Shown here: positions 1-64,000 of the stretch, in pieces
How the letters are laid out: every line of letters begins with the position of its first letter
Position numbering within the stretch: position 1 is the first letter of the stretch
Source: a bacterium
GTDB taxonomy: Bacteria; Bacteroidota; Ignavibacteria; Ignavibacteriales; Ignavibacteriaceae
Length of the DNA: 64,000 bases
Reading direction: 5' to 3'
NCBI GenBank assembly: GCA_016716565.1
Contig: JADJWC010000002.1
Location: forward strand, 109,858 to 173,857
The notes under the pieces: generated by a model
Databases searched by the model: none
What the model saw: only the letters and a program-made list of their open reading frames with translations
What the model was told of the DNA's origin: nothing
Translations under genes and position numbers: made by a program

Positions 1-1
1 T

Positions 2-148
2 GAAAAAGGAGAACTCGAAAAATATTTAGTCGAAGATTATCCGCCTATAGTTATAAAAGGCATTAGATTGTTTGGCTGGACAGCTCTTATAATTGGTTTT
101 AGTATTGTCATCTGGATAATCTATGCAATGATTTTTGCGTACAGATAA
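2..148 (+). CDS. C-terminal fragment of a membrane protein (window edge), ...LFGWTALIIGFSIVIWIIYAMIFAYR*
   Basis: Open frame 2 runs to the TAA at 146-148. The hydrophobic C-terminus suggests a TM helix. No homolog recognised. Confidence 0.3.
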   Translation, partial: EKGELEKYLVEDYPPIVIKGIRLFGWTALIIGFSIVIWIIYAMIFAYR

Positions 149-189
149 TTTCACCTTCAACAATTTAATAATTATCTTTTAACAGCTTT

Positions 190-1728
190 ATGAGAAAATT
201 ATTTCCGCCTATAGTATATAATCCTGTAACTCTTGTCGGAGCAGCCATTGCCGCTGTTAGCTTTGGGCTAATAATTTTTCTGTTCATACTGGAATTTTTC
301 AGCGGTGAATCCAATCCCTACCTTGGTATAATAACCTTTATTGTGCTACCTTCTATCCTGATTATTGGCTTGCTTCTGATCGCTTATGGGATATTCAGGG
401 AGAGAAGAAGAATTAAAAGAGGTATCGAACGAAGCGGAAAGTTCATTGTGATTGATCTTAACGATATTAAGCAAAGAAGAGTTGTTGCCACTTTCACCAT
501 TGGAACCTTACTACTACTATTATTTTCAGCTTTTGGTAGTTACAAAGCATTTGAATATTCTGAATCGGATGAATTCTGTGGAAAGATTTGTCATGAAGTA
601 ATGGAACCTGAATATACTGCATACCTCTCTTCTCCACACGCCAGAGTTGGTTGTGTTGGATGTCATATTGGTTCAGGTGCAAACTGGTTTGTGAAGTCAA
701 AAATCTCCGGTGCATACCAGGTTTATTCAGTTCTCTTTAATAAATACTCAAAACCGATTCCAACTCCTGTAAAAGAACTTAGACCAGCAGAAGGAACCTG
801 TGAACAATGTCATTCACCAGGTCATTTTTTCTCCGAGATAAAGTATAAGTCTGATTATTTTTTGTATGATGAAGCAAATACGAAATCAACAATTGCAATG
901 CTTTTGAAAATTGGCGGTGGCAATTCAGAACTTGGAAGAGCCGAAGGTATTCACTGGCATATGAATATTTCAAATAGGATTGAATACATTCATCTTGACG
1001 AAAAGCGCAACACAATTCCCTGGGTAAAACAAATTAAGAGCAACGGTGAAGAAATAATTTATAAGAGTACCGAAATCGAATTCAACGAGAAAGAAGTGCC
1101 GGAAGAAAATCACAGGGTTATGGATTGCATAGATTGTCACAACAGACCTTCTCACATTTTCAATCCTGCAGATAAATCTGTAAACCTTTCATTGTCACTT
1201 GATCGAATTGATAAATCACTCCCATACATAAAGAGTATTGCAGTTGATGTTCTGGAAACAGGATATTCCTCAAAAGAAATTGCTCTTGACAGTATTAAAA
1301 TTTTTATCACCGATTTTTACAGATTTAACTATCCTGATATTTTTAAAGAAAAATCATTTGAGATTGAACAAAGCATTAAAGAAGTTCAAAAAATTTATAA
1401 CAGAAATTACTTTCCGCAGATGAATGTTGGCTGGCGTGCATTTCCAAATCACATTTCACATTTGTACGATACCGGTTGCTTTCGTTGCCATGATAATAAG
1501 CACGTTAGTGAGGATGGGAAAGTTATCCGCAAAGATTGCAACATTTGTCATACAATTATCTCGCAGGTAACTCCTGATGGAAAAGAAAATGTATCGCTTA
1601 CAGGTATTGATTTCATTCATCCAGTACAAATAGAAGAATTCATTATTGAGCAGGAATGTGTAACCTGTCATGCTCGTGACCGCAAGCAGGATTATTACAA
1701 AAACTATCAGAAGATCACTTCTAAGTAA
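190..1728 (+). CDS. membrane-anchored multiheme cytochrome c (NapC/NrfH-like N-terminus, ~7 heme-binding motifs)
   Basis: N-terminal TM helix. Motifs CGKICH (CX3CH), CVGCH, CEQCH, CIDCH, CFRCH, CNICH, CVTCH. Confidence 0.75.
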   Translation: MRKLFPPIVYNPVTLVGAAIAAVSFGLIIFLFILEFFSGESNPYLGIITFIVLPSILIIGLLLIAYGIFRERRRIKRGIERSGKFIVIDLNDIKQRRVVATFTIGTLLLLLFSAFGSYKAFEYSESDEFCGKICHEVMEPEYTAYLSSPHARVGCVGCHIGSGANWFVKSKISGAYQVYSVLFNKYSKPIPTPVKELRPAEGTCEQCHSPGHFFSEIKYKSDYFLYDEANTKSTIAMLLKIGGGNSELGRAEGIHWHMNISNRIEYIHLDEKRNTIPWVKQIKSNGEEIIYKSTEIEFNEKEVPEENHRVMDCIDCHNRPSHIFNPADKSVNLSLSLDRIDKSLPYIKSIAVDVLETGYSSKEIALDSIKIFITDFYRFNYPDIFKEKSFEIEQSIKEVQKIYNRNYFPQMNVGWRAFPNHISHLYDTGCFRCHDNKHVSEDGKVIRKDCNICHTIISQVTPDGKENVSLTGIDFIHPVQIEEFIIEQECVTCHARDRKQDYYKNYQKITSK

Positions 1729-1915
1729 TTTTCTACAGACGTGATAATTGACGTTGAGAAACAGACTAATACTATTTTAAATAGTTAAAGTTCCCGTCAG
1801 CAATAAGTAGAAAAATTTACCCTCCGTTGGAATTCTAAAGTCGGGAACTTTCTTCACATCATTTCAGTGAAAAAGCCTGTTAAATAAACTTCATCAACAC
1901 ATTCGGAGAACTGAA

Positions 1916-3040
1916 ATGAAACAATCAATTATTTTTCTGGCTAGTTTTCTTACTTTCCTGATCATTTTAGGAGACTCAACTTACTCCAGTCAAAAGCCAA
2001 CTACGAACACAGTTCAACTTGCTATCCTGCTCGACACAAGCAACAGTATGGATGGCTTAATTGACCAGGCTAAAACCCAATTGTGGAAAATTGTCAATGA
2101 AATGGCGCGCTCAAAGCGCGAAAGTATAGCCATTAGTTTGTATGTCGCATTGTATGAATATGGTAATGATGGACTTTCACCGACAGAAGGATTTGTCAGA
2201 CTGATAACTCCACTGACGAACGATCTTGATAAAATCTCTGAGGAATTGTTCAAGCTTAAAACAAATGGCGGAAGCGAATATTGCGGAACTGTAATATCAG
2301 AAGCAATAAAAGATCTTAAATGGACAAAAAGTTCAGATGACTACAAAGTTATTTTCATTGCAGGTAACGAACCTTTCAACCAGGGAGAAAAGGATTACAA
2401 AGAAGCATGCAAGTCTGCAATCAGCAAAGGAATCATTGTTAACACAATTTATTGCGGCAGTTATGATGAAGGATTGAATTCCTTCTGGAAAGATGGCGCC
2501 GATCTCGCTGATGGGAAATATATCAATATCGATAGTGATCAGCAGATTGTTCACATTGAAACTCCTTTCGATGATGAACTCGTTCAGCTTGGTCAAAAAA
2601 TAAATGAGACTTATATCGCATTTGGTTATGAAGGAAACGAATTAAAACTGAGACAAAAAGAACAGGACGAGAATGCAACTAACCTTGCACCATCAGTGAT
2701 GGTGGAAAGGTCGGTGACAAAAGGCAGCGGACAGTACAATAATTCAACCTGGGATTTGGTAGATGCTAAAAAAGATGGCTCACTTGATTTAGCTAAAATC
2801 CCGAAAGATCAATTACCAAAAGAAATGCAGAATATGACTTTAGATGAAAAGAAAAAGTATGTTGACAAAAAAGAAAAGAGCGTGAAAAAAATTCAAACTG
2901 AAATAAATAAGCTGGATCAGCAACGAAGGGATTACATAGCAAAAAAGGTTGCTGAAAATAAGCAAGAAAATACTCTTGATGCTGCAATGCTTAATATCAT
3001 TCGTGACCAGGCTTCAAAGAAAAATTATAAGTTCGAATAA
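1916..3040 (+). CDS. secreted von Willebrand factor A (vWA) domain protein with Lys-rich coiled-coil C-terminus
   Basis: Signal peptide. MIDAS-like motif LLDTSNSM. C-terminal KK/E-rich segment. Confidence 0.65.
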   Translation: MKQSIIFLASFLTFLIILGDSTYSSQKPTTNTVQLAILLDTSNSMDGLIDQAKTQLWKIVNEMARSKRESIAISLYVALYEYGNDGLSPTEGFVRLITPLTNDLDKISEELFKLKTNGGSEYCGTVISEAIKDLKWTKSSDDYKVIFIAGNEPFNQGEKDYKEACKSAISKGIIVNTIYCGSYDEGLNSFWKDGADLADGKYINIDSDQQIVHIETPFDDELVQLGQKINETYIAFGYEGNELKLRQKEQDENATNLAPSVMVERSVTKGSGQYNNSTWDLVDAKKDGSLDLAKIPKDQLPKEMQNMTLDEKKKYVDKKEKSVKKIQTEINKLDQQRRDYIAKKVAENKQENTLDAAMLNIIRDQASKKNYKFE

Positions 3041-3083
3041 AAGGACACGGCTGTTACGGACGATTCCGTGACAGCATTTCGTA

Positions 3084-3152
3084 TGTCATTCCCGCGAAAG
3101 CGGGAATCCACTTATTATAAAATAGATTCCGCATCAAGTGCGGAATGACATT
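3084..3152. repeat. small palindromic intergenic element (TGTCATTCC...GGAATGACA) with two internal hairpins
   Basis: gtcattcccgcgaaagcgggaatcc ... attccgcatcaagtgcggaatgacattc. The termini TGTCAT/ATGACA are shared with the elements at 5384 and 6003. Confidence 0.4.
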
Positions 3153-3172
3153 CAAAGAAATTTGAGACTAAA

Positions 3173-5377
3173 ATGAAAGTACAAAAATATTTTTACGTTA
3201 CGAGTTTTCTAATCCTTTTAATCAGTAACTCACTCTTCGCAGATGGCTTAATCATCATTCCTCGGCCTGAGCCTTTGCCTACGCCTTATCCTTTGGAAGT
3301 TCTCTACCACCATGTTGATGTTAAAATAAACGGGAATGTAGCTGAAACTTATATCGACCAGGAATTCCACAATCCATCTGATGTAATGCTCGAAGGGTAC
3401 TACATTTTTCCGATTCCAAAAAATGCTGTAATTAAAGATTTCAGTATGGAAATAAACGGCAAAATGGTTTCAGCTGAACTACTCGATGCAAATAAAGCAC
3501 GACAAATCTATGAAGACATAGTCAGGCAAATAAAAGATCCTGCACTTCTCGAATACTCTGGACAAGGAATTTTTAAAGTAAGGATTTTTCCGATAGAACC
3601 GAGAAGCAATAAAAAAGTCAGCATTAGTTACCGGGAAGTTTTAGATTCCGATAATGATATTTATGAATACATCTATCCGCTAAACACAGAAAAATTTTCA
3701 GCAAAACCAGTGAGGAATGTTTCAGTAAAAGTCGATTTGAAAACGAATAACAAAATAAAAACCATCTATTCCCCTACTCACCCCATTGATGTTGTTCATA
3801 AAGACGCCAAACATGCAATCGTTTCATTCGAAGAAGAAAATACAAAACCGGATATCGATTTTAAATTTTATTTCAGCACGAACAATGATGAGATTGGAAT
3901 TTCTCAACTTACTTATAAATCAACTGATGAAGACGGCTACTTTTTCCTGACAGCTTCACCATCATTTAATATTGATGAGACTAAAATAGATGCAAAAGAT
4001 ATAACATTTGTTCTGGATGTGTCAGGAAGCATGGTCGGTGACAAAATGAAGCAGGCAAAACAAGCTCTTCTTTATTGTGTAAATAATTTAAATAAAGGTG
4101 ATGGTTTTAATATTATCAGATTTTCAACTGAAGCATATTCTCTATTTGGTAAGATCGAAACAGCAAGTGAATCCAATATCAAAAAAGCAGAAAAGTTTAT
4201 TGAAGAATTGAATACAGTCGGAGGAACGAATATCGAAGAAGCTCTTGGTCTTGCTTTAAAAGAAAAACCAGCAAATAACCGAACTCACCTGATAGTTTTT
4301 ATCACGGACGGCAAGCCGACTATTGGCGAAACAAATGATGATATGCTGATAAAGAAACTAGCTGACTCAAATATCAAAAACACTCGCATCTTTACATTTG
4401 GAATCGGGAATGATCTTAACACTCACCTGCTTGATAAAATTACTGAAAAAACAAAAGCCTATCGAACTTATATTTCAGAAGATGAAGACATTGAGATAAA
4501 AATTTCTAGCTTCTATGATAAAGTACAATCGCCTGTCCTCACAAATCTTTCTCTGTCATTCAGCGGAAACGTAAAAATGTTTCAGACATATCCGAAGGAT
4601 TTGCCTGATTTGTTCAAAGGTTCAAGCATACTTGTATTTGGGCGATACTCTGGTGATGGAGATTCAAAAATAACTTTGACAGGCTCGATAAAGGGTGAAA
4701 GGAGATCTTTCATATTAAACACTAATTTTTCTGATGATAATGACGAGTATGATTTCATCCCTCCTTTGTGGGCTTCAAGGAGAATTGGTTATCTGCTTGA
4801 TCAAATTCGACTTAATGGAGAAAACAAAGAATTAGTTGATGAAATAACTCACCTTGCAAGAGAGCACGGTATTGTTACTCCTTACACAAGTTATTTGATA
4901 ATGGAAGATGAGGAAATCAGGATCAGAAGAAATGAATTAACTAATCATTTCCAGACACTTCCTCCTGCTCCTGAGTTAAGAAGAAATACTTCAGAAGACT
5001 TTGATGCAATGAAAATTGAATCCGGTGCATACAGCATCAGAGCCAGTGAAGAAGTCCAGGAATTAAACAAGGCAAGTAATTACGCTGAGACAAAACAAGG
5101 ATCCGGAAGATTGAAGTACAAAGATGACTCTGGTTATGATAGAAACTTAGTCCAACAGGTAAGAAACATCCAGGGAAGAGCCATTTATCAAAGTGGAAAG
5201 TTTTGGGTTGATTCAGAATTACAAAATCAAAAAGCTAAAAATCAGAAACGAATTCAATTCAATTCAACTGAATACTTCAAGCTGCTGAAAGACAAGCCTG
5301 CGACTTCTCAATTCCTCGCACTTGGACAAAATGTTAGGTTTTATTATGACAATACTTTTTATGAGATATATGAGTGA
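3173..5377 (+). CDS. VIT domain + vWA domain protein (inter-alpha-trypsin-inhibitor-like / BatB-like)
   Basis: Signal peptide. N-terminal VIT-like region. vWA MIDAS motif FVLDVSGSM. Length 734 aa. Confidence 0.7.
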   Translation: MKVQKYFYVTSFLILLISNSLFADGLIIIPRPEPLPTPYPLEVLYHHVDVKINGNVAETYIDQEFHNPSDVMLEGYYIFPIPKNAVIKDFSMEINGKMVSAELLDANKARQIYEDIVRQIKDPALLEYSGQGIFKVRIFPIEPRSNKKVSISYREVLDSDNDIYEYIYPLNTEKFSAKPVRNVSVKVDLKTNNKIKTIYSPTHPIDVVHKDAKHAIVSFEEENTKPDIDFKFYFSTNNDEIGISQLTYKSTDEDGYFFLTASPSFNIDETKIDAKDITFVLDVSGSMVGDKMKQAKQALLYCVNNLNKGDGFNIIRFSTEAYSLFGKIETASESNIKKAEKFIEELNTVGGTNIEEALGLALKEKPANNRTHLIVFITDGKPTIGETNDDMLIKKLADSNIKNTRIFTFGIGNDLNTHLLDKITEKTKAYRTYISEDEDIEIKISSFYDKVQSPVLTNLSLSFSGNVKMFQTYPKDLPDLFKGSSILVFGRYSGDGDSKITLTGSIKGERRSFILNTNFSDDNDEYDFIPPLWASRRIGYLLDQIRLNGENKELVDEITHLAREHGIVTPYTSYLIMEDEEIRIRRNELTNHFQTLPPAPELRRNTSEDFDAMKIESGAYSIRASEEVQELNKASNYAETKQGSGRLKYKDDSGYDRNLVQQVRNIQGRAIYQSGKFWVDSELQNQKAKNQKRIQFNSTEYFKLLKDKPATSQFLALGQNVRFYYDNTFYEIYE

Positions 5378-5383
5378 ATACAC

Positions 5384-5458
5384 CTGTCATCACGAACGAA
5401 GCGAAGTTATCTAAAAGAGATTGCTTCTCCTGACTAAAGTCAGGATCGCAATGACATA
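5384..5458. repeat. TGTCAT...ATGACA palindromic repeat element, copy 1
   Basis: tgtcatcacgaacgaagcgaagttatct...agagattgcttc...cgcaatgaca. The same arms occur at 6003-6071. Confidence 0.5.
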
Positions 5459-5511
5459 GTAAGAATCACTCTCCTCTTTTCATTATATTTACCAAAAAAA
5501 ATTATATAATC

Positions 5512-5991
5512 ATGCCTGACATATCTTCCATCGTTCAAATAATACAATTAATGCTTGCACCGGGAATCATGATTTCTGCCTGCGGTTTGCTTCTTCTAGG
5601 AATGAATAACAAATACTCCCTGGTAGTAAATAGAATTCGTACTCTCAATGAAGAGAGACGAAGAGCCCTGCACAAAATGGGTGAAAAGGAATTTACTTTA
5701 CAGGAGAATGTAAGGTTTGAAAGTATCACAAAGCAACTTGAGAGACTTACATACAGAGTTGGACTTGTTCGAAATGCTGTACTGTCCTACACAATTGCAG
5801 TTGCTCTGTTTGTACTTACTTCACTTCTTATCGGAGTTGGATATCTTTTTGATATGACAAGGCTGAACAGCTTTATTACAGTTTTATTTCTATTAGGAAT
5901 GACATCCGTTTTAGCTGGAGTTCTCTTCGCTGCTTACGAAACATACAAAGGTTACGAAATCGTAAAGTACGAAGTTGAGAGTGATGAATGA
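5512..5991 (+). CDS. small integral membrane protein (possibly DUF2721 family)
   Basis: Two or three TM helices. The motif ISACGLLLLGMNNKYSLVVNRIRTL was recalled from memory and is uncertain. Confidence 0.4.
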   Translation: MPDISSIVQIIQLMLAPGIMISACGLLLLGMNNKYSLVVNRIRTLNEERRRALHKMGEKEFTLQENVRFESITKQLERLTYRVGLVRNAVLSYTIAVALFVLTSLLIGVGYLFDMTRLNSFITVLFLLGMTSVLAGVLFAAYETYKGYEIVKYEVESDE

Positions 5992-6002
5992 CTTTTCAAT
6001 GT

Positions 6003-6071
6003 CATCACGAGCGAAGCGAAGTGATCTCAAGCTTAAAGAGAGATTGCTTCACTTCGTTCGCAATGACAAAA
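6003..6071. repeat. TGTCAT...ATGACA palindromic repeat element, copy 2 (imperfect ~70-bp inverted repeat)
   Basis: tgtcatcacgagcgaagcgaagtgatctc / gagagattgcttcacttcgttcgcaatgaca. It overlaps a 73-aa ORF (5975-6196) that is spurious. Confidence 0.5.
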
Positions 6072-6081
6072 AAATGCTAAC

Positions 6082-9000
6082 TCACTTTTTCGATTCATCC
6101 GGAGCTGGTGGTACAACGATCTTCTTCCTCGGATTGTTTTTCAACTCTTCCAGTAAGACTTCCACCGCTTTTTCAAGTGAAGGATCTCTTCCCTGAACAA
6201 CCAGGTCAGCACGGTCATCGATTTCTATATCAGGATAAACACCTTCATTTTCAATAGCCCAGTTGCCATTAGTATCTAAAAATCTAAAAACAGGAATATT
6301 AATGTTGCCGCCATCCATCAAATTAGGATTTCCGGAAATTCCGATAAGTCCTCCCCAGGTTCTGGTACCGATTATTTTTCCCAATCCTTCTTTTCTGAAA
6401 TAATACGGAAATGCATCACCGCCGGAACTTGAATAACCATTTATGAGGCAAGCTTTTGGTCCGTCATGAACAAATCCCGGAACAGGAATTGGTTCAGTCC
6501 CGCGTCGTGTCCAATAGTTTAAAGTCTTTCTTGAAACTAATTCAATCATTCTATCCGGCACGAATCCTCCGCCGTTGTAACGGTCGTCTATAATTAAAGC
6601 TTCTTTGTTTGTCTGAGGATAAAAATATTTGAAGAGTTCTCTGTTCCCTTCTGTTGCGGTGTTTGGAATGTGAATGTATCCAATTTTTCCGCCTGATAAT
6701 TCATCAACCATTTTCATGCGTGAATTTACCCAATCAAGATAAAACAGGTTTTGTTCGCTCTTGACCGGTTTTACTTTTTCTTCTCTTGCACCTTCTTTCG
6801 ATGGTTTAGAATTAACAAGAAGTGTTACAACTTTATCTGCTTTGTTTTCAAGATATTTGTACGGATTTATGTCAGCAGACAACTCGTGACCATCGATAGC
6901 AATTATAAAATCTCCTTCTTTTACACTAACTCCATACTCTGTTAACGGTGATCGAAAATCTGAATGCCAGTTTTCACCTTTGAATATTTTTGTGATCTTA
7001 TAGAAACCTGATGGATCAGCTTCAAGTTCGCAGCCAAGTAATCCACCATCTATTCTTTTAACTCTTTCAAAATCTCCCCAATCAACATAAGTGTGCCCCG
7101 CACTCAACTCACCAACCAGTTCGCCAAAAATGTAATCAAGATCCATTCTGTGAGAAAGATATGGAACAAGCTGTCCATATTTCTCCCGCATTTTGTCCCA
7201 ATCATTACCATGCATTTTTTCATCATAGAACCAGTCACGCAATAAACGCCAACCGTCAACATATATCTGTTTCCATTCTTCTTTTGGGAAAATTTTTATT
7301 TCCAGATTACTAAGATCTATTCTGCCATCCGTATTCTTCTGGTTTTCTTTAACGTCAACAATTCCATATTCACCAGCTTTGGCATACAATAATTTTTTAC
7401 TATTGGATGAAACAACATAGTTACCAATATCTTCAAGCACTGTTACTTCTTTTTCATCTTCCTGGTTAAAGAATTTTAATTTTGAACCTGAGTCATCGCG
7501 ATAGATATAGAGAACTCCTTTTTCTGCCTGATGAAGCGAACCATAATTTCCTGATTTTCCGGGAAGGACTGCAATTCGATTTTCAAAATTTTCAGGATCG
7601 ATTTTTACAACTACTTTTCCGGTATCTTTTTTATTATTCTGTTCACCATTTGTTTTTTCATCATCACTTTTTGGCTGGAATAATGCCGGGACATCATTAT
7701 TCAGAGCAGCAGAATAAACTCGTGTCGGATTCGTATAAACATAATTGAATTCCCAGTTGCTGAATTTCAGATTAAAATCACGGTTTGAGAAGAAATACAG
7801 ATAATTTCCATCTCTGCTGAAAACAGGATTGAATTCATTTGTCAGATCGCTTGTAAGCTGCATAGTTTTTTTCTGGTCAATTGAATATACCCATATCGAA
7901 CTCATACGTGATTCACTTCCCTTTGTGTATGTCAGCCACTTACTGTCCGGTGACCATTGATAGTCTCTGATGTCATTATAATTGCTTTGATCAACTTCAG
8001 TAGTGCTTCCTGTATTTACATCGACATACCACAACTTCTGATTCTTATCTGAATATGCAAGCTTTTTGCTGTCAGGTGACCAAACAGGAGCAAATCGCCA
8101 GATAGTTCCGTCCTTTGTAATTTGTTTTTCTTCACCTTTGCCATCACTTGCTTTCATAAAAATTTCGTACTCGCCCTTACGGTCAGAAAGATATGCGATC
8201 CATTTTCCATCAGGAGACCATACAGGATCAATTTCTCTTATACCGGGAGTTTGCGTGATGTTTACTATCTCACCATTCTCTGCAGGAACAGTAAATACAT
8301 CTCCTCTTGCTTCAAGTAAGGCTCTTTTTCCGGTTGGAGAAATCTCAAACCAGTTTACCTGACCCTTTAAATTTTTTATATAAGGAACAGTTCCCGGAAA
8401 ATCCCCAAAAACCTTTATTTGGACTTGTTCATTTTTATTTGTTGATGGATCATATTTGTAAATATATCCCCCGTTTTCATAAACAATTTTATCATCGCCT
8501 GCACTTGGCCATAGAACATCGTAATTATCAAAATCGCTGACAGCAGAAGTTTGTTTTGAAGAAAGATCGTAAGAATAAAGATTAAGAGTACCAGTTCTGT
8601 CAGATGTAAAATAAATTTTTTCTCCAACCCACATCGGCTGATTATCAGTTCCAAGCCAGTCGGTGATTTTTTCTGTGGTATTATTTTTTAAGTCGTAAAT
8701 CCAAACATCCTGTGCACGACCGCCGCGGTATCTTTTCCAAGTTCGCCATTCTCTTTCAATCGGAGTGTAAACCATTTTTGTTCCATCAGGAGATAACATT
8801 CCTCCTCCGCCTTCAGGAATTTGTAATGGAGTTTCAAATCCACCATCAACCGGAACGAGAAAATATTTTCCCATTCTTTCACCCCAGGGAAGTCGGTTCC
8901 CACGAAAAAGAACATTCTTTCCATCCGGTGTCCAGTCGAGAACCTGGTAATCAAATCCACCGCGCGGCGGCATAACTCCAACATCATTGTAGTAAGTTAA

Positions 9001-9306
9001 CTGAGTCGGAGCTCCGCCTTCAACCGGAATAATGTGAACCTGCCGGTTCCCTGAATATTCACCAGAGAATGCAATCCACTTTCCATCAGAATAAAATTTT
9101 GGAAATATTTCAATTCCTTCGTGAGATGTTAACTGACTTGCAGTTCCACCGTTTGAATCTACAATCCAGATATCACCTGCATAAACAAAAGCAATTTTAT
9201 CTTTGCTGATATCAGGAAAACGAAGAAGACGGGTTAGTTCTTTATCTTGTGAAAAAATATTAATTGAGCAACTTAAAATGAGAAAAAATGAGAATACGAT
9301 TTTCAT
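6082..9306 (-). CDS. tricorn protease homolog (TolB-like beta-propellers + PDZ + S41 peptidase)
   Basis: Length 1074 aa. Signal peptide. Repeated WD40/TolB-like blades. C-terminal S41-type region (TRTWGGLIGISGNP). Confidence 0.8.
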   Translation of the reverse strand: MKIVFSFFLILSCSINIFSQDKELTRLLRFPDISKDKIAFVYAGDIWIVDSNGGTASQLTSHEGIEIFPKFYSDGKWIAFSGEYSGNRQVHIIPVEGGAPTQLTYYNDVGVMPPRGGFDYQVLDWTPDGKNVLFRGNRLPWGERMGKYFLVPVDGGFETPLQIPEGGGGMLSPDGTKMVYTPIEREWRTWKRYRGGRAQDVWIYDLKNNTTEKITDWLGTDNQPMWVGEKIYFTSDRTGTLNLYSYDLSSKQTSAVSDFDNYDVLWPSAGDDKIVYENGGYIYKYDPSTNKNEQVQIKVFGDFPGTVPYIKNLKGQVNWFEISPTGKRALLEARGDVFTVPAENGEIVNITQTPGIREIDPVWSPDGKWIAYLSDRKGEYEIFMKASDGKGEEKQITKDGTIWRFAPVWSPDSKKLAYSDKNQKLWYVDVNTGSTTEVDQSNYNDIRDYQWSPDSKWLTYTKGSESRMSSIWVYSIDQKKTMQLTSDLTNEFNPVFSRDGNYLYFFSNRDFNLKFSNWEFNYVYTNPTRVYSAALNNDVPALFQPKSDDEKTNGEQNNKKDTGKVVVKIDPENFENRIAVLPGKSGNYGSLHQAEKGVLYIYRDDSGSKLKFFNQEDEKEVTVLEDIGNYVVSSNSKKLLYAKAGEYGIVDVKENQKNTDGRIDLSNLEIKIFPKEEWKQIYVDGWRLLRDWFYDEKMHGNDWDKMREKYGQLVPYLSHRMDLDYIFGELVGELSAGHTYVDWGDFERVKRIDGGLLGCELEADPSGFYKITKIFKGENWHSDFRSPLTEYGVSVKEGDFIIAIDGHELSADINPYKYLENKADKVVTLLVNSKPSKEGAREEKVKPVKSEQNLFYLDWVNSRMKMVDELSGGKIGYIHIPNTATEGNRELFKYFYPQTNKEALIIDDRYNGGGFVPDRMIELVSRKTLNYWTRRGTEPIPVPGFVHDGPKACLINGYSSSGGDAFPYYFRKEGLGKIIGTRTWGGLIGISGNPNLMDGGNINIPVFRFLDTNGNWAIENEGVYPDIEIDDRADLVVQGRDPSLEKAVEVLLEELKNNPRKKIVVPPAPDESKK

Positions 9307-9477
9307 TTGGACTCCGGGAATCTGAAAGAGATTATATTTTTATTTTTGGTTGGTTCATTTGATTTTGCACATGCAATATAAGCCAATCATAGAATTTTTC
9401 TGATACCATTTATCATAAAAAAACCCCTGCTCTGAACTTGTGAGCAGGGGTGTAGGTGCGCTGTACATTTGGAAGGA

Positions 9478-12400
9478 TTATTTCATCAGGATCATCTTCT
9501 TTGAATCGACAAAGTCTCCAGCGTTGATTTTATATATGTACACTCCCGATGCAATTGTTGAAGCATCGAAGCTGACCTCATAATTTCCTGCTGGTTTATC
9601 TTCATTTACTAACTTTTTAACTTCTCGCCCCAGCACATCGTAAACTGTAATATTTACAAAATTATTTTGTGCAATTGAATACTTTATTCTTGTTACAGGG
9701 TTGAAAGGATTTGGATAGTTCTGCTGTAGTGAAAATTCAATAGGTGCATTGTCACCGCTTACCATAAATTTGGTAATATTTGGATTATCTATAACAGTAT
9801 TTTCACCAGGCTTAAGTTTCGTATTAATCACTTTCCCGCTCTCATCCATCAGTTTGATATCAATTTCTTCTACACTTACTGTAACCGGATAGACTACGCC
9901 ACTCATTTCAATAGTCTGGATTGCACTGTTTATATCTTCTGCTATTCTTCCACTTGAGAACCTGAGATCATACATTCCAGATGGTGGTGCTGGAGGTAGT
10001 TCGTAATGATTTAAATCAACCTGGCCTTTTACTGAGTATAATGTGTAGCTTACTCCGGCTGCATCTGTAATTATGATTCTTCCCCAATCTTCCGGGAACC
10101 ATTCTACTGATTCTGTACCTTTAGCCAAGGCTTCAGGTATTATTATCTGACCTGCACCACTGAGCTTTATCCAGTATCCATAGCCAGGATCTATTGATGT
10201 TGCTGTCAAATATCCACCTGAATACTTGTATATCGGTCCAGTCTGAAGTCCTGGTGGATTAGTAGTTATTAGTGATGCTGTTGCAGAGATTTCATATCCT
10301 CCAAATAAATTCCAGCCTGCACTTGCATTTATTGGATCGTGAGGTACTATCTGTATTCCTTCTATCGGCCATTCATCTCCGCTATTGTACGTTCTGGCTC
10401 CAGTATGCTTCATCCAATATCCGATTCCAGGGACTGCATCGGTAACGGGCAGATATCCTCCTGCATACTTAAATACATTAGCACTTTGATCTCTATATGC
10501 CCACCAGGTATTTACATTTTGATCTGGTGAGTTTAATCCAGGTATTGAAACGATGTTCCAACCATTGCTTATGTTTACTGATAATTGAAATGTTGTTGGT
10601 CGTTCATATTTAATATAAAGTGAAGTGATGGATGGATCTGTTATTGTATAACTGCTTTGATTTCTCATATCCACATTAATAATATTTCCATTTATTACAT
10701 CCGTTAATAGAAAAGTGCCTGAGGGAAATCCTAGAGTATCCCAAATGAATGTCATTGGATAACCAGAAGGGCCTGGTTGAAATGCCAGTGTCCATGTTAC
10801 TTCTGTTTCTGTGCTGTCTCTTATATCAATTAAAGAACTTACTTCAGGAACTGTTGGTAAAATAAATCTCGCATCAAAAGTACCAACAGGTGGTACGGGC
10901 GGTAAAATTTGTTCTCCAAAAGTTGTATCTATTCCATTTGTAGCAGTAGGTCTTTGCCCAAATTGTAACTCAATTTCTGAATCAGTTCCACCCACATCCC
11001 TCAGTGCTATTGGTATTACGTAATCTCCTATAATTGCCGGTGGCCTTACTTCAACTGTTAAAGTACATTCGACTGCTGCTGCATAATCATCTACTATAGT
11101 AAATACTATTTCGTGAAAACCAATATTTGCTGGAGTCGGAGTCCATGAGAATTCACTGCTTACAGGATTTCCGGTGATAGGCAGTGGAGGATTCATTGAT
11201 GAAAGAAATGGTAAGCCGCTTACGTCAAGCACAACAAAATCTCCCGGGTCAGGGTCTCCTGCCTGGACTGTAAATGTAATTGGAGTTCCTGCTATAACAG
11301 GTAATATCTCTCCACAAGCTGGTGTTTCTCCATAGAATATCGGTATTGTATTAGAAACTGCATCTCTATATAAAACTAAATTAGGATGATGCTCTCCGCT
11401 AGCTTGAAAGAAATCTCCACCAAGATACAAGTCTGTTCCAACCCTGGTAATTGCTTTAACATAACTACCGTTGAAATCAAGATCCCAGTCTGGATCAACA
11501 TTACCAGTAGTATTATTCAATTTTGCAACCTTGTTTATTGAGCCGCCACCAATTGTTGAAAAATTTCCACCGACATAAACATAGTTCCCAGCACTAAGAA
11601 TGCTTTTGACATCACTGTTTGACCCTGGAGTCCAGTCAGCATCGAGTTCAGAACCAGTTTCATCTACCTCTAACTTTGCAAGACGGTTTCTGGTTTCACT
11701 TTCAATAGTTGTAAAAACTCCACCAACATAAATATGATCTTCACTATTGGCTATAGTGTTAACTGTTCCATTTGCATCAGCTTTCCAGCCTGTTACAACT
11801 TCTCCATCAGAATTTAATTTTGCTAAACGTTGTCTTGTAGTTGGAGTTATACCGATTGATGTAAAACTTCCACCTACATAAATATAGTCTCCTCTTACTG
11901 CAATTGTCTGAACAGTATTATTTGGATTTGGCTTCCAGGTAGAATTAATATCCCCAGTAGAAATGTCAAACTTCGCAAGACGGTCAATATCCGAATAGCC
12001 TCCTATTGAGGTAAATGCACCGCCAACAAACATATCATTTCCACTTATAGCCATTGTGTAAACTGTACCTCCGGTTGGGTTTGGATTCCAGGATAGAGCT
12101 GCACCGGTTGTAGGATCTAACTGGGCAAGTACCCTCCTTGGCTCACCACCTACTGTTGTAAAACCACCACAGATATAAATGTCACTTCCATTCAATACTA
12201 TTCCTTCAATCTGATAATCAGTATCAGGATCCCAGGTTTCATCTAAAGTACCACCATGTGCACCACCAAGTCTAAATAATCTAGCAATATTATTTCTTGG
12301 TTCACCGCCAATTGTTACAAAACTTCCACCAGCATATATGTTATCTGCATCTGCAGCAATCTCTTTGACTTCTCCGCTTGCATTAGGATTCCAGTCTAGA

Positions 12401-13524
12401 TCTAAGTCCACAGTACTAGTAATATTGAATTTTGCGATTCTATATCTTGAATAGCTACCAACTGTTTTAAACAATCCACCTGCATAAAGACTAGACCCAC
12501 CAATTGCGATCGTTATGACTGAAGCATCTATATTCGGATTCCAGCCATCAGCCTCTCCTTCCACATTTATTCTGGCTAAACGATTCCTAGTTGTTGGAGT
12601 TTCGCCGATTGTCGTAAAATCTCCACCAACATAAACAAAGCTTTCATGAACTGCTATTGAATGAATCTTGCCACCTTGACCCGGGTTCCAATCCGGATCA
12701 ACACTACCGGCGGTATTGTTCAACTTGGCAATACAATTTCTAGATACGCCACCAATTGTAGAAAAATTTCCACCGACATAAACATCATCATCATCATCAC
12801 TTATTGCAATTGTATAGACAGCATTATTCGCACTTGGATCCCAGGAATCAAGAAATCCGCTACTATTGAATTTTGCAAGACCGCTTCTTGTGTATGGAGT
12901 TCCGTCCACTGTTATTGTCCAAAAGCCTCCACCAACATAAACTTCTCCAGTACTTGAAACTTCAATTGTATAAACAATTTGGTTTGCACTCGGACTCCAG
13001 GTTGGATCCAAATTACCGGTTGTTAAATCAAATTTTGCTAGACGGATTCGTGAAGTACTGCCGATAGAAGTAAATTGACCACCTATGTAAATATTATTCC
13101 CGCTAACTGCAATTGCTTCTACTGTAAGGCTAGGATCTGGATTCCAGGGATGAACTGTTCCATCAGCATTTATTCGTGCTAAGTTCTTTCTCGCAAAAGT
13201 CTCTCCATCTTTATACAACTCGTTAAAACCTCCACCAATTAACCATCCACCAGAACCATCAGGTTCAACACAATGGATGAATCCGTTTACTTTTGGAAAC
13301 GTTAAATTCGGAAAGTCTGAAGCTGCTGTAAGATTAGCACCATAGCCGGTATTTGGACCTACAACTCCAAATCCTCCTCCAATATAAATGTATTCCTCGC
13401 TTACAGCCATTGATTTTACAATTCCATCTGCAATCCACAAATCCGGATCCGGTTCATAAGGTTGTGCAAATACAACCGATGTTAAAGCAGCAAAAAAAAC
13501 TGCGATTGAAATAAATGTTTTCAT
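9478..13524 (-). CDS. T9SS-sorted giant secreted protein with ~14 tandem ~52-aa beta-propeller-type repeats (delta-60/SBBP-like, core VYVGGxFTTIGG)
   Basis: Signal peptide. Repeated motif IYIGGQFTSIGxxxRxxLAKL...DPxW. C-terminal T9SS domain QNYPNPFNPVTRIKYS...MILMK. Confidence 0.7.
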   Translation of the reverse strand: MKTFISIAVFFAALTSVVFAQPYEPDPDLWIADGIVKSMAVSEEYIYIGGGFGVVGPNTGYGANLTAASDFPNLTFPKVNGFIHCVEPDGSGGWLIGGGFNELYKDGETFARKNLARINADGTVHPWNPDPSLTVEAIAVSGNNIYIGGQFTSIGSTSRIRLAKFDLTTGNLDPTWSPSANQIVYTIEVSSTGEVYVGGGFWTITVDGTPYTRSGLAKFNSSGFLDSWDPSANNAVYTIAISDDDDDVYVGGNFSTIGGVSRNCIAKLNNTAGSVDPDWNPGQGGKIHSIAVHESFVYVGGDFTTIGETPTTRNRLARINVEGEADGWNPNIDASVITIAIGGSSLYAGGLFKTVGSYSRYRIAKFNITSTVDLDLDWNPNASGEVKEIAADADNIYAGGSFVTIGGEPRNNIARLFRLGGAHGGTLDETWDPDTDYQIEGIVLNGSDIYICGGFTTVGGEPRRVLAQLDPTTGAALSWNPNPTGGTVYTMAISGNDMFVGGAFTSIGGYSDIDRLAKFDISTGDINSTWKPNPNNTVQTIAVRGDYIYVGGSFTSIGITPTTRQRLAKLNSDGEVVTGWKADANGTVNTIANSEDHIYVGGVFTTIESETRNRLAKLEVDETGSELDADWTPGSNSDVKSILSAGNYVYVGGNFSTIGGGSINKVAKLNNTTGNVDPDWDLDFNGSYVKAITRVGTDLYLGGDFFQASGEHHPNLVLYRDAVSNTIPIFYGETPACGEILPVIAGTPITFTVQAGDPDPGDFVVLDVSGLPFLSSMNPPLPITGNPVSSEFSWTPTPANIGFHEIVFTIVDDYAAAVECTLTVEVRPPAIIGDYVIPIALRDVGGTDSEIELQFGQRPTATNGIDTTFGEQILPPVPPVGTFDARFILPTVPEVSSLIDIRDSTETEVTWTLAFQPGPSGYPMTFIWDTLGFPSGTFLLTDVINGNIINVDMRNQSSYTITDPSITSLYIKYERPTTFQLSVNISNGWNIVSIPGLNSPDQNVNTWWAYRDQSANVFKYAGGYLPVTDAVPGIGYWMKHTGARTYNSGDEWPIEGIQIVPHDPINASAGWNLFGGYEISATASLITTNPPGLQTGPIYKYSGGYLTATSIDPGYGYWIKLSGAGQIIIPEALAKGTESVEWFPEDWGRIIITDAAGVSYTLYSVKGQVDLNHYELPPAPPSGMYDLRFSSGRIAEDINSAIQTIEMSGVVYPVTVSVEEIDIKLMDESGKVINTKLKPGENTVIDNPNITKFMVSGDNAPIEFSLQQNYPNPFNPVTRIKYSIAQNNFVNITVYDVLGREVKKLVNEDKPAGNYEVSFDASTIASGVYIYKINAGDFVDSKKMILMK

Positions 13525-13946
13525 ATAACCTCCATTTAGTGATTAAATAAAATATTTGGTTAAAATTTTTACTTCTGGATCAGAAAGAGTTTGCGCACCT
13601 CCTTTCCCTGGTTTGATCCCTACGAATTATTGAGTGCGAAAATAGATTTTAATGGAGGGGTCTGCTGTTGTTATTGTAACAATCTCAGGCGTTTTTGTAA
13701 CAAAAAGGAAATTATTTGAAGGAAATAGATAGAAATGCACGGTAGTCGCAACCTTCAGGTTGCGCTTGTTGGTCAATCTCGAAGGCTGGGGACTACGGTG
13801 AAGGGATTACGCTAATTATATTTTCATTGCTCTCAGCTAAAACCCAGTTCAAGCCCGGCTTTTTCTATCCCCGATCTACCCGTCTCACCTCGGTGAGCCG
13901 AGGTGGAAAGATCGGGGCTAATATTTTTTAATTAAATTTTAGGGGT

Positions 13947-13976
13947 TGCAAAAATTGCCCCGACTTTCAAGTCGGG
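13947..13976 (-). terminator. rho-independent terminator downstream of the HTCS gene
   Basis: Minus-strand hairpin ccccgacttgaaagtcgggg followed by caattttt. Confidence 0.4.
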
Positions 13977-14202
13977 GAAAACTATCAAAACCACTAGCAA
14001 TTTGGCTTTAGCCTAATTCCTCAGGCTACAATATTGTAGCCCTAGACTTCAGATTGTGTTAAGATCGTTTTATGTTTACCTCAAAAGGTTCTCTCGATAC
14101 ATTTCATTACTCGAGAACCTTTTGTTCTACCTGGTTTTCGAGCTTGCCTGCTGCAAGCAGGTTTTTTCTGATGCAATCAGAAAAATTATCGAGAAAACAT
14201 TT

Positions 14203-17200
14203 CTATTTAGCGTATTCGGAAGGGCTGACATTAAAATACTTTGTGAATGCTTTGCTGAAATGTGACGGGCTGTTGTAACCGACTTCGTATGCAACCTGGG
14301 TCACGGATAATCTTTTCTCAATTAGCATCTCGGCTGCACGTTTTAACCTGTAAGCTCGTATAAATTCACCCGGCGCCTGCCCTGTTATAGCCTGTATTTT
14401 TCTGTGAAGCTGCATACGGCTTACAAATAATTCTTTTGCAAATTGTTCAGTATCGTATTCAACATCATCGAGATGTTTTTCAATAATGTCGTATGCTTTT
14501 TTAAGAAACTCATCATCAAGAGGATTTGTTGTTACTCTTTCCGGTCGTGGATGAATATCCTTACCGAATTTTTCTTTTAGTCTCCTCCTTTGCTCGATAA
14601 GATTTTTAATTCGTGTAAGAAGCTCTTTTGCATCAAATGGTTTTATAAGGTAATCATCAGCGCCGGTTTCAAGCCCTTCTATTTTATTATCGTGTGATGC
14701 TTTAGCAGTTAGAAGGATAACAGGTATATGTGAAGTGAGAAATTCTGTTTTAATTATTCTGCAGAATTCTATCCCATCCATTTCTGGCATCATTACATCA
14801 CTCACTATCAGATCAGGCATAATTTCTTTTGCTTTCTCAAGTCCCTGCTGACCGTTAACAGCTTCTTCAACTTTATAATGGCTATTGAGAACGTCTTTAA
14901 TGTATTCACGCACATCACGGTTATCTTCAACAAGCAGAATCAGATTTTTATTTTCTCTTAGGTCGTTACCAATATCTCCAGTTACCAACTCAGTTTTCTT
15001 CGTAAATACAGATTCATCAATGTAAATATTTTCGAGTTCCTGAACAGAGCTCTCAACTATTTCATCATCTTTCAGATGATTTCTTCCCAACGGAAATTCA
15101 ACAATAAACTCACTGCCGCTTGTCCCGACTTTGTCGGGATCGCCGACTTTACTATTCACACGAATACTTCCGTTGTGCAATTCGATGAGTTCCTTAATTA
15201 AAGCGAGACCTAATCCTGAACCTTCATATTCTCTTGTCTGTGAACTGTCAACCTGGTAAAACCTGTCAAACAGTTTCGGCAGTTCATCTTCGGATATTCC
15301 AATGCCGGTGTCACGAACAGAAATACAAATAAATTCTGTTACCTTTGTTTGACCCACCCCTCGCCCCTCCAATGGAGGGGATAACGATCTTTTTGAAGTC
15401 CCCTCCTCCGGAGGGGATTTAGGGGTGGGTGAATAGATACCCACCGTTATACTCCCACCTTCAGGCGTAAACTTGAATGCATTCGAAAGAAGGTTAGTGA
15501 GAATTTTTATCATCATTTCTTTGTCGAAGTAAAGCTCAATGGTATCTTGTTCCGATTCTATCTTAAGATTAATGTCTTTCCGCTCTGCAAGAGATTCAAA
15601 AGACATTACAATTCCTTTTACAAAAGGAACGATATTACTCTTCGATGCTTTAATTTTCAGCTTGCCTGCTTCCAGTCTGGAAAGATCAAGAAGCTGGTTT
15701 ATAAGATTCATCAGGCGGTGAGCATTTCTCCTGATAATTCCCGTAAGCTTTTCAATTTCATCTGCCGGAGTATCGGAAGTTAGTTTATCAATCGGACCAA
15801 GAATCAAAGTAAGCGGTGTTCTGAACTCGTGAGAAATATTTGCAAAGAAACGTGATTTCATTTTATCTGTTTCTTCTCTTTCCTGCAATTTCACTTCATC
15901 AAGCTTAACCTGGTTTTTTAATCTTAGTCGGTTCATTTCGTATCGTCTCACTGCATAAAAAATGCTTAGCACGAATAAAATGTAAAACGTGTATGCCCAC
16001 CATGTTGCCCAAAAAGGCGGCGAAATTATAATCTTAATTGATGCACCATCTTCATTCCAGACACCATCGAGATTACAGGCCTTAACTTTGAAAACATATT
16101 CGCCTGCATCAAGATTTGTATAAGTTGCATTTCTTTGAGTTCCTGCATCAATCCATTCTTCTTCATATCCTTCCAACTTGTACATATACTTGTTTCTTGA
16201 AGGATCTGCATAATGCAATCCTACATAATCAAATCGAAGATCGTTTTCATCATAAGAAAGATTTAATTCTTTAACGTTCGTTATCAATCCATCATACTCC
16301 AATTTTTCATCAGGTCTGTTAAAGAGAGACACATTGCTGATGACAACTTGCGGAGGAACCGGATCGTCTTTTATATTATCTGGATGAAACAGAATAAATC
16401 CATCAGCAGTACCAAACAACATTTCTCCATTTGAATTTTTAAAAGCACTATTGACTGCAAACCTATCGCCTTCAAAATTTTCTGAGGTCGTGTAGTTTTT
16501 TACAGTATGCGTAGAGGTATTCAACATTGATAATCCGTAATCTGTACCAATCCATAAATTGCCGTTGTTATCTTCTAATATCGACCTAACCAAATTATTA
16601 CCTAGCTTAATGGTAGAAATAAAGGATTCTGAATCTCTGTCAAATAAAGCAATACCTTGATTATAAGTCCCGACCCAGAGATTTCCACACTGATCTTCAT
16701 AAATTGCAAGTACAACAAGTTCATTACCATTAGCAAACCTAAATGATTTAAATGAATTAGTGGATGGATCAAATTTATTGAGCCCTGCATTACCTTGACT
16801 TGCGACCCAAATAAAACCATCACGAGCACGAATAATACCTTCCACTCTGTTATCACCAATACCTTGCTTATCATTTTCATCTGGAAGATATTTCAGGAAT
16901 TTACCTGTTTTCTTATTGAATTTATTTATACCGCCACCACGTGTTGTAATCCAGAGGATATCATCACCATCTGGCAACATACTACGAATTATGTTATTAC
17001 TGATTGATTCAGGATTATCAGGATTATTTGAATAGAATTTCAACTTATTACTTGCCAGATCAAATCTTACTATTCCCCTATAAGATGTACCAAGCCAGAA
17101 AACTCCAGATTTCTCTCTACAAATAAACGTTACTGTATTATCATACTTATTATTATCAAATTTGAAATTCTTAAATTCACCTGATTTTCTATTAAAACTA

Positions 17201-17979
17201 TTGAGGCCGAGCTTAGTGCCAAACCATATTGTCCTTGTTGAGTCTTCGATAATACACTTAACTACTTTGGAATCTTTATCAGCACTTTTATTAATAGCTC
17301 GATTAAAACGTTTAAACTTAAATTTATTCCCATCCCATTTATTCAATCCACTGAAATAAGAACCGATCCAAATTATCCCGGTTTTATCTTTGAAAATTGA
17401 TTGTAATAAATTGGGGTTACTAATACTAAACTGATATTCCGGATGATATTCAATGAGTTTAAAATTCTCACTAGCTGGATCAAAAATCACAAGACCGGAG
17501 TACTCTATAGATCCAAATATTAACCAGAGAAATCCATGATCGTCTTCGACCATTTTCCGAACATAATTATCATTTCTATAATTTATTGAGGGAGTTAGTT
17601 GATAGTGTTTAGAATTTAAACTTCGCAAGTCTAATTTTGTTACTCCCAATGAATGTCCAATCCATAATATTCCATCTCTTGCTTGGAGAAAAGAATTGAT
17701 TGTACCAATGGATGAAATCAGATTATTAATACGATCATCTTCTGTAAGGAGTTCTTTCTCCTTATCATAAATTAATATCCTGTTTTCAGTACCTACGTAA
17801 ATATTTCCCGATAACTTATCATAGGAAATAGAACTAACCCCTTTCGAAAGAACAGATTTATTATAATAAATACGACTGAATTTTTCCTTAACTATATTAA
17901 ATAAGTATAAACCACTATTAGCTCCAATTAAAAAATTGCCATCTTTTACCTGAAGTATACAATTTACCCAGTTTGGCAC
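14203..17979 (-). CDS. hybrid two-component system sensor histidine kinase/response regulator with AraC-type HTH (Bacteroidetes HTCS); N-terminal 64 codons are in another frame (see 17994-18188)
   Basis: Y_Y_Y/two-component-regulator propeller repeats. HisKA H-box HEFRTPLT. HATPase_c. REC (LLVEDN...DLIVSDVMMP). C-terminal AraC HTH. Carries an 80-bp repeat insertion at 15352-15431. Confidence 0.85.
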   Translation of the reverse strand: MPNWVNCILQVKDGNFLIGANSGLYLFNIVKEKFSRIYYNKSVLSKGVSSISYDKLSGNIYVGTENRILIYDKEKELLTEDDRINNLISSIGTINSFLQARDGILWIGHSLGVTKLDLRSLNSKHYQLTPSINYRNDNYVRKMVEDDHGFLWLIFGSIEYSGLVIFDPASENFKLIEYHPEYQFSISNPNLLQSIFKDKTGIIWIGSYFSGLNKWDGNKFKFKRFNRAINKSADKDSKVVKCIIEDSTRTIWFGTKLGLNSFNRKSGEFKNFKFDNNKYDNTVTFICREKSGVFWLGTSYRGIVRFDLASNKLKFYSNNPDNPESISNNIIRSMLPDGDDILWITTRGGGINKFNKKTGKFLKYLPDENDKQGIGDNRVEGIIRARDGFIWVASQGNAGLNKFDPSTNSFKSFRFANGNELVVLAIYEDQCGNLWVGTYNQGIALFDRDSESFISTIKLGNNLVRSILEDNNGNLWIGTDYGLSMLNTSTHTVKNYTTSENFEGDRFAVNSAFKNSNGEMLFGTADGFILFHPDNIKDDPVPPQVVISNVSLFNRPDEKLEYDGLITNVKELNLSYDENDLRFDYVGLHYADPSRNKYMYKLEGYEEEWIDAGTQRNATYTNLDAGEYVFKVKACNLDGVWNEDGASIKIIISPPFWATWWAYTFYILFVLSIFYAVRRYEMNRLRLKNQVKLDEVKLQEREETDKMKSRFFANISHEFRTPLTLILGPIDKLTSDTPADEIEKLTGIIRRNAHRLMNLINQLLDLSRLEAGKLKIKASKSNIVPFVKGIVMSFESLAERKDINLKIESEQDTIELYFDKEMMIKILTNLLSNAFKFTPEGGSITVGIYSPTPKSPPEEGTSKRSLSPPLEGRGVGQTKVTEFICISVRDTGIGISEDELPKLFDRFYQVDSSQTREYEGSGLGLALIKELIELHNGSIRVNSKVGDPDKVGTSGSEFIVEFPLGRNHLKDDEIVESSVQELENIYIDESVFTKKTELVTGDIGNDLRENKNLILLVEDNRDVREYIKDVLNSHYKVEEAVNGQQGLEKAKEIMPDLIVSDVMMPEMDGIEFCRIIKTEFLTSHIPVILLTAKASHDNKIEGLETGADDYLIKPFDAKELLTRIKNLIEQRRRLKEKFGKDIHPRPERVTTNPLDDEFLKKAYDIIEKHLDDVEYDTEQFAKELFVSRMQLHRKIQAITGQAPGEFIRAYRLKRAAEMLIEKRLSVTQVAYEVGYNSPSHFSKAFTKYFNVSPSEYAK
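15352..15431. repeat. GC-rich nested palindromic repeat inserted in-frame inside the HTCS HATPase domain
   Basis: cccacccct cgcccctccaatggagggg ... cccctcctccggagggg ... aggggtggg. It encodes the extra loop SPTPKSPPEEGTSKRSLSPPLEGRGVGQTKVT between GGSITVGIY and EFICISVRDTGIGI. Related to the repeats at 55137, 55657 and 57754. Confidence 0.6.
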
Positions 17980-17993
17980 TACACTAGATGTGT

Positions 17994-18188
17994 CTATAGA
18001 TAACCAAGATGATCCTGGAAAATTGACAACACAGTATTTTCAGGTAATCCGTCAGCTAATGTAAAGTGTTCAAAGATTGGTTCCGGCCAGTTTGTGTCCG
18101 CATAATTCCCCTGCGAATGAATTGTGAAATTCACCAGTAAGATAAAAAGAGAAGCCAGTCTTCCAACAGAAATAATAATTGAATTCAA
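17994..18188 (-). other. out-of-frame N-terminal segment of the HTCS (signal peptide + first propeller motif). The frame junction lies near 17990-18000.
   Basis: MNSIIISVGRLASLFILLVNF...FTLADGLPENTVLSIFQDHLGYL* is a typical HTCS N-terminus. The downstream ORF continues as WLSIDTSS... in the -1 frame. Confidence 0.75.
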
Positions 18189-18360
18189 GTGTTACAACCA
18201 GCGCAATTGAATTTGTTAATTTAATTGAAGGAGTAAAATTCTATCATGAATATAGGAAGGAAAAACTGCAAGGCGCAACTTTTGTTAACAATGACAACTG
18301 TTTATTCGGGCATATTTCAGAATTGAATATTGATTGACATTATTTTTTCGGACTTCTCTA

Positions 18361-20190
18361 TCAGAGTTTAGCTTCGACGTAAGATAAAACTTCACCCAAT
18401 TTCTTTTGTGCCTGTTGTTTCAACTCAGCACAAGTTTTTCTCATCTCATCAACAAACTTCTGGTCTTTAATATCTTTAAGATTAATAAGCACATTATAAA
18501 TTCCGCCAAGAACGCCTGTGTAAGCACTCTGTGCACCGACACCAACGTCTGTAATTGAATTCGGATTTCCATTTTTGGCAACATCTTCTGCGATTTCAAT
18601 TGCACGGTAACTTTGCTTTGCAGTGTTGAGAGGGACCATTACTGCTTGTTTCAATCCGGCTTGCATTGCTTCTTCTCTAGCTTTCTTTTCCTCAGCAGTC
18701 TTGTTTGGAAGCCGGCGAGCATTCATATAAGTATTGAATGCATTTGTATCCTCATCAATGGCTCTCACTAATTCTTCTTTAATCTGTTGGCATTGTTCCG
18801 CAGCATCATTAAGAATTTTGTCAACAGTATCGCTTCCTCTTTTATTTGCGGTCAGGTTGCTCACCATAGATGACAATGAAGCACCCAAAGCACCAGCTAA
18901 AGCCGCAATTGAGCCACCACCGGGTGCAGGTGATTCGCGTGAGACTTCATCAATAAAATCTGTTAGTTTCATTTCAACTAATGCTGTTTCAAGATTTTTA
19001 GGAAGTCCTAAAACTCTTTCTTCAATTTTGAATTCAGACACATCATTCAATCCCAGTGACTGAACAGCAGTGTTCAGAATATCTCTAACCGGAACTCCAA
19101 CCGAACGATGCTGCTGCCTAAGATAAAATTTTCCTGTCTCCAGCAAAGCGGGATAAGGAACCATTCCAACAATTTCACTTCCCGTAACGACAAGTCCTCT
19201 TTCCATTGCAAGCTTTCTGGTCTCTTCAATAACATCGTGCATTGAAGTCACTTTGTAGTTGGTCAGGTTAATAGAAATCTGTGCGCGGTCGTACTTCGGA
19301 ACCATCCATCCTATTGCTTTCGTGAATTTAAACTTCCCCGGCTTTTTTACTGACTGACCTTCAGGCTTTTCAGGATTTATTCCGTGTTGTTCAAGAATAT
19401 CAGCAAGATCGTATTGATGTTTAACTTTGCAATGATCAATCGTTTCATTTAATGTTTTTCCATTGAAGTCACAATCGCCGCAGGGATAATTTCCTTTTTC
19501 ATATTTCAGAATGTCTTCACTCTTGTAATAAAAGTTTCCGTTGTTAGTTCTGCGTGCTGATCTTCCCTTTTCTCTTATTTCAAATGCAATATCGGTGGCA
19601 TGATTTACTTCACGTGTATTCAGATCGATATTATAAGCAATTAAAAATTCTCTCACTCCGATAACTGTTGCCCCAGCTTTTGCATTAAATTTTGCTGGAC
19701 CGAAGTCTGGTTTCCATTCAGGTTTTTTTAATTTTTCTTCGAGCGCTTCGTACTCACCTTGCCTGATTTTTGCAAGATTTTCTCTTTCCGGTTTAGCAGC
19801 AGATTTTTCGTAAAGGTAAACTGGAATATGAAGTTCTTCTCCAACTCTCTTTGCTACTTCTTTTGAAAGTTCAATACATTCCTCAGTTGTAACTCCTGTA
19901 ACCGGAACAAACGGACAAACATCTGTTGCACCCATTCGTGGATGCGAACCTTTGTGTTTGCTCATATCAATCAGTTCTGCAGCTTTTTTTATTGAGTTGA
20001 ATGCAGCCTGTTTCACAGCTTCGGGTGGACCAATAAAAGTTACAACTGTCCGGTTCATATCAAAACCAGGATCTACATCGAGCAGTTTTGCTCCTTCTAC
20101 TTTTTCAATTTCGTCTGTTATTTGTTTTATTATTTCAGGTCGTTGTCCTTCAGAAAAATTAGGGACACATTCGATTAGTTTATCTTGCAT
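18361..20190 (-). CDS. ftcD: bifunctional glutamate formimidoyltransferase / formimidoyltetrahydrofolate cyclodeaminase (FTCD) with ~70-aa Cys/His-containing insertion
   Basis: N-terminal IECVPNFSEG and HPRMGATDVCPF match the transferase domain. C-terminal SPAPGGGSIAALAGALGASL matches the cyclodeaminase domain. Confidence 0.85.
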   Translation of the reverse strand: MQDKLIECVPNFSEGQRPEIIKQITDEIEKVEGAKLLDVDPGFDMNRTVVTFIGPPEAVKQAAFNSIKKAAELIDMSKHKGSHPRMGATDVCPFVPVTGVTTEECIELSKEVAKRVGEELHIPVYLYEKSAAKPERENLAKIRQGEYEALEEKLKKPEWKPDFGPAKFNAKAGATVIGVREFLIAYNIDLNTREVNHATDIAFEIREKGRSARRTNNGNFYYKSEDILKYEKGNYPCGDCDFNGKTLNETIDHCKVKHQYDLADILEQHGINPEKPEGQSVKKPGKFKFTKAIGWMVPKYDRAQISINLTNYKVTSMHDVIEETRKLAMERGLVVTGSEIVGMVPYPALLETGKFYLRQQHRSVGVPVRDILNTAVQSLGLNDVSEFKIEERVLGLPKNLETALVEMKLTDFIDEVSRESPAPGGGSIAALAGALGASLSSMVSNLTANKRGSDTVDKILNDAAEQCQQIKEELVRAIDEDTNAFNTYMNARRLPNKTAEEKKAREEAMQAGLKQAVMVPLNTAKQSYRAIEIAEDVAKNGNPNSITDVGVGAQSAYTGVLGGIYNVLINLKDIKDQKFVDEMRKTCAELKQQAQKKLGEVLSYVEAKL

Positions 20191-20318
20191 TTATATCTCT
20201 TTTTAATGAAGCTTTGGAAAAAAGTATTTATTGATATGAAAAATTAAAGGTATTGTATCAGAGAGACAAGGTGGATTAGTTATTTTGTGGAAATGTGTAC
20301 TTAATTAGAGCTAGTACA

Positions 20319-20882
20319 CTAACCAATCGTGTTTTTCTTGCTAAACAAATAAATATATACACTTAATATTATTATAACCACCAACTGAAAATAAATCGGT
20401 GTGCTGATTAAATTTCCACTCATAAAAGCTGAGCTAATAAGCAAATACTTAATCAAATAATAAAATATCTTACTTAAAACTACACTCACCATCATACCGA
20501 ACATTTTGTTCGATAATCTTTCAGACAGAAAGAAGAATAACCAGACGTTCAGTAAAAGTTCGCTAGTAATAAGAGTAGTTTTTATCAAGGATGGATGTGC
20601 AGAAATCAGAAATGAGAAAACAGGAAGTGTTAATGCAATCAGGTAAGCGTTTTTCCTGCTTGTGTGAGAGATAGCAAGTATTAACATTATGCGCATCGGC
20701 TCTAAATAATAAACTGGGAAGTTGAATAAATGAGAGATTGGCGGGACAAGGTATATTGCCGCTAATGCAACTATATCGAATACTATAAGTTTAATTTTTG
20801 AAACAGAGAATGGGTGCAATGCCGAATTATCCATATTTAATTCTCCAATTAATATTAACAATGTAAAATTAAGCTTTTCCAA
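20319..20882 (-). CDS. polytopic membrane protein, unknown function (5-6 TM)
   Basis: Hydrophobicity only. Lies adjacent to ftcD, so an ECF/folate-type S component is conceivable but not supported. Confidence 0.35.
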   Translation of the reverse strand: MEKLNFTLLILIGELNMDNSALHPFSVSKIKLIVFDIVALAAIYLVPPISHLFNFPVYYLEPMRIMLILAISHTSRKNAYLIALTLPVFSFLISAHPSLIKTTLITSELLLNVWLFFFLSERLSNKMFGMMVSVVLSKIFYYLIKYLLISSAFMSGNLISTPIYFQLVVIIILSVYIYLFSKKNTIG

Positions 20883-20980
20883 TCAAAGTATACACCTAGT
20901 AATTAGTCAATAATACTTTGATTAGAAATTATTAATTTTCATAATAATAAAAATAATTTTCTCATTAAGCTGAGACTAAT

Positions 20981-21904
20981 ATGGACCGCAGAGATTTCAT
21001 TAAGAAAAGTATACAGGCAGGAATATTAGTTGGATCTGCCAGTTCATTAGGAAAATATTCCAATCTATTTGCTTCACAAACTTCGCTCCTCTCAAAAAAC
21101 TATGTCCTCGTTGCTATCAAAGGCGGCGAACCCGATTCTATGTTTGATAAAGCCATCGAATCTCTTGGTGGAATGAAAGCATTTGTTAAAAAGGGGCAGA
21201 AAGTCGTTGTTAAACCGAATATCGGATGGGACGTAAGTCCAGAGCGAGCAGGAAATACAAATCCTGTTTTGGTAAAACGAATCGTGCAACATTGTTACGA
21301 AGCAGGAGCAAAGGAAGTGTATGTTTTCGATAATACCTGTGACGATTGGAAAAGATGTTATTCCAACAGTGGAATTGAAAAAGCAGTTAAGGATGCCGGC
21401 GGTAAAATTGTTTCGGGAGATAGTGAAAGGTATTATCAATCTGTTGAGGTCAAGCAAGGGAAGAAACTTACCAACACCAAAGTTCACGAGCTGATTCTTG
21501 ATTCAGATATTTTCATTAATGTTCCAATCCTCAAACATCACTCCTCAACTGATCTTACTATCGCAATGAAAAACTTAATGGGAAACGTTTGGGACAGGGG
21601 TTACTGGCACAGAAATAACTTACACCAATGCATCGCGGATTTCACCTCCTTCAAAAAACCAGATTTGAATATTATTGATGCATATTATGTGTTGAAGAGA
21701 AACGGACCACGCGGCGTTTCCAAAGCTGATGTCGTGTTGATGAAATCCCAGATAATATCAACAGACATAGTTGCAGCAGATGCAGCTGCATCTAAACTTT
21801 TTGGATCGGAACCGGAGAACATTTCATATATTAAGCTTGCTGCTGAGATGAAACTCGGACAAAAGGATTTATCAAAACTAAATATCAATAGAATCATCCT
21901 GTAA
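20981..21904 (+). CDS. Tat-signal DUF362 domain protein
   Basis: Twin-arginine motif RRDFIKK. Conserved VVKPNIGW region. Followed 3 nt later by a polyferredoxin gene. Confidence 0.55.
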   Translation: MDRRDFIKKSIQAGILVGSASSLGKYSNLFASQTSLLSKNYVLVAIKGGEPDSMFDKAIESLGGMKAFVKKGQKVVVKPNIGWDVSPERAGNTNPVLVKRIVQHCYEAGAKEVYVFDNTCDDWKRCYSNSGIEKAVKDAGGKIVSGDSERYYQSVEVKQGKKLTNTKVHELILDSDIFINVPILKHHSSTDLTIAMKNLMGNVWDRGYWHRNNLHQCIADFTSFKKPDLNIIDAYYVLKRNGPRGVSKADVVLMKSQIISTDIVAADAAASKLFGSEPENISYIKLAAEMKLGQKDLSKLNINRIIL

Positions 21905-21906
21905 AT

Positions 21907-23472
21907 ATGAACTTTTCTAAATTAAAGAAGATCAGGGTTTATGTTGCTCTTCTTTTCTTTGTGACTACTCTTTTATTATTTCTAGACATCATACATATAA
22001 TTCCTGCGCGATTAACGCCTTATGTGCTTTACTTTCAGTTCGTTCCATCTACTGTTAAATTTTTCAACCAATTCTCACTGATTGCTTCTGGCTTTATCAT
22101 CGTTTTAATAGCTACCATTTTATTTGGGAGAGTTTACTGTTCCAGCGTTTGTCCGCTTGGAACTCTTCAAGATATTATTTCAAGAGTCGCACTGACTTTC
22201 AACAAGAATAAATTTTTTCAGATGCTCAGAGACTTCAAACTGCTGAAATATAGTATTCTGACTGCAACAATTTTATCTCTATTTAGTGGTAGCTTGATAT
22301 TATTAAATCTGCTCGATCCTTTTAGCCTTGCAGGGAAAATATTCTCAAACCTATTTCGTGTGCTTCTGATTCCATTTAATAATTTAGCAGCTCTCACTCT
22401 TGAACAATTCAATATTTACAGAGTATATCCAATCGAGTTGAAAGCATTAAGCTGGATTGCAATTTCTTTTTCATCAATTATTCTTTTAACAATTGGAATA
22501 ATGTCTTTCACAAAAGGAAGATTATTTTGCAACACTATCTGTCCTTTAGGAACATTCCTTGGACTAACTTCAAGATTCTCTCTGTTTAAGATAAAAATTG
22601 ATGAGACAGATTGTTCTGGATGTGGCGTTTGTCAAACTGTATGTAAGGCAGGATGTATAGATAACGAAAATAAAAAGATTGATTACGATAGATGCGTCAA
22701 CTGTTTTAATTGCTTCACTGCCTGCCCTTCGAATGGAATTGTATATAAAAAATCGCTACAATCAATATTACTAAAAGAAAAAAAAGAAATTGATATTGAT
22801 AAAAGAAAATTCTTCACAAGGCTTGTTATCGGAGTAATCGGATTATCTGACTTTTTAAAAGCACAGGTTAAAGTCATTCCCAAAAAGAAAAGTACAGTTC
22901 CTGTATTTAAAAATGTTTATCCTTCACCACCAGGTTCAGGAAGTGTAGAACATTATTATAGTAATTGTACAGCATGTCATCTCTGTGTTGCTGCCTGCCC
23001 GACTCACGTTTTGCAGCCATTATTTCTTGAACATGGTTTCTTTAATATACTCCAGCCTTTTCTGGATAACTCTGCAGCTTACTGCACATTTGAATGCATC
23101 AGATGCACTGAAGTTTGTCCAACAGGAGCGCTTCTTCCTATAACAGTTGAAGAGAAAACAAAAGATCAGATTGGGAAAACAATTTTTGTAAAAGAAAATT
23201 GTATCGTTGAAACTGAAGGAACGGAATGTGGTGCTTGTTCTGAACATTGCCCGACGAAGGCTGTGATTATGGTCCCATACAAGAACAACATAAAAATTCC
23301 CGAAGTTACAAATGAATATTGTGTCGGCTGCGGAGCTTGTGAATATGCCTGTCCAACTATTCCTTATAAAGCGATTTATGTTGAAGGAAATGAAATACAT
23401 CAGATTGCAAAAGCCGCACCGCAGGAAAGGCTTCAACAGGAAATAGACTATAAGGAAGAATTTCCGTTCTGA
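21907..23472 (+). CDS. membrane-bound polyferredoxin (NapH/MauN-type, multiple 4Fe-4S clusters)
   Basis: TM helices, CSSVCPLGTLQD and CNTICPLGTF motifs, four CxxCxxCxxxCP ferredoxin motifs. Confidence 0.7.
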   Translation: MNFSKLKKIRVYVALLFFVTTLLLFLDIIHIIPARLTPYVLYFQFVPSTVKFFNQFSLIASGFIIVLIATILFGRVYCSSVCPLGTLQDIISRVALTFNKNKFFQMLRDFKLLKYSILTATILSLFSGSLILLNLLDPFSLAGKIFSNLFRVLLIPFNNLAALTLEQFNIYRVYPIELKALSWIAISFSSIILLTIGIMSFTKGRLFCNTICPLGTFLGLTSRFSLFKIKIDETDCSGCGVCQTVCKAGCIDNENKKIDYDRCVNCFNCFTACPSNGIVYKKSLQSILLKEKKEIDIDKRKFFTRLVIGVIGLSDFLKAQVKVIPKKKSTVPVFKNVYPSPPGSGSVEHYYSNCTACHLCVAACPTHVLQPLFLEHGFFNILQPFLDNSAAYCTFECIRCTEVCPTGALLPITVEEKTKDQIGKTIFVKENCIVETEGTECGACSEHCPTKAVIMVPYKNNIKIPEVTNEYCVGCGACEYACPTIPYKAIYVEGNEIHQIAKAAPQERLQQEIDYKEEFPF

Positions 23473-23565
23473 TTAAACATCCAATCCTCTTCTCTTATTT
23501 AAAATCATTAAATTTCGATTGGCGATAACCTTTAATAATCTACAAATTTATATTATCGAGCCCAG

Positions 23566-24414
23566 TTGACAGAATATTTAAATAAATTTTTATCCAGCTT
23601 GAGAGTCAGGGGGTTGATTCCAACCCTTAAAATAATTTCAGACAAGCTAAGCTTCGAATCAAAATGCCTCTTGATCTCTTTTAAGCTGAACACAAAGAAA
23701 GCACTTAAAAAAGGTGAGTTAATTATTGATCATGGGAAATATAAATTTATTTTTTATGGCGGTGGCGATAGAGGCGAAATTCTATATCATGCTTTCTGGG
23801 ATAAAATGTTTTCAGAAGAAATACAAAAAGTTAAAAATTTTATCAAGCCGGGTGATACTGTAATTGATGTTGGCGGTAATCTTGGTTTCTTCGTTTTGAT
23901 TTTAAATGAACTAGTTGGGAATACAGGAAACATTTATACCTTCGAACCATCAAAAAGACTTAAAGCAAAACTCGAATCCACAGTTCAGAAAAATTATCTT
24001 CAAAATGTTACTATTGTAAATTTCGCACTTGGAGAATCAGAAGGAGTCACAACAATTCATTACAATCCAAAGCAAACAGGTCTAACTTCGATTGTAACTG
24101 ATTTTGAAACTGGATCACTCAGTGAAGAAATTCAGATCACAACACTCGATAAATATTCTGAAAATATTTCTGGAAGAGTATCATTCATAAAAATTGATAC
24201 TGAAGGTTTTGAACCGCAGGTTTTAAATGGCGCAAGGAAACTTATTTCCAGGGACAAACCAACTATTTACATTGAGCTTGGCGGCGATTATCAGAACTCA
24301 TCCGCACAGGCATTAAAGATTCTAAAAGAATTAAATTACGATTGTGAAGCATATAGTATCGATTTGAAGAATGTTCCCGCCGGAATAAATTTTATCGCTA
24401 CTCCAAAACCTTAA
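23566..24414 (+). CDS. FkbM-family SAM-dependent methyltransferase
   Basis: DVGGNLGFF...YTFEPS...NFALGESEG... pattern typical of the FkbM family. Confidence 0.65.
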   Translation: MTEYLNKFLSSLRVRGLIPTLKIISDKLSFESKCLLISFKLNTKKALKKGELIIDHGKYKFIFYGGGDRGEILYHAFWDKMFSEEIQKVKNFIKPGDTVIDVGGNLGFFVLILNELVGNTGNIYTFEPSKRLKAKLESTVQKNYLQNVTIVNFALGESEGVTTIHYNPKQTGLTSIVTDFETGSLSEEIQITTLDKYSENISGRVSFIKIDTEGFEPQVLNGARKLISRDKPTIYIELGGDYQNSSAQALKILKELNYDCEAYSIDLKNVPAGINFIATPKP

Positions 24415-24432
24415 AACAAATTATTTAATCAA

Positions 24433-25539
24433 ATGAAAATCGAAAGAATTGAACTCCGTCATACCAAAATGGAATTGGTTTCTCCCTTTACAACATCAAT
24501 GGGAACTGAATATGATGAAGAACATATTATGGTTAGAATTGATGCAGAAGGAATTACTGGCTGGGGCGAATCGGTAGCTGAAGGAACTCCTTTTTATTCT
24601 TACGAAACAGTTCAGACTGCCTGGCACATTCTTCAGGATTTTCTTATCCCATCAATTCTTGGAAAAGATATCAGAAGTATCGATGAAGCAATTTCTCTTT
24701 ACTCAAAAGTTCGTGGACATATGATGGCAAAAGCCGGTCTTGAAGCAGCATTGTGGGATGTTTTTGCAAAATCAAAAAATATTTCGCTTTCAAAAATGCT
24801 CGGGGGGACTAAAGATAAAGTTGAGGTTGGTGTAAGCATTGGTATACAAAATTCCGAATCTGAACTTATCAATAAAGTTAGTGCTTATCTTGATGAAGGC
24901 TATAAAAGAATTAAAATAAAAATTTCTCCGGGGAATGATATTCAGTACGTTAAAGCATTGAGAAAAGAATTCCCGGAAATTCTTCTTCAAGTTGATGCTA
25001 ATTCAGCTTATGAATTAAAACATATTAATTTGTTCAAAGAAATGGATAGCTATCATCTTCTGTTAATTGAACAACCTCTTGGATACGAAGATATTTATGA
25101 TCACTCAAAACTTCAGCGGGAACTTAAAACCCCAATTTGTCTTGATGAAAGTATTCATTCGCTCGACGATACTCGTGCTGCAATTGAACTTGACAGCTGC
25201 AGAGTAATCAATATAAAACCAGGACGAGTTGGAGGATTTACTGAATCAAAATTAATACACGATTACTGTGCATCTAAAAATATTCCTGTTTGGTGCGGTG
25301 GAATGCTTGAATCAGGAATTGGACGGGCAGGAAATGTTGCTCTCGCTTCTCTTCCAAACTTTACTTTGCCCGGAGATATTTCTGCAAGTAAAAGATACTA
25401 CAAAGAAGATATTGTTGAACCAGAATTCACAGTTAATAAGGACGGAACAATGGATGTTCCAACTAAACCGGGTATCGGTGTAGAGGTAAATATGAAAAGA
25501 TTAGAACAAGTGACTGTTCGCAAGAAAACTTTTAAGTAG
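24433..25539 (+). CDS. enolase-superfamily enzyme (o-succinylbenzoate synthase / N-acylamino-acid racemase-like)
   Basis: Mandelate racemase/muconate lactonizing fold motifs: KIKISPG, QVDANSAY, LIEQPL, CLDES. Confidence 0.65.
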   Translation: MKIERIELRHTKMELVSPFTTSMGTEYDEEHIMVRIDAEGITGWGESVAEGTPFYSYETVQTAWHILQDFLIPSILGKDIRSIDEAISLYSKVRGHMMAKAGLEAALWDVFAKSKNISLSKMLGGTKDKVEVGVSIGIQNSESELINKVSAYLDEGYKRIKIKISPGNDIQYVKALRKEFPEILLQVDANSAYELKHINLFKEMDSYHLLLIEQPLGYEDIYDHSKLQRELKTPICLDESIHSLDDTRAAIELDSCRVINIKPGRVGGFTESKLIHDYCASKNIPVWCGGMLESGIGRAGNVALASLPNFTLPGDISASKRYYKEDIVEPEFTVNKDGTMDVPTKPGIGVEVNMKRLEQVTVRKKTFK

Positions 25540-25547
25540 ATTACTAT

Positions 25548-25576
25548 AAAAAAGCCCCTCGTAAGATGAGGGGCTC
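25548..25576 (-). terminator. rho-independent terminator (hairpin agcccctcgtaagatgaggggct; the T-run is on the minus strand)
   Basis: GC stem 8 bp. Preceded by AAAAA on the plus strand, which is the U-run for the minus-strand OmpA-like gene. Confidence 0.55.
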
Positions 25577-25596
25577 GCAATAAGTCATTAACGTTA

Positions 25597-27162
25597 TTAT
25601 CTGATTCGTTTAAATTCAATCCTTCTGTTCATTCTTCTATTTTCAGGTGATGCATTCGGCACTCTCGGAAATTCTTCGCCATATCCCTTTGAAATTATTC
25701 TATCGGGTTGAATTCCCTTACTGATCAACCAGAATCTTACTGAATCAGCTCTTCGTTGTGAAAGTGATTGATTACTTGATGCACTACCAACGTCATCAGT
25801 GTGACCACTTATCTCGACGATAATATCTGAATAAGTCTGCATTGTTTTTAGCGCACCTTGTAGAACAATTTCAGATTCAGGTGTAATGTCAGATTTTCCT
25901 GTTTCAAAAGTAATTCCTTCAAGTACAATTGGTACATCCATTTTCACTACATCATCTTCAGGATTTAAAGGATTTGTACCACGATTAACTTCTGTGAAAT
26001 CATCAACAGTTCCACCGTCTGTATCTGCCTTTAATGGATCAGTTCTATACATATTTATTTCTTCTCCATCTTTCAAATTATCAGCGTCCGTATCAGGATT
26101 CAAAGCATCTGTTTTGTAAAGATTTATTTCATCACTGTCTGAAATTGTATCGCTATCTGTATCTACTTTGAGCGGATCGGTTTTGTAGACATTAATTTCA
26201 TCTCCATCATTTAAACCATCACCATCTGTATCAGCTTTCAGCGGATCTGTATTGTGAGTTTTGATTTCCAGGTTATCAGAAAGTCCATCTGCATCTGTAT
26301 CTGATTTGTTTGGATCAGTGGAATAAGTTTTTACTTCTTCACCATCGGTTAAACCGTCAGTATCTGAATCTGTATTTAAAGGATTGGTCATGTAAGTCCT
26401 GACTTCTTCTCCATCTTTCAAACCATCGCCATCAGTATCTGGATTATCCGGATCAGTACCAAGTTCCTTTTCTTCCCTCTTCGTTAATCCATCACCGTCT
26501 TTATCCGACGAACCGCTGCCATTAACAAAAATTAGTCCTATACCTGCACTATAATAACCATCATAGTTACCCTCAGAGTTTGCTAAATTCTGATTATCAT
26601 ATTTATTTAAATCATCAGATAGTGAAAAAGTGTACCCACCTGAAAAATCTAATGTTATTGCCTCGGAGAGTGCTACTTCAAAACCACCACCAACAGGGAA
26701 TATTGTTGTCCAACCTTCTTCTTTCCCATTGTTAAATGCATCGCTAGGCGGATCATCATTATTAAAGTACATTGCACCAACACCACCATATAAATATGGA
26801 CTCCAAACATCCATATCAAACGGACTTAATATGACTCTTAGATCTAATGGAATCATATAAGTCCACCAATTATTTTTTGCTGTATCTATGCCCGCGAGTC
26901 TTCCAAATCCTCCACCTGCTTCCATTTCGACAACCGGCGTAAAGAATTCAAATCTTATAAAAAGCCTTCCCAGCCCCGAAAACTTATATTCAGGATCTTT
27001 CGGCTTATTCTCCTTATCGAATTCTGTATCAGGCAAAATTCCATTTGCCTGTAAACCAATTTTAACCGTATAGTCATTGAATTGAGCTAAAGAAACTGAT
27101 GCAGATAGAAGGCAAATCAGCAAGATCAAGTTTCCTGATTTAATTGTAAATAAATTTTTCAT
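25597..27162 (-). CDS. OmpA-family outer-membrane protein with thrombospondin type-3 (DxDGDGxxD) calcium-binding repeats
   Basis: Signal peptide. N-terminal beta-barrel-like region. Many DTDGDGL/DTDADGL repeats. C-terminal OmpA_C domain (GHTDDVGS...NRRIEF). Confidence 0.8.
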   Translation of the reverse strand: MKNLFTIKSGNLILLICLLSASVSLAQFNDYTVKIGLQANGILPDTEFDKENKPKDPEYKFSGLGRLFIRFEFFTPVVEMEAGGGFGRLAGIDTAKNNWWTYMIPLDLRVILSPFDMDVWSPYLYGGVGAMYFNNDDPPSDAFNNGKEEGWTTIFPVGGGFEVALSEAITLDFSGGYTFSLSDDLNKYDNQNLANSEGNYDGYYSAGIGLIFVNGSGSSDKDGDGLTKREEKELGTDPDNPDTDGDGLKDGEEVRTYMTNPLNTDSDTDGLTDGEEVKTYSTDPNKSDTDADGLSDNLEIKTHNTDPLKADTDGDGLNDGDEINVYKTDPLKVDTDSDTISDSDEINLYKTDALNPDTDADNLKDGEEINMYRTDPLKADTDGGTVDDFTEVNRGTNPLNPEDDVVKMDVPIVLEGITFETGKSDITPESEIVLQGALKTMQTYSDIIVEISGHTDDVGSASSNQSLSQRRADSVRFWLISKGIQPDRIISKGYGEEFPRVPNASPENRRMNRRIEFKRIR

Positions 27163-27760
27163 TAGTCCACCATATGTTGTGAGATTAGTTTGTTAATCTA
27201 AAAATTAACACTTACTGACAATTAAAATGCCATCGAAAACTGGCGGTTTTATTTAATTTTCTTCTAATTTAATCTAAAATTTACCAGAATAAAGGGAGTT
27301 AATTGACTACTTGTAAAGGTCAGAGACATCAATTCTACTAAAGAAGAGATGATGTAGGGTAGCTTAATTGGGTTCTTTGAATGAGGGATCCGGTTAGGTT
27401 TTGAGTAGCCAACTGCCTTTTTTGTCGGGGAACAAAATTTGTTGACTAAAGAAAAATATTTTTATTCATACCACAACTTGATTCTATTCTAATAAATGAT
27501 TATTTAAGGAATAGCAAGAGGGCAAATTTTTATAAGTGTGTCATAAACCTTTTAACCTTTCCCTCGCAAATAAATAAATTTTAATTGCTCTTCAAAGAGG
27601 AGCACTTTCTTTTATCATTCCAAGTGAGGCAAATAAAGATTGGAGTATAAATGAAACTCGCTATGATCCTTTGCTTAGTATTTCTGGAAACCACTTTTGT
27701 TGGTTCCGGAGTGGGTGCAAGCTTAATCATATTTGCATTAAGCTAAATATCCTTTTAGAC

Positions 27761-27807
27761 AAAAAAATCTGACCAGCAAAAATCAATCTCGGGATTTTCT
27801 GGTCAGA
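27761..27807 (-). terminator. rho-independent terminator at the end of the rtc/tRNA transcription unit
   Basis: Hairpin tctgaccag...ctggtcaga. A7 on the plus strand gives U7 after the hairpin on the minus strand, immediately downstream of the rtcB stop. Confidence 0.5.
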
Positions 27808-27851
27808 ATTTGTCTTCGATTAAGTATTCGGATTTAACCCAAATTATTATT

Positions 27852-29108
27852 CTATCCTTTAACAACACCGAGTGGTCTTAGTTTAACGATAGGTTTTATA
27901 AGATCTAATTCAGATTGAATTACCTCATCAATGTTTTTATAGGCAAGAGGTGACTCACCAAGATCAAACAATTCCCCACCATTTATTTTCTTTCCAAACT
28001 TTTTGAGTTTACCCCATCGATCATATACAACGTCACCCATTGCTTTATCGCATTCTTTTGCAGTAAGATTTCTGCAAGCATCCATTCTTCCCATTTTTCT
28101 GCCGGCACCGTGAGAACAGGATTGAAAAGATTCTTCATTACCTAATCCTTCAACAATGTAAGAAGAAGTCCCCATCGAACCGGGAATTATTCCCTTCTCA
28201 CCTTTCTTAGCAGATGTTGCACCTTTCCGATGAATCCAAACGGATTTTTCAAAATGATTTTCCAATGCTGCGTAATTATGATGGATATTTGTTTCTTCAA
28301 GAAAATTTACATCACCAAGATTTATTAGAATGGCTTGTTTAAATTCTTCCATCATTAATCTTCTGTTTTCTCTTGCATATTCCAGAGCAAAATTCATATC
28401 TCTAATGTAATCATTTCCTTCATCCATCTCTGTTCTAAAAAATGCAAGATCTTTATCCGGTAGTTCATCATTGTATTTATCATTTATTTCCTGAGCAAGT
28501 TTATGATAATATGAGGCGATCCTATTACCAATATTTCTTGAACCTGAATGTAGCATCAGCCAGAGGTATCCATCCTGTGAAATTTGCATTTCAATAAAAT
28601 GATTTCCGCCGCCTAAAGTTCCAAGATTTTTGAATGCTAATGTCCAGGTAGCTTTATCCAACCATGCTGGCAATTTTGGATTCTTGAAGTCATCAACTTC
28701 TTCACCAATACCAAGAGTTTTTAAGTAAGCAGGAAACCCATCCCATGAGTGTGGATGTTTGTGTGCATTTCCTTCACCGACCGGTACATTTGCTTTTATA
28801 TCATTAAGGATTTTTCTAATTAAAGATTTATCAGTTAAATCATTTGCAGGAAAATTGGTTTTAACTGCACCCATTCCACATCCAATATCAACACCGACTG
28901 CATTCGGTATGATTGCATTTTCGGTTGCAATAACTCCACCAATCGGCATTCCATATCCGACATGAGCATCGGGCATTAACGCAATATGATTTAAAGTAAC
29001 AGGATGATTAGCAAGATTTTCAGCCTGTTCAAGTGCACCTAGTTCAAGTGTTTCGCACCAGGATTTTATCGGTATTTTAAGATTTTCATCTTCTTTGATC
29101 CATTTCAT
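27852..29108 (-). CDS. rtcB: RNA-splicing ligase RtcB (3'-phosphate/5'-OH RNA ligase)
   Basis: GGGNHFIEMQ, HSGSRNIGN, SCSHGAGRKMGR motifs. Start taken at MKWIKEDE (ATG 29106-29108, RBS AGAGGA). The ORF-track extension to 29192 overlaps tRNA-Pro and is rejected. Confidence 0.9.
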   Translation of the reverse strand: MKWIKEDENLKIPIKSWCETLELGALEQAENLANHPVTLNHIALMPDAHVGYGMPIGGVIATENAIIPNAVGVDIGCGMGAVKTNFPANDLTDKSLIRKILNDIKANVPVGEGNAHKHPHSWDGFPAYLKTLGIGEEVDDFKNPKLPAWLDKATWTLAFKNLGTLGGGNHFIEMQISQDGYLWLMLHSGSRNIGNRIASYYHKLAQEINDKYNDELPDKDLAFFRTEMDEGNDYIRDMNFALEYARENRRLMMEEFKQAILINLGDVNFLEETNIHHNYAALENHFEKSVWIHRKGATSAKKGEKGIIPGSMGTSSYIVEGLGNEESFQSCSHGAGRKMGRMDACRNLTAKECDKAMGDVVYDRWGKLKKFGKKINGGELFDLGESPLAYKNIDEVIQSELDLIKPIVKLRPLGVVKG

Positions 29109-29123
29109 AGTTTTCCTCTTTAA

Positions 29124-29198
29124 TACTTTATTGTCTGTGTGGTAGGACTCGAACCTACATTTTCCCGGCTCCAAACCGGCACGGATAACCAATTCCCG
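29124..29198 (-). tRNA. tRNA-Pro (anticodon UGG)
   Basis: Hand-folded cloverleaf. Acceptor CTGTGTG/CACACAG. T-arm GTAGG-TTCGAGT-CCTAC. Anticodon loop TTTGGAG. Confidence 0.7.
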
Positions 29199-29253
29199 TC
29201 ACACACAGATATAATTTAGTAAACGTATTATCTATTAAAAATTCCAATTATAA

Positions 29254-29324
29254 AATTTTATTGCGTGACGTGTGGGATTTGAACCCCGACTCCTGATAGA
29301 CAGTCAGGTGTGTTTCCGTTACAC
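29254..29324 (-). tRNA. tRNA-Asp (anticodon GUC)
   Basis: Anticodon arm CCTGA-CTGTCTA-TCAGG. T-loop TTCAAAT. Acceptor/T-stem register is ambiguous by hand. Confidence 0.6.
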
Positions 29325-29354
29325 TACACATCACTTTTATAGATATTCTATTAA

Positions 29355-29428
29355 TATTTAATTGTCCCACCGATAGGATTCGAACCTACATCATTTCGGT
29401 TAAAAGCCGAAAGCATTGCTCCTTTATG
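29355..29428 (-). tRNA. tRNA-Lys (anticodon UUU)
   Basis: D-arm GCAT-AAAGGAGCA-ATGC. Anticodon arm TTCGG-CTTTTAA-CCGAA. T-loop TTCGAAT. Confidence 0.8.
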
Positions 29429-29442
29429 CTACGGTGGAATAA

Positions 29443-29515
29443 TGTCTTTAAGTACTCTCTGCAGGAATCGAACCCACATCTAACTGCTTAGAAGACAGCT
29501 GCATTATCCTTTATG
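29443..29515 (-). tRNA. tRNA-Arg (anticodon UCU)
   Basis: Acceptor GCTCTCT/AGAGAGT. Anticodon loop CTTCTAA. T-loop TTCGATT. Confidence 0.7.
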
Positions 29516-29520
29516 CTAAG

Positions 29521-29592
29521 AGAGCGTTGGAATCGTTATAAGGATTTGAACCTTAATCCCCCGACTCGTAAGCGGGTATCTTTTCCATTAGA
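29521..29592 (-). tRNA. tRNA-Arg (anticodon ACG)
   Basis: Acceptor GTCGTTA/TAACGAT. Anticodon loop TTACGAG. T-arm TAAGG-TTCAAAT-CCTTA. Confidence 0.7.
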
Positions 29593-29595
29593 CGA

Positions 29596-29668
29596 TAACG
29601 ACTTGAGCCAACGCAAGGATTCGAACCCTGTTCTCCGGTTTACAAAACCGGTGCATCAACCTGTAATG
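29596..29668 (-). tRNA. tRNA-Thr (anticodon UGU), aberrant acceptor stem
   Basis: Anticodon arm CCGGT-TTTGTAA-ACCGG is perfect. Acceptor 5' GCCTTCG vs 3' CGTTGGC gives two adjacent U:U mismatches. The 5' end sits inside the perfect palindrome AATGCCTTCGAAGCATT. Confidence 0.55.
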
Positions 29669-29673
29669 CTTCG

Positions 29674-29757
29674 AAGGCATTCGTACAAGTAGAAGGATTC
29701 GAACCTTCAAGCCCTCAAGGGCAGTAGTTTCTAAGACTACCGTGTATACCAATTCCA
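29674..29757 (-). tRNA. tRNA-Leu (anticodon UAG), class II with long variable arm
   Basis: Anticodon arm GTAGT-CTTAGAA-ACTAC. Variable hairpin GCCC-TTGA-GGGC. T-arm GAAGG-TTCGAAT-CCTTC. Confidence 0.8.
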
Positions 29758-29763
29758 CCATAC

Positions 29764-29835
29764 TTGCATTCAGGGTGTGAGCTAAGATTTGAACTTAGTC
29801 CTATTGGGTCACAGCCAATTATGCTGCCATTACAC
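29764..29835 (-). tRNA. tRNA-His (anticodon GUG) with G-1; acceptor has two internal mismatches
   Basis: Anticodon arm ATTGG-CTGTGAC-CCAAT. Extra 5' G pairs with C73. Acceptor 5' GTGTTTG vs 3' CTCACAC gives U:C and U:U mismatches. Confidence 0.6.
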
Positions 29836-29908
29836 CACAAACACCATAATAATGTCGTTAAAGGAAATGAATACCTATCTTAAAAATTTTTAAATCAATC
29901 TATCTAAG

Positions 29909-29982
29909 AACGATAAAGTCCTACGGGTAGGATTCGCACCCACTATCTCCCGGATATAAGCCGGGTGCATTTACTAATTATG
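29909..29982 (-). tRNA. tRNA-Ile (anticodon UAU), atypical: no GG in D-loop, T-loop TGCGAAT
   Basis: Acceptor CCTACGG/CCGTAGG is perfect. Anticodon arm CCCGG-CTTATAT-CCGGG. D-loop AATTAGTAA. Confidence 0.6.
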
Positions 29983-29983
29983 C

Positions 29984-30055
29984 TTCCGTAGGGTAGCGGG
30001 TATTGGATTCGAACCAATGACCTTCAGCTTATGAAACTGATGAGCTGCCGCTGCT
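29984..30055 (-). tRNA. tRNA-Met or tRNA-Ile2 (anticodon CAU; elongator type)
   Basis: Acceptor GGCGGGT/ACCCGCT. D-arm GAGC-AGCGGCA-GCTC. Anticodon loop TTCATAA. Lacks the initiator features (C1:A72 mismatch, GGG/CCC anticodon stem). Confidence 0.75.
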
Positions 30056-30065
30056 CAAACCCGCC

Positions 30066-30140
30066 AAATGATTAGTGGAAAGGGTAGGAATCGAACCCAC
30101 GCAGTCAACGGGCTTCAACCGCTTGCTCTACCTGCTGAGC
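30066..30140 (-). tRNA. tRNA-Phe (anticodon GAA)
   Basis: Acceptor GGAAAGG/CCTTTCC. D-arm GCTC-AGCAGGTAGA-GC. Anticodon loop TTGAAGC. Confidence 0.85.
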
Positions 30141-30147
30141 TACCTTT

Positions 30148-30219
30148 CCATATTTTGCAGTCCCGGCAGGATTTGAACCTACATCTTTGGGTTCAAAGCC
30201 CAATGTGCTTACCATTGCA
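30148..30219 (-). tRNA. tRNA-Gln (anticodon UUG)
   Basis: Anticodon arm TTGGG-CTTTGAA-CCCAA. D-arm GTGC-AATGGTAA-GCAC. T-loop TTCAAAT. Confidence 0.8.
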
Positions 30220-30223
30220 CCAC

Positions 30224-30299
30224 AGAACTATTGAGTCGGTAAAGGGAGTTGAACCCTCACTTCAAGTTTGGAAGACTTACGTGCTGGTTCCGTTAAACA
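30224..30299 (-). tRNA. tRNA-Gly (anticodon UCC), enlarged D-loop
   Basis: Acceptor GTCGGTA/TACCGAC is perfect. Anticodon loop CTTCCAA. D-region is 21 nt. Confidence 0.7.
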
Positions 30300-30322
30300 C
30301 TATACCGACGGATTGAAAAATT

Positions 30323-30393
30323 GATTCTCTGCTGAACAGGCAGGACTCGAACCTGCATCATTCCGGTTAACAGCCGGGCGCTTCACCATTGAG
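30323..30393 (-). tRNA. tRNA-Asn (anticodon GUU)
   Basis: Acceptor TGAACAG/CTGTTCA is perfect. Anticodon loop CTGTTAA. T-arm GCAGG-TTCGAGT-CCTGC. Confidence 0.75.
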
Positions 30394-30414
30394 CTACTGT
30401 TCAATTAATTTTAT

Positions 30415-31446
30415 TCAAGCTTTATCACCAATTCTTATCTGATATTGCTTCTCATTAATTTTATCGACGCTGATATTTATTGCTAAAAATTTTTTCACAA
30501 CCTCAATGATTGTCATTGTATGTAAAGTTGGTTCAGTCGTAATAAAACTTCCGCCACCAGCAAGTGCCATCGGGATTATCAATTGATCAGCCAGATATTT
30601 ATACACCGGAACATCAGCGTCCACATATTCAGAATATTCTCTTAATACATCATCGATTACATTTTTCAACTTATAATTTTTTCTTCCGAATCCGGTAAAG
30701 GTTTCTGTTGAATTATCATTTTCATCGATGAGAATGATAACATTTCCCGGTCCTGGCGAATCAACCATTTTTGCTATGCAGTTTACTTCATTCCAACCCA
30801 GCTTTTTTTGAATGATCTTCATCTCACTTTTACCAATGCTTTCCGGAATTAGTGAGGAGTATGCAATTGCTTTCCTGTTCAGCTGGGATCCTTTTTCAAT
30901 GATTTCGATCTGGTTCAGTTCTTTAACAGGTTTAACATTTACATCAATCTTTCCACCTCCTACCGGAAAGAATCCGAATTTCCCGATATTAATATTTACT
31001 ACAGGTCCCATTTTTCTCAACTGGTTAAAAAAAGAATAATTCAGAAAATCTACTGGCGGAGAAAATTCATTATGGGTTCCACCGCCTAAACTAATGTTCG
31101 ATTCACCATTCGCAAGCATAAGAACGGGAACAACAGTTTGAAGCACAAGAGTTGTACTTCCTGCAGTTCCAATATCAAAATTGTAATTACCGGATTTAAT
31201 TTTTGCGGGGTCAAAGTATAATTTCAAAGAACTAATTTCAGCACCTCGAACTCGAGCATCACAAATTTCTGCGGCAGCTTTTACTGCAGTGAGATGTTGC
31301 CTCATTAAGCCGGGCTTTTTTCTTCCGGCTCTTATATTCTTAATAACTACCGGAAATTGAGTATACATTGATAAGGAAAGAGACGACCTGAGAATCTGGC
31401 CGCCTCCTTCTCCGAATGAACCATCTATTTCAATGAGCTTTTTCAT
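30415..31446 (-). CDS. rtcA: RNA 3'-terminal phosphate cyclase RtcA
   Basis: N-terminal IDGSFGEGGGQILRSSLSLS...IRAGRKKPGLMRQHL and C-terminal LADQLIIPMALAGGG match the RtcA family end to end. Confidence 0.88.
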   Translation of the reverse strand: MKKLIEIDGSFGEGGGQILRSSLSLSMYTQFPVVIKNIRAGRKKPGLMRQHLTAVKAAAEICDARVRGAEISSLKLYFDPAKIKSGNYNFDIGTAGSTTLVLQTVVPVLMLANGESNISLGGGTHNEFSPPVDFLNYSFFNQLRKMGPVVNINIGKFGFFPVGGGKIDVNVKPVKELNQIEIIEKGSQLNRKAIAYSSLIPESIGKSEMKIIQKKLGWNEVNCIAKMVDSPGPGNVIILIDENDNSTETFTGFGRKNYKLKNVIDDVLREYSEYVDADVPVYKYLADQLIIPMALAGGGSFITTEPTLHTMTIIEVVKKFLAINISVDKINEKQYQIRIGDKA

Positions 31447-31448
31447 AC

Positions 31449-32552
31449 TTAAAGTAAGTTAACAATTTTGTCAGTTAACCCTTTATCACCAAGCATAATT
31501 TTCAGGTCAGTTCTTGCAGCGATCTTTTCAAGAACTTCCAGCTCTTTGAGCTTCATAAGTACTGGATTGCTCTCGAGCATTTTAGCAGTATTAGCCTGGT
31601 TTCTCATTGCGGCAGTCTCCTCTCTTCTGGAGATGAGATTTGCCTCTGCTTCTTTTTTAGCAAGGATAACTTTGTTCAGTATCTCTTTCATATCACCAGG
31701 AAGAATTATATCCCTGATTCCATGACTCAGAACCTCAATACCGTACTTAATCATTCTTGCTGCTAGTCTTTCCTCAAGCTCTTTCGCAACAGAGTCCTTT
31801 TCAGCAAGTATCGCTTCAAGTTCTCTTGTTCCGATTACTTCTCTAAGAACAAGCTGAGCTTCTCTGTAGAGTGCCTGAGTAGAATCTTCAACCATTGATA
31901 CAGATTTGTATGCATCTACAATTCTGTAGTTAACAAGGGTATTTAGTCTTAAAGAAACTTTATCAGCAGTCATAATTTCTTGTCCGGAAATATCGCTTGA
32001 CTTTACTCTCAGATCTACCTGATAAAGTTTTACTTTGGAAATACCTATCCAGAATGCATATCTGCCTGGTTTGAGATTCCCTATGAAGTTTCCATTCTCG
32101 AAGTACAGACCAATATGGTTGTCTTCTACAATGAATTCATTTAGTACAGCTTTCGATGCACCTGCATCCATAATTATATCCAGTTTTTCATGGACAAATT
32201 GTGGGCTTTTAACATCGATCACTTCCACTAAAACTTCACGACCAACTTTCCAAAGAGCATAAATACCAGAGTAAAGAATTCTGTCAAATCTTCCGTCAAT
32301 CCAAATGACTGCACGTTGATTATCTTTTAGATCAATTACTTCTAATTCATCTTTATTAATTTTATCGGACTTGATTATTGATTCGAGTTCCTTATGGACA
32401 AGCCACGCCTCTTTTACAGAAACAATATCAAGTGCTTCATCTTTAAATGGATCTGTAAACCAGTATGAACCTTCGTTGAGTATTTCAACAAATTGTTCAT
32501 CCACAAAGTACAGTCCTCTTTCGTGTGCAAGGATTCTTCTTTTACCAAACAT
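31449..32552 (-). CDS. cytoplasmic SPFH/band-7 (slipin-like) domain protein with an unrecognised ~170-aa N-terminal domain
   Basis: C-terminal half matches stomatin/HflC-like SPFH (IRDIILPGDMKE, AEANLISRREETAAMRNQANTAKML). No TM segment. Stop is 3 nt before the rtcA start. Confidence 0.6.
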   Translation of the reverse strand: MFGKRRILAHERGLYFVDEQFVEILNEGSYWFTDPFKDEALDIVSVKEAWLVHKELESIIKSDKINKDELEVIDLKDNQRAVIWIDGRFDRILYSGIYALWKVGREVLVEVIDVKSPQFVHEKLDIIMDAGASKAVLNEFIVEDNHIGLYFENGNFIGNLKPGRYAFWIGISKVKLYQVDLRVKSSDISGQEIMTADKVSLRLNTLVNYRIVDAYKSVSMVEDSTQALYREAQLVLREVIGTRELEAILAEKDSVAKELEERLAARMIKYGIEVLSHGIRDIILPGDMKEILNKVILAKKEAEANLISRREETAAMRNQANTAKMLESNPVLMKLKELEVLEKIAARTDLKIMLGDKGLTDKIVNLL

Positions 32553-32639
32553 GACTTATCTCCTTTTTATTTTTGTTAATCAGTTAATTAAAAGGGCTAA
32601 TTGAAGAAAGACAACTAACTCAACACATTTCTTCTGCGG

Positions 32640-32813
32640 AGCGTTACTTAAGCAATTCAAAGTTGTATCGTATCTGCAAACTCAAATTCAACAACACAAC
32701 TTTTAAAGAGCGGTATCCGCACGCTGCAAGGCAGAATACTAATGCTGCAAACAGAATTATGCCTCCCCAATAATTTCTGTTTGCTGCTAAATCGCTCATC
32801 CTTCCTCAAAAAG
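32640..32813 (-). CDS. small ORF (57 aa) with a hydrophobic core, between the tRNA-like gene and the SPFH gene
   Basis: MSDLAANRNYWGGIILFAALVFCLAACGYRSLKVVLLNLSLQIRYNFELLK*. Preceded by GAGGAAGG. Below the ORF-track size cutoff. Speculative. Confidence 0.2.
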
Positions 32814-32838
32814 CCAAAGAACAGTTCACCTTTACAGG

Positions 32839-32914
32839 GTGCATGAGCGGGAATCGAACCCGCGACCTATAGATCATTAGTCTATTGCTCTTCCAATTGA
32901 GCTATCATTGTGCA
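32839..32914 (-). ncRNA. aberrant tRNA-like RNA (tRNA mimic or pseudogene). Canonical D- and T-arms, acceptor stem with a 3-nt bulge, anticodon loop CUAAUGA (formally AAU with G37).
   Basis: D-arm TAGCTCAATTGGAAGAGCA. T-arm GCGGG-TTCGATT-CCCGC. 3' TCATGCA-C. 5' TGCA[CAA]TGA. Sits ~100 nt downstream of a TGGCAC -24 element. Confidence 0.5.
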
Positions 32915-33020
32915 GTTTCAACATCGTCTTTAGAACCCGCAACCGGAACATTAAATGATAATTGATTACTCAAACCAGATAATGCCGACCGGTCAAATAT
33001 CAATTCTGCATAAATTATAA

Positions 33021-33037
33021 GCCAATGAGTGTGCCAG
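33021..33037 (-). promoter_or_regulatory. candidate sigma54 (-24/-12) promoter for the minus-strand rtc unit; imperfect -12 element
   Basis: Minus-strand TGGCAC-ACTCA-TTGGC (consensus TGGCAC-N5-TTGCA). Divergent from rtcR, as at the E. coli rtcBA-rtcR locus. A GACCGGTC palindrome lies 25 nt downstream. Confidence 0.35.
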
Positions 33038-33163
33038 CACTTCGGCTGAAAACTTAACTGGTTTATTTTTAATGACTTATGGGAATTTTTGACCTAACTG
33101 CTTGACGACATTATTAATAATCACTATAATTAACTATAATATTTTAGATTTAAAGATAAAACT

Positions 33164-33346
33164 ATGAAGAACATACTTTTCAGTTTGTTGGGAACAACAT
33201 TAGATAAATCTTTCAAGCAAGATAGATGGGAAAGATGGCGGCCATCCGTTGCAATTTGTCAACACGAGGATTTAATAATCGATAAATACCATTTAATTTA
33301 TCCGTCAAACCATCTTCGCCTTGCAGAGAATTATAGAGGATATTAA
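33164..33346 (+). CDS. rtcR: RtcR N-terminal segment (start of CARF domain), frame-shifted relative to the rest of rtcR
   Basis: MKNILFSLLGTTLDKSFKQDRWERWRPSVAICQHEDLIIDKYHLIY matches the E. coli RtcR N-terminus (GTVLD...QRWSKWRPTLCLCQQESLVIDRLELLH). Confidence 0.8.
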   Translation: MKNILFSLLGTTLDKSFKQDRWERWRPSVAICQHEDLIIDKYHLIYPSNHLRLAENYRGY

Positions 33347-34751
33347 AATTGTATCTCCTGAAACAGAGGTAATTCCACATGAAATTGATTTTAAAGATCC
33401 ATGGGATTTTGAAGAAGTGTACACTGGTCTTCTTGATTTCCTCGAGCACTTTGATTTTCATAAAGTGGAGGATCGATATCTTTTCAATATTACTACCGGT
33501 ACCCACGTTGCTCAAATATGTATTTACCTTCTAACTGAATCACGAAGATTTCCAGGTAATATTATACAAACATCTCCTGCTCACGGAAATGCTGCAGGAA
33601 CTTATTCTATCATAGATTTAGATTTATCGAAGTATGATAAAATAGCAGCACGATTTGCGAAAGAAATAAAAGATGATATCGCATTTCTAAAATCCGGGAT
33701 TGAAACAAAAAATAAAAAGTTTAATGAACTTATTGATAGAATAGAATTAGTCGCCTTAAGAACTAAGGATCCAATTTTGCTGACCGGTCCGACTGGAGCT
33801 GGAAAATCCTTCCTTGCAAGAAGAATTTATGAACTTAAAAAGTTGAAAGCTTCCGTCAAAGGTCAATTTGTTGAAATAGACTGCGGAACAATTCGCGGCG
33901 ATGCAGCTATGTCCGCTTTGTTTGGGCACAAGAAAGGTGCATTCACTGGTGCAATCAGCGACAGACCTGGTTTGTTAAAAACTGCTGATAAAGGAATTGT
34001 TTTTCTCGATGAGATTGGCGAACTCGGCCTAGACGAGCAAGTAATGCTTTTAAGAGCGATAGAAGATAAAAAGTTTTTTAGTGTGGGTGCAGACAAAGAA
34101 TCAACAAGTGATTTTCAATTGATCTGTGGAACGAACAGAAATCTTCAGCAAAGAGTAAAAGATGGATTGTTTAGAGAAGATCTACTTGCAAGAATAAACC
34201 TTTGGACATTCAATTTGCCGGGATTAAAAGATCGTCCTGAAGATATCGAACCAAATCTCGATTATGAATTAAACCGGTATGCAGATAAAACAGGTGATGT
34301 AGTGCGATTCAACAAAGAAGCACGAGATGCATTCCTGAATTTTGCAGTTTCAAAAGATGCAAAATGGCTAGCTAACTTCAGAGATTTGAATGGTGCAATC
34401 ATCAGGTTATGCACACTTGCACTTGGAGGAAGGATTACACTGGACATTCTTGAAGAAGAAATTAAAAGATTAAAATCATTATGGAAGACAGAAAAAATTG
34501 AATCTGAGGATAGGTTGATAAATAATTTTAGGCATATAATAGACATAACAAGAATCGATTTGTTTGAACAAATACAGATTGAGGGTGTTTTAAAAGTCTG
34601 TCGAGAATCAAAAAGTCTATCTGATGCAGGAAGAAAACTGTTTGCCATTTCACGCCTATCAAAGGCATCTTCAAATGATAGTGATAGATTAAAAAAATTT
34701 TTAGTCAAGTACGGATTGACCTGGGAAATGACCCAAAACAATTATATCTGA
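33321..34751 (+). CDS. rtcR: RtcR, CARF-domain sigma54-dependent transcriptional activator of the rtc operon (the frame continues upstream to ~33286 as FIRQTIFALQRIIEDI...)
   Basis: SPETEV...DFKDPWDFEEVY...TGTHVAQICIYLL (CARF). Walker A GPTGAGKS. GAFTGA. ESKSLSDAGRKLF...LTWE C-terminus. Colinear with E. coli RtcR throughout. Confidence 0.88.
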   Translation: MQRIIEDIKIVSPETEVIPHEIDFKDPWDFEEVYTGLLDFLEHFDFHKVEDRYLFNITTGTHVAQICIYLLTESRRFPGNIIQTSPAHGNAAGTYSIIDLDLSKYDKIAARFAKEIKDDIAFLKSGIETKNKKFNELIDRIELVALRTKDPILLTGPTGAGKSFLARRIYELKKLKASVKGQFVEIDCGTIRGDAAMSALFGHKKGAFTGAISDRPGLLKTADKGIVFLDEIGELGLDEQVMLLRAIEDKKFFSVGADKESTSDFQLICGTNRNLQQRVKDGLFREDLLARINLWTFNLPGLKDRPEDIEPNLDYELNRYADKTGDVVRFNKEARDAFLNFAVSKDAKWLANFRDLNGAIIRLCTLALGGRITLDILEEEIKRLKSLWKTEKIESEDRLINNFRHIIDITRIDLFEQIQIEGVLKVCRESKSLSDAGRKLFAISRLSKASSNDSDRLKKFLVKYGLTWEMTQNNYI

Positions 34752-34785
34752 AACAGAATTAGAAATATTAAGAATCAATTTAAAA

Positions 34786-34826
34786 TTAAAAAAACCCTCA
34801 GAATTTTATCATCTTGAGGGTTTTTG
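34786..34826. terminator. bidirectional rho-independent terminator (A-run, hairpin ccctcag...cttgaggg, T-run)
   Basis: Lies between the rtcR stop and the 3' end of the convergent tRNA-Thr. Confidence 0.55.
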
Positions 34827-34899
34827 AGCTGGTGAACGGATTCGAACCGCCGACCGGCTGATTACAAATCAGCTGCTCTACCAGCTGAGCTACACCAGC
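34827..34899 (-). tRNA. tRNA-Thr (anticodon UGU), canonical
   Basis: Acceptor GCTGGTG/CACCAGC is perfect. D-arm GCTC-AGCTGGTAGA-GC. Anticodon arm GCTGA-TTTGTAA-TCAGC. T-loop TTCGAAT. Confidence 0.85.
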
Positions 34900-34968
34900 T
34901 TATTTTTTGTGTGCCAAAAATATTACTTTCCAATCACCTATACAAATTAAAAACTTGATCATTTCAAT

Positions 34969-35616
34969 TTATTTATCAAGAATTGTAAGTTCTTCAACCC
35001 AGAACAATTCGCAGCTGCCACCACCTGTGTCATCCCTTTTTAGTGAACTTTTCCACCGCCAGCCATCTTCAGTGGTAACTTCAACCAAATAGCCTTTCAT
35101 TTCTATCAGGCTTCCTTTGTAAACTTCGTCAAATTTATCTTCAACGCTCTCATCTTTGGGAATGATATGGATATTCGCACTATTCAAACTAATCTCTTTC
35201 ATTGGTATCGGTAGTACGTCTGCTTTCCAGCGATACCATCGGTTACTTTGTGAAATATCAATTTTATCGATTACACTTTGATCTGACATCGGTCCCCAGC
35301 CAAGAGCAAGATCTAATGGAGAAATTTCACTCTCTTTTCCCAAGGAAAAATTATTCCTACTTAATACTCTTGCTTTTATTTTATACTCTGCCAATGCTTT
35401 GAAGTTGAATTCATATTTAATCCAAAATCTTTCCTCAGAAATATTAACTTGTATTGGCTGGTCAGGTGCTGTCAGACCGGGAGGAAATGTGATAACTGTT
35501 TCAGGATAAAAGAAGTAAGCAAGAACTACAATTAACAGGGCTGCAGGTATAAGAATTTTCTTCATTTGATCTTCATTATAATTATTATTCGGTCTTTTCT
35601 TTTTCCTTAAACTCAC
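34969..35616 (-). CDS. hypothetical signal-anchored/lipoprotein-like protein
   Basis: Hydrophobic N-terminus after an MKKILIP internal start. No recognisable domain. Confidence 0.45.
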   Translation of the reverse strand: MSLRKKKRPNNNYNEDQMKKILIPAALLIVVLAYFFYPETVITFPPGLTAPDQPIQVNISEERFWIKYEFNFKALAEYKIKARVLSRNNFSLGKESEISPLDLALGWGPMSDQSVIDKIDISQSNRWYRWKADVLPIPMKEISLNSANIHIIPKDESVEDKFDEVYKGSLIEMKGYLVEVTTEDGWRWKSSLKRDDTGGGSCELFWVEELTILDK

Positions 35617-36919
35617 CCGTATCAGAATATATTTTGAACTGGACCATTTTTTGTCGGATCTTTTTAATCAGTTCAAACTTTACTCCTCCATACTCAACCG
35701 TTTCATTGAGACTTAAAATTTTACCTGACTGTTCTGCTATAAATCCTGCAACGGTATTATATTCATCAGATTCAGGAAGTGTGAGAGTAAAAACTTCGTT
35801 GAAATCAGTTATCTGCATAGAACCTAGAACAAAGTATTTATTATCAGGAAATTTATAATACTCTTTTTGTTCAATAATTGCATCGTTCTTTATCTCACCG
35901 ACAATTTCTTCAAGAATATCTTCAATCGTTATGACACCTTCAGTTCCGCCATATTCATCCGATACAATTGCAAGACGTTCACCTCGCTGCTGCATTTCAG
36001 TTAGAATTTCAGAAATCAATTTTGTTTCAGGAATAAAATAAGCTGGTCTTATTAAACTTTTTAAAGAAGATATCGAGCCAGACTCTATCAGAAGTTTTAT
36101 AACATCTTTACTATGCAGTATTCCAATTATATTATCAATCGAATCTTCATATACCGGAATTAATGTGTGTCCCCTTAAAATAATATTTCGCAGTAGTGTT
36201 TCATCTGTTTCATTAATATCAATCGAAATCATTTCGGTACGAGGAACCATTACTTCTCCGGCCTTCAAATCATTAAACTCAATTATGTTTTGAATTATTT
36301 TTTCTTCTTTCTCATCAATCGCTCCGGATTTGACACCGTCAGCAATAATATCGAGTATCTCATCCTCGGATGGTTTTGCCTGAGCAAAATTTGTTTTTTC
36401 CTTGAATGGCAGAAGAAAGAGATCACTTGTTTTATTCAGAAATCTTGCCGGAACAATAAAGAGTTTTGAGATAGGAATCAGAATTATTACAAACACTCTT
36501 CCCAGAAAATTTGAATACTTGAATCCAAGTGCTTTTGGAATAAGATAGCTGAATATTGTAAGGAATGAAGCGATTAAAATAATTGTTAGAATAAGTGATA
36601 TTATTAACCGGAGCGAATCATCATAAAATCCTACTCTCGGTTCGGTTATATCCGGATTGATAAGCTTTGCGCTCAACAGGAATCCGAATACAACAGAAGA
36701 AATTATAAACGTCAGGTATAATAAAAGTATGGTTCCATAATACGGCTCTGGATTTTTGTGTACTATATGGAACTTTTGCCAGATTGTATCTCCCCTTTCT
36801 TTAAGTTCTTCGATCTTATTTTCACCAAATGATGATAGTGCAATCTCTCCAGCAGTAATTAATCCTGCCAGAAACACGGAGATAATAAATAATACAAGTT
36901 CAACTAAATATAAGTTCAT
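35585..36919 (-). CDS. CNNM/DUF21 + CBS pair + CorC_HlyC transporter-associated protein (GldE/hemolysin-family-like)
   Basis: N-terminal 4-TM DUF21. Two CBS motifs. C-terminal CorC/HlyC transporter-associated domain. Confidence 0.75.
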   Translation of the reverse strand: MNLYLVELVLFIISVFLAGLITAGEIALSSFGENKIEELKERGDTIWQKFHIVHKNPEPYYGTILLLYLTFIISSVVFGFLLSAKLINPDITEPRVGFYDDSLRLIISLILTIILIASFLTIFSYLIPKALGFKYSNFLGRVFVIILIPISKLFIVPARFLNKTSDLFLLPFKEKTNFAQAKPSEDEILDIIADGVKSGAIDEKEEKIIQNIIEFNDLKAGEVMVPRTEMISIDINETDETLLRNIILRGHTLIPVYEDSIDNIIGILHSKDVIKLLIESGSISSLKSLIRPAYFIPETKLISEILTEMQQRGERLAIVSDEYGGTEGVITIEDILEEIVGEIKNDAIIEQKEYYKFPDNKYFVLGSMQITDFNEVFTLTLPESDEYNTVAGFIAEQSGKILSLNETVEYGGVKFELIKKIRQKMVQFKIYSDTGEFKEKEKTE

Positions 36920-37084
36920 TTATCAATAGAATTTAAGTATTGTCATTTGCTTCTAATATTAGAATATAATCCATTTTCAATGCTTAAAAATAAATAAGCT
37001 ATAATTAATAATATATGACCAATTGAATGGTAAAAACTATTTGGTTAAAATTGATTATTCAAAATTGATAGTTTCGGAAAAACA

Positions 37085-37426
37085 ATGGTACCCAAAACAA
37101 TAAAATTAAAAGATAAATCTTCACTTGAAATTATCTGGGAGGATGATAGTTTAAGTAATATTTCATTGAAGTATTTGAGAGATGAATGTCCCTGCGCTAC
37201 ATGCAAAGGCGAAACAGTTCTTCTTAAAACCTACAGACCTCCGGTAAAAAAAATGATGACTCCGGAAATGTATTTGATCAAGAATATTGAAGTTGTTGGT
37301 GAGTATGCTATTCAGATTACATGGAAAGATGGTCATAACACCGGAATTTATACTTACGAATACCTGCAGGAACTTGATAAAGGTCAGGCATCAGAAAAGA
37401 AGCAGGACTATGATACACTTCTATGA
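37085..37426 (+). CDS. DUF971 (gamma-butyrobetaine hydroxylase-like N-terminal domain) protein
   Basis: IIWEDDSLSNISLKYLRDECPCATCKGE pattern. Confidence 0.5.
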   Translation: MVPKTIKLKDKSSLEIIWEDDSLSNISLKYLRDECPCATCKGETVLLKTYRPPVKKMMTPEMYLIKNIEVVGEYAIQITWKDGHNTGIYTYEYLQELDKGQASEKKQDYDTLL

Positions 37427-38184
37427 TCTCCAAATCTGAACTCCAATATTATTCTTCTCTGCTGACAAAAAAGCATCGCAAATCAGAAAAGAAATTTCTT
37501 GTTGAAGGAATGAAATCGGTGCTTGAGGGCATTAATAGCAACTATGAATGTGAAGTTATCTTTATAACTAACAAGTTTGCTGAACAGTACGAAGATACTA
37601 TTAAAATGCTGGAAAAAGCGAAAAAGAAAACTATATCGCTGAAGCAAAAAGAGTTTGAAAAATTATCTGATACTGAAACGCCGCAAGGAATTGCTGCAGT
37701 GTTTGTGAAACCTGGGCTTGAATTTTCACCAGAATTAATTTCAGATGATAAAATTATTGTGATGCTCGATAACATTTCTGATCCCGGAAACCTTGGGACA
37801 ATATTTCGTAATTGTGATTGGTTTGGTGTGAAAAATATTTTATTGAGTGAGAACATAGTAGATTATACAAATCCAAAAGTTATCCGGTCATCGATGGGTT
37901 CTGTTTTCCACGTAAACATTTTTGAAAATATAAATTCTGATAACTTGAATGCTTTGAAAAAAGATGGTTATGAAATTCTCGCTGCTGATCTCGAAGGTGA
38001 AAATGTTTTTACTTACAGAAGTGATAAGAAAAAAATATTAATCCTTTCCAGCGAGTCTCACGGTCCAACAAAAGAAATTGAAAAGTTAAGTGATAAAAAA
38101 ATCAGCATACCGAAAATTGGCAATGCAGAATCGTTGAATGTTGCTTCAGCGTCTGCTGTTTTACTTGCTCAATTAACTAAATAA
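37423..38184 (+). CDS. SpoU/TrmH-family RNA 2'-O-methyltransferase (RlmB-like)
   Basis: SPOUT motifs DNISDPGNLGTIFRNCDWFG, IPKIGNAESLNVASASAV. Overlaps the upstream gene by 4 nt. Confidence 0.75.
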   Translation: MISKSELQYYSSLLTKKHRKSEKKFLVEGMKSVLEGINSNYECEVIFITNKFAEQYEDTIKMLEKAKKKTISLKQKEFEKLSDTETPQGIAAVFVKPGLEFSPELISDDKIIVMLDNISDPGNLGTIFRNCDWFGVKNILLSENIVDYTNPKVIRSSMGSVFHVNIFENINSDNLNALKKDGYEILAADLEGENVFTYRSDKKKILILSSESHGPTKEIEKLSDKKISIPKIGNAESLNVASASAVLLAQLTK

Positions 38185-38186
38185 AA

Positions 38187-38211
38187 AAGGCGACCAACCG
38201 ATCGCCTTTTG
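38187..38211 (+). terminator. rho-independent terminator
   Basis: aaggcgaccaaccgatcgcctttt immediately after the stop. Confidence 0.55.
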
Positions 38212-38375
38212 AATTGGTTGTCGTCCAGTATATGATTATAGCTTTTCAGCCATTTTTAACAGAGTAATTAAACCAGCAAATCCTATAACCAATCCAACTA
38301 TGTTAAGAATATTTTTAATTAACTTTTCTCTTTTTTTAATCTGCTCATACGTCTTATACATATTATCGATAACTC

Positions 38376-41300
38376 CTACTTAAGAATTAATAATTTTTTA
38401 ACTTGAACAAATTCACTACTCTCCAAACGATAAATGTATGTACCGCTTGGGAGATTACTTGCATTAAGAGTTACCATATGATATCCTGATTCGAATGTTC
38501 CTTGTACTATTGTAGCTACAAGTTCACCAAGCATATTATATAGATTTATTTTTAATTGAGTTTGCACTGGAAGTGAAAATTTTATATTTGTCACCGGATT
38601 AAACGGATTGGGATAATTCTGGTACAACTCATACTCCGTAGGTAATAGCTCGACTTCAACCTCGGTGGAATATTCGTACGCTCCGTCTGTATCAATCTGT
38701 TTTAGACGATAAACAAATTTACTTCCACCTATCGGATTATTGTCAGTAAAATTGTAACTCTTCGGTGAATTACTGTTTCCATTTCCTTGAACAAAGCCTA
38801 TCTTCTGCCAGGTTGTATTTTCATTATTTAAAGTAATTGATCTCTCGACTTCAAAGCCATAGTTGTTTACCTCTGTCTTTGTTTCCCAGTTCAAATCTAT
38901 CTGATCTTCAGATACTTTTGCAGTAAAACTTGTCATCTCAACTGGTAATGCCGACCACACCGTAAATGGGTTTTGAATAGTGCCTAAAATAGCTAGGTTT
39001 TGAAAGGTTACGGGAGGATAATCTGGATTTTCATCAACTTGATCCAATTCAGCATTATAGACTTTGAAAGTTACATTTTCACCAGCCTGTTGATTTGATC
39101 CAACGGTTAAAAAGAATCGGTACCCGTTAGCAGTTGAGATATTATTATAGGCAACGCCTCTGCATTCACTTCCTACAAACGCTCCTATTTTATCATTTGG
39201 ATTTGAAGAGACTATTAAATTCCAAACTATTTCTCCAATGATTTGCATATTATTTTGTAAATTTCCAACAGGTACCCAATTTGGTTCTTCTAATATTTTT
39301 TCTATTGGATCATTTAAAACTAATGGAGCTGTAGTATTTGAGGGATATGTTAATACTGTCGCATTAGTAAGTTGTGTTTTATAACCATTTCCAGGATTAA
39401 GATTCATTAATGAACCTATCCATTGGCTTGAACCCTGATCATAAACAGCAAATTGATTTTGACTTACAAACCTATCCATACTAGCTGGAGTTGCTGTCAT
39501 ATTAGCTAAAGCCAAGTTGATTGCAATCGATGTCCGTGGCAAATAACCAATCCATGTCCATCCCGGGTCCAAACTGATTGGGTTTGTGGAGGGATTCAAA
39601 GGTAATCCCTGAAGTGTGAAATTAGCTCCAGATGCAGAATTCAAGATGTACATTTTTTTCGGATCGATTGTAACTAAACTTCCGATCCACTGGCCAGAAC
39701 TTGCATCATAGATTGCAAAATTTGTTTGTCCTATTATTCTATCATTTGCTGATGCGGATAAACCATTAAATACGGAATTAATCGCCATATTTCCTGGATC
39801 AATGTTAATCGAGAACCACGTAAATCCCGATCCAAAGTTGTATGCAAGTTCAACCATACCACAGTGAAAGATAAATGGATCAGCCAACGACCCCACTAGT
39901 GCTTGATTAACAAAGTCTATTGTTTCCAATACTGATAACTCTTCGCAAGTCGATGATTTCCACGACTTGAAAGTTACAGTTTCACCAGAAAGTTGATTGC
40001 TTGATATAGTTAGAAATATTAGGCCACCGGAAGCTGATAACGGGTATGCAATTCCTCTACACTCACTACCAACAAACGCTCCAATTGCATCAGATTCATT
40101 TAGCGTCACAACGCCGTCAAACTCAAGCTGTGCTATAACATTCATATTATTCTGTTGATTAGTAACTGCTACCCACCCGTGGTTACAACTTGATTGAATT
40201 ACATTTAATATTATAGGACTAGCCCCAGCAGCTGAAACAGTTACAGTTCCATTTCTTATACTTCCGGTTCCGTTTGGTTCAGCCGTAACTTCAAAATATC
40301 CGGGTGTAGTATTATGTGGAATTGAAACTGTTAGCCAGGTTTCACTCGGTGTGGCATCAAATATTAATTCATTGAGGTTACCACAATTAGTTACATCAAT
40401 ATTACCACTTGTACCACCAGCACTAGGTGCATCCCAACTTGTTGTGGATATACATAATGCAGGATCTGGTAAAGGAATAGCAGTAACACTAACATAAACT
40501 GGATCTTCATCTGGATCATTGGAGCTGATTGTAATCGTTCCTGTTTCTTGCGCGGAAACTTGATTCCAATCTACACTACAATTGACAACCTGAATACTAC
40601 CTGGAAAAATTTCAAAAGGCGTTGTTGGATAACCAGCGGTATTCAACCACGTTTTATCACTTGTTATTGAATTAATATTTAAAATACCAGTCCCAATACT
40701 CTCGATTGAAATAAGATTGTTCGAGCCAGTTACTGTTTGCATCGCTAAAAAAGCATTCATTCTACCAGCTCCCAATTGACCAATATAACTTGGATTTTCG
40801 TTGTCAATATTATCAGCAGAGCTAGTAATAATATTTGTCACTTCCTCTGGAGTTAGAGAAGAATTTTGAGAAAGAATTAGACCTGCTAATCCAGCAACTA
40901 ATGGTGTTGACATCGAGGTTCCACTTTTATATCCATAGCTATCGTCAAATGTAGTACTCAATATATTTTCACCTGGCGCTGAAATGTCAATCCAGGAACC
41001 ATAATTTGAACCGCTTGATTTCGCATCAGTGGGGTCTGTTGCAGCAACAGATATAGTCTGAATAATTCCATCAATACTACTTGGAATATTACTATTGTCA
41101 TTTCCTGCAGCATGTACTACTACAATTCCATTATTATAAGCATCAGTTACTGCAGTTAAAAATACTGAGCTTGCAGTAAAACTCATACTAATAACTTTAG
41201 CACCATTATCAATAGCATAATCGATTGCAGAAAGAATAAAACTTGATGAAAGATTACCTCCACCTGAAGAATTTGCCCAACCAGCTCTTAATGCCATTAT

Positions 41301-43064
41301 TGAACAACCATTACCCATTCCTGATACACCAATACCATTATTAGTAGAAGCAGATGCAATTCCCGAACAATGCGTCCCGTGCCCTTGAAAATCCATAGGA
41401 TCATTGTCAGGAGTTTCACCATCTTCCCCCGGATAAATATCCACTATACCAGTGACCCAATCCCATCCTCTGACATCATCAATATAACCATTACCATCAT
41501 CGTCAATTCCATTTCCATCGATTTCATCCGTATTTATCCATATATTGCCTGAAAGATCGGTATGATTCCAGTCAACACCAGTATCAATTATTCCAATAAT
41601 TATACTACTACTACCAATTCCTAAATCCCAAGATTCTGCAGCACGAACTTTTGCCAGATGCCATTGAGAAATGTAACTTGGATCATTTGGGACACTAGAA
41701 ATCTGATGTATATAGTTAGGATGAACCCACTCAATTTGCTCTTTATTCATCAATTCAGCGATAACATATTCTAGATTAAAAGTTTTCGGAAATTTTATGA
41801 GAATTGTATTTTCTAAGGTAGGTGGTAATTGTTTTCTTTTGTAAATTTTTTCTACTTGATATACACCAATTTTTTCAAATAAACTATTAAAAATTGGTGC
41901 CCCTACTCCGTCAAAATTTGATTCATTCAGAACAAGATTCATACTTGCTTTGACTTTAACGATCAATTCCCCCTGTAGATAAGGCTGTGTGAGATTGATC
42001 AAACTATTCTTATCCAGTGTTATTTTTTCTTTTGATCTATTTAAATTAGTTTCGGGTAAAGTAAGCGAAGTAGGATTAACTTGAATGTCCGGTTCAGTTG
42101 TGTACAACACACTTTTATATATTCCCCCATCTGAAACTCCTGCTAATAAAACGCCATTCGGTAAAATTCCCATACTATATACATTTAAATTGTTCAATCC
42201 GCTATTCATTTGATACCAAGATAATCCATTATCAGTAGAATGGTAAACACCCGCATAATCCGTAAAGAATAAATTTCGCGCGCTAAAAAATATTGTACTT
42301 GAGTAATGGATTAACCCGTCTGTCCGCTCATCTGAGCCAGTAGTAAATTGAATCCAAGAATTACCGTTATCCGTGCTTTTATAACTAACATTGTTGGAAA
42401 CTGGAAAACAGTAAATACTGTTATTAAAATAGTTTTTCGCAAAATATGCACCCCAGCTAGAGTGTACTTGAACCAGAACCCAATTATTTCCATTATTTGT
42501 AGATTTGTATATTCCTCCGGATTGGCCATTTCCAGAACCAAGAGCAGCAAGTATCTCTCCGTTCGGAAGGATTAATATTGACTTTACCAAAGTGTTCAAA
42601 AGACCAGAGTTGTTATATGACCAAGTTGTCCCATTGTTTGTAGAACGAGCCACACCTGAATTCGTTGCAGCGAAAAGATAGTCGCTAGCTAAACTTGCAA
42701 TATCAATTATATTAGTTAAAAGTCCCTGTGATAGCCAACTATTTCCTAGGTCAGTAGAATAATAAACTCCTTGACTAGTTCCAGCATAAATATTTCCATC
42801 AGGTCTAATGTATATCTTATTAACTCGCTGTGGAGATAACCCTGTATTACTCTGAAACCAGTTATCTCCTGAATCTGTAGACTTTAAAATACCACCAGTT
42901 TCAGTACCTGCTAGAAGCGTGCTGGTTGTATTAGGATGAAAAACAATTGAATAGATTTTTCCGTACGATCCCGGGACATTTGTAGGTTGCCAGAAATCTT
43001 GGGGAAATAAATTATTTACACAAATTAGAAGTGCAAATAATGTGAAAGTGTAGATATTTTTCAT
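38376..43064 (-). CDS. T9SS-sorted S8 (subtilisin-like) serine peptidase with N-terminal BNR/Asp-box beta-propeller repeats and multiple Ig-like domains
   Basis: Six STDxGxxW/STNNGxxW Asp-boxes. Catalytic D (IIDTGVDWNHTDL), H (HGTHCSGIAS), S (GTSMSTPLVAGLAGL). C-terminal YQNYPNPFNPVTNIKFS...LLILK. Confidence 0.75.
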   Translation of the reverse strand: MKNIYTFTLFALLICVNNLFPQDFWQPTNVPGSYGKIYSIVFHPNTTSTLLAGTETGGILKSTDSGDNWFQSNTGLSPQRVNKIYIRPDGNIYAGTSQGVYYSTDLGNSWLSQGLLTNIIDIASLASDYLFAATNSGVARSTNNGTTWSYNNSGLLNTLVKSILILPNGEILAALGSGNGQSGGIYKSTNNGNNWVLVQVHSSWGAYFAKNYFNNSIYCFPVSNNVSYKSTDNGNSWIQFTTGSDERTDGLIHYSSTIFFSARNLFFTDYAGVYHSTDNGLSWYQMNSGLNNLNVYSMGILPNGVLLAGVSDGGIYKSVLYTTEPDIQVNPTSLTLPETNLNRSKEKITLDKNSLINLTQPYLQGELIVKVKASMNLVLNESNFDGVGAPIFNSLFEKIGVYQVEKIYKRKQLPPTLENTILIKFPKTFNLEYVIAELMNKEQIEWVHPNYIHQISSVPNDPSYISQWHLAKVRAAESWDLGIGSSSIIIGIIDTGVDWNHTDLSGNIWINTDEIDGNGIDDDGNGYIDDVRGWDWVTGIVDIYPGEDGETPDNDPMDFQGHGTHCSGIASASTNNGIGVSGMGNGCSIMALRAGWANSSGGGNLSSSFILSAIDYAIDNGAKVISMSFTASSVFLTAVTDAYNNGIVVVHAAGNDNSNIPSSIDGIIQTISVAATDPTDAKSSGSNYGSWIDISAPGENILSTTFDDSYGYKSGTSMSTPLVAGLAGLILSQNSSLTPEEVTNIITSSADNIDNENPSYIGQLGAGRMNAFLAMQTVTGSNNLISIESIGTGILNINSITSDKTWLNTAGYPTTPFEIFPGSIQVVNCSVDWNQVSAQETGTITISSNDPDEDPVYVSVTAIPLPDPALCISTTSWDAPSAGGTSGNIDVTNCGNLNELIFDATPSETWLTVSIPHNTTPGYFEVTAEPNGTGSIRNGTVTVSAAGASPIILNVIQSSCNHGWVAVTNQQNNMNVIAQLEFDGVVTLNESDAIGAFVGSECRGIAYPLSASGGLIFLTISSNQLSGETVTFKSWKSSTCEELSVLETIDFVNQALVGSLADPFIFHCGMVELAYNFGSGFTWFSINIDPGNMAINSVFNGLSASANDRIIGQTNFAIYDASSGQWIGSLVTIDPKKMYILNSASGANFTLQGLPLNPSTNPISLDPGWTWIGYLPRTSIAINLALANMTATPASMDRFVSQNQFAVYDQGSSQWIGSLMNLNPGNGYKTQLTNATVLTYPSNTTAPLVLNDPIEKILEEPNWVPVGNLQNNMQIIGEIVWNLIVSSNPNDKIGAFVGSECRGVAYNNISTANGYRFFLTVGSNQQAGENVTFKVYNAELDQVDENPDYPPVTFQNLAILGTIQNPFTVWSALPVEMTSFTAKVSEDQIDLNWETKTEVNNYGFEVERSITLNNENTTWQKIGFVQGNGNSNSPKSYNFTDNNPIGGSKFVYRLKQIDTDGAYEYSTEVEVELLPTEYELYQNYPNPFNPVTNIKFSLPVQTQLKINLYNMLGELVATIVQGTFESGYHMVTLNASNLPSGTYIYRLESSEFVQVKKLLILK

Positions 43065-43541
43065 ACTGCCCTCAAAAATGAATTTGTTGAGATAATTGAT
43101 TTGAAATTAAATTTTGGTCGGTGTAAAGGTGGTAAGTAGAATAGGCTAATTGCCAAATCCAACAATCAGAAGAAAATTTAATCATATAGTGTTGCCCTCT
43201 TACGGACAAAATAAATTTAGAAATTATTAGTGGCTTTGGATTCTGTAAGATGCCCTCAAAAAATCCGTCTGCTAAATAGTAAATTGAAAATTTAAAATCA
43301 AGAAGCAGTTTCTATTAAATAAATAGTCAATAATTATTCCAAGTGCAAATTCAATTAAAGAATTTTGGCTTACTCTTAAATTGCGGTTTTAGTTGATCCT
43401 AAAAATTAGACCTTATTATGGTCAAGAAACTTTTTATTGCTTTCGTAGGAGTATATAATTAAACGTCATTTAGTATATAATATTTGGAAGTGACAACAAT
43501 TTCCACTTAGATATTATCTATCACCCGTCAACAATGGCGGA

Positions 43542-46500
43542 TTAGCGGAGCAGTATCATCTTCTTAGTTTCAACAAAACTTCCACTTTCAATCCTGTATA
43601 AATAAATTCCACTTGCTAAACCTGAAGCATCGAATTGAACTTCGTAATTACCCACTTGCTTAACTTCATTTACCAGTGTTTTCACTTCTCTGCCAAGAAT
43701 ATCATAAATCTTGATCCGTACTAAGTCCGGTCTAATTATGCTGTAGCGAATAGTTGTTGTCGGGTTAAACGGATTCGGATAATTTTGAAATAAGTTATAA
43801 TCCTCCAACTGTGCATTTTTCTCATCATCAACTGAAACTATTGGAGGAATTGGAGGAAGTGTCACAGATTGTTCTTCGGTTGAAATTGTAAACACAGCAG
43901 ATCCATAAGCTGGTAACGTAACACTGAAACTTGAAAGTTCACTTCCTAACTTTTGAAAACTTGTATCAGAGTACAAATTATTTATCCAGTAAATCGAGCC
44001 CTGATTAAACCCACCAGTGAATTTCAGGTTAGCAGTCGTTAAATTCATTGTAACTGTTTTACTTGCATTACTAAAGTTGACAACAGTTAATCCATTCGAA
44101 TCGTTAAATGGTCTTAAGAAAGAATAAACTAATCCATCTGAAGTTGTTATTCTGTCAAAGTCAGATTCATCTGAGCTGTTCACTTGTCCATCGCCGTTTG
44201 TATCCAGCTTGTGCTGCGAAAATGCAGGAAACTGTGTTCGTATTTGTGCGATTCTTTGGTAATGTGGGGTAAGCAAATCTCTTCCGGCAAAATTCCAATC
44301 GATTATTCCTCTTCTTCTGACATTCAAATCAGGTTCTCCCGGATTTCCTAAACCTTTTCCCCAGCCGACTTCCTGCCCGTTCATCATCATCGGCATTCCA
44401 GGTGCAGTGAAAATTGCGGTTGACATAGGCATTGTTTTTTCAAATGAGTTATAGATGTAACTGATACGATCTTCATCCTGTGATTCCATAAATCTCATGA
44501 AGTATGAATTTTCTCCTGGATGAAAACCACCATTGTCCAATCTCGAATGTAAAGTATTAATTCCGCTGATGTTGAAATTGAAGTCGCGTACAGCATTAAA
44601 GTAAAATGCAAAATCATATGCAGCATCCAATCCTCCGTTCCTATCTGCGTACAGGACTTCAGTTCCAACCCCTGTTCCATCATCTTCGCCAAGAAGCAAT
44701 ATTTCTGGTTTAATATCTTTTAAAGAATTTCTAACTGGAATCCCCATATTGCTTTCACCATATTTTCTGTGAACACCCCAATAAACATCAAAACGGTAAC
44801 CATCAATTCCGAACTCATTGATCCAGAAATTGTAAACATCAATCATATATTTTTTTGCATCAAGATCGCGCCAATCGTAATTCAGCAATGCATCACTGAA
44901 ACCGCAGTAATAATAAATTCCCTGCGGTGTAACACATTGACCTAATCCATTATCGTTATGAGGGATGAATTGTCTCTGATAATAATTCCAATACTGCGAG
45001 TAATCTCTGTAAAGCAAAGCTTCCTGTGCAAAAGGATGTTCTCTTCCGGTATGATTTGGAGTAATATCCTGGATTACTTTCAATCCAAGTTCATGAGCCG
45101 CATCAACAAAATCTTTGTAATCCTGATTTGTTCCTAAAGATGTTTCAACTTTCAAAAAATCAATTGTGTTATAACCAATATTAATTTGATTATCAATGTT
45201 TCCGGGAACTTCAGTTACAGGCAGAATCCAGATAGTATTGAAACCCATTGCTTTTATATATGGAAGATTTGCAATCGCAGCTTGAATTGTTCCTGCAGGA
45301 GTAAATGCTTTGAAGAAAAGTAAATATATTCTTGCATTCTTTACCCAATCGGGATTATCGACGTATCCTGCAACCGTTACATTTTCACTGTCAGGAATAA
45401 CAACAAAATAAGTTCTAGTTGAATCAATATTTTCATCGGGATCTTCAACAGTGAGCGATAAATAATATTCTCCCGGCAGCGAAGGTTTTGTTGTCATCAC
45501 TTCAACATTTGTCTGTCCGTTAATTCCAAGTGATTGCGGATTGTTTGAATCTTCTTTCCATAGAAAAGTCAAATTTTGTCCATCAGGATCAGTACTGTTT
45601 GCACCACTAAGTGTTAATGTATTTCCATTTTGAGTGATGTCAATCTGAGCCTTCGGAATATGATTTACTTTTCGGATGATATTTAAAGTGTCAGATGTTT
45701 CTGTTTGACTTCCGATAACAGCTTTAATAACAAATTTATTTTCGCCTTCAAGTAAATAAACAACACGGTTCAGTTTCCCACCAACAACCGGAACTGTCCA
45801 GGTAGAATCAAACCGTATGATTTGAGCAGAAGTTACAGTAGTATCATATCCACCGCTTTGATTGAAAATTCCTCCCTGCAGCTTCCAGTTATTTTTCCAC
45901 GTTTCAGAAGGCAAAGTAAAAAACTGAATTACATCTGCCTGGACTGTAAATGTTGATGTGTCTGCGCTTGAAGTTCCAATTGTACTTTCTGCATACAGAA
46001 TCAATTGATGTTCTCCATCACCAAGTGGAGCCGGAGGAGTGAACGAAATCTCTTTAGTCACAGGATTATACAAGTCTCCGATTCCTGTGTATTCATTGCC
46101 GTCAATCATTATCTTGAATGAATTTGTATCAACACTAGAAGAGATCGAAGGGAAAAGATAAGCAGTAATTTCTGGAAATCTTGTTCTTATGACACCTGAA
46201 GCAGTTGTCGAATTTGGCAACAGGTAATGAATGGTAGGATTCCTAATGAACAGGTACGAATTATTATTATCATTTGGATTTTGTCTTGGATTCAACGGGT
46301 CAGGAAACCATTGTCCATCATTAAATTTATATTGATAGGCACCGGGAACACTCACAGGAGCAGGTAATGGATTAGGTCCACCTACTCTCAGCTTAATAGT
46401 TTTAAACCAGGTATTTGTACTCGATTCGTAGGTCATTAAAGAATTTGCATTAAGCACCCATCCATTAAATTCTCCGGGAAGATATACATTTGTCGGAGTA

Positions 46501-46604
46501 TTATTCGGATGATAATAAAAAGTTACGAAGACACTGTCATCCTGCTGCGTAAAAATATTCTGACTAAAAAAGAATAATATGCTAATCGTAGTTAAAAATT
46601 TCAT
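43542..46604 (-). CDS. T9SS-sorted GH13 alpha-amylase-family glycoside hydrolase with N-terminal carbohydrate-binding/Ig-like domains
   Basis: GH13 regions DITPNHTG, GIDGYRFDVYWG, ILLLGEDDG, FMESQDED. C-terminal FQNYPNPFNPTTTIRYS...MILLR. Confidence 0.75.
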   Translation of the reverse strand: MKFLTTISILFFFSQNIFTQQDDSVFVTFYYHPNNTPTNVYLPGEFNGWVLNANSLMTYESSTNTWFKTIKLRVGGPNPLPAPVSVPGAYQYKFNDGQWFPDPLNPRQNPNDNNNSYLFIRNPTIHYLLPNSTTASGVIRTRFPEITAYLFPSISSSVDTNSFKIMIDGNEYTGIGDLYNPVTKEISFTPPAPLGDGEHQLILYAESTIGTSSADTSTFTVQADVIQFFTLPSETWKNNWKLQGGIFNQSGGYDTTVTSAQIIRFDSTWTVPVVGGKLNRVVYLLEGENKFVIKAVIGSQTETSDTLNIIRKVNHIPKAQIDITQNGNTLTLSGANSTDPDGQNLTFLWKEDSNNPQSLGINGQTNVEVMTTKPSLPGEYYLSLTVEDPDENIDSTRTYFVVIPDSENVTVAGYVDNPDWVKNARIYLLFFKAFTPAGTIQAAIANLPYIKAMGFNTIWILPVTEVPGNIDNQINIGYNTIDFLKVETSLGTNQDYKDFVDAAHELGLKVIQDITPNHTGREHPFAQEALLYRDYSQYWNYYQRQFIPHNDNGLGQCVTPQGIYYYCGFSDALLNYDWRDLDAKKYMIDVYNFWINEFGIDGYRFDVYWGVHRKYGESNMGIPVRNSLKDIKPEILLLGEDDGTGVGTEVLYADRNGGLDAAYDFAFYFNAVRDFNFNISGINTLHSRLDNGGFHPGENSYFMRFMESQDEDRISYIYNSFEKTMPMSTAIFTAPGMPMMMNGQEVGWGKGLGNPGEPDLNVRRRGIIDWNFAGRDLLTPHYQRIAQIRTQFPAFSQHKLDTNGDGQVNSSDESDFDRITTSDGLVYSFLRPFNDSNGLTVVNFSNASKTVTMNLTTANLKFTGGFNQGSIYWINNLYSDTSFQKLGSELSSFSVTLPAYGSAVFTISTEEQSVTLPPIPPIVSVDDEKNAQLEDYNLFQNYPNPFNPTTTIRYSIIRPDLVRIKIYDILGREVKTLVNEVKQVGNYEVQFDASGLASGIYLYRIESGSFVETKKMILLR

Positions 46605-46624
46605 TTAGAATCCTTTGTTAAAAT

Positions 46625-47050
46625 TTATTTTTTCTTTCCAGTGATTTGAACTGTAATTTCTCTTTTTCTCGAACGATTATCGAAATCAACAAAAATTATC
46701 TGCTGCCAGGTTCCCAATAATAATCTTCCTTTTGTGAAAGGAACGGTTAAAGATGCACCCTGAATTGCTGATCTTATGTGAGAATGTCCGTTACCATCGT
46801 GCCAGGTATTATCGTGCTCATAATTTAAGTTGACAGGAGCAATTCTATCAAAAAATTTCGGATAGTCTTTCAGCAAACCGGGTTCATATTCAATCGTTGT
46901 TACCCCGGCAGTTGAACCGCCGGCAAAAACAATCACATTTCCTTCAATAAATTTTTGCTGATAGATCAGATCTGAAATTCTATCTGTCAAATCAATAATA
47001 TCACAATTTCCTTTGGTTGTAATGTTAATCGAATGGGTTTCGATTTCCAT
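46625..47050 (-). CDS. YjbQ/UPF0047 family protein (secondary thiamine-phosphate synthase-like)
   Basis: 141 aa. GSTAGVTTIEYEPGLLKD...GHSHIRSAIQGASLTVP. Confidence 0.7.
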   Translation of the reverse strand: MEIETHSINITTKGNCDIIDLTDRISDLIYQQKFIEGNVIVFAGGSTAGVTTIEYEPGLLKDYPKFFDRIAPVNLNYEHDNTWHDGNGHSHIRSAIQGASLTVPFTKGRLLLGTWQQIIFVDFDNRSRKREITVQITGKKK

Positions 47051-47202
47051 AAATAACTCTTCATAAATTATTGAAATTTTAACTATTTAAAGTTACAAAA
47101 TTTCTCACCAGTGTGATGACAAACATCCTAATTACATTGGAAGTCTACCACTTCCCTCTTAATTTTGTAGAATAAATTTTTAATCAAAAACAAGGAAACG
47201 AT

Positions 47203-48447
47203 ATGACTTCACAGGATTTCATTAAGCTTGAAGATAAACACGGAGCTCACAATTATCACCCAATCGACGTTGTAATTGATAGAGGAAAAGGTGTTTGGGT
47301 GTGGGATGTTGAAGGTAAAAAGTATCTTGATTTTCTATCAGCATATTCCGCAGTTAACCAGGGACATTGTCATCCAAAAATTGTTAACGCTTTAACTGAA
47401 CAAGCACAGAAACTTACTCTTACTTCAAGAGCATTTTATAACAGCTGTCTCGGTGAGTATGAAAAATATATAACAGAATATTTTGGTTATGATAAAGTTC
47501 TTCCAATGAACACCGGTGTTGAAGGTGATGAAACAGCATTTAAACTTGCACGCAAATGGGCGTATGCAGTGAAAGGAATTCCTGAGAACAAAGCAAAAAT
47601 AATTTTTTGTGAAGGAAATTTTCACGGACGTACTATGATGGCAGTCTCAGCTTCTAACGATCCTGATTGCAAAGATGGCTATGGACCTTATCTCCCGGGA
47701 ATCGAATTAATTCCGTTTAATAATATTCCCGCTTTAGAAAAAGCTCTGCAAGATCCAAATGTTTGTGCTTTTCTGGTTGAGCCAATTCAGGGGGAAGCAG
47801 GTGTGATGGTACCGGATGAAGGATATTTGAAAAAAGCGTATGAACTATGTAAATCTAAAAATGTTTTATTCATCGCAGATGAAGTTCAAACCGGATTATG
47901 CAGAACTGGAAAATTATTAGCCTGTGATCACGAAAATGTAAGACCGGATGTTTTAATACTTGGCAAAGCTTTATCCGGCGGTGTAATGCCAATTTCTGCT
48001 GTTTTAGCTGATGACGATATTATGCTTACTATAAAACCAGGTCAGCACGGTTCAACGTTTGGCGGAAATCCTCTTGCTGCTAAAGTTGCAATTGCTTCAC
48101 TTCAGGTTCTCAAAGAAGAAAAACTTGCTGAGAATGCTGATAAGCTTGGAAAATACTTCAGGCAGGAAATGCAGAAAATAGTTGACGAGCTTGAGATTGT
48201 TACTCTTGTGAGAGGTAAAGGTTTGCTGAATGCAATTGTAATAAAACCTACAAAATCCGGTAAGACTGCGTGGGATGTTTGCGTAGAATTTAAGGAGAAC
48301 GGATTACTCGCAAAACCAACTCATGGAGATATTATCCGCTTCGCTCCTCCGCTTGTAATAACAAAAGAAGAAATCGATTTTGCAATTGATACGATCAGAA
48401 AAGTGTTAAAGAAGTTTGAACACGAAGTAGTCGCTGTAGAAGCTTAA
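47203..48447 (+). CDS. rocD: ornithine--oxo-acid aminotransferase
   Basis: Class-III PLP aminotransferase. [31 protein letters not shown]-lysine region ILGKALSGG. Confidence 0.85.
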
Positions 48448-48450
48448 TTA

Positions 48451-48476
48451 AAAAGCCCTCTTCGAGAGGGCTTTTT
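48451..48476. terminator. bidirectional rho-independent terminator
   Basis: aaaagccctcttcgagagggcttttt between convergent genes. Confidence 0.6.
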
Positions 48477-51150
48477 AGTTTTGGTTGATGTAGTTCTGAA
48501 TTTCCTTATTAGTCTCTTCTATGATTTTATTAAACCTTTCTATTCTCGCATTTATATTCACCCAATCTTTATTTTTCCCTGAAAGTTCGATCGCATAAGC
48601 TTCATCACCAACTTGTATCGCACCTATTGAATAGCTCGAACCTTTAATTGAGTGAACAGTCTCAACTATTTTCGCCAGGTCGTGATTTGCCAGCAGTTCA
48701 TTAAGGTGATTGTATTTATCATCCAGATCTGATAGAAAAGACAGGAGCAGATCTTTTTCGAATTCCTTATCTCCAAGACTAACATTTTTCAACCTGTCCT
48801 TGTCCAGAACAGGACTATGCTTGTGCTGAGGCTCATTAACGACTGAAGTATTTTCGTCTTTACGGATATCAAGCAACACATCTATTTTTTTTACAAGTTC
48901 CTGACCGGATACCGGCTTTGAAATATAATCTGTCATCCCGGCATTCAAACACTTTTCTTTATCACCCATAAGTGCATGAGCAGTGAGTGCAATAATAGGA
49001 ATATCACGTTTGGAATTTGGGAATGAACGGATTTTTTCCGTTGCAGTAAACCCATCTACGTTCGGCATTTGTAAATCCATAAGAACAAGATGATAGCTAC
49101 CGTTTGATACTGCATTCACAGCTTCCATTCCATCGCATACCGCAGAAACATTAAAACCAAAGGTGCTTAATATTTTCATGGTTACTTTTTGGTTTATGAG
49201 ATTGTCTTCTGCAAGAAGAATATTAAATTTTTCACGTTTCTTTTTAAATCCGTTTCCACGGAAGCTTTCAATACTGCCGAGAAACTGATTTTCAAATGTT
49301 TCTTTTTCAATCTGACCTTCAGTTAATGCATCACGCTCGGTCTGAATCCTGCAATTGATTGTAAAGCTGAAAGAGCTTCCTTCACCTTCTTTACTGGTAA
49401 CACTAATTTTACCGCCGAGAAGTTCCACATATTCCTTACTTATTACCAATCCTAGTCCCGTACCATGAGCGAATGATTCATAAAAATCACCTAACTGAGA
49501 ATAAGGTTTGAACAATTCTTTTATTTTCGATTCAGGAATTCCGATACCTGTGTCAGTAACAGAAATTGAAACTTCGACTTCATCATTGCTTTTTCTTTTT
49601 GTTTTTGCAGCTATTATGATTTCACCATCCGATGTGAATTTCACGGCATTGTTCAATAAGTTGATCATTATCTGCCGGAGCTTTACCATATCGCCAATCA
49701 ATAAAGAATCAATTTCTGCAGGAATTTCCTTTTTGATCCTTACATTTTTCTCGTTCGCTTTTAATGATACAACGGAAATAGATTGATCTACCACATTAAT
49801 CAAATTGAATCTGACTTTTTCTACTTTGGCTTTTCCGGCTTCAATTTTTGAAAGGTCGAGGACCGAGTTTATAATATCCAGTAATGATTCAGATGATTGA
49901 CGTGCATTTGTTGAAAAGAATTTTAATTCCTCTTCACTTGAATATGCACCGGCTTCAATCAAGGAGAGAAATCCTAAAATTCCGTTTATTGGAGTTCTGA
50001 TTTCGTGGCTGAGATTTGCCAGGAATTTACTCTTTGTTCCGCTGATCCTGATAGCTTCCTTAGCGAGTTTTTCATTCTTCTCTTTTTCCTCTTTCAACAT
50101 TTTAGCAACTAATTTTCTGTCTTCTTCTATTTTAACCTGTTCAGTGATATCATAAATGTTACCTTCGAAATAAATATTTCCAAATTCATCTTTAACAACT
50201 CGGTCATTCAGTCGCACTACGGCAATTGATCCGTCTTTCTTTTTTAATCTTACTCTGTAATTCTCAACTTTACTATTTGTCATCAATTCTTTTATAAGTT
50301 TATTCCTGTCTTCCTGATCAGCATAAAGTTCTTTAATATTTTTTTCCATTAACTCAACACTGTTAGAATAGCCGAGTATTTTTGTAAAAGTCTGATTGAT
50401 AGTGAGCAATTTACCTTCAGCGGTTGATTGGAATATTCCTTCAAGTGAGTTATCAATAATCGCTCTGTATTTCTGATCCGATTGTTCTATTTGAAGATTT
50501 CGTTCGGCTAGAAAAAAACGCATCCTGAAATTGACTGCACAGGCAACAATAGATACCACGCTGAGGCACAAAACAAATATCACAGATTCTTTCATATTTG
50601 GAAGGAAGTAAATGCTGTGATTGTTGAAAAGTATTGAGGCGGCGAAAGTCAGGTTATAATATATTGCTACAATTATCTGGTGTTTAATCTCCCAGCTTAA
50701 AAAAAGTGCGGAAGAAAATATCATCAAACCAACTATACTGGAATTAACCAGAATTGTTGACGGTAATAGATAAATCATCAAGCCGGATGAGATGATAATG
50801 CTTAGTAATAGTAAATGAATTAGAAAAATCGATCTTTTAACCGATGTGCCATTACTGGATGTTGCAAGTACCAAAAATGCTATCAGTGTTGAAGAGAGTC
50901 TGATAAAGTAAATCTCAATTGAATTCTCCGGAAAGTATCGCACTTCTAATATCATAGCGAATGATCCGAACAGTGCTACCAGCACAGCCATAATACGCAG
51001 CGGTACATAAAGCAGGCGTTCAAGTTGCTCTATCAACTCCTTGTATTTCTCTTTTGAGAGCGGGAATTTATTCTTAAAAATAAATTCAAAAATTGAAGAG
51101 CTTATAGCCGAGGTAAATTGAGAGCCTTTATTTATATTTATTGAGTTCAA
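48475..51150 (-). CDS. membrane-bound hybrid sensor histidine kinase (multi-TM sensor, PAS, HisKA, HATPase, REC, Hpt)
   Basis: H-box LSHEIRTPINGI. GTGLGL. Receiver ILLAEDN...DLQMPNVDG. C-terminal HPt (HSIKGSS). Confidence 0.8.
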   Translation of the reverse strand: MNSININKGSQFTSAISSSIFEFIFKNKFPLSKEKYKELIEQLERLLYVPLRIMAVLVALFGSFAMILEVRYFPENSIEIYFIRLSSTLIAFLVLATSSNGTSVKRSIFLIHLLLLSIIISSGLMIYLLPSTILVNSSIVGLMIFSSALFLSWEIKHQIIVAIYYNLTFAASILFNNHSIYFLPNMKESVIFVLCLSVVSIVACAVNFRMRFFLAERNLQIEQSDQKYRAIIDNSLEGIFQSTAEGKLLTINQTFTKILGYSNSVELMEKNIKELYADQEDRNKLIKELMTNSKVENYRVRLKKKDGSIAVVRLNDRVVKDEFGNIYFEGNIYDITEQVKIEEDRKLVAKMLKEEKEKNEKLAKEAIRISGTKSKFLANLSHEIRTPINGILGFLSLIEAGAYSSEEELKFFSTNARQSSESLLDIINSVLDLSKIEAGKAKVEKVRFNLINVVDQSISVVSLKANEKNVRIKKEIPAEIDSLLIGDMVKLRQIMINLLNNAVKFTSDGEIIIAAKTKRKSNDEVEVSISVTDTGIGIPESKIKELFKPYSQLGDFYESFAHGTGLGLVISKEYVELLGGKISVTSKEGEGSSFSFTINCRIQTERDALTEGQIEKETFENQFLGSIESFRGNGFKKKREKFNILLAEDNLINQKVTMKILSTFGFNVSAVCDGMEAVNAVSNGSYHLVLMDLQMPNVDGFTATEKIRSFPNSKRDIPIIALTAHALMGDKEKCLNAGMTDYISKPVSGQELVKKIDVLLDIRKDENTSVVNEPQHKHSPVLDKDRLKNVSLGDKEFEKDLLLSFLSDLDDKYNHLNELLANHDLAKIVETVHSIKGSSYSIGAIQVGDEAYAIELSGKNKDWVNINARIERFNKIIEETNKEIQNYINQN

Positions 51151-51227
51151 TTATTGCCTTAATCAGCAAGTATAAATCGTTATGTCACTAAATTTTATCA
51201 AGATTATTCTTCACATTTAATGCCATC

Positions 51228-51797
51228 ATGGACTTCCTGTATTCAATAGATTTATCAATATTTTACTTCTTCAATCATACCATTTCTACCGGATTTTTGA
51301 ATAAGTTCTTTTCCATAATTACAGATGTAAATAAGTGGTATATAGCTTATGTTATTCTTGTTGGAATTGCTTTCTTTAAAGGCGGAAGAAAAGGCAAGAT
51401 TGCCGTCATCGGATTAATTCTTTTGATCATTGTTACGGATCAGACTGGTTACAGATTACTCAAAGAATCTATCGAGCGAATAAGACCGTGCAATGCTCTT
51501 GCTGATGCAATAACGCCTGTTGGTTGCGCAGGAGGATTTTCATTTCCATCGAACCATGCACTTAATAATTTTGCGGCAGCTGTATTTCTATTAAGATTGT
51601 TCCCTGCATACAAATGGACATTTTTAGTTGTGGCGACTTTAGTTTCTCTGTCGAGGATTTATCTCGGTGTTCATTATCCTTCAGATGTTATCGGTGGTGC
51701 ATTAATCGGTGCCGGGTTTGGCTACTTGTTCTCAATTGCGGCGATAAAAACTGATGAATATTTTCAAAAGAGATCAAATGCTGTTTCATCACAATAA
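51228..51797 (+). CDS. PAP2-family phosphatase (undecaprenyl-diphosphatase-like)
   Basis: KxxxxxxRP, PSNHA, SRIYLGVHYPSDV motifs. Confidence 0.7.
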   Translation: MDFLYSIDLSIFYFFNHTISTGFLNKFFSIITDVNKWYIAYVILVGIAFFKGGRKGKIAVIGLILLIIVTDQTGYRLLKESIERIRPCNALADAITPVGCAGGFSFPSNHALNNFAAAVFLLRLFPAYKWTFLVVATLVSLSRIYLGVHYPSDVIGGALIGAGFGYLFSIAAIKTDEYFQKRSNAVSSQ

Positions 51798-52260
51798 AAT
51801 TGTTTTCAAGCGATTATTTTTTTTCTCGGCTGTTATGATAATTTGTTTGTACACTGGTTTAAATTTTGGTCAGGAGACACAAAAAAGTTTTGGAAACCTT
51901 ATTGTCATCATCACAGGTTTCTCAAACGAGGAAGGCAATTGCAGGTTTGCACTGGATAATTCAAAATCAGTTTATGAGCGAGAAGACTCTGTTTGGATCG
52001 GAAAGGTTTTACCGATAATTAATAAAAAAGTTGTCGTTGAAATAGATTCCTTATCGTACGGTGAGTACGCTGTGAGAGTGTTCCATGATGAAAATGAAAA
52101 TGAAAAAATTGATACTAACTTTCTCGGTATACCGACAGAAGATTATGGATATTCAAACGATGCTTCAGACTGGTTTGGACCACCTTCCTGGGAAAAAGCA
52201 AAATTTATTTTCAATAAACCTGAAATGACAATAGAAATTGAAGTAGATTCGTTTCTTTAA
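51754..52260 (+). CDS. DUF2141-family secreted protein
   Basis: [30 protein letters not shown] pattern. Confidence 0.5.
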
Positions 52261-52283
52261 ATATTAATTATTCTTGTGAGATT

Positions 52284-52784
52284 ATGTCTTCAATTGAAGA
52301 AAAAATAGTAGAAAAATTCTTTTCAAAGCTCGACAAAAAACTAACGGGCTGGATGGCTAATTACGGATTGTTAGTTCTGAGGATAAGTCTTGGAATAGTT
52401 TTTTTCTGGTTTGGCATATTAAAATTTTTTCATGGTTTAAGCCCGGCTGAAGATCTGGTTAGGAACACAGTCTATTTTGTTGATCCTGATTTATTTCTTC
52501 CTGTGCTTGCAACTTGGGAATCTTTAATCGGCATAGGATTGATCACAGGAAAATTTCTTCGCTTTACAATTCTTCTTTTATTCCTGCAAATGCCGGGAAC
52601 AGCATTACCTCTTCTCATTCTTCCTGAAAAAGTGTGGACGGTTTTCCCATACGGTTTAACTCTCGAAGGTCAATATATTGTGAAAAATCTTGTTCTGATT
52701 GGCGCGGGTCTGGTTATTGGTGCCACAGTTAGAGGTGGAGGAATTTTGAGTGACTACAAAGTTTTGCTAAAATCAAATGAATAA
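52284..52784 (+). CDS. DoxX/DUF417-like small membrane protein
   Basis: [20 protein letters not shown] motif. 4 TM. Confidence 0.5.
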
Positions 52785-52810
52785 AAACTAGCAGGTATTA
52801 AACCATATTT

Positions 52811-53443
52811 ATGAAATCTTTAAAGCAACTATTTGAGAACAATCGCAGATGGTCATTAAGCCAGACACAATCCGATCCTGATTTTTTTAATCGGCTCGTC
52901 CATCAGCAGACGCCGGAATATTTGTGGATTGGCTGTTCCGACAGTAGAGTACCTGCAAATCAAATTGTTGGATTAGCTCCAGGTGAACTTTTTGTTCACA
53001 GAAATTTGGCAAACCTTGTGGTTGATAACGACCTCAACTGCGTGAGTGTAATTCAGTTTGCGGTTGAAATCCTAAAAGTAAAAAACATTATTGTCTGCGG
53101 TCATTACGGCTGTGCAGGAGTAAAAGCAGTATTGGAAGGCACTAAGCTGGGAATCACAGATGACTGGCTTTCGCATTTAAAAATCATTAGGCATAAACAC
53201 GCCAAATTAATTGACTCAGGAAAAGAATATTCTTACCGTCTTAAAAAACTTTGTGAATTAAATGTGATTGAACAGGTATTCAACGTTTGCAATATAAGTG
53301 TTATTCCGAATGCCTGGCAAAAGAAACAATCACTCACTATTCATGGTTGGATTTATGACATTAAAGATGGATTGCTGCAAGATCTTGATGTTTGTATATC
53401 GAACTCAAACGAATTAATGGAAGCTAAAACAAAAGCAGTATAA
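52811..53443 (+). CDS. beta-class carbonic anhydrase
   Basis: CSDSRVP and HYGCAG zinc-ligand motifs. Confidence 0.85.
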   Translation: MKSLKQLFENNRRWSLSQTQSDPDFFNRLVHQQTPEYLWIGCSDSRVPANQIVGLAPGELFVHRNLANLVVDNDLNCVSVIQFAVEILKVKNIIVCGHYGCAGVKAVLEGTKLGITDDWLSHLKIIRHKHAKLIDSGKEYSYRLKKLCELNVIEQVFNVCNISVIPNAWQKKQSLTIHGWIYDIKDGLLQDLDVCISNSNELMEAKTKAV

Positions 53444-53466
53444 GAACTATTCAAACAAAATTAAAA

Positions 53467-53910
53467 ATGAATCCAAAGGAAATAATTAATTCACTGAATA
53501 ATCTTAACCCGGAACAGAAAGCACTATGGGGAAAGATGACTCCGCAGCATATGGTTGAGCATCTGTTTATTGCTGTTCAGGCAAGTATTAATGAAATTGA
53601 AGTGAAGGTTTACACCGAAGAAAGAAAAATTCCTGTACTTAAAAGATTGTTCTTTCGGGATGGAGAATTTCCAAAAGAATTTATGAATCCTGCTATTGGT
53701 CCTGATTTATTGAATCTTAAATTCAATGATCTCCAATCAGCAATCAAAGAAATTGAAAGCGTTTTAATGAGATACAACAAATTTTTCGAAACAAATCCTT
53801 CGACAAAAACCATTCATCCGGTATTTGGTTACCTGACGAAAGATGAATGGGATATTTTCCATAAGAAACATTTTAAGCATCACCTTTCCCAGTTTGGAAT
53901 ATCCGATTAA
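53467..53910 (+). CDS. DUF1569-like protein
   Basis: Weak recollection of the family. C-terminal HFKHHLSQFG. Confidence 0.4.
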   Translation: MNPKEIINSLNNLNPEQKALWGKMTPQHMVEHLFIAVQASINEIEVKVYTEERKIPVLKRLFFRDGEFPKEFMNPAIGPDLLNLKFNDLQSAIKEIESVLMRYNKFFETNPSTKTIHPVFGYLTKDEWDIFHKKHFKHHLSQFGISD

Positions 53911-54014
53911 ACAACCCTGCTTCCCTTCCTCATCAGGTTTGACGTTTTATTAATAACTGCTTTCATTCCATCAATTATTATTTTAGTATTGGTAAGAACA
54001 AAAAAAGTTTTCCG

Positions 54015-55127
54015 ATGAATACTTACAATACATCTCAAAAATCCGAACCCCGAATCCGGCAAACTATCCGAAGCGATTTCCGGCAGACAAAAATCAAAGA
54101 AGAATTCAAATCCGAGTATAAAGATCTGAAGCAATATTTTCTGACTGAAGAGCGGAAGAAAAAGCTTGAGAGCATGAACGCATTTAAGAAATTTTTTGTT
54201 CTTCCGTGGTGGCTCCTAAAAGCGATGTATCTCCGGCTGACTCCGTTCAGAAGAATTCTTTTTTTCATAGGGTTAATAGTATTAATAACATCTGGAAACA
54301 TCCAAACAGATGGAAGTGAGACAACACTGTCCTTGAATATATCAGCTATACTTGTCGGAATAATTTTTTTATTCATACTTGCGCTTGAATTAAAAGATAA
54401 ACTATTGGCAAAAACAGAGCTTGAGGAAGGCAGAGCAATCCAGCAGGCATTGATGCCGGAACAATCACCAAAAGTAAATGGATGGGATATCTGGCTGTTC
54501 ACTCGTTCGGCGAATGATGTTGGAGGTGATTTACTTGATTTTATTCAGGTTGGAGAAAATAAATTTGGTGTTGCTGTCGGTGATGTTGCTGGCAAAGGAT
54601 TGAGTGCTGCACTGCTGATGGCAAAGCTGCAATCAACTATCCGCGCAATAATTTATGATCAGCTTCCTTTGAGTAGAATGTGTCAAAAGTTAAATTCGAT
54701 TTTTTACAGAGATAGTCCTTCCAAAATATTCGCTTCACTTGTTTATACTGAGATATCAAATTCATCCGGTGAGATTAATTTTATTAATGCCGGACATTAT
54801 CCTCCTTTGGTTGTTAAGAAGGAACAAATCATAAAGTTAAGTAAAGAATCGCCGGCACTTGGATTAATGATTAATGCTGATTTCTCAGAAAAAAGTATTT
54901 CTCTTGAAAAAGATGAATTTATGTTGATTTATTCCGATGGATTGACTGAAGCACAAAATGTTTCAGGTGATTTCTTTGAAGAGAAAAGGCTGATTGATCT
55001 ACTGAATAAGAAACACTATTTAACTTCCCGGCAGCTCGGAGAGATGATAATTGAAAATGTAGACTTCTTCAGGGGAAAAGTGCCAGCACACGATGATTTA
55101 ACTCTTGCGATTTTGAAGAAGGTTTGA
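54015..55127 (+). CDS. membrane-anchored PP2C/SpoIIE-family protein serine/threonine phosphatase
   Basis: Two TM helices. GDLLDF...GDVAGKGLSAALLMA...YSDGLTEA...HDDLTLA. Confidence 0.75.
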   Translation: MNTYNTSQKSEPRIRQTIRSDFRQTKIKEEFKSEYKDLKQYFLTEERKKKLESMNAFKKFFVLPWWLLKAMYLRLTPFRRILFFIGLIVLITSGNIQTDGSETTLSLNISAILVGIIFLFILALELKDKLLAKTELEEGRAIQQALMPEQSPKVNGWDIWLFTRSANDVGGDLLDFIQVGENKFGVAVGDVAGKGLSAALLMAKLQSTIRAIIYDQLPLSRMCQKLNSIFYRDSPSKIFASLVYTEISNSSGEINFINAGHYPPLVVKKEQIIKLSKESPALGLMINADFSEKSISLEKDEFMLIYSDGLTEAQNVSGDFFEEKRLIDLLNKKHYLTSRQLGEMIIENVDFFRGKVPAHDDLTLAILKKV

Positions 55128-55136
55128 AATTTCCAC

Positions 55137-55254
55137 TCCCCTCCTCTCCGAGGAGGGGACGAAGGGGTGGTGCGACAAAGTTATTTCCGAATTTTTAACT
55201 AAACACCACCCCGTCCGGCAACTACCGGACACCCCTCCTCAGAGAGGAGGGGAT
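55137..55254. repeat. GC-rich ~118-bp triple-hairpin palindromic repeat (MITE/REP-like), copy B
   Basis: cccctcctctccgaggaggggacgaaggggtgg...caccaccccgtccggcaactaccggacacccctcctcagagaggagggga. Confidence 0.65.
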
Positions 55255-55268
55255 AACGTTTTATTTTA

Positions 55269-55628
55269 TTATTCTTTTCTGAAATGGCTTTTTATTTCTT
55301 TAAGCACTTTATCAAGATTTAATAATACTTCCTGATTTTCAAATCTGATTACTTTTATTCCTTCAGCTTCAATCTGCTTTGTTCTATTCTCGTCATCTTT
55401 AATTGCTTTTTCGTCGAAGTGAAAATCTCCATCGAGTTCAATAACCAGTTTTTCTTCCGGACAGTAAAAATCAACAATAAAATTTTTTACGCTTGACTGT
55501 CTTCTGAATTTTCTTCCTTCAAACTGACTGTTCTTCAAGTATCCCCACAGAAATGCTTCAGCTTGGGTTGCATTGTTTCGAAGATGTTTTCTTTTATCCT
55601 TCAGATTCTTTCTGTTAAAAGTCTTCAT
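55269..55628 (-). CDS. DUF559 (Vsr-like endonuclease fold) protein
   Basis: FIVDFYCPEEKLVIELDGDFHFDE...IKVIRFENQEV. Flanked by GC-rich repeats on both sides. Confidence 0.7.
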   Translation of the reverse strand: MKTFNRKNLKDKRKHLRNNATQAEAFLWGYLKNSQFEGRKFRRQSSVKNFIVDFYCPEEKLVIELDGDFHFDEKAIKDDENRTKQIEAEGIKVIRFENQEVLLNLDKVLKEIKSHFRKE

Positions 55629-55656
55629 ACTTAAAATTATAAAAAGTGCAGGTTTA

Positions 55657-55774
55657 TCCCCTCCTCTCCGAGGAGGGGATGAAGGGGTGGAGGGAGAAAA
55701 AGTAGTTATTGAGTTTTAAGTATAAGCACCACCCCGTCACTTCGTGACACCCCTCCTCATAAATGAGGAGGGGA
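55657..55774. repeat. GC-rich triple-hairpin repeat, copy C (central hairpin changed compensatorily to gtcacttcgtgac)
   Basis: cccctcctctccgaggaggggatgaaggggtggaggg...caccaccccgtcacttcgtgacacccctcctcataaatgaggagggga. Confidence 0.65.
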
Positions 55775-55795
55775 TATTAATTTATTTTATAATTA

Positions 55796-57697
55796 TTATT
55801 TGAGAAGTATCATCTTTTCTGAATCGGTGAACACAGGTATATTTCTTTCGTCTATTACTTGTATCGAATAAATATACATTCCGCTTGACATATGACTGTA
55901 TGTTTTTCCCATCATCACTTCAAACTTTGTAATCTTACTTTTGTCTTCTGCATTCGGCTGAAAGACTACTTCATAATATCCTTTCTCCTGCCATTCGTTC
56001 ACTAGTATTCTTACCAACTCTCCTTTCAAATCATAAATACTTAGTCTAACGTGTCCCCTTTCTTTTAACCTGTATGGAATTTTTGTGGATGGATTAAATG
56101 GATTCGGGTAATTTGCCAGAAGTCTGTATCCGTCGTATCCTTTTGGAGGATGTTCTCCTAATCCTGTTACCAATACATTTATCTCTTCACTCGGATAGCT
56201 CTGGTTTCCCTGGTTGTCGAATGCTGTTATCACATAATAAAATCTTGTCTCTTTGTTTACCGGTGGAAGCTGATCGTAGTAAAATGTATCCGGTGTTTCT
56301 GCTATCATTTTTGTTGAATCGTAGATAAGAATTGTAACTGTATCCCTGTAAATCCTGTAATGAGAGAAATCTGCTTCTGTGTTTTTATTCCAGGTTAGTT
56401 TTACAAGTCCTTCTTCTATCGTGGCAGTTACATTATGAGGAGGGCGGGGAGCCAAATCCTCATAAGTATATGTCCAGCCGTAAGGACCACCATAAAGCCC
56501 GATGTCGCTTCTGCTTCCGTCTCTGTCAAGAATTGTTGGATCGCCTGCATCTATTAAAGGTGAATATTTCTCAAGATGAAAATCCAAATCTCCTTGTGTT
56601 GTGTCATCATTTACTACCATCGGGTCAACTGAGAGGTTTGTTGTGTCTGGTGTGAAGCCATAATAATTAATATCGTTATTCCATACGTTGTTGTATTTAA
56701 AAATCAGATTCTGTGTGCCCCAGGCTTCTATTCCTCTTTCTGCATTCGTAACAACATTATTTTTTACAGAATGATTGGGACCAATACTAATCACATATTC
56801 CAAATCTTGAAAGTTCCCTGTCGCATAGTTATTGACTATATATAGATGATTGCTTCCATTCGTATAAATTGCATCTATTCCCTGCTCTGCATAAATTTTA
56901 TTATTGAATACCCAGTTAGAGTCTGAAGCAAAACTATGCAGGAAAATGCCATCAATACCACCTTTCAGAATTATTATATTGTTTGTTATTGTTGATCTGG
57001 TACCGGGTGATTTAGTTATACCATTACTTTTAGTTTCAATATAATTAGAATCTATTACCGGTTTATAATTTGAATTATCAGCTGTTATATAAATACCTTC
57101 ACCGAGTGTCTCGGCTAATGTAAAAATATCATTTCTGCTTATTCTAGAATTAGAATTATATAATAAAACACCAATTCGTAGATTGAAATAATAATTTCTA
57201 TAAGCTTGAATATCGGAGAACCAAAGCAAAATACCTGTATTAGAATTAGAAAATTTGTTTTCTGTTATCAACCCATTTTGTCCTGTTGCGTAAATACCAT
57301 ATCCATAATTAAAGTCATTAGAAGTTCGAATATAGAACCCTGTCACAAGACAAGAATCTTTCATCGTAATTGTTTTATTGCCAGAAGGAGGGTAAATCCT
57401 GCTATCCACGACGCAGGAATCTGTTCCTGCACCAATGAGTGCTAACCCCGGTATCATCACAACCTGTTCTTGGTAAACTCCGTTGGCAACATAAATGGTA
57501 TCGCCAAAGACAGAAATGTTAATACACTTTTGTATGCTGTCTGCGGCGGTTTCCCAGCTTGTGTAGGGTGGTATGCTGCTTCCGGTTTTGCTGACAAATC
57601 TAATCGTAGCGTTAAGCGGTAAGCTGTAAGCGATAAGAAGGAAAAATAAAATCAGGAAGAGAGTTTGGTAATATTTTTTGTAGTCGTTCAAGTGCAC
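55796..57697 (-). CDS. T9SS-sorted right-handed parallel beta-helix repeat protein with FN3-like domain
   Basis: Signal anchor. Repeated NxxI beta-helix rungs. C-terminal LANYPNPFNPSTKIPYRL...MILLK. Confidence 0.65.
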   Translation of the reverse strand: MHLNDYKKYYQTLFLILFFLLIAYSLPLNATIRFVSKTGSSIPPYTSWETAADSIQKCINISVFGDTIYVANGVYQEQVVMIPGLALIGAGTDSCVVDSRIYPPSGNKTITMKDSCLVTGFYIRTSNDFNYGYGIYATGQNGLITENKFSNSNTGILLWFSDIQAYRNYYFNLRIGVLLYNSNSRISRNDIFTLAETLGEGIYITADNSNYKPVIDSNYIETKSNGITKSPGTRSTITNNIIILKGGIDGIFLHSFASDSNWVFNNKIYAEQGIDAIYTNGSNHLYIVNNYATGNFQDLEYVISIGPNHSVKNNVVTNAERGIEAWGTQNLIFKYNNVWNNDINYYGFTPDTTNLSVDPMVVNDDTTQGDLDFHLEKYSPLIDAGDPTILDRDGSRSDIGLYGGPYGWTYTYEDLAPRPPHNVTATIEEGLVKLTWNKNTEADFSHYRIYRDTVTILIYDSTKMIAETPDTFYYDQLPPVNKETRFYYVITAFDNQGNQSYPSEEINVLVTGLGEHPPKGYDGYRLLANYPNPFNPSTKIPYRLKERGHVRLSIYDLKGELVRILVNEWQEKGYYEVVFQPNAEDKSKITKFEVMMGKTYSHMSSGMYIYSIQVIDERNIPVFTDSEKMILLK

Positions 57698-57753
57698 ACT
57701 CTCAAATTCGTTTATATAAATATTTTTTAAAATAAAAGAGTAATAACACTATT

Positions 57754-57870
57754 CCCCTCCTGCCAGAGGAGGGGACGAAGGGGTGGAGGGAGAAAAATCA
57801 TTATCGTGTTTTTAACTAAACACCACCCCGTCCGGCAATTGCCGGACACCCCTCCTCAAAGAGGAGGGGA
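57754..57870. repeat. GC-rich triple-hairpin repeat, copy D
   Basis: cccctcctgccagaggaggggacgaaggggtggaggg...caccaccccgtccggcaattgccggacacccctcctcaaagaggagggga. About 90% identical to copy B, with paired changes in stems. Confidence 0.65.
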
Positions 57871-57887
57871 TTTTTATTTTTAAATTT

Positions 57888-59741
57888 TTATTTAATCAGC
57901 ATCATCTTTCGCGTCAGCTCGGTGCTGCCGGAAATAATTCTGTACAAATACAATCCGCTGCTCAGTTTTTCAGCATTAAAATTAACTTCGTGAACTCCTG
58001 CAGGATATTTTCCTTCTGCTACTGTTGCAACCTCTGTTCCTAATGCATCGAATACTTTCAATGTAATATATGAAGCTTCAGGCAGTTGGAAGCTAATTGT
58101 TGTTGTTGGGTTGAACGGATTGGGATAGTTCTGACTGAGTGCAAATTCTTTCACAGTAAATAAATTCACTTCCAGCTCATTTGAATAATTTACAGCACCA
58201 TCATAATCAACCTGCTTCAAACGGTAGTGATATGTTCCGTCATAGAAAAGTCTGTCTTCAAACTGATATAAATTTCTTTCGGTTGAGTTGCCGTGTCCCT
58301 CAACGAATCCAATTTCAATCCATTCACTCTCTTCTTCTGCTTGATTCAAATCTCTTCTTTCAATATAGAATCCGAGGTTGTTTAGTTCACTTGAAGTCTG
58401 CCAGGATAAAAAGACTTTTCCGTCTTCTGCATTTGCAGCAAAATTATTCAGCTCAACCGGAATTGTTATTGAGTCTTCAATGATTGAAACCCAAACACTC
58501 AGACTGGTCTGAAGCCGCATCCATATCGGATAAATCTTTCCATCTAAAGCCGCAATGTTTGTGTAATCACCAAAGAATACTCCGGATGTTGGTGTAAAAG
58601 AACTTTCACTGATCTTGAAGTTATCAAAAGTAGCGCCGCCGTCAGTTGATTTTGCAACAAAGACATCGGTTGCAGCACCGGTTGTGTTTCTTCTATCATA
58701 AAAAACAAACCATAAATGACCGGTTGAAGGATCAATGGTTGACCAAACAAAAAACTGATGACGGGTTGTGTTATCGTTGTTGACTTTTATCGGAGAAGTC
58801 CACGTATTACCACCGTTTGTTGATCTTGCCATAAAAATATCAGTATCAGTTGCACCATTTCTCTGATCTGACCAAACCACATAAACATTTCCTCTGTAAG
58901 GTGAATTGCTGATATCACACATTGTAATCGGGAGTCCGTTGCATCTGTAAATTCCTGAAACCTCAAAATCCCAACCGCCGGGAATATCGGAAACAAAAAT
59001 ATCCTGTCCCCAAGTTTGACCACCATCAAGTGATTTATCGAATACGATTCCAACCGGACCAGCCCACGCAACATAAACTTCGCCATTTGGTCCAACACAA
59101 GGAACTGCACCTTCAGTTGTATGATCGCTGTCTATACAATTTCCACTGACATCACTTATTACTTTTGTCGGGCTCCATGATAAACCATAATCGGTTGATT
59201 TTGAAAATCTTATTCTCGAACTATCCGACTGATTTGAACTGCCATAGTCATCGAACTCAGTCCACGTGGCATATATTGTTCCCCTGTATGGAGATTGCGA
59301 ATGATCTACCGCCAGCCATTCCTTATCCTGTGCTTGAGGTGAGATACCCTGATAAATTCCTACTCCACCATTCCAGCTGAGTCCGTTATTAGTTGACCTT
59401 TGCACAACTATTCTATCAATCCACCAGCCTGATATCGGGTTAGAAAGATGTGAATAATAAAGATTACCAAGGCTGTCAAATAAGACGACGGGATCGCCCC
59501 AGACTCCGAGAGAACTTGAAACCATTTGAGATTCCGTCCAGGTTAATCCGCCATTAGTTGAGCGATAAAAACAATTAATGTTTGCTCCTGCGGCAAGTAT
59601 ATTCGGATTAAGAGGATTGATGGCAATCGTAACTTCGTTTGGACTGCCGCTGTTATCAACCAGTATATTTGGATACTGAGAAAAGAGATTAACCGAAGTT
59701 AACAATACAATAAGAAGAGAAATGTTAAGAATTTTTTTCAT
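57888..59741 (-). CDS. T9SS-sorted BNR/Asp-box repeat (sialidase-like beta-propeller) protein
   Basis: STNGGLTW, STNNGLSW, STDYGLSW, LDGGQTW, STNGGNTW, STDGGATF boxes. C-terminal SQNYPNPFNPTTTISFQL...MMLIK. Confidence 0.7.
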   Translation of the reverse strand: MKKILNISLLIVLLTSVNLFSQYPNILVDNSGSPNEVTIAINPLNPNILAAGANINCFYRSTNGGLTWTESQMVSSSLGVWGDPVVLFDSLGNLYYSHLSNPISGWWIDRIVVQRSTNNGLSWNGGVGIYQGISPQAQDKEWLAVDHSQSPYRGTIYATWTEFDDYGSSNQSDSSRIRFSKSTDYGLSWSPTKVISDVSGNCIDSDHTTEGAVPCVGPNGEVYVAWAGPVGIVFDKSLDGGQTWGQDIFVSDIPGGWDFEVSGIYRCNGLPITMCDISNSPYRGNVYVVWSDQRNGATDTDIFMARSTNGGNTWTSPIKVNNDNTTRHQFFVWSTIDPSTGHLWFVFYDRRNTTGAATDVFVAKSTDGGATFDNFKISESSFTPTSGVFFGDYTNIAALDGKIYPIWMRLQTSLSVWVSIIEDSITIPVELNNFAANAEDGKVFLSWQTSSELNNLGFYIERRDLNQAEEESEWIEIGFVEGHGNSTERNLYQFEDRLFYDGTYHYRLKQVDYDGAVNYSNELEVNLFTVKEFALSQNYPNPFNPTTTISFQLPEASYITLKVFDALGTEVATVAEGKYPAGVHEVNFNAEKLSSGLYLYRIISGSTELTRKMMLIK

Positions 59742-59808
59742 TCTGATTCCTGTTGAAATTTAGTTTAAATTTAATTGTTAATAAATATCTGATAGATCTA
59801 TAAAAGTT

Positions 59809-61176
59809 TTATTCCTTTATCAATTTGTTTTTAACCCGTCCGCCTTTTTTCATTGGATCGTCAGGATATCCAAGTTCTTTCCAGTTGAGCAATCCTTCAC
59901 CGCCTTTTCCGTGGCAGGAAGTACATTTAAGAGCGTTGTCTGCACTCATCACCATATGATTGATTGGCCAGTACATTTTTGTTTCAATGAAATCTACCGT
60001 ACCGGAAAATTCCTGATTTATCTGCTGCATTCCTCTTGTCGACGCAGTGACCCAATCAGATGTACTTGCGTAACTTTCTTCTCCAAAAATTCTCGGGATG
60101 ATAAGATTTTTATTTACAGGATCGTAAGGTTGTTTAGATTTAACAACTTTGAAAGGAGAAATTTTTGATTTTGGATTTGAAATTTTACCTGCTGGTTTGT
60201 TTATGTCAATCACTTTTGACTTTTCAATTTTTTCACCAAGCTCATAATAATCTGAAGAACCATCACTCCAGTAATACTCCGGTTTTATATTTTTTGACCA
60301 TACGAGTTCGCCGAAATTTTTAAAGTAAGTTTCCTGACCGTATTCATCTTTTGTTGATTCCCTGTCTTCACCTGCTTTTGACCAATCCCAGAAAGTAACT
60401 GTTGGTTCTGTTCTTGCATAAGTTGGAATATGACAGGTTTGACACGCAACCGCTGATGAATGATTGTTCAAGTTTTCCTTTTTGTGAGGATTTGCATCGT
60501 GACAATTTTCGCAAGCTACAGGACTTTCTCCTGCTTCATTTTTAAGTGAGATATTATGCGCTTCACTTTCGTGACAATCGGAACAACCGAATCCCAATCC
60601 GCCGAGATGATAATCAATTTCTTCGGACGGACTGAGAAGACTTGCATCCATCGCTCCGCTTCGTAAAAGAACTCCCCCGCTTCCACTGAAATGACAGGTC
60701 GCACAATTTTCTGTTTTTGGTTTACCAACACTTTGAGCCACTGCAAGTAAGTCAACATCTGCTTCAGAAATTCCTGAACCGAACGGCAATCTCTTGTAAG
60801 TACCCGTTTGATCATGACAAACAAGACAATCAATATTTTCCGCTGAATTAAACTCAAATGATTCATCCATTCCTGCAAATGGAACATGGCAGGATACACA
60901 CTGACTTGAACTATCAGTGACAAACAAACAAAAATTATTTATCGGTACATATTTCCCGTTAACTAACTCTGGTTTGAATTTGGCCGATGTTGCACTCGAA
61001 AGCCAGTTCCAATGATTGGATTGCAACACTTGCTCTCCCATATCATCGTGACACATCAGACATTCAGCAGTGACATCCATTGGTGAATCATAAGGTCCGG
61101 AAACGTTTTCTTTATGATCCTGGGAAAATGATGATTGGGAAATAATCAGCAGTGGGATGAGAAACAACTTTTTCAT
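59809..61176 (-). CDS. secreted octaheme c-type cytochrome
   Basis: Signal peptide. Eight CxxCH motifs (CLMCH, CVSCH, CLVCH, CATCH, CSDCH, CENCH, CQTCH, CTSCH). Confidence 0.75.
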   Translation of the reverse strand: MKKLFLIPLLIISQSSFSQDHKENVSGPYDSPMDVTAECLMCHDDMGEQVLQSNHWNWLSSATSAKFKPELVNGKYVPINNFCLFVTDSSSQCVSCHVPFAGMDESFEFNSAENIDCLVCHDQTGTYKRLPFGSGISEADVDLLAVAQSVGKPKTENCATCHFSGSGGVLLRSGAMDASLLSPSEEIDYHLGGLGFGCSDCHESEAHNISLKNEAGESPVACENCHDANPHKKENLNNHSSAVACQTCHIPTYARTEPTVTFWDWSKAGEDRESTKDEYGQETYFKNFGELVWSKNIKPEYYWSDGSSDYYELGEKIEKSKVIDINKPAGKISNPKSKISPFKVVKSKQPYDPVNKNLIIPRIFGEESYASTSDWVTASTRGMQQINQEFSGTVDFIETKMYWPINHMVMSADNALKCTSCHGKGGEGLLNWKELGYPDDPMKKGGRVKNKLIKE

Positions 61177-61364
61177 ATAGATTTAATATTTGTCAATTAT
61201 TATGAAAAATTATTAAGAGAAATTTACCAACTTTTTTAGGTTAAAAGTATCTTAATTTCTTTTATTTATTAAAGAAACAAGAGTTATTGCAGAAGTTTCA
61301 GTGGAATAAATATTGCAATTCACAGTTATTTGGAATAAGTTTTAAGAAATAATTATTCACAACT

Positions 61365-62333
61365 GTGCAAATAATAAAAAACATATTGCTGCTTTATTTG
61401 CTTTTATCCTCATCTGTTGTACTTGCTCAGAATTCTACAATACCACATCCCGGATCTCCAATATTTTCTTCATCGGCAAGCATTTATTCCGATCATTATT
61501 TTTCAACACTAATTGATAATGAAATAAATGCATCACCCAAAATGAAACTTGCGATGGCAAGTCAACCAATTTTTGTAAACAGCGAAAGCCCTTTGATCGA
61601 TGGTACAATTTGGAGAGCAAATTCCGACATCGACTATTTGAGATTAAGTTCTATCGGCGGACTGATGCTTGCTGCAAATCTCATTGCACTTGATTATCAG
61701 ATGGATATCTGGTATAGCGAAAAAACAACAGGCTTTCATTCACTCGATTTAGTTGAGGATTGGGGAAAATACCAGCAGATGGATAAGTTCGGTCACTTTA
61801 CTGATGCATACTTTACAAGTGATCTTTCCGGAAAAATTTATCGCTGGTCAGGAATGTCAGGCAACACTTCTGTCTGGCTTGGTGCATTGACCGGATGGTT
61901 GTGGATGCTTGAGATTGAGTTGAACGATGCATTTATGGCTGAATGGGGCTTTAGCTGGGGTGATATGCTTGCAAATACCGCAGGCTCAACATTCTATGTG
62001 CTTCAGCAATTCAACTATGATCTGCTTGGCGGAATTCATCCAAAATTCAGCTGGCATAAATCCGATGCCTGGAAAGAGATGAGATACAATCGTGATCCAA
62101 AAGCTCTGATTGAAGATTATGAAGGGATGACTTTTTGGGTAACAGTAAATCCACATCATTATTTTCCAGATAGTTGGAAGAAAACTTACCCTGAATGGCT
62201 TGCACCGCTTGGGCTTGCTTTCGGTGTCAGTGCAAAGATATCGGAATTAATCCATGGGGCGGATACCAGGAATATTTCTTCGGACTCGATGTTGATCTTA
62301 GAAAATTACCAATCTGGGGAGATTCCGGACTGA
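61365..62333 (+). CDS. hypothetical secreted protein
   Basis: Signal peptide. Trp-rich. No confident family assignment. Confidence 0.45.
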   Translation: MQIIKNILLLYLLLSSSVVLAQNSTIPHPGSPIFSSSASIYSDHYFSTLIDNEINASPKMKLAMASQPIFVNSESPLIDGTIWRANSDIDYLRLSSIGGLMLAANLIALDYQMDIWYSEKTTGFHSLDLVEDWGKYQQMDKFGHFTDAYFTSDLSGKIYRWSGMSGNTSVWLGALTGWLWMLEIELNDAFMAEWGFSWGDMLANTAGSTFYVLQQFNYDLLGGIHPKFSWHKSDAWKEMRYNRDPKALIEDYEGMTFWVTVNPHHYFPDSWKKTYPEWLAPLGLAFGVSAKISELIHGADTRNISSDSMLILENYQSGEIPD

Positions 62334-62539
62334 TGAAATTTATTGTGAGTGAAGTTAACTTCCTCCGTCTGCCTATGCCGACAATTCGCTTTTCACCACA
62401 GGGAACGTGGTTCGGATTTTATTTTTAATAACACACTTTTAACGCAATCCTTACAAGCTGTGCTCACTGCAATATTAGTTTACTGATTTATTACTGATAT
62501 TTACTTTCAATAAAAAATATTTATTGGAAGGGATTAAAA

Positions 62540-63490
62540 ATGTCAGTAATGGATGCAAAAAAAAATCAATTCAACAAAAAAGCTTTTAGAGATTATATTT
62601 TTATCACAATCGGTGCCGCAATTATGGCACTCGGTATTGGAATTTTTCTTGTTGATGCTAAAGTTGTACCAGGAGGTGTCAGTGGATTATCAATGGCAAT
62701 TTATTATCTGACAGGCGGTGCATTCCCGATTGGTGTTACTATCTGGCTTCTTAATATTCCACTATTCATCTGGGGAGTGAAAGAGCTCGGGACACAGTTC
62801 GGTGCAAGAACATTTTTTGGATTTACTTTGAATTCATTCTTTATCGATTTCTTTAGGGGTGAACTTCCGGGATTCAGTTTTATTCAGCTTCAAAACACCG
62901 AAACAATAATGAGACTGCGACAAGATGATTTTCTATTTTTGATTTTGCTCGGTGCTGCACTACTTGGAATTGGATTAGGTCTGGTTTTCAAATTCAGAGG
63001 ATCAACTGCTGGAAGTGATATTGTCGCGGCGATAATGCAAAAAAGATTCGGCATCAAACCAGGAATGGCAATTATGATAATTGATTTCTTCGTAATTGTA
63101 ATTGCAGGATTTATAATAGAACTAAAAGATCTTGCTGGTGACAGAAGTGCAATGACACTTACACTTTACGCTTTGTTTCTGCTTTTTGTTTCGGGCAGAC
63201 TTGTCGATGCGATCATTGATGGCTTTGATTATGCTCGTGCTGCATATATAATCTCTGATAAAAACGATGAAATTGCCAAAGTAATTATGAAGGATTTTAG
63301 CAGAGGAGCAACGGCTGTTAAAGCCCGTGGTCTTTATAGAAATGTTGACAGAGAAATTATTTTTACCGTTGTGGCTTTAAGAGAACTCGGAAAACTTACA
63401 CATACAATTAAGCAAATTGACCCTCAAGCTTTTGTTACAGTCAATAATGTTCACGAAGTATTGGGAGAAGGATTCAGAAGAAGAATTTAG
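62540..63490 (+). CDS. YitT-family membrane protein (DUF161 + DUF2179)
   Basis: GGVSGLSMAIYYLTG repeat units. Soluble DUF2179-like C-terminal domain. Confidence 0.7.
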   Translation: MSVMDAKKNQFNKKAFRDYIFITIGAAIMALGIGIFLVDAKVVPGGVSGLSMAIYYLTGGAFPIGVTIWLLNIPLFIWGVKELGTQFGARTFFGFTLNSFFIDFFRGELPGFSFIQLQNTETIMRLRQDDFLFLILLGAALLGIGLGLVFKFRGSTAGSDIVAAIMQKRFGIKPGMAIMIIDFFVIVIAGFIIELKDLAGDRSAMTLTLYALFLLFVSGRLVDAIIDGFDYARAAYIISDKNDEIAKVIMKDFSRGATAVKARGLYRNVDREIIFTVVALRELGKLTHTIKQIDPQAFVTVNNVHEVLGEGFRRRI

Positions 63491-63574
63491 TTTTTTATAT
63501 CCAACGGAACATACTTCTCTCGCAAACGTCTGAAATTTATAATTCTATTTTGTCTTTAACAATCGGAGGATCAA

Positions 63575-64000
63575 ATGGGAAAATTTTATCTAAAATTAAT
63601 GCTTGGCTGCCTTAGTTTATTCTTCATCTTCACTAACGCAAATGCACAGGAAAACCTAAAAGAAAAATTAAACAAAATTGAAGGTTCAGTCGATAAGATC
63701 ACTATCACAGCCGATGGCAAAGAGTATTCATTTGAAGGTGATGAGGCTGAAAAACTTTTTAAAAATTTAAAGCGGAGCTCAAATCACAGTTTTATGTGGA
63801 ATACTTCGGAGGACAAATCGGGAAAGAAAAAAGTAATAATACTCGATGCAGATTCAGATAGTGATGAAATAGAAATTGAGAGCGATGATGATAACATAGT
63901 AATCGTAAAAACTGATGGTGATTTTGATGATGTGTCAGACGGTATTCAGAAAAAAGTAAAAGTAGAAGTTGAAGACGGAAATAAAACCGTTACTGTAACG
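63575..64000 (+). CDS. hypothetical secreted protein, 3'-truncated by window end
   Basis: ATG with signal peptide MGKFYLKLMLGCLSLFFIFTNANA. Open to the end of the window. Confidence 0.4.
   Translation, partial: MGKFYLKLMLGCLSLFFIFTNANAQENLKEKLNKIEGSVDKITITADGKEYSFEGDEAEKLFKNLKRSSNHSFMWNTSEDKSGKKKVIILDADSDSDEIEIESDDDNIVIVKTDGDFDDVSDGIQKKVKVEVEDGNKTVTVT

Follow-up and report, generated by a model that had tools for sequence, protein, structure and literature searches.

A conserved, apparently non-decoding tRNA mimic of the band 7-associated class upstream of an SPFH-rtcA-tRNA-rtcB operon

Here we describe an RNA-repair locus in a 64,000-nt (64-kb) stretch of bacterial DNA, hereafter the window, in which a gene for an SPFH/Band-7 (slipin) protein is followed by rtcA, an array of 14 tRNA genes and rtcB, with rtcR encoded divergently on the opposite strand and a tRNA-like element lying in the long leader ahead of the SPFH gene (Table 1). 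The original prediction, made from the letters alone, had placed a 76-nt tRNA-like RNA with D, anticodon and T arms downstream of a TGGCAC motif and upstream of these genes, and this arrangement was borne out: the element is present, the protein-coding genes were confirmed by Pfam, and TGGCAC (33036..33031) ends up 122 nt upstream of the element's first base by measurement. The absence of an Rsr gene, likewise asserted, also held, as no TROVE/Ro60 gene was found in the operon or among 10 other mid-sized ORFs of the window. The array encodes tRNAs for Asn, Gly, Gln, Phe, Met, Ile-UAU, His, Leu, Thr, Arg-ACG, Arg-UCU, Lys, Asp and Pro, its tRNA-Thr being ∼60% identical to the housekeeping tRNA-Thr, and relatives carry 11-22 tRNAs at the same place. 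The mechanical ORF of rtcB reaches back into tRNA-Pro; its likely start is the ATG at 29108, and orthologues in relatives are 418 aa long.

Upstream of the leader is a sigma-54-type motif whose columns TGGCA..CATTG are invariant in five close relatives. Across rtcR-linked copies of the element, a TGGCA[CT]-N5-YTG pattern occurs 121-169 nt upstream of the D arm with three exceptions (L007, L047 and L070, which fail the strict sigma-54 pattern), and among array-type copies, which have no rtcR, the motif occurs in one only (L016). What stands of the earlier reading of TGGCAC as an RtcR-dependent promoter is therefore its conservation at a fixed distance in most rtcR-linked loci, while promoter function remains putative; from the usual geometry of sigma-54 promoters, transcription would start near 33010. 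Alignment of rtcR to its counterparts in loci L001 and L012 revealed a 2-nt deletion just after 33324 that splits the gene, as a result of which the promoter may be silent in this genome, unless the assembly is wrong at this point.

Table 1. Features of the SPFH-rtc locus and of its leader RNA, in window coordinates.
Feature	Position	Strand	Sequence, basis or remark
rtcR (CARF and sigma-54 AAA+ activator), divergent	33164..34751	plus	Pfam RtcR on both pieces
Sigma-70-like promoter facing rtcR	33102-33130	plus	promoter scan, 11/12 matches
Sigma-54-type motif (-24/-12)	33036..33022	minus	TGGCAC-N5-CATTGG; TGGCA..CATTG invariant in 5 close relatives; putative function
5' leader hairpin	32997..32941	minus	UUUGACCGG..CGGCAUUA ... 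UAAUGUUCCGGUU; predicted by RNAfold and RNAalifold
Family-specific 5' motif	32951..32925	minus	AUGUUCCG-GUUG-CGGGUUCUAAAGACG; includes a 3-bp mini-hairpin, 32946..32937
tRNA-like element, bounds of the original prediction	32914..32839	minus	UGCACAAUGAUAGCUCAAUUGGAAGAGCAAUAGACUAAUGAUCUAUAGGUCGCGGGUUCGAUUCCCGCUCAUGCAC
tRNA-like core (conserved cloverleaf)	32908..32843	minus	Rfam tRNA match; family model R1
Core acceptor, 4 bp	32908..32905 and 32846..32843	minus	AUGA and UCAU
D arm	32902..32887	minus	
Anticodon arm	32885..32869 (loop 32880..32874)	minus	AUAGA-CUAAUGA-UCUAU; loop CUAAUGA
T arm	32863..32847	minus	
3' hairpin	32841..32827	minus	CACC-CUGUAAA-GGUG; 7-nt anticodon-loop-like loop, family consensus CUNNNAA
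3' leader domain	32815..32595	minus	closed by a long-range helix; RNAalifold, 8 close relatives
Closing helix	32815..32796 and 32614..32595	minus	GGCUUUUUGAGGAAGGAUGA and UUGUCUUUCUUCAAUUAGCC; predicted, about 27 bp
Conserved block of the 3' leader domain	32728..32710	minus	UGCAGCGUGCGGAUACCGC
Conserved block of the 3' leader domain	32653..32632	minus	GCUUAAGUAACGCUCCGCAGAA
SPFH/Band-7 (slipin) gene	32552..31449	minus	Pfam Band_7, 7e-30
rtcA (RNA 3'-phosphate cyclase)	31446..30415	minus	Pfam RTC, 5.9e-78
14-tRNA array, between rtcA and rtcB	30403..29133	minus	ARAGORN and Rfam
rtcB (RNA ligase)	29108..27852	minus	Pfam RtcB, 2.8e-107

Searches with tRNA models, proposed as a check on the element, gave a divided answer. 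The Rfam tRNA model (RF00005) matched it with 56.1 bits (E 2.1e-9 in the 64-kb window), above the gathering threshold, but the alignment is partial, covering only model positions 4-67 (the core of Table 1), and ARAGORN, which called 15 other tRNAs in the window, left it uncalled. No other Rfam family matched the element at gathering or permissive thresholds. It departs from a canonical tRNA in having only four contiguous acceptor pairs, no CCA and a 3' strand that enters directly into a conserved hairpin, and the outer bases of the 76-nt element (32914..32909 and 32842..32839) lie outside the conserved cloverleaf by comparison both with the wider family and with close relatives. The original prediction had extended the acceptor to 7 bp by bulging out CAA (TGCA-CAA-TGA with TCA-TGCA). 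This pairing is indeed the RNAfold minimum free energy structure of the window sequence, the minimum free energy of the element being no better than that of shuffled sequences (z = -1.43), but it is not upheld by comparison: the two inner of the four TGCA/TGCA pairs are broken in 6/8 and 5/8 close relatives, and the outer helix shows no excess over the shuffle control and shares bases with the conserved 3' hairpin.

Through homologues of the SPFH protein with 79-97% identity, contigs were reached that share the arrangement of rtcR, leader, SPFH and rtcA, and the search for related elements that had been suggested was positive throughout, with a partial Rfam tRNA match at the equivalent place in every close relative whose contig includes upstream sequence; ARAGORN called none of these elements. 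The 480-nt leader of the close relatives has a mean column identity of 79%, with an invariant promoter motif. A leader profile searched with nhmmer matched ∼65 of 80 more distant SPFH loci (protein identity 50-54%), which belong to Planctomycetota, Thermoanaerobaculia, Desulfobacterales, Geobacter, Victivallales, Omnitrophota and others; the element is conserved over at least five bacterial phyla. These distant matches span the tRNA-like part and ∼40 nt 5' of it, and lie a few hundred nucleotides, mostly 400-600, upstream of the SPFH gene. A covariance model (R1) built from 58 distant copies, with the window element and its clade left out, matched the window element over its full length (model positions 1-160) with 90.6 bits (E 6e-22), compared with 54.8 bits, over the tRNA core only, for the best genuine tRNA of the window. 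Applied to all loci, R1 placed an element ahead of SPFH in 69 of the 80, and 6 of the 11 loci without one have less than 500 nt of upstream sequence. In all 64 loci where the spacer could be measured, element and SPFH gene share a strand, the element lying 272-855 nt ahead of the SPFH start. Comparison at this level identifies the window element as a homologue of the SPFH-upstream elements of other phyla, and the central proposal of the original prediction, that of a tRNA mimic heading an RtcR-type operon, is thereby sustained, with conservation of the mimic added to it. A metagenome scan with a two-block leader pattern gained just four extra loci.

The anatomy of the family was examined in 68 distinct copies from several phyla, from which RNAalifold recovered the cloverleaf. 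None of the 68 departs from the consensus in the D stem or at the elbow (U8, A14, the D-loop G and GGUUCGA.UCC), each of the five anticodon-stem pairs shows 12-20 double-sided changes, and three T-stem pairs covary. Pairing is present in 98.7% of the cloverleaf cells, and double-sided changes number 166 against ∼27 in shuffles, a level of covariation reached by none of 500 shuffles, with slid controls only 25-48% paired. The acceptor of the family is a 3-bp helix with a variable closing pair (UA in 42 copies, AU in 12, GC in 8 and CG in 2), and its contiguous length is 3 bp in 27 copies, 4 in 14, 5 in 12, 6 in 7 and 7 in 1.

The anticodon loop is far freer than the elbow. It has 7 nt in 57/68 copies, 41 of these 57 with U33 and 55 with a purine at position 37, and 28 different triplets occur among them, one of which would read a stop codon; the commonest are GUU (6 copies) and GAU (5 copies). 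The remaining loops have 5, 6 or 8 nt, or in one case 32 nt through an insertion of ∼25 nt. Conservation of the CUAAUGA loop and its formal AAU anticodon, which the original prediction had thought worth checking, was not found: a single substitution separates the window loop from CUGAUGA, the loop of relative L003, and the loop differs in almost every relative, which means that A34 and G37 carry no meaning here. Since the shape is invariant and the triplets are free, the family appears to have kept the tRNA shape and given up decoding, a pattern that shows strong purifying selection on the tRNA elbow and none on decoding as far as aligned copies can reveal it. By the same comparison the element is a tRNA mimic that is conserved without decoding, rather than a decoder or a decaying pseudogene; it retains the D-arm/T-arm elbow and an anticodon-type arm, with a shortened acceptor stem and no anticodon identity.

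The cloverleaf is flanked on both sides by further conserved structure. The predicted 5' leader hairpin is accompanied by a few compensatory changes and is enlarged in the Ignavibacteria-like clade. A motif of family form GUGUUCCG-N4-YGGGUUCUGAC lies ∼25 nt upstream of the cloverleaf; its G13, T14, C16, C17, G24, G25 and T28 are invariant in the 68 copies from several phyla, and the family model owes to this motif its discrimination between the element and true tRNAs. By eye the motif includes a hammerhead-like CUGACGA, a candidate dropped because the GAAA element after the next stem is missing. On the 3' side, a hairpin with a 7-nt loop was found in 60/68 copies by an ad hoc scan, a count that is not a formal covariation test; its stem sequences vary between lineages and its loop has C1 in 41 copies, U2 in 45, A6 in 46 and A7 in 41. 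Farther downstream, the 3' leader domain contains blocks (UGCAGCGUGCGGAUACCGC, GCU.AAG...CGCUCCGC and a purine-rich GAGGRAGG strand) common to the three groups compared, namely the close clade, a mainly Planctomycetota group and the rtcR-linked distant loci of Desulfobacterota/Geobacter. An ad hoc search of distant loci found, in many of them, closing-helix strands that are complementary with lineage-specific sequence, such as GGGGGCGAGGCG/CGCCUCGCCCCC, GGGAGAUGAAG/CUUCGUCUUCC and GGAGGCAGA/UCUGUCUUC. Judged by these blocks and strands the spacer between element and SPFH gene is not neutral, with support for the 3' domain weaker than that for the cloverleaf.

No Rfam family matched the leader, no terminator was predicted between the promoter motif and the SPFH start in the window, and the spacer holds no minus-strand ORF of at least 60 aa in the window. 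A hidden spacer ORF was rejected as a candidate; stop-free stretches differ widely in length across loci. The closing helix ends ∼45 nt before the Shine-Dalgarno sequence, which is not obviously sequestered in the predicted fold. T-box-like specifier pairing was sought in both the downstream leader and the upstream flank, where complements of the loop were no commoner in a copy's own leader than in shuffled pairings. Overall, these features suggest that the tRNA-like element belongs, as one domain, to a conserved leader RNA of larger size.

Among named relatives, the one nearest to the SPFH gene (88% identity) comes from an Ignavibacteriaceae metagenome-assembled genome. No hydrophobic anchor was noticed in the sequence of the window SPFH protein. 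In its AlphaFold model (mean pLDDT 82.5), three beta-sheet repeat modules at the N terminus are joined by an SPFH domain and a long helix (∼60 residues). The best Foldseek E-values were to stomatin, HflK/C, prohibitin, erlin and flotillin, all cage-forming SPFH proteins, in matches that cover the SPFH domain and helix only (∼230-260 columns), whereas the longest alignments, of 399-467 columns, were to major vault protein (MVP; E 3e-10 to 2e-8). The model shares with the vault particle the MVP order of beta-sheet repeats, SPFH-type 'shoulder' and long helix, and both proteins are paired with a small structured RNA; this is a likeness of fold only, at 11-14% identity and a TM of about 0.2-0.4, and we regard it as resemblance, not membership. 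MVP has nine repeats, compared with three in the SPFH model. The partner of the mimic is thus predicted, from the model, to be an SPFH protein of the cage-forming kind with a vault-like domain order.

An RNA class with these properties has been named before. The original description of the b7a-tRNA, or band 7-associated tRNA, is reportedly that of Burroughs and Aravind (2016). In the literature searched, the name occurs in one paper only (Wang et al., 10.1101/312249), which presents b7a-tRNA as a computational prediction next to Band-7 and RtcB genes and as a counterpart of YrlA, describes it as 'strongly resembling an authentic tRNA', and proposes that it is functionally redundant with YrlA, with no experimental validation at that time. 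Measured against this second-hand summary of the class definition, the window element is by all its sequence features a b7a-tRNA: it lies on the same strand as an adjacent Band-7/SPFH gene (element end 32843, SPFH start 32552), within an RtcB RNA-repair locus with RtcA, RtcB and RtcR recognised by Pfam, between rtcR and the rtc genes, and it folds as a cloverleaf with canonical D and T arms. It differs from the summary in that the window copy and most others have an acceptor of 3-4 bp and a free anticodon, in that the element is accompanied by the 5' motif, the 3' anticodon-loop-like hairpin and the long conserved leader, and in that the window operon has an embedded 14-tRNA array. The class is known, computationally predicted and almost unstudied, and the window copy is a new member of it; set against the same second-hand summary, three features may be additions to what was described before, namely the larger leader RNA, the linkage with tRNA arrays and the vault-like partner.

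Pseudomonas aeruginosa PAO1 may offer a second example. Between rtcR (PA4581) and the rtc cluster PA4582-PA4585 it has a gene annotated as tRNA-Arg4 (PA4581.1), which is without CCA, has an unusual D loop and an atypical anticodon, is present by qRT-PCR at approximately half the level of canonical tRNAs, and does not change in level upon Rtc protein induction (PMC13637947). Its assignment as a b7a-tRNA would follow from position and description rather than from alignment to the family.

The comparison with the Y-RNA module made in the original prediction is apt in so far as the class has been proposed by Wang et al. as the Band-7 counterpart of Ro60/YrlA (10.1101/312249). Both are non-coding RNAs with a D/T-arm tRNA-like domain inside an RtcR-controlled RtcB operon, and both adjoin the gene of a ring- or cage-forming scaffold protein. 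The window operon differs in having no adjacent rsr (Ro60/TROVE), its genes being SPFH, RtcA and RtcB, and in that the sole Rfam match of its RNA is RF00005, a result that depends on which Y-RNA models Rfam holds. In an apparent further difference from YrlA, the anticodon arm of the window element is a closed hairpin, with RNA extending past both acceptor strands. A further parallel is found in Anabaena, where divergent extra tRNA genes are linked to rtcB and a slipin gene. There, translational stress induces rtcB together with a long tRNA operon (PMC8421152), and deletion of trcR derepresses the slipin gene, rtcB and the tRNA operon alike (PMC10272220), a co-regulation that lends independent support to a slipin/rtcB/tRNA-array module. 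The Anabaena genes are dispersed and under the repressor TrcR, in contrast to the window, where the array is inside an RtcR/sigma-54-type operon between rtcA and rtcB and the mimic comes first.

Three locus architectures were found. Desulfobacterales, Geobacter, Victivallales and Omnitrophota have no array, and their rtcR faces away from b7a-SPFH-rtcA-rtcB; in Planctomycetota, b7a and SPFH come after a long array of up to ∼40 tRNA genes, which usually ends with tRNA-Cys(GCA), and rtc genes are usually missing within 7 kb; and in the window clade rtcR is divergent from b7a-SPFH-rtcA-[11-22 tRNAs]-rtcB. The element is thus physically linked to long tRNA arrays in two lineages, and these architectures indicate that the RNA is more constantly associated with the SPFH gene than with RtcB or RtcR.

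We consider it probable that the element is a non-decoding b7a mimic that forms a co-transcribed leader domain and works with the SPFH protein in a response to tRNA damage or translational stress, its most likely function, by analogy with the systems above, being to serve the SPFH protein as RNA partner or operator when tRNAs are damaged, in a response centred on RtcB. The mimic would be the first structured element transcribed from the RtcR/sigma-54-type promoter, within a leader RNA of ∼460 nt co-transcribed with SPFH, rtcA, the 14-tRNA array and rtcB. The RNA could be bound by the SPFH protein as a cofactor, as Y RNA is by Ro60, or could alternatively serve as a tRNA-shaped site recognised by the SPFH protein or by repair enzymes; RtcA and RtcB would repair broken tRNAs and the array would supply spare ones. 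Two points count against this explanation, in that the flat level of PA4581.1 under Rtc induction poorly fits simple co-induction from an RtcR promoter, and the frameshifted rtcR leaves either a possibly silent promoter or a misassembly. The strict cis linkage through a structured leader would moreover suit a cis-regulatory role equally well, and a cis operator ranks next: the tRNA-shaped leader would control translation or stability of the SPFH-rtc mRNA, with a tRNA-binding protein (SPFH, RtcB, RtcA or another) titrated off it by damaged tRNAs, as at E. coli thrS. The constant strand and bounded distance from the SPFH start, the conservation of the whole spacer with its long closing helix so near the Shine-Dalgarno sequence, the lack of a predicted terminator, and the invariance of the shape-defining bases beside a free anticodon would all be expected of such an operator, as would retention of the element in array-type loci without rtcR, where post-transcriptional control would be needed. 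However, the Shine-Dalgarno sequence is not obviously sequestered, the ligand or protein partner is only postulated, and the operon-internal Y RNAs of Salmonella are also co-transcribed yet act in trans. We regard the operator as possible but unlikely to be the main explanation, the two roles being compatible with each other.

It is improbable that the mimic is chiefly a decoy or sentinel for anticodon nucleases, its anticodon loop being cut instead of, or before, those of real tRNAs, so that a toxin is soaked up or 2',3'-cyclic-phosphate ends feed back on the CARF domain of RtcR. An arms race could explain why the 7-nt loop frame is kept so widely while the triplet changes between close relatives, and a second anticodon-loop-like hairpin lies downstream; RtcR has been reported to respond to cleaved or nicked tRNAs (PMC7790460 and PMC10159003), and array tRNAs have been proposed as sponges for toxin RNases (PMC8421152). 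Yet free triplet variation is equally expected from relaxed constraint, loops of 5, 6 or 8 nt and the large insertion in one relative fit badly with mimicry of a specific target, and the analogous YrlA of Salmonella is not cut by the relevant nuclease. That the element is an unusual decoding tRNA, formally tRNA-Ile(AAU), seems to us very improbable. Its three complete arms and its Rfam score would be compatible with decoding, some distant copies have acceptors of 5-7 bp and are called by ARAGORN, and the positional equivalent in P. aeruginosa carries a tRNA annotation; these are outweighed by the short acceptor that passes straight into a conserved hairpin, the missing CCA and ARAGORN call, and orthologues with so many triplets, a stop-reading one among them, and other loop lengths. 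The original prediction had also allowed for an inactivated tRNA. A pseudogene decaying from the neighbouring array, 2.4 kb away, would account for the degenerate acceptor and non-standard anticodon, but hardly for an invariant elbow and covarying stems in 68 copies from several phyla, nor for family-specific flanking motifs and a fixed position relative to SPFH, and it is the least credible of these explanations. We therefore retain the SPFH-associated mimic as our preferred interpretation.

A wider and more speculative proposal, which we hold only tentatively, is that the b7a-tRNA is the 5' domain of a multi-domain RNA of ∼400-600 nt that forms, with a soluble, vault-like SPFH protein whose gene it always precedes, an undescribed RNA-protein module of the bacterial answer to tRNA damage. 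The parts of such an RNA would be the 5' motif, the truncated cloverleaf, the anticodon-loop-like hairpin and the helix-closed 3' domain. Its range would extend from the Ignavibacteria-like clade to Planctomycetota and Desulfobacterota, with repeated fusion to tRNA arrays.

Among the accessory RNAs of bacterial Rtc repair operons, the Band-7-associated tRNA mimic has received the least study, with one naming paper and one P. aeruginosa measurement in the literature searched. A mimic that is tied to SPFH more tightly than to RtcB and that travels with arrays of spare tRNAs points to one module for sensing, repairing and replacing damaged tRNAs. Cultivable carriers include Pseudomonas aeruginosa and Trichlorobacter thiogenes ATCC BAA-34 (locus L065). 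On a practical level, some distant copies receive tRNA calls from ARAGORN with anticodons such as aug, aag, agg, aac, auu and uua, and such odd calls explain annotations like that in P. aeruginosa; tRNA inventories are distorted because genome pipelines overlook elements of this kind or record them as tRNAs whose anticodons are arbitrary.

The RtcR-type operon of the window, whose minus-strand genes lie behind a sigma-54-type promoter motif, carries 14 tRNA genes packed between rtcA and rtcB (see table), and in relatives of the same clade (L001, L004, L011 and L012) this slot holds 11-22 tRNA genes. The array tRNAs are divergent, with Rfam scores ranging from 34 to 70 bits, and the array tRNA-Thr(UGU) shares only ~60% identity with the housekeeping tRNA-Thr. 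Among the types covered by the set are Lys, Arg, Asp, His, Asn, Gln and Met, tRNAs that are frequent targets of anticodon nucleases. The mechanically predicted rtcB ORF begins at a TTG within tRNA-Pro; orthologues with a length of 418 aa point to the ATG at 29108 as the true start.

Long tRNA arrays of up to ~40 genes also directly precede the b7a element (the tRNA mimic) and the SPFH gene in Planctomycetota, where the last gene of the array is usually tRNA-Cys(GCA) and there is usually no rtc gene within 7 kb. A published study of such arrays does not mention a link to SPFH/Band-7 genes.

Coordinates of features in the window and in SPFH-gene loci of other genomes (L numbers; locus coordinates)
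Feature	Sequence	Position	Strand
VIT/VWA protein gene	window	3173-5377	plus
rtcB, mechanical ORF	window	27852-29192	minus
14-tRNA-gene array	window	29133-30403	minus
tRNA-Pro of the array	window	29133-29208	
SPFH gene	window	31449-32552	minus
rtcR, ORF 1	window	33164-33346	plus
rtcR, deletion site	window	33320-33330	
rtcR, ORF 2	window	33321-34751	plus
Housekeeping tRNA-Thr	window	34826-34899	
Anticodon-loop insertion	L004	~555-585	
Anticodon-loop insertion	L005	~13-45	
Odd units upstream of SPFH	L015	6494-6643	
Odd units upstream of SPFH	L073	6234-6700	
Odd units upstream of SPFH	L088	1900-2180	
Planctomycetota arrays	L018, L023, L026, L033, L034, L075, L078 and others	~400-6400	

In one close relative (L004, also L005) an insertion of ~25 nt expands the anticodon loop of the tRNA mimic to 32 nt and can form a small hairpin of its own (AGAC...GUCU). 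At a few loci, either two neighbouring tRNA or tRNA-like units lie upstream of SPFH or the family model (covariance model R1) matches the core only; the units in L015, L073 and L088 may be variant or rearranged b7a elements. The family model had no match at E <= 1e-12 in five SPFH loci (L040, L048, L051, L052 and L081) whose upstream sequence is long enough to hold the element, which could reflect loss, divergence or masking; in L051, a tRNA-Cys is present at the expected position despite the absent match.

Relative to L001 and L012, rtcR lacks 2 nt just past 33324 in the one assembly, which divides the gene into two ORFs and marks either a genuine pseudogene or a mistake in the assembly.

In its structural model, the SPFH protein consists of three N-terminal beta-repeat modules, the SPFH domain and a long helix, an order that matches the domain order of the major vault protein, which also gave the longest Foldseek alignments. 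Elsewhere in the window, ~27 kb from the rtc operon, a gene encodes a 734-aa protein with VIT (vault protein inter-alpha-trypsin) and VWA domains that is probably unrelated to the operon.

What the first reader, a model, noticed from the sequence alone, without database searches (positions are those of the whole stretch)
33164..33400. rtcR is split by a frameshift inside its CARF sensor domain
**Seen in sequence.** The first 60 codons (33164-33346) match the RtcR N-terminus (QDRWERWRPSVAICQHEDLIIDKYHLIY). The remainder (33321-34751) is colinear with E. coli RtcR, but in the +1 frame. The frames overlap around cat ctt cgc ctt gca / c atc ttc gcc ttg cag: ...PSNHLRL versus FALQRIIEDIKIVSPETEV. 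A single-nucleotide indel near 33300-33320 would restore one ORF of ~530 aa. The alternative is a 476-aa product starting at TTG 33321 with no obvious RBS, which would lack the first third of the CARF domain.

**Inference.** The cause could be a sequencing or assembly error, genuine inactivation or truncation of the sensor domain, or programmed slippage. Truncation might de-repress or deregulate the operon. The HTCS N-terminal frame break at 17990 also contains CATCTT, which is probably coincidence.
Basis: seen in the sequence. Interest (0 to 1): 0.5.

Follow-up and report, generated by a model that had tools for sequence, protein, structure and literature searches.

The report
Private two-base deletion splitting rtcR
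The RNA-repair regulator gene rtcR is broken here by the loss of two bases from a short AGAGAGA run; an otherwise identical copy of the same strain and all relatives are intact, so this is most likely a consensus error or a very recent mutation, not a designed feature.

Summary
The split is real in the sequence. ORF1 (33164-33346) and ORF2 (33321-34751) match the Pfam RtcR model at positions 2-57 and 56-183, and ORF2 then carries a complete sigma-54 AAA+ module.

Frame 0 matches orthologs up to Glu55 (33326-33328). Alignment with five orthologous loci shows the window lacks 2 nt: intact GCAGAGAGAATT versus window GCAGAGAATT, at 33325-33330. Restoring them gives 529 aa, the length of the six closest full-length orthologs (88-93% identity, all single ORFs).

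An independent public-run contig (Logan SRR35430745, 2156 nt) matches the window with 0 mismatches apart from this 2-nt gap, and it carries the intact allele. ORF2 shows no further decay. The AGAGAGA run is not conserved among orthologs, and no slippery motif is present.

Verdict: an ordinary RtcR gene with a private 2-bp deletion.
- Consensus or assembly error: about 0.6.
- Very recent slippage mutation: about 0.35.
- Programmed frameshift or conserved split architecture: effectively excluded.

Interest is low. The context is more notable: the divergent rtc operon contains 14 tRNA genes between rtcA and rtcB, plus a tRNA-like leader, and this is conserved in related Ignavibacteriaceae.

The parts
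33102..33130 (+). Sigma-70-like promoter of rtcR (TTGACG-17-TATAAT, 11 of 12 matches)
   Evidence: Consensus scan. The sequence is conserved in the closest orthologous locus, L028, and identical in the same-strain contig L031. Function is inferred, not tested.
33164..33328 (+). rtcR codons 1-55, the in-frame 5' part (strand 1, two short helices, strand 2 and the first half of the following long helix of the CARF domain)
   Evidence: Pfam RtcR model positions 2-57. Matches orthologs through ...PSNHLRLAE. Secondary structure comes from an AlphaFold model of the repaired protein: strands at 2-8 and 41-46, helix at 48-64, with pLDDT about 81-94 over this region.
33325..33330 (+). Lesion: AGAGAA where intact alleles have AGAGAGAA, i.e. 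one AG/GA unit (2 nt) is missing
   Evidence: A 2-nt gap in the window against five orthologous loci and against same-strain contig L031. By blastn, L031 versus the window gives 2156 nt, 0 mismatches and 1 gap of 2 nt.
33329..33346 (+). Out-of-frame tail of ORF1 (NYRGY plus TAA stop)
   Evidence: these residues have no counterpart in any ortholog.
33327..34751 (+). rtcR codons 56-529 in the shifted frame: the rest of CARF, an AAA+ sigma-54 interaction domain (GPTGAGKS, GAFTGA, DEIGE) and the C-terminal region. The frame is open from 33297. Possible restart codons are TTG 33321, GTG 33417 and GTG 33465.
   Evidence: Pfam. All columns invariant across 52 RtcR sequences are kept in the repaired protein. 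Start-codon list with upstream sequences.
33022..33037 (-). -24/-12-type (sigma-54-like) promoter candidate for the divergent operon: CTGGCACACTCATTGG
   Evidence: TGGCAyAyTsATTG is conserved in four Ignavibacteriaceae loci. The -12 element reads TTGG/TTGA, not the consensus TTGC, and a strict TTGC-type pattern did not match here. This is an inferred assignment.
32843..32908 (-). tRNA-like element inside a conserved leader of about 480 nt, upstream of the SPFH gene
   Evidence: Rfam tRNA, 56.1 bits, model positions 4-67. ARAGORN does not call it. The leader is highly conserved in L028, L029 and L003.
31449..32552 (-). SPFH/Band 7 protein gene, first gene of the divergent operon
   Evidence: Pfam Band_7, E=7e-30. 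Same position in L028, L029 and L021.
30415..31446 (-). rtcA (RNA 3'-terminal phosphate cyclase)
   Evidence: Pfam RTC, E=6e-78. 100% identical over 1418 nt to Logan contig L033.
29133..30403 (-). Array of 14 tRNA genes between rtcA and rtcB
   Evidence: ARAGORN and Rfam. Arrays of 14 to 22 tRNAs at the same place in L029, L030, L003 and L002.
27852..29192 (-). rtcB (RNA ligase). The listed TTG start overlaps tRNA-Pro, so the true start is probably about 28 codons further in.
   Evidence: Pfam RtcB, E=3e-107, match starting at residue 56. The L029 ortholog is 418 aa.

Best explanation
This is a standard RtcR gene: a CARF sensor, an AAA+ sigma-54 activator domain and a C-terminal DNA-binding region, sitting divergent to an rtc RNA-repair operon. 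Its reading frame is interrupted only because this assembly has GCAGAGAATT where the organism's gene reads GCAGAGAGAATT. I judge the missing AG unit to be most likely a consensus (sequencing, polishing or assembly) error at a short dinucleotide repeat. On that reading the cell makes a normal 529-aa RtcR. The deletion itself, its absence from relatives and from a same-strain contig, and the lack of any other decay are shown. That the cause is technical and not mutational is inferred.
For: - **Same-strain contig is intact.** Logan contig L031 (run SRR35430745) matches window 31261-33414 with 0 mismatches over 2156 nt, apart from the 2-nt gap. It encodes an uninterrupted N-terminus...HLRLAERIIEDIKIV.... 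An error predicts exactly this pattern.
- **Repair restores the ortholog length.** Adding the 2 nt gives 529 aa, the length of the six closest full-length orthologs (P0001-P0003 and P0005-P0007, 88-93% identity; P0004, at 92%, is 532 aa). All of these are single ORFs.
- **No other damage.** All 474 downstream codons are open. Every column invariant across 52 RtcR sequences is retained, including Walker A, GAFTGA and Walker B. The promoter, the operon genes and the leader are intact.
- **Plausible error context.** The lesion is the loss of one unit of a 3-unit dinucleotide repeat, where repeat-count mistakes arise (inference).
- **A second unexplained frame break lies in the same 64 kb.** It is in the N-terminus of a hybrid two-component sensor (HTCS) gene, at about 17990. 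This hints at a non-zero indel error rate.
- **No independent record of the deleted allele.** None of its three plausible products is on record in public assemblies.
Against: - No reads are available, so a real mutation cannot be excluded.
- The rest of the window looks clean. ORFs of 1562, 1348, 1258, 1074 and 1020 aa are intact. Two other same-strain contig segments show no discrepancy. Six other AGAGAGA runs are present without obvious damage. The assembly is therefore not generally error-prone.
- For a short-read assembly a 2-nt deletion error would be unusual.
- Strand slippage at GAGAGA is also a natural mutational mechanism.
- L031 comes from a run whose relation to this assembly is unknown.
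Confidence: 0.6

Rival explanations
1. The deletion is a genuine, very recent replication-slippage mutation (GAGAGA to GAGA) in the sequenced clone or population, and it inactivates rtcR. Translation ends after 60 aa. Without its enhancer-binding activator the sigma-54-type promoter stays silent, so SPFH, rtcA, the tRNA array and rtcB are not induced by RNA damage.
For: - The lesion has the classic slippage signature, loss of one repeat unit.
- The window is otherwise high quality.
- Strain-specific frameshift pseudogenes are common in bacteria (general knowledge).
- No Shine-Dalgarno sequence precedes any in-frame restart codon.
- The lost residues 1-55 include two core strands of the CARF Rossmann-like sheet.
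Against: - A contig identical at every other one of 2156 positions carries the intact allele. The mutation would have to be extremely young.
- No secondary decay is seen.
- The deleted allele is not found in any other public assembly searched.
Confidence: 0.3
2. The deletion is real and translation re-initiates inside the gene. TTG 33321 lies 23 nt upstream of the ORF1 stop, so termination-reinitiation could occur there; GTG 33417 and GTG 33465 are alternatives. The product would be an RtcR without an intact CARF domain and would be constitutively active. This would be a natural counterpart of the laboratory RtcR-deltaN allele, locking the repair operon and its tRNA array on.
For: - RtcR lacking CARF is constitutively active in vitro and in vivo (PMC9650030).
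- Transposon insertions that truncate the CARF-coding region make the Salmonella operon constitutive (PMC7790460).
- The AAA+ module and the C-terminal region of ORF2 are fully intact.
- ORF1 and ORF2 overlap by 26 nt, a geometry compatible with translational coupling.
Against: - This carries all the doubts about whether the lesion is real.
- TTG without a Shine-Dalgarno sequence is a poor start.
- A CARF remnant missing two core strands and the first half of the long helix may misfold and destabilise the protein.
- The arrangement is not seen in any relative.
Confidence: 0.06
3. The split is a programmed event (ribosomal +1/-2 frameshift or transcriptional slippage) or a conserved two-piece architecture of RtcR in this lineage.
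For: Only that the two frames overlap and both are open across 33297-33343.
Against: - The 15 homologues aligned across the junction, including the eight closest, and the same-strain contig are single ORFs there. The 120 listed homologues are all of full RtcR length, 516-576 aa, with the RtcR domain on record.
- The GAGAGA run is absent from L029, L003, L001 and L002.
- No known slippery motif, in-frame stop-codon context or homopolymer lies in the overlap.
- A +1 shift would yield a protein lacking the Arg56 that is present in the eleven closest orthologs aligned.
Confidence: 0.02

Closest known systems
RtcR of Escherichia coli / Salmonella enterica (sigma-54 enhancer-binding activator of the rtcBA RNA-repair operon; CARF - AAA+ - DNA-binding domain)
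   Same: - Same Pfam architecture (PF06956 RtcR followed by Sigma54_activat).
- GAFTGA and Walker motifs are present.
- The gene is divergently oriented to an operon encoding RtcA and RtcB, with a -24/-12-like promoter.
- About 60% identity to proteins named 'RNA repair transcriptional activator RtcR' by NCBI.
   Different: - The frame is interrupted by a 2-nt deletion at codon 55/56 in this assembly.
- The controlled operon is larger: tRNA-like leader, SPFH gene, rtcA, 14 tRNA genes, rtcB.
- The -12 element is TTGG, not TTGC.
- No Pfam HTH match for the C-terminus at E<0.01.
Laboratory RtcR-deltaN / delta-CARF alleles and transposon truncations of the CARF-coding region (constitutively active; Genschik et al. 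1998 as cited in PMC7790460; PMC9650030)
   Same: If the lesion is real and translation restarts, the product would likewise have an intact AAA+ and DNA-binding part without a functional CARF repressor domain.
   Different: - The laboratory alleles remove the whole CARF domain (E. coli residues 1-186 in the constructs of PMC9650030) or are driven by foreign expression signals.
- Here only residues 1-55 are lost, a crippled CARF remnant stays attached, and no good restart signal exists.
- Activity has not been tested.
Programmed frameshift genes (prfB +1 at CUU UGA C; dnaX -1 at A AAA AAG)
   Same: Two overlapping reading frames that together encode one protein.
   Different: No conserved shift site, no slippery motif and no stimulatory context. 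Orthologs and the same strain elsewhere are in-frame. This is not a member.
[quoted passage not shown] Relevant to the surrounding operon, not to the frameshift.
   Same: - An array of 14-22 supernumerary-looking tRNA genes, with atypical D-arms and an Ile-UAU species, is physically linked to an RtcB ligase gene.
- This suggests spare tRNAs deployed together with tRNA repair.
   Different: - Here the array sits inside the rtcA-rtcB operon, next to a divergent RtcR/sigma-54-type regulator.
- In Anabaena the array is a separate operon under the TrcR repressor.
- I found no description of the RtcR-linked arrangement in the searchable literature.

Membership tests
RtcR (sigma-54-dependent activator of the rtc operon) | N-terminal RtcR-type CARF domain (Pfam PF06956), complete | tested here: met
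   Model positions 2-57 lie on ORF1 and 56-183 on ORF2, so the domain is complete and colinear once the 2 nt are restored. The AlphaFold model of the repaired protein gives a Rossmann-like alternation of strands and helices over residues 1-151 at high confidence.
RtcR (sigma-54-dependent activator of the rtc operon) | Central AAA+ sigma-54 interaction domain with a GAFTGA loop and Walker A/B motifs | tested here: met
   PF00158, E=1e-47. GPTGAGKS, KGAFTGA and FLDEIGE are visible in the translation. Best solved-structure matches are NtrC-family AAA+ domains, E=2e-43.
RtcR (sigma-54-dependent activator of the rtc operon) | C-terminal helix-turn-helix DNA-binding domain | tested here: inconclusive
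   No Pfam HTH family reaches E<0.01. The model predicts helices at 467-525, and the region is conserved among RtcR homologues.
RtcR (sigma-54-dependent activator of the rtc operon) | Adjacent, divergently transcribed operon encoding RtcA and/or RtcB behind a -24/-12 promoter | tested here: met
   rtcA and rtcB lie on the opposite strand. TGGCAC-N5-TTGG is conserved in four loci. The -12 GC is imperfect, so the promoter assignment is inferred.
RtcR (sigma-54-dependent activator of the rtc operon) | One uninterrupted reading frame of about 530 codons | tested here: not met
   Not met in the window sequence as given. It is met across the break (the first 84 codons, to the contig end) in same-strain contig L031 and over the full length in the closest orthologs aligned; the 120 listed homologues are 516-576 aa.
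Programmed ribosomal frameshift / conserved split gene | The frameshift or split is conserved in orthologs | tested here: not met
   The 15 homologues aligned and five orthologous DNA loci are in-frame at the junction. So is the same-strain contig.
Programmed ribosomal frameshift / conserved split gene | A recognisable slippery site in the frame-overlap zone | tested here: not met
   The overlap zone 33297-33343 was read directly. It has no X XXY YYZ heptamer, no CUU UGA-type site and no long homopolymer. The GAGAGA run is absent in L029, L003, L001 and L002.
Decaying pseudogene | Several lesions (extra stops or indels, loss of conserved residues) or relaxed constraint | tested here: not met
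   There is a single lesion. 474 codons remain open and all invariant columns are retained. There are zero substitutions against the same-strain contig.
Sequencing / consensus artefact | Raw reads of the source sample disagree with the assembled base string | not testable with these tools
   No reads are available. The only proxy is an independent assembly of public run SRR35430745, which carries the intact allele.

The most novel reading that the evidence does not exclude
The 2-bp deletion is real, and ribosomes terminating ORF1 re-initiate at TTG 33321. The result is a CARF-crippled RtcR that is constitutively active. It would be a naturally arising counterpart of the laboratory RtcR-deltaN allele, keeping an RNA-repair operon with its embedded 14-tRNA spare set permanently switched on in one strain of an Ignavibacteriaceae population.
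Probability: 0.05. Interest if true: 0.5.

Novelty: already known. Interest (0 to 1): 0.1.

Why it matters
**The frameshift itself**
- It matters mainly for annotation. The gene should be annotated as rtcR carrying a 2-nt deletion (frameshifted or possible error). It should not be annotated as two genes or as a novel truncated regulator.
- It should not be used as evidence for programmed recoding.
- If reads prove it real, it would be a within-population loss or deregulation of the RNA-repair response. That is of modest interest.

**The surrounding locus**
- RtcR is thought to sense damaged tRNA fragments.
- Here it sits next to an operon that carries a near-complete spare tRNA set and a tRNA-like leader, conserved across Ignavibacteriaceae. 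tRNA genes also occur in the RtcR-adjacent operon of one planctomycete locus and next to rtcR in two sphingomonad loci.
- This suggests a 'repair plus replace' response to tRNA damage that could be tested.

Tried and rejected
**Searches that found nothing**
- Exact-product look-ups for the deleted allele: the 60-aa ORF1, the 476-aa ORF2 and the 444-aa product from GTG 33417. None is on record.
- A scan of JGI metagenome contigs with a pattern that accepts either allele (N{0,2} at the lesion): 0 hits, so no further same-strain copy.
- Cluster look-up of the 84-aa intact N-terminal fragment: not in the collection.
- The Burroughs & Aravind 2016 survey of RNA-repair operons could not be read, because it is not held. 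Prior description of tRNA genes in rtc operons could not be checked there.

**The second frame break (HTCS N-terminus, about 17990), used as a test of assembly error rate**
- The neighbouring 609-aa protein is not on record.
- The 200-aa HTCS N-terminus has no homologue at E<=1e-5.
- Pfam gives no hit for the 64-aa piece alone.
- The break therefore remains unresolved.

**Ideas rejected**
My first repaired query used it and reached 93% identity, but the ortholog alignment showed the true junction is LRLAE|RIIED.
- The CATCTT link between the two breaks. The hexamer occurs 63 times against 58 expected, and it is not at the rtcR lesion.
- A strict sigma-54 pattern (TGGCAC-N4-6-TTGSW) did not hit the intergenic region. 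The conserved element has TTGG(C)/TTGA.
- AGAGAGA as a general collapse hotspot. Six other copies exist in the window without obvious damage, so the motif does not discriminate between error and mutation.
Full report
**1. The observation**

The window has two overlapping ORFs on the + strand: 33164-33346 (60 aa) and 33321-34751 (476 aa), in different frames.
- Pfam places ORF1 on positions 2-57 of the RtcR model PF06956 (E=1.9e-17).
- ORF2 falls on positions 56-183 of the same model (E=6e-51).
- A complete sigma-54 interaction AAA+ domain follows (E=1e-47), then an AAA lid.

The two pieces are exactly colinear with one RtcR protein, so the split is real in the sequence and not a chance resemblance. 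The 100-aa ORF on the opposite strand (33213-33515) is most likely just a shadow of this coding region; it was not examined further.

**2. Where and what the lesion is**

A search with a provisionally repaired protein returned thousands of RtcR homologues.
- The seven closest are from Ignavibacteriaceae-type metagenomic contigs, at 88-93% identity. Six are 529 aa and one is 532 aa.
- All are single ORFs.
- They read ...YHLIYPSNHLRLAE-RIIEDIKIVSPETEV... across the junction.

Frame 0 of the window is therefore still correct through Glu55 (GAG, 33326-33328). Only the last five ORF1 codons (NYRGY) are out of frame. The shifted frame becomes the correct one at Arg56 (AGA, 33327-33329).

DNA alignment with five orthologous loci shows a 2-nt gap in the window at this spot. 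Intact genes have GCN-GAG/GAA-AGA-ATT. The window has GCAGAGAATT.
- Restoring two bases gives 1590 nt, i.e. 529 aa, the ortholog length.
- CATCTT (33311-33316) lies upstream of the lesion. It is an ordinary hexamer here, with 63 copies against 58 expected.

**3. The lesion is private to this assembly**

The flanking SPFH protein was looked up by exact sequence. This returned Logan contig L031 from run SRR35430745.
- L031 aligns to window 31261-33414 over 2156 nt, with 0 mismatches and a single 2-nt gap.
- At the site it reads CTTGCAGAGAGAATT, against CTTGCAGAGAATT in the window.
- It encodes an uninterrupted RtcR N-terminus of 84 codons up to the contig end.

The ancestral allele of this very strain is thus GCA GAG AGA ATT. 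The window has lost one AG/GA unit from an AGAGAGA run.

A second run (SRR20682006, L033) is 100% identical to the window over 1418 nt of rtcA and the SPFH gene. A third (SRR33423584, L032) is 99.7% identical. Neither reaches the lesion.

No public assembly carries a gene product of the deleted allele. A JGI metagenome scan that accepts either allele found nothing.

**4. State of the gene apart from the lesion**

- All 474 downstream codons are open.
- The repaired protein keeps every column that is invariant across 52 RtcR sequences, including GPTGAGKS, GAFTGA and DEIGE.
- A near-consensus sigma-70-like promoter (TTGACG-17-TATAAT, 33102-33130) precedes the ATG.
- An AlphaFold model of the repaired protein has mean pLDDT 82.8 and about 81-94 over the first 150 residues. 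It shows a CARF fold with strands at 2-8, 41-46, 69-74, 104-109, 133-140 and 143-151.
- The break falls in the middle of helix 48-64. ORF1 therefore carries strand 1, strand 2 and half of that helix. ORF2 would lack two core strands of the sheet.
- In-frame restart codons are TTG 33321, GTG 33417 and GTG 33465. None has a Shine-Dalgarno-like sequence upstream. The SPFH gene in the same locus does have one (GGAG).

**5. Explanations**

(a) *Consensus or assembly error (my best estimate, about 0.6).*
- It predicts exactly what is seen: one isolated repeat-unit miscount in an otherwise perfect gene, with the intact allele in an independent assembly of the identical strain.
- A second unexplained frame break (HTCS N-terminus, about 17990) in the same 64 kb is compatible with a low but non-zero indel error rate.
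- Against it, the rest of the window is clean. ORFs of up to 1562 aa are intact, there are no other discrepancies in about 3 kb of same-strain contigs, and six other AGAGAGA runs are unharmed.
- I cannot see reads or the sequencing platform.

(b) *Genuine, very recent slippage mutation (about 0.35 in all).*
- The likeliest result is a null allele. Sigma-54 promoters need their activator, so the operon would be uninducible.
- A less likely result (about 0.06) is re-initiation at TTG 33321 giving a CARF-crippled, constitutively active RtcR. RtcR lacking CARF is constitutively active (PMC9650030). Transposon insertions truncating the CARF region make the Salmonella operon constitutive (PMC7790460).

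(c) *Programmed frameshift or conserved split (0.02 or less).*
- It is contradicted by in-frame orthologs and the same-strain contig.
- The GAGAGA run is not conserved.
- No slippery motif is present.

**6. Comparison with what is known**

By domain content and genomic context the gene is a member of the RtcR family. The only defining feature not met in the window is an uninterrupted frame. Nothing about the split is a new kind of system. It is an annotation or quality issue, or at most a strain-level mutation.

**7. Context worth recording (not part of the finding)**

The divergent operon on the minus strand runs in this order:
- a conserved -24/-12-like element (33022-33037);
- a leader of about 480 nt, highly conserved in four genomes, containing a tRNA-like element (32843-32908; Rfam tRNA 56 bits, model positions 4-67);
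- an SPFH/Band 7 gene;
- rtcA;
- 14 tRNA genes (29133-30403);
- rtcB.

Related Ignavibacteriaceae loci have 14-22 tRNAs at the same place, in largely the same order. The array segments are 88-93% identical to those of L003 and L002, whereas the flanking genes are 75-80% identical.

The array tRNAs have atypical D-arms and include an Ile-UAU species. Their Thr-UGU copy differs strongly from the stand-alone tRNA-Thr-UGU at 34826-34899.

tRNA genes also sit in or next to RtcR loci elsewhere:
- a Sedimentisphaerales locus (L021: tRNAs interleaved with SPFH, an RNase T-like gene and rtcA);
- sphingomonads (L007, L013: a tRNA-Pro in the divergent leader; L007 also has a YrlA Y-RNA).

Long tRNA arrays co-regulated with rtcB are described for cyanobacteria under a different regulator (PMC8421152, PMC10272220). 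I found no description of arrays inside RtcR-controlled operons in the searchable literature. The key survey of RNA-repair operons could not be read.

**8. Verdict**

This is an ordinary rtcR with a private 2-bp deletion, most probably technical in origin. Interest is low (0.1). The decisive test is a read pile-up or allele k-mer count at 33323-33332.

Noticed in passing
window 29133-30403 (minus strand), between rtcA (30415-31446) and rtcB (27852-29192): An array of 14 tRNA genes lies inside the rtc RNA-repair operon: Pro-UGG, Asp, Lys, Arg-UCU, Arg-ACG, Thr-UGU, Leu-UAG, His, Ile-UAU, Met, Phe, Gln, Gly-UCC, Asn. Rfam scores run from 34 to 70 bits, the D-arms are atypical, and none except possibly Arg-ACG has an encoded CCA end. 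Related Ignavibacteriaceae loci (L029, L030, L003, L002) have 14-22 tRNAs at the same place, conserved better than the flanking genes. This suggests a spare tRNA set co-expressed with the RNA ligase after tRNA damage. The nearest described case is the cyanobacterial L-arrays co-regulated with rtcB (PMC8421152). I found no report of the RtcR-linked arrangement.
   Followed up: partly
window 32553-33040 (minus strand); tRNA-like core at 32843-32908: A leader of about 480 nt between the -24/-12-like promoter and the SPFH gene is very highly conserved across four genomes. It contains a tRNA-like element with D-, anticodon- and T-arms but no normal acceptor end. Rfam scores it as tRNA at 56 bits, and ARAGORN does not call it. 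It recalls the tRNA-like module of YrlA Y RNAs in the Salmonella rsr-yrlBA-rtcBA operon, but it does not hit the YrlA model and no Ro60 gene is seen in the operon.
   Followed up: partly
L021 2141-4596; L007 5511-5586 and 3368-3482; L013 5499-5575; L024 398-2935: tRNA genes also lie next to rtcR in other phyla. In a Sedimentisphaerales locus they are interleaved with an SPFH gene, an RNase T-like exonuclease gene and rtcA. In two sphingomonads a tRNA-Pro-UGG sits just upstream of rtcR on the opposite strand, and one of them also has a YrlA Y-RNA. Three tRNAs lie upstream of rtcR in a Kangiellaceae contig, where the neighbouring genes were not examined. The association of RtcR loci with tRNA genes may be general.
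   Followed up: partly
window 17979-18188 (minus strand): A second frame break lies at the N-terminus of a hybrid two-component sensor (main ORF 14203-17979). A 64-aa ORF has a signal-peptide-like start and ends ...LSIFQDHLGYL*. The main frame is open from 18039. The N-terminal 200 aa have no database homologue at E<=1e-5, so the nature of the lesion (indel size, error or real) could not be determined.
   Followed up: partly
window 29133-29208 versus 27852-29192: The longest rtcB ORF (TTG 29192, 446 aa) overlaps tRNA-Pro. The Pfam match starts at residue 56 and the ortholog in L029 is 418 aa, so the real rtcB start is probably about 28 codons downstream of the listed one.
   Followed up: no
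window 29208-29263 and 29844-29918, compared with L029 3993-4068 and L003 2450-2532: Relative to its relatives, the window's array lacks the tRNA-Glu between Pro and Asp. It also has a 73-nt gap where L003 carries tRNA-Tyr. Array content therefore varies between close species (14, at least 18, and 22 genes).
   Followed up: no
window 13542-14203 and 27192-27852: Two stretches of about 660 nt have no ORF of 100 aa or more in any frame. One lies downstream of the HTCS gene and the other downstream of rtcB. Their content was not examined.
   Followed up: no

Follow-up and report, generated by a model that had tools for sequence, protein, structure and literature searches.

What are three ~118-nt elements, all in one orientation, doing beside a small nuclease gene in the 64-kb stretch of DNA analysed here (the window)? 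Copy A (55137-55254) lies 9 nt past the stop codon of a SpoIIE gene and 14 nt past that of a DUF559 gene, which occupies 55269..55628 on the minus strand and encodes a 119-aa protein with a Vsr-like PD-(D/E)XK nuclease fold. Between the DUF559 ATG and copy B (55657-55774) lie 28 nt, and 22 nt separate the other end of this copy from the stop codon of a beta-helix gene (55796..57697, minus strand; 633 aa, with a T9SS sorting tail), and copy C (57753-57871) falls between the start of that gene (57697) and the stop of a BNR/T9SS gene (57888). A sequence-only reading had placed three copies here, and both their positions and the hairpin counts relative to shuffles bear this out. Its observation that the copies bracket the DUF559 and beta-helix genes also holds, but it labelled the three listed copies B, C and D; in corrected naming, A and B stand around DUF559, and B and C around the beta-helix gene.

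Every copy follows the same order, hairpin 1 (H1), AYGAAGGGGTGG, an AT-rich core, CCACCCCGTC, hairpin 2 (H2) and hairpin 3 (H3), and the same layout had been described in the sequence-only reading. In copy A, H1 spans 55137-55159, the G-box GAAGGGGTGG 55161-55170, the AT-rich core 55171-55205, the C-box CCACCCCGTC 55206-55215, H2 (GTCCGGCAACTACCGGAC) 55213-55230 and H3 55231-55254. The corresponding parts of copy B are H1 at 55657-55679, the G-box at 55681-55690, the C-box at 55729-55738, H2 (GTCACTTCGTGAC) at 55736-55748 and H3 at 55749-55774, and those of copy C are H1 at 57753-57775, the G-box at 57777-57786, the C-box at 57823-57832, H2 (GTCCGGCAATTGCCGGAC) at 57830-57847 and H3 at 57848-57871. 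The basic unit is a module of ~33 nt in which a purine tag similar to the 3' arm (GAAGGGGTGG) comes after a perfect hairpin (CCCCTCCT-loop-AGGAGGGG), and the 118-nt element is formed by two inverted units around the AT-rich core. The pattern CCCCTCCT-N3-12-AGGAGGGG occurs six times in the window, every time inside copies A-C, where shuffles expect 0.00, and GAAGGGGTGG with its inverted partner is likewise found six times (1.44 expected).

A shorter relative at 15350-15430 has the unit order reversed and forms a 78-nt arrangement of C-box, hairpin, 19 nt, hairpin and G-box. It sits in frame in the HATPase_c domain of a hybrid sensor kinase ORF (14203-17979, minus strand), where it encodes SPTPKSPPEEGTSKRSLSPPLEGRGVGQ and adds ~26 residues in a loop. 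At other loci the repeat motif also falls within long ORFs, and solo and miniature copies are dispersed, some of them in frame within genes. Rickettsia palindromic elements (RPE) similarly occur in frame in coding genes without destroying them; they differ in sequence, in taxa and in having no known linked nuclease gene. With 3 + 1 copies in 64 kb, the present lineage has a very low copy number, and no copy away from DUF559 was seen in ~110 kb of related loci.

The elements follow the DUF559 gene well beyond this window. Across six Ignavibacteria loci (~13-20 kb each, fetched via DUF559 homologues), the hairpins lie solely beside DUF559, with ~28 nt between the upstream element and the ATG, ~14 nt between the stop and the downstream element, and a constant orientation. 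Perfect GC hairpins reach 8.5/kb within 150 nt of DUF559 and 0.11/kb elsewhere in 30 loci at 66% protein identity or above, although many of the metagenome loci are orthologous, so that this close-relative sample does not amount to 30 independent events. Peptide words of the query served as seeds for the metagenome search, and this biases the choice of relatives sampled. We used hairpin densities for these comparisons; an ungapped flank-to-flank inverted-repeat score proved too crude because differences in the loops break the alignments.

We then considered 27 independently sampled distant DUF559 loci, spanning Cyanobacteria, Deinococcus, alpha-, beta- and gamma-proteobacteria and E. coli ycjD. 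GC hairpins with a pyrimidine arm and a purine arm lie within 200 nt of the gene in 23 of the 27, with a 14-100-fold enrichment over three groups: isolates and E. coli (8/9 loci; 5.8/kb near and 0.42/kb far), metagenome loci at 50-59% identity (8/9; 5.1/kb and 0.05/kb) and metagenome loci below 50% identity (7/9; 4.0/kb and 0.04/kb). Photobacterium and Neisseria showed no hairpin enrichment near DUF559, and their local hairpin background is high. The arms are lineage-specific and change with the DUF559 clade (CCCCTCCT, CCTTCCCTT, TCCCCCTT, CCCTCTCCC and others), and the association recurs in at least eight phyla with differing repeat sequences. When loci were chosen by repeat motif alone, ~90% of the copies did not adjoin DUF559 and the flanking genes were ordinary, with DUF559 as the sole recurrent nuclease- or recombinase-type family. 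The association of DUF559 with the repeats is one of position, and the hairpin densities near and far show the link to the adjacent gene, proposed from the window alone, to be far more general than the window suggested. Our literature search found no paper linking DUF559 to flanking repeats, hairpins or MITEs.

Comparison of gene order identifies an insertion that takes in the entire block: an element, DUF559 and a second element, extended in some cases by the beta-helix gene and a third element. At empty sites (loci L177 and L178-L180), SpoIIE and BNR are convergent and 49-64 nt apart, gene order is otherwise identical, and an ordinary A-tract/hairpin/T-tract terminator stands there without an element; L176 retains only a 17-nt H3 remnant. 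Close relatives of the gene occupy 9 upstream and 15 downstream genomic contexts, and the three-element block is also found behind an RNase III gene (L141). The related loci compared document both movement of the block between contexts and insertion polymorphism of the block as a whole. The beta-helix gene moves with the DUF559 cassette as cargo; the otherwise syntenic L126 and L127 lack it at this position, and it adjoins DUF559 in at least four other genomic contexts. A minimal cassette of ~0.5 kb, with a 31-nt terminal inverted repeat at its bounds, is seen in L153-L156. In Nitrospirota, Kuenenia and others, the DUF559 gene lies between hairpin plus G-box and C-box plus hairpin, and inverted units in either order can enclose it. 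Insertion of the DUF559 gene into the core of one element is excluded for the present lineage, in which both flanking elements have complete cores.

On both strands, the fold predicted for each copy is far more stable than those of its shuffles (z -5.3 to -10.8), and H1 and H3, being inverted copies of each other, can equally well pair as one long stem. H1, H3 and the GAAGGGGTGG and CCACCCCGTC boxes are invariant in sequence across 14 intact copies from different samples, and a 19-mer, GGAGGGGAYGAAGGGGTGG, recurs in several phyla. Compensatory change is confined to H2, whose 19 variants keep 45 of 46 inner pairs, a result matched by none of 2000 permutations; these variants were compared by anchoring both ends, as MAFFT alignment misaligned H2 and the longer H3 loops. 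The suggestion that structure and not sequence is conserved therefore stands for H2 and fails for H1, H3 and both boxes. Compensation in H2 emerges with more copies and not among the three in the window, which differ partly by length, while the H1 changes once read as compensatory (CTCCG and GCCAG) are loop variation. Together, the invariant hairpins and boxes and the 19-mer common to several phyla point to putative sequence-specific recognition of the element over recognition of bare structure.

Could the elements instead act at the RNA level only? On this view the hairpins would be terminators, insulators or mRNA stabilisers on which the nuclease does not act; the cassette would have brought them along, or selection would have favoured them around a nuclease gene that may be toxic. 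Each element starts 14-22 nt past the stop codon of a minus-strand gene, the insertion took the place of an ordinary bidirectional terminator, the predicted folds are very stable, and H2 pairing is kept through many stems. Three G-T wobbles in H2 fall on the gene-sense strand and one on the other, a bias that is not significant; a fuzzy-match test of strand-biased wobbles in the outer hairpins was discarded as confounded by register-shifted matches. However, the sense strand of the three genes has no U-run after any hairpin at the elements. Only the plus strand, which is antisense for the three genes, has a hairpin followed by a T-run (H3 of copies B and C), and this leaves the terminator function proposed in the sequence-only reading weak. 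Terminators also need no invariant 20-nt sequences common to phyla, and an RNA role leaves unexplained the in-frame copies in genes, the inverted-pair grammar on both sides and the clade-specific arms. Rfam covariance models gave no match in the window at the gathering score and chance-level matches only at relaxed thresholds; seven related loci likewise gave chance-level matches only, and Pedo-repair, considered as a lead, had no match in the Pedobacter loci. We consider an exclusive RNA role unlikely, while granting it a real if minor chance.

We regard as improbable the alternative that these are ordinary MITE- or REP-type repeats, mobilised by an unlinked transposase or RAYT, for which DUF559 is a preferred landing site or a hitch-hiker. 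The resemblance to MITEs such as Correia/NEMIS and ERIC (~100-150 bp, terminal inverted repeats, intergenic, at gene ends) is clear, as the elements are shorter than 300 bp and non-coding, carry terminal inverted repeats and vary in presence between genomes. The ~90% of motif-chosen copies away from the gene also suits this account, and CGTC-type REPs likewise lack a linked transposase according to a review (PMC3733652). Yet neither transposase nor RAYT was found in the window region or in any related context compared, nor did we find a parent insertion sequence that encodes a transposase, DUF559 being the only ORF between such ends. No direct repeat at the element ends is common to copies A-C, and no target-site duplication was seen, the empty-site genomes being too diverged to give exact junctions. 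With different repeats in at least eight phyla, a chance landing preference would need to be reinvented every time; moreover, the orientation of gene and element is fixed, and no other gene family recurs beside the repeats. The sequence-only reading had held that elements missing from relatives of the same gene order would be a simple recent MITE burst. They are indeed missing there, but so is DUF559, and this joint absence speaks for a mobile cassette and not for an unlinked MITE burst.

The cassette can also be compared with REP/REPIN elements and their RAYT transposase (REPtrons). Both comprise short GC-rich palindromes with an asymmetric tag that occur singly, as inverted pairs foldable into one long hairpin, and in clusters; in both, a partner gene has its own repeat type on both sides, each partner-gene lineage has a repeat sequence of its own, and copies lie downstream of genes and occasionally inside them (PMC3733652). 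The partner here is a PD-(D/E)XK DUF559 (PF04480) nuclease and not a Y1/HUH transposase. The unpaired GTAG or CGTC tag of REPs (PMC3733652) is absent, the tag here being AYGAAGGGGTGG. Classical REPs have tens to hundreds of dispersed copies per genome; beside these stand the few copies in the 64 kb of this window and a median of 19 places per genome for the E. coli relative. The CGTC within CCACCCCGTC had suggested membership of the CGTC-tagged REPs; it is paired, forming the base of H2, and membership was rejected on stem and tag features.

What is known of the protein? DUF559 is, to our knowledge, a very large family without assigned biology, and a literature search returned no functional study of YcjD/DUF559. 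The protein encoded in the window matches Pfam PF04480 (E 1.7e-32; 112 bits relative to a gathering cutoff of 20.6) and PDB 3HRL (E 2.3e-17). All 25 diverse relatives compared share seven residues (D53, E64, D66, G67, H70, D79 and R95), and the active site, with catalytic-type residues D53, E64, D66 and H70, is predicted to be intact. A weak match (E 0.0065) links the protein to PDB 3R3P, the Vsr-like mobile-intron homing endonuclease I-Bth0305I, which has the same nuclease fold. Homing endonuclease genes, free-standing or intron-borne, are like the gene here small and selfish, and vary in their presence at a fixed site; they differ in that no intron or intein is involved here, and the presumed target, which the nuclease would cleave, is a portable repeat and not a conserved host gene.

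The Vsr-family fold also fits a host-side repair or surveillance nuclease that processes palindrome hairpins or cruciforms, its adjacency to the repeats being regulatory, for example autoregulation by binding the upstream palindrome. A perfect palindrome does lie ~28-50 nt before the ATG in nearly all close relatives. The gene is, however, patchily distributed, with insertion polymorphism between close relatives, and copies in L027 and L103 are pseudogenised. Its tandem duplication (L140) and many contexts are more in keeping with a selfish element than with a housekeeping role, and we think a host role very doubtful. An integron-like cassette array with the 118-nt elements as attC-type sites is close to refuted: the array is one of direct repeats (element-gene-element-gene-element) with genes in one orientation, each element just past a stop and of a length within the attC range, but RYYYAAC / GTTRRRY core sites are absent from either strand of copies A-C as read, neither an IntI integrase nor attI lies nearby, the flanking housekeeping genes are the same as in empty-site genomes, and the partner gene is always DUF559 in place of diverse cassette genes.

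We therefore favour, with a probability of about 0.5, the interpretation that a selfish DUF559-nuclease cassette was inserted at the convergent SpoIIE/BNR terminator and that the three elements are its cognate boundary repeats. The combination of hairpin repeats with a Vsr-fold nuclease suggests a REP/RAYT-like or homing-like partnership, so far undescribed, in which the nuclease would act on the repeats. The DUF559 protein would nick or cut its own repeat type, probably acting as a dimer at the palindrome or at the extruded hairpin, and the break would be repaired from a cassette-bearing copy, with the repeats serving as portable homology. Such repair could copy gene and repeats into solo repeats (homing or Campbell-type gain), and recombination between direct repeats could lead to loss, tandem arrays and the capture of cargo such as the beta-helix gene. 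As a side effect, the hairpins probably also stop or stabilise transcripts. The order of units around the gene varies by lineage (hairpin plus G-box, gene, C-box plus hairpin, or the reverse), so a single geometry of cutting and copying is not obvious.

This partnership may extend to E. coli. BoxC of E. coli is a repeat of ~56 bp present in ~20-30 copies, with unknown function. Directly downstream of ycjD, the only E. coli DUF559 gene, lies a GC palindrome with a median of 19 dispersed sites per genome. This ycjD-fabI palindrome is a candidate BoxC copy, BoxC having been defined upstream of envM/fabI and size and copy number being in agreement. A published listing gives BoxC as a family of 50-56 bp (PMC2267715), and the ycjD site is where other phylogroups carry the eef operon (PMC12817139). 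The BoxC-like repeat (CCCCTCGCCCCTCT-GGGG-AGAGGGTTAGGGTGAGGGG) is an imperfect, GC-rich palindrome whose 5' arm is pyrimidine and whose 3' arm is purine, as in the window element; its outer box resembles the arm, as does that of the window element, and a copy adjoins a DUF559 gene. Primary sequence differs between the two; the likeness is one of grammar.

Tentatively, we propose as a possible generalisation, less assured than the reading of the window itself, that DUF559 proteins, YcjD included, are dedicated nucleases of a widespread orphan class of GC-rich palindromic repeats with a pyrimidine arm and a purine arm. This class would include the BoxC-like repeats, cyanobacterial CCCCC..GGGGG-TTAGGGGG and rhizobial palindromes, and it would form a PD-(D/E)XK counterpart of REP-RAYT in which the repeats are portable landing pads into which the nuclease gene homes. 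The cassette explains metagenome contig breaks at DUF559 genes, odd proline/glycine-rich peptide inserts in predicted proteins and gene-order changes at these points. If the proposal is true, DUF559 homing would give rise to new repeats between genes and, with the frame kept, within them, and orphan repeats such as BoxC-type elements would gain a candidate enzyme. The link to one palindromic repeat class gives DUF559, including E. coli ycjD, a testable role.

Three copies of an element of ~118 nt lie in the same orientation in the window, interleaved with a short run of genes. Copy A (55137-55254) starts 9 nt past the stop codon of a SpoIIE-type phosphatase gene (54015-55127, +) and ends 14 nt from the stop of the DUF559 gene (55269-55628, -; Pfam E 1.7e-32). 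The DUF559 ATG is preceded at 28 nt by copy B (55657-55774), which lies 22 nt past the stop of a gene for a beta-helix protein with a T9SS tail (55796-57697, -), and copy C (57753-57871) sits between the start of that gene and the stop of a BNR/T9SS gene (57888-59741, -), beyond which a multihaem cytochrome is encoded (59809-61176, -). Each element runs from hairpin H1 through AYGAAGGGGTGG (G-box), an AT-rich core of ~36 nt, CCACCCCGTC (C-box) and a small hairpin, H2, to hairpin H3. The three-copy repeat proposed in the sequence-only reading was borne out with the same layout in every copy: the six CCCCTCCT-loop-AGGAGGGG hairpins in 64 kb all fall within A, B and C, with none expected from shuffles. 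The whole window (36.5% G+C) contains 18 perfect GC-rich hairpins, seven of them inside the three elements, which fold far more strongly than shuffled sequence on both strands (z -5.3 to -10.8). Since H1 and H3 are mutually inverted copies, each element could fold either into three local hairpins or into one long stem. Hairpins with a T-run after them occur on the + strand only, antisense to the DUF559, beta-helix and BNR genes. No Rfam family describes the element, and our literature search found no paper describing hairpin-element/DUF559 repeats. Elsewhere in the window, 14 tRNA genes are densely packed into 1.3 kb (29133-30403, -; Pro, Asp, Lys, Arg x2, Thr, Leu, His, Ile-TAT, Met, Phe, Gln, Gly, Asn), with an extra tRNA-Thr 4.4 kb from it (34826-34899, -).

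The claim that structure is kept over sequence stands for H2 and fails for most of the element. Across 14 aligned intact copies, taken from the window and independent metagenomes, H1, H3, the G-box and the C-box are invariant, so the H1/H3 pairs are uninformative on structure, and variation is confined to the loops, the core and H2. The linker joining the outer hairpin to the G-box takes one of two forms, a short, unstructured ACGAA/ATGAA or any of ~20 hairpin variants, whose stems include GTCAC/GTGAC, GTCCGGC/GCCGGAC, GTCCTGC/GCAGGAC, GTCCCGA/TCGGGAC, GTCCGCC/GGCGGAC and CGGC/GCCG. Among the inner pairs of H2 (depths 4-7, both ends anchored), 45 of 46 are standard (permuted mean 0.61; the observed value was reached in 0 of 2000 permutations), with two to four pair types per depth; compensatory change is therefore real, and restricted to H2. 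This covariation does not separate RNA selection from DNA-level maintenance of a palindrome: G-T wobbles number three on the sense strand versus one on the other, a split that is not significant. A purely RNA-level role for the hairpins is one rival explanation.

The association of these elements with DUF559 genes, also proposed from the window, held well beyond it. DUF559 homologues lie mostly on very short contigs, as is typical of repeat-flanked genes. In six loci of 13-20 kb obtained through such homologues, hairpins stand on both sides of DUF559 at fixed distances and orientation, with no such hairpins away from the gene, and the DUF559 flanks in 44 metagenome loci, found by a protein scan that used peptide words of the query as seeds, repeat this pattern. 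Perfect GC hairpins occur at 8.5 per kb within 150 nt of the gene and 0.11 per kb more than 400 nt away at ≥66% protein identity to the query, many of these close-relative loci being orthologous; the corresponding densities are 3.7 and 0.08 per kb at 50-59% identity, and 4.5 and 0.06 per kb below 50%. DUF559 genes are tightly associated, in fixed orientation and over a broad phylogenetic range, with lineage-specific hairpin-plus-tag repeats.

A wider sample took DUF559 genes of cultured isolates from a plasmid collection, together with ycjD of E. coli K-12. Most carry GC hairpins with a pyrimidine arm and a purine arm, usually with a tag similar to the 3' arm: TCCCCC..GGGGG-TTAGGGGG in Picosynechococcus and Pseudanabaena, CCCTTCTCCCC..GGGAGAAGGG-TTGGGATGAGGGG in Azospirillum, ATCTCCCCC..GGGGGAGAT in Sinorhizobium, CCTCCCCC..GGGGGGAGG in Deinococcus and CCCCTCGCCCCTCT-GGGG-AGAGGGTTAGGGTGAGGGG in E. 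coli. Hairpins are imperfect or sparse in Photobacterium and Neisseria (none in Neisseria by the strict count), and in both the local background is high, with no enrichment beside DUF559. Counting within 200 nt of the gene, at least one hairpin was present in 8/9 isolate and E. coli loci (5.8 per kb near, 0.42 far), 8/9 metagenome loci at 50-59% identity (5.1 and 0.05) and 7/9 below 50% (4.0 and 0.04). The E. coli palindrome is a dispersed repeat, found at a median of 19 places per genome (5426 genomes). BoxC was, we take it, defined upstream of envM/fabI. On size and copy number the ycjD-side palindrome is probably BoxC (PMC2267715), and the ycjD site is the position of the eefRABCD operon in other phylogroups (PMC12817139). 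At this locus (NC_000913.3 1351040-1351830) the ycjD 3' end leads into a hairpin, CCCTCTCCCTGAAAGAGCGAGGGGG, beyond which lie a partial duplicate of this end and then the BoxC-like palindrome; a 16-bp perfect inverted repeat overlaps the annotated GTG start. Some cassettes lie inside apparent defence loci, in Nitrospirota (L009, L063) and on cyanobacterial plasmids, where one falls between DUF499 and DUF1156 genes (L182) and another adjoins BREX PglX (L184). The neighbours on both sides in L009 and L063 are, as we read their sequence, presumably restriction-modification genes. In the Kuenenia locus L011, which has a hairpin-flanked DUF559 too, four regularly spaced weak matches to the CRISPR repeat model RF01321, below gathering score, occupy 7742-7981.

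The block is a mobile insertion. Loci found through SpoIIE homologues (76-78% identity) share the window's gene order of DUF2141, DoxX, carbonic anhydrase, DUF1569 and SpoIIE, then the convergent BNR and cytochrome genes. In L177 and L178-L180 the SpoIIE-BNR spacer is just 49-64 nt, an ordinary A-tract/hairpin/T-tract terminator with neither element nor DUF559. Absence at an identical gene order had been named beforehand as the mark of a simple recent burst; the elements are indeed absent there, but DUF559 is absent with them, which makes the block a mobile cassette rather than an unlinked burst. In L176 the spacer is 261 nt, with a 17-nt H3 remnant beside the BNR stop; four copies of a different hairpin family, of the CTCCTACGGAG type, also lie in this spacer (6113-6375). 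L126 and L127 carry element-DUF559-element at the window's site, without the beta-helix gene and third element, and in L141 the complete block of three elements and beta-helix gene lies behind a gene for RNase III. The cassette's close relatives are found in 9 different upstream and 15 different downstream contexts. Both insertion polymorphism and relocation of the cassette are shown. L140 has two tandem DUF559 genes with one element between them, and the genes in L027 and L103 are broken. In the flanks of DUF559 or the beta-helix gene in L122, L123, L125, L126 and L142, a second family of small palindromes, GATCCTGAAATAAATTCAGGATG with CCCGAATCAAGTTCGGG, is nested within the outer hairpins of degraded elements or stands in their place.

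The repeats follow a simple grammar, in which the basic unit R is a hairpin plus G-box and the inverse unit L a C-box plus hairpin. R-core-L is the 118-nt element, also present with short cores in Acidobacteriota and a gammaproteobacterium (L041, L048, L038); L-spacer-R is a 78-nt form in the window (15350-15430); and L and R with a common hairpin give a single long palindrome, at 20 loci among the motif matches listed. R-gene-L occurs in Nitrospirota (L009, L063), Kuenenia (L011), L027, L062 and L174, and L-gene-R is a minimal cassette of ~0.5 kb bordered by a 31-nt terminal inverted repeat (L153-L156). From these arrangements, the short forms look like gene-less derivatives of gene-bearing ones.

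Such gene-less derivatives are dispersed. A GGAGGGGANGAAGGGGTGG scan of a genome collection gave at least 120 loci; among the matches listed, at least 60 bear a perfect hairpin of ≥7 bp built on the motif (median G+C 0.42), spanning Nitrospinota, Nitrospirota, Brocadiales, Ignavibacteria, Bacteroidota, Acidobacteriota and others, and the remainder are mostly chance matches in GC-rich genomes. DUF559 adjoins the motif in at least six of the loci listed. In a Pfam census of 114 ORFs flanking the listed loci, it was the only recurrent nuclease- or recombinase-type family among otherwise ordinary genes, the commonest being response regulators (5) and an ABC-transporter permease family (3). An unlinked transposase that moves the elements and an integron-like system are two further rival explanations. 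The window's 78-nt form (C-box, hairpin, 19 nt, hairpin, G-box) is an in-frame insertion in the HATPase_c-coding part of a hybrid sensor-kinase ORF (14203-17979, -), where alignment to solved kinases shows ~26 extra residues (SPTPKSPPEEGTSKRSLSPPLEGRGVGQ). A small palindrome in the same ORF (15123-15139, TCCCGACTTTGTCGGGA), similar to the H2 variants (GTCCCGATTTATCGGGAC) and coding part of GDPDKVGTS, could represent a further, very small in-frame insert. The motif falls within a long ORF at ~10 of the listed loci. ORFs of 440-1246 aa contain hairpin and G-box in L005, L014, L022, L024, L066, L101, L120 and others, suggesting that more genes, in Nitrospinota, Brocadiales and other groups, carry in-frame insertions. 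Two IMG/VR contigs classed as viral (L128, L129) bear solo intergenic hairpin-G-box units and could be vehicles for inter-phylum transfer.

The DUF559 protein matches 3HRL, a DUF559 structure from N. gonorrhoeae (E 2.3e-17), and has a weak match in 3R3P, the Vsr-like homing endonuclease from a mobile intron (E 0.0065). D53, E64, D66, G67, H70, D79, R95 and an N-terminal LR..T..E..LW are kept in 23-25 of 25 diverse relatives, so the predicted enzyme is probably active. In the literature searched, DUF559 is no more than a predicted Vsr-related nuclease (PMC1189080, PMC3424549). A role as a host repair enzyme is a further rival account. We infer that the putative nuclease would recognise its own repeat, and that the resulting break would be repaired from a cassette-bearing copy with the repeats serving as homology, by homing or by Campbell-type gain and loss; as a side effect, the repeats are also likely to terminate or stabilise transcripts. 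The closest analogue is REP/REPIN-RAYT, and the system would work like a REPtron, but membership is ruled out, as the elements lack the defining GTAG/CGTC tag and the partner gene is DUF559 rather than a Y1 transposase. Recombination between direct repeats of ~118 bp would be expected to yield gain, loss, tandem duplication and the capture of cargo.
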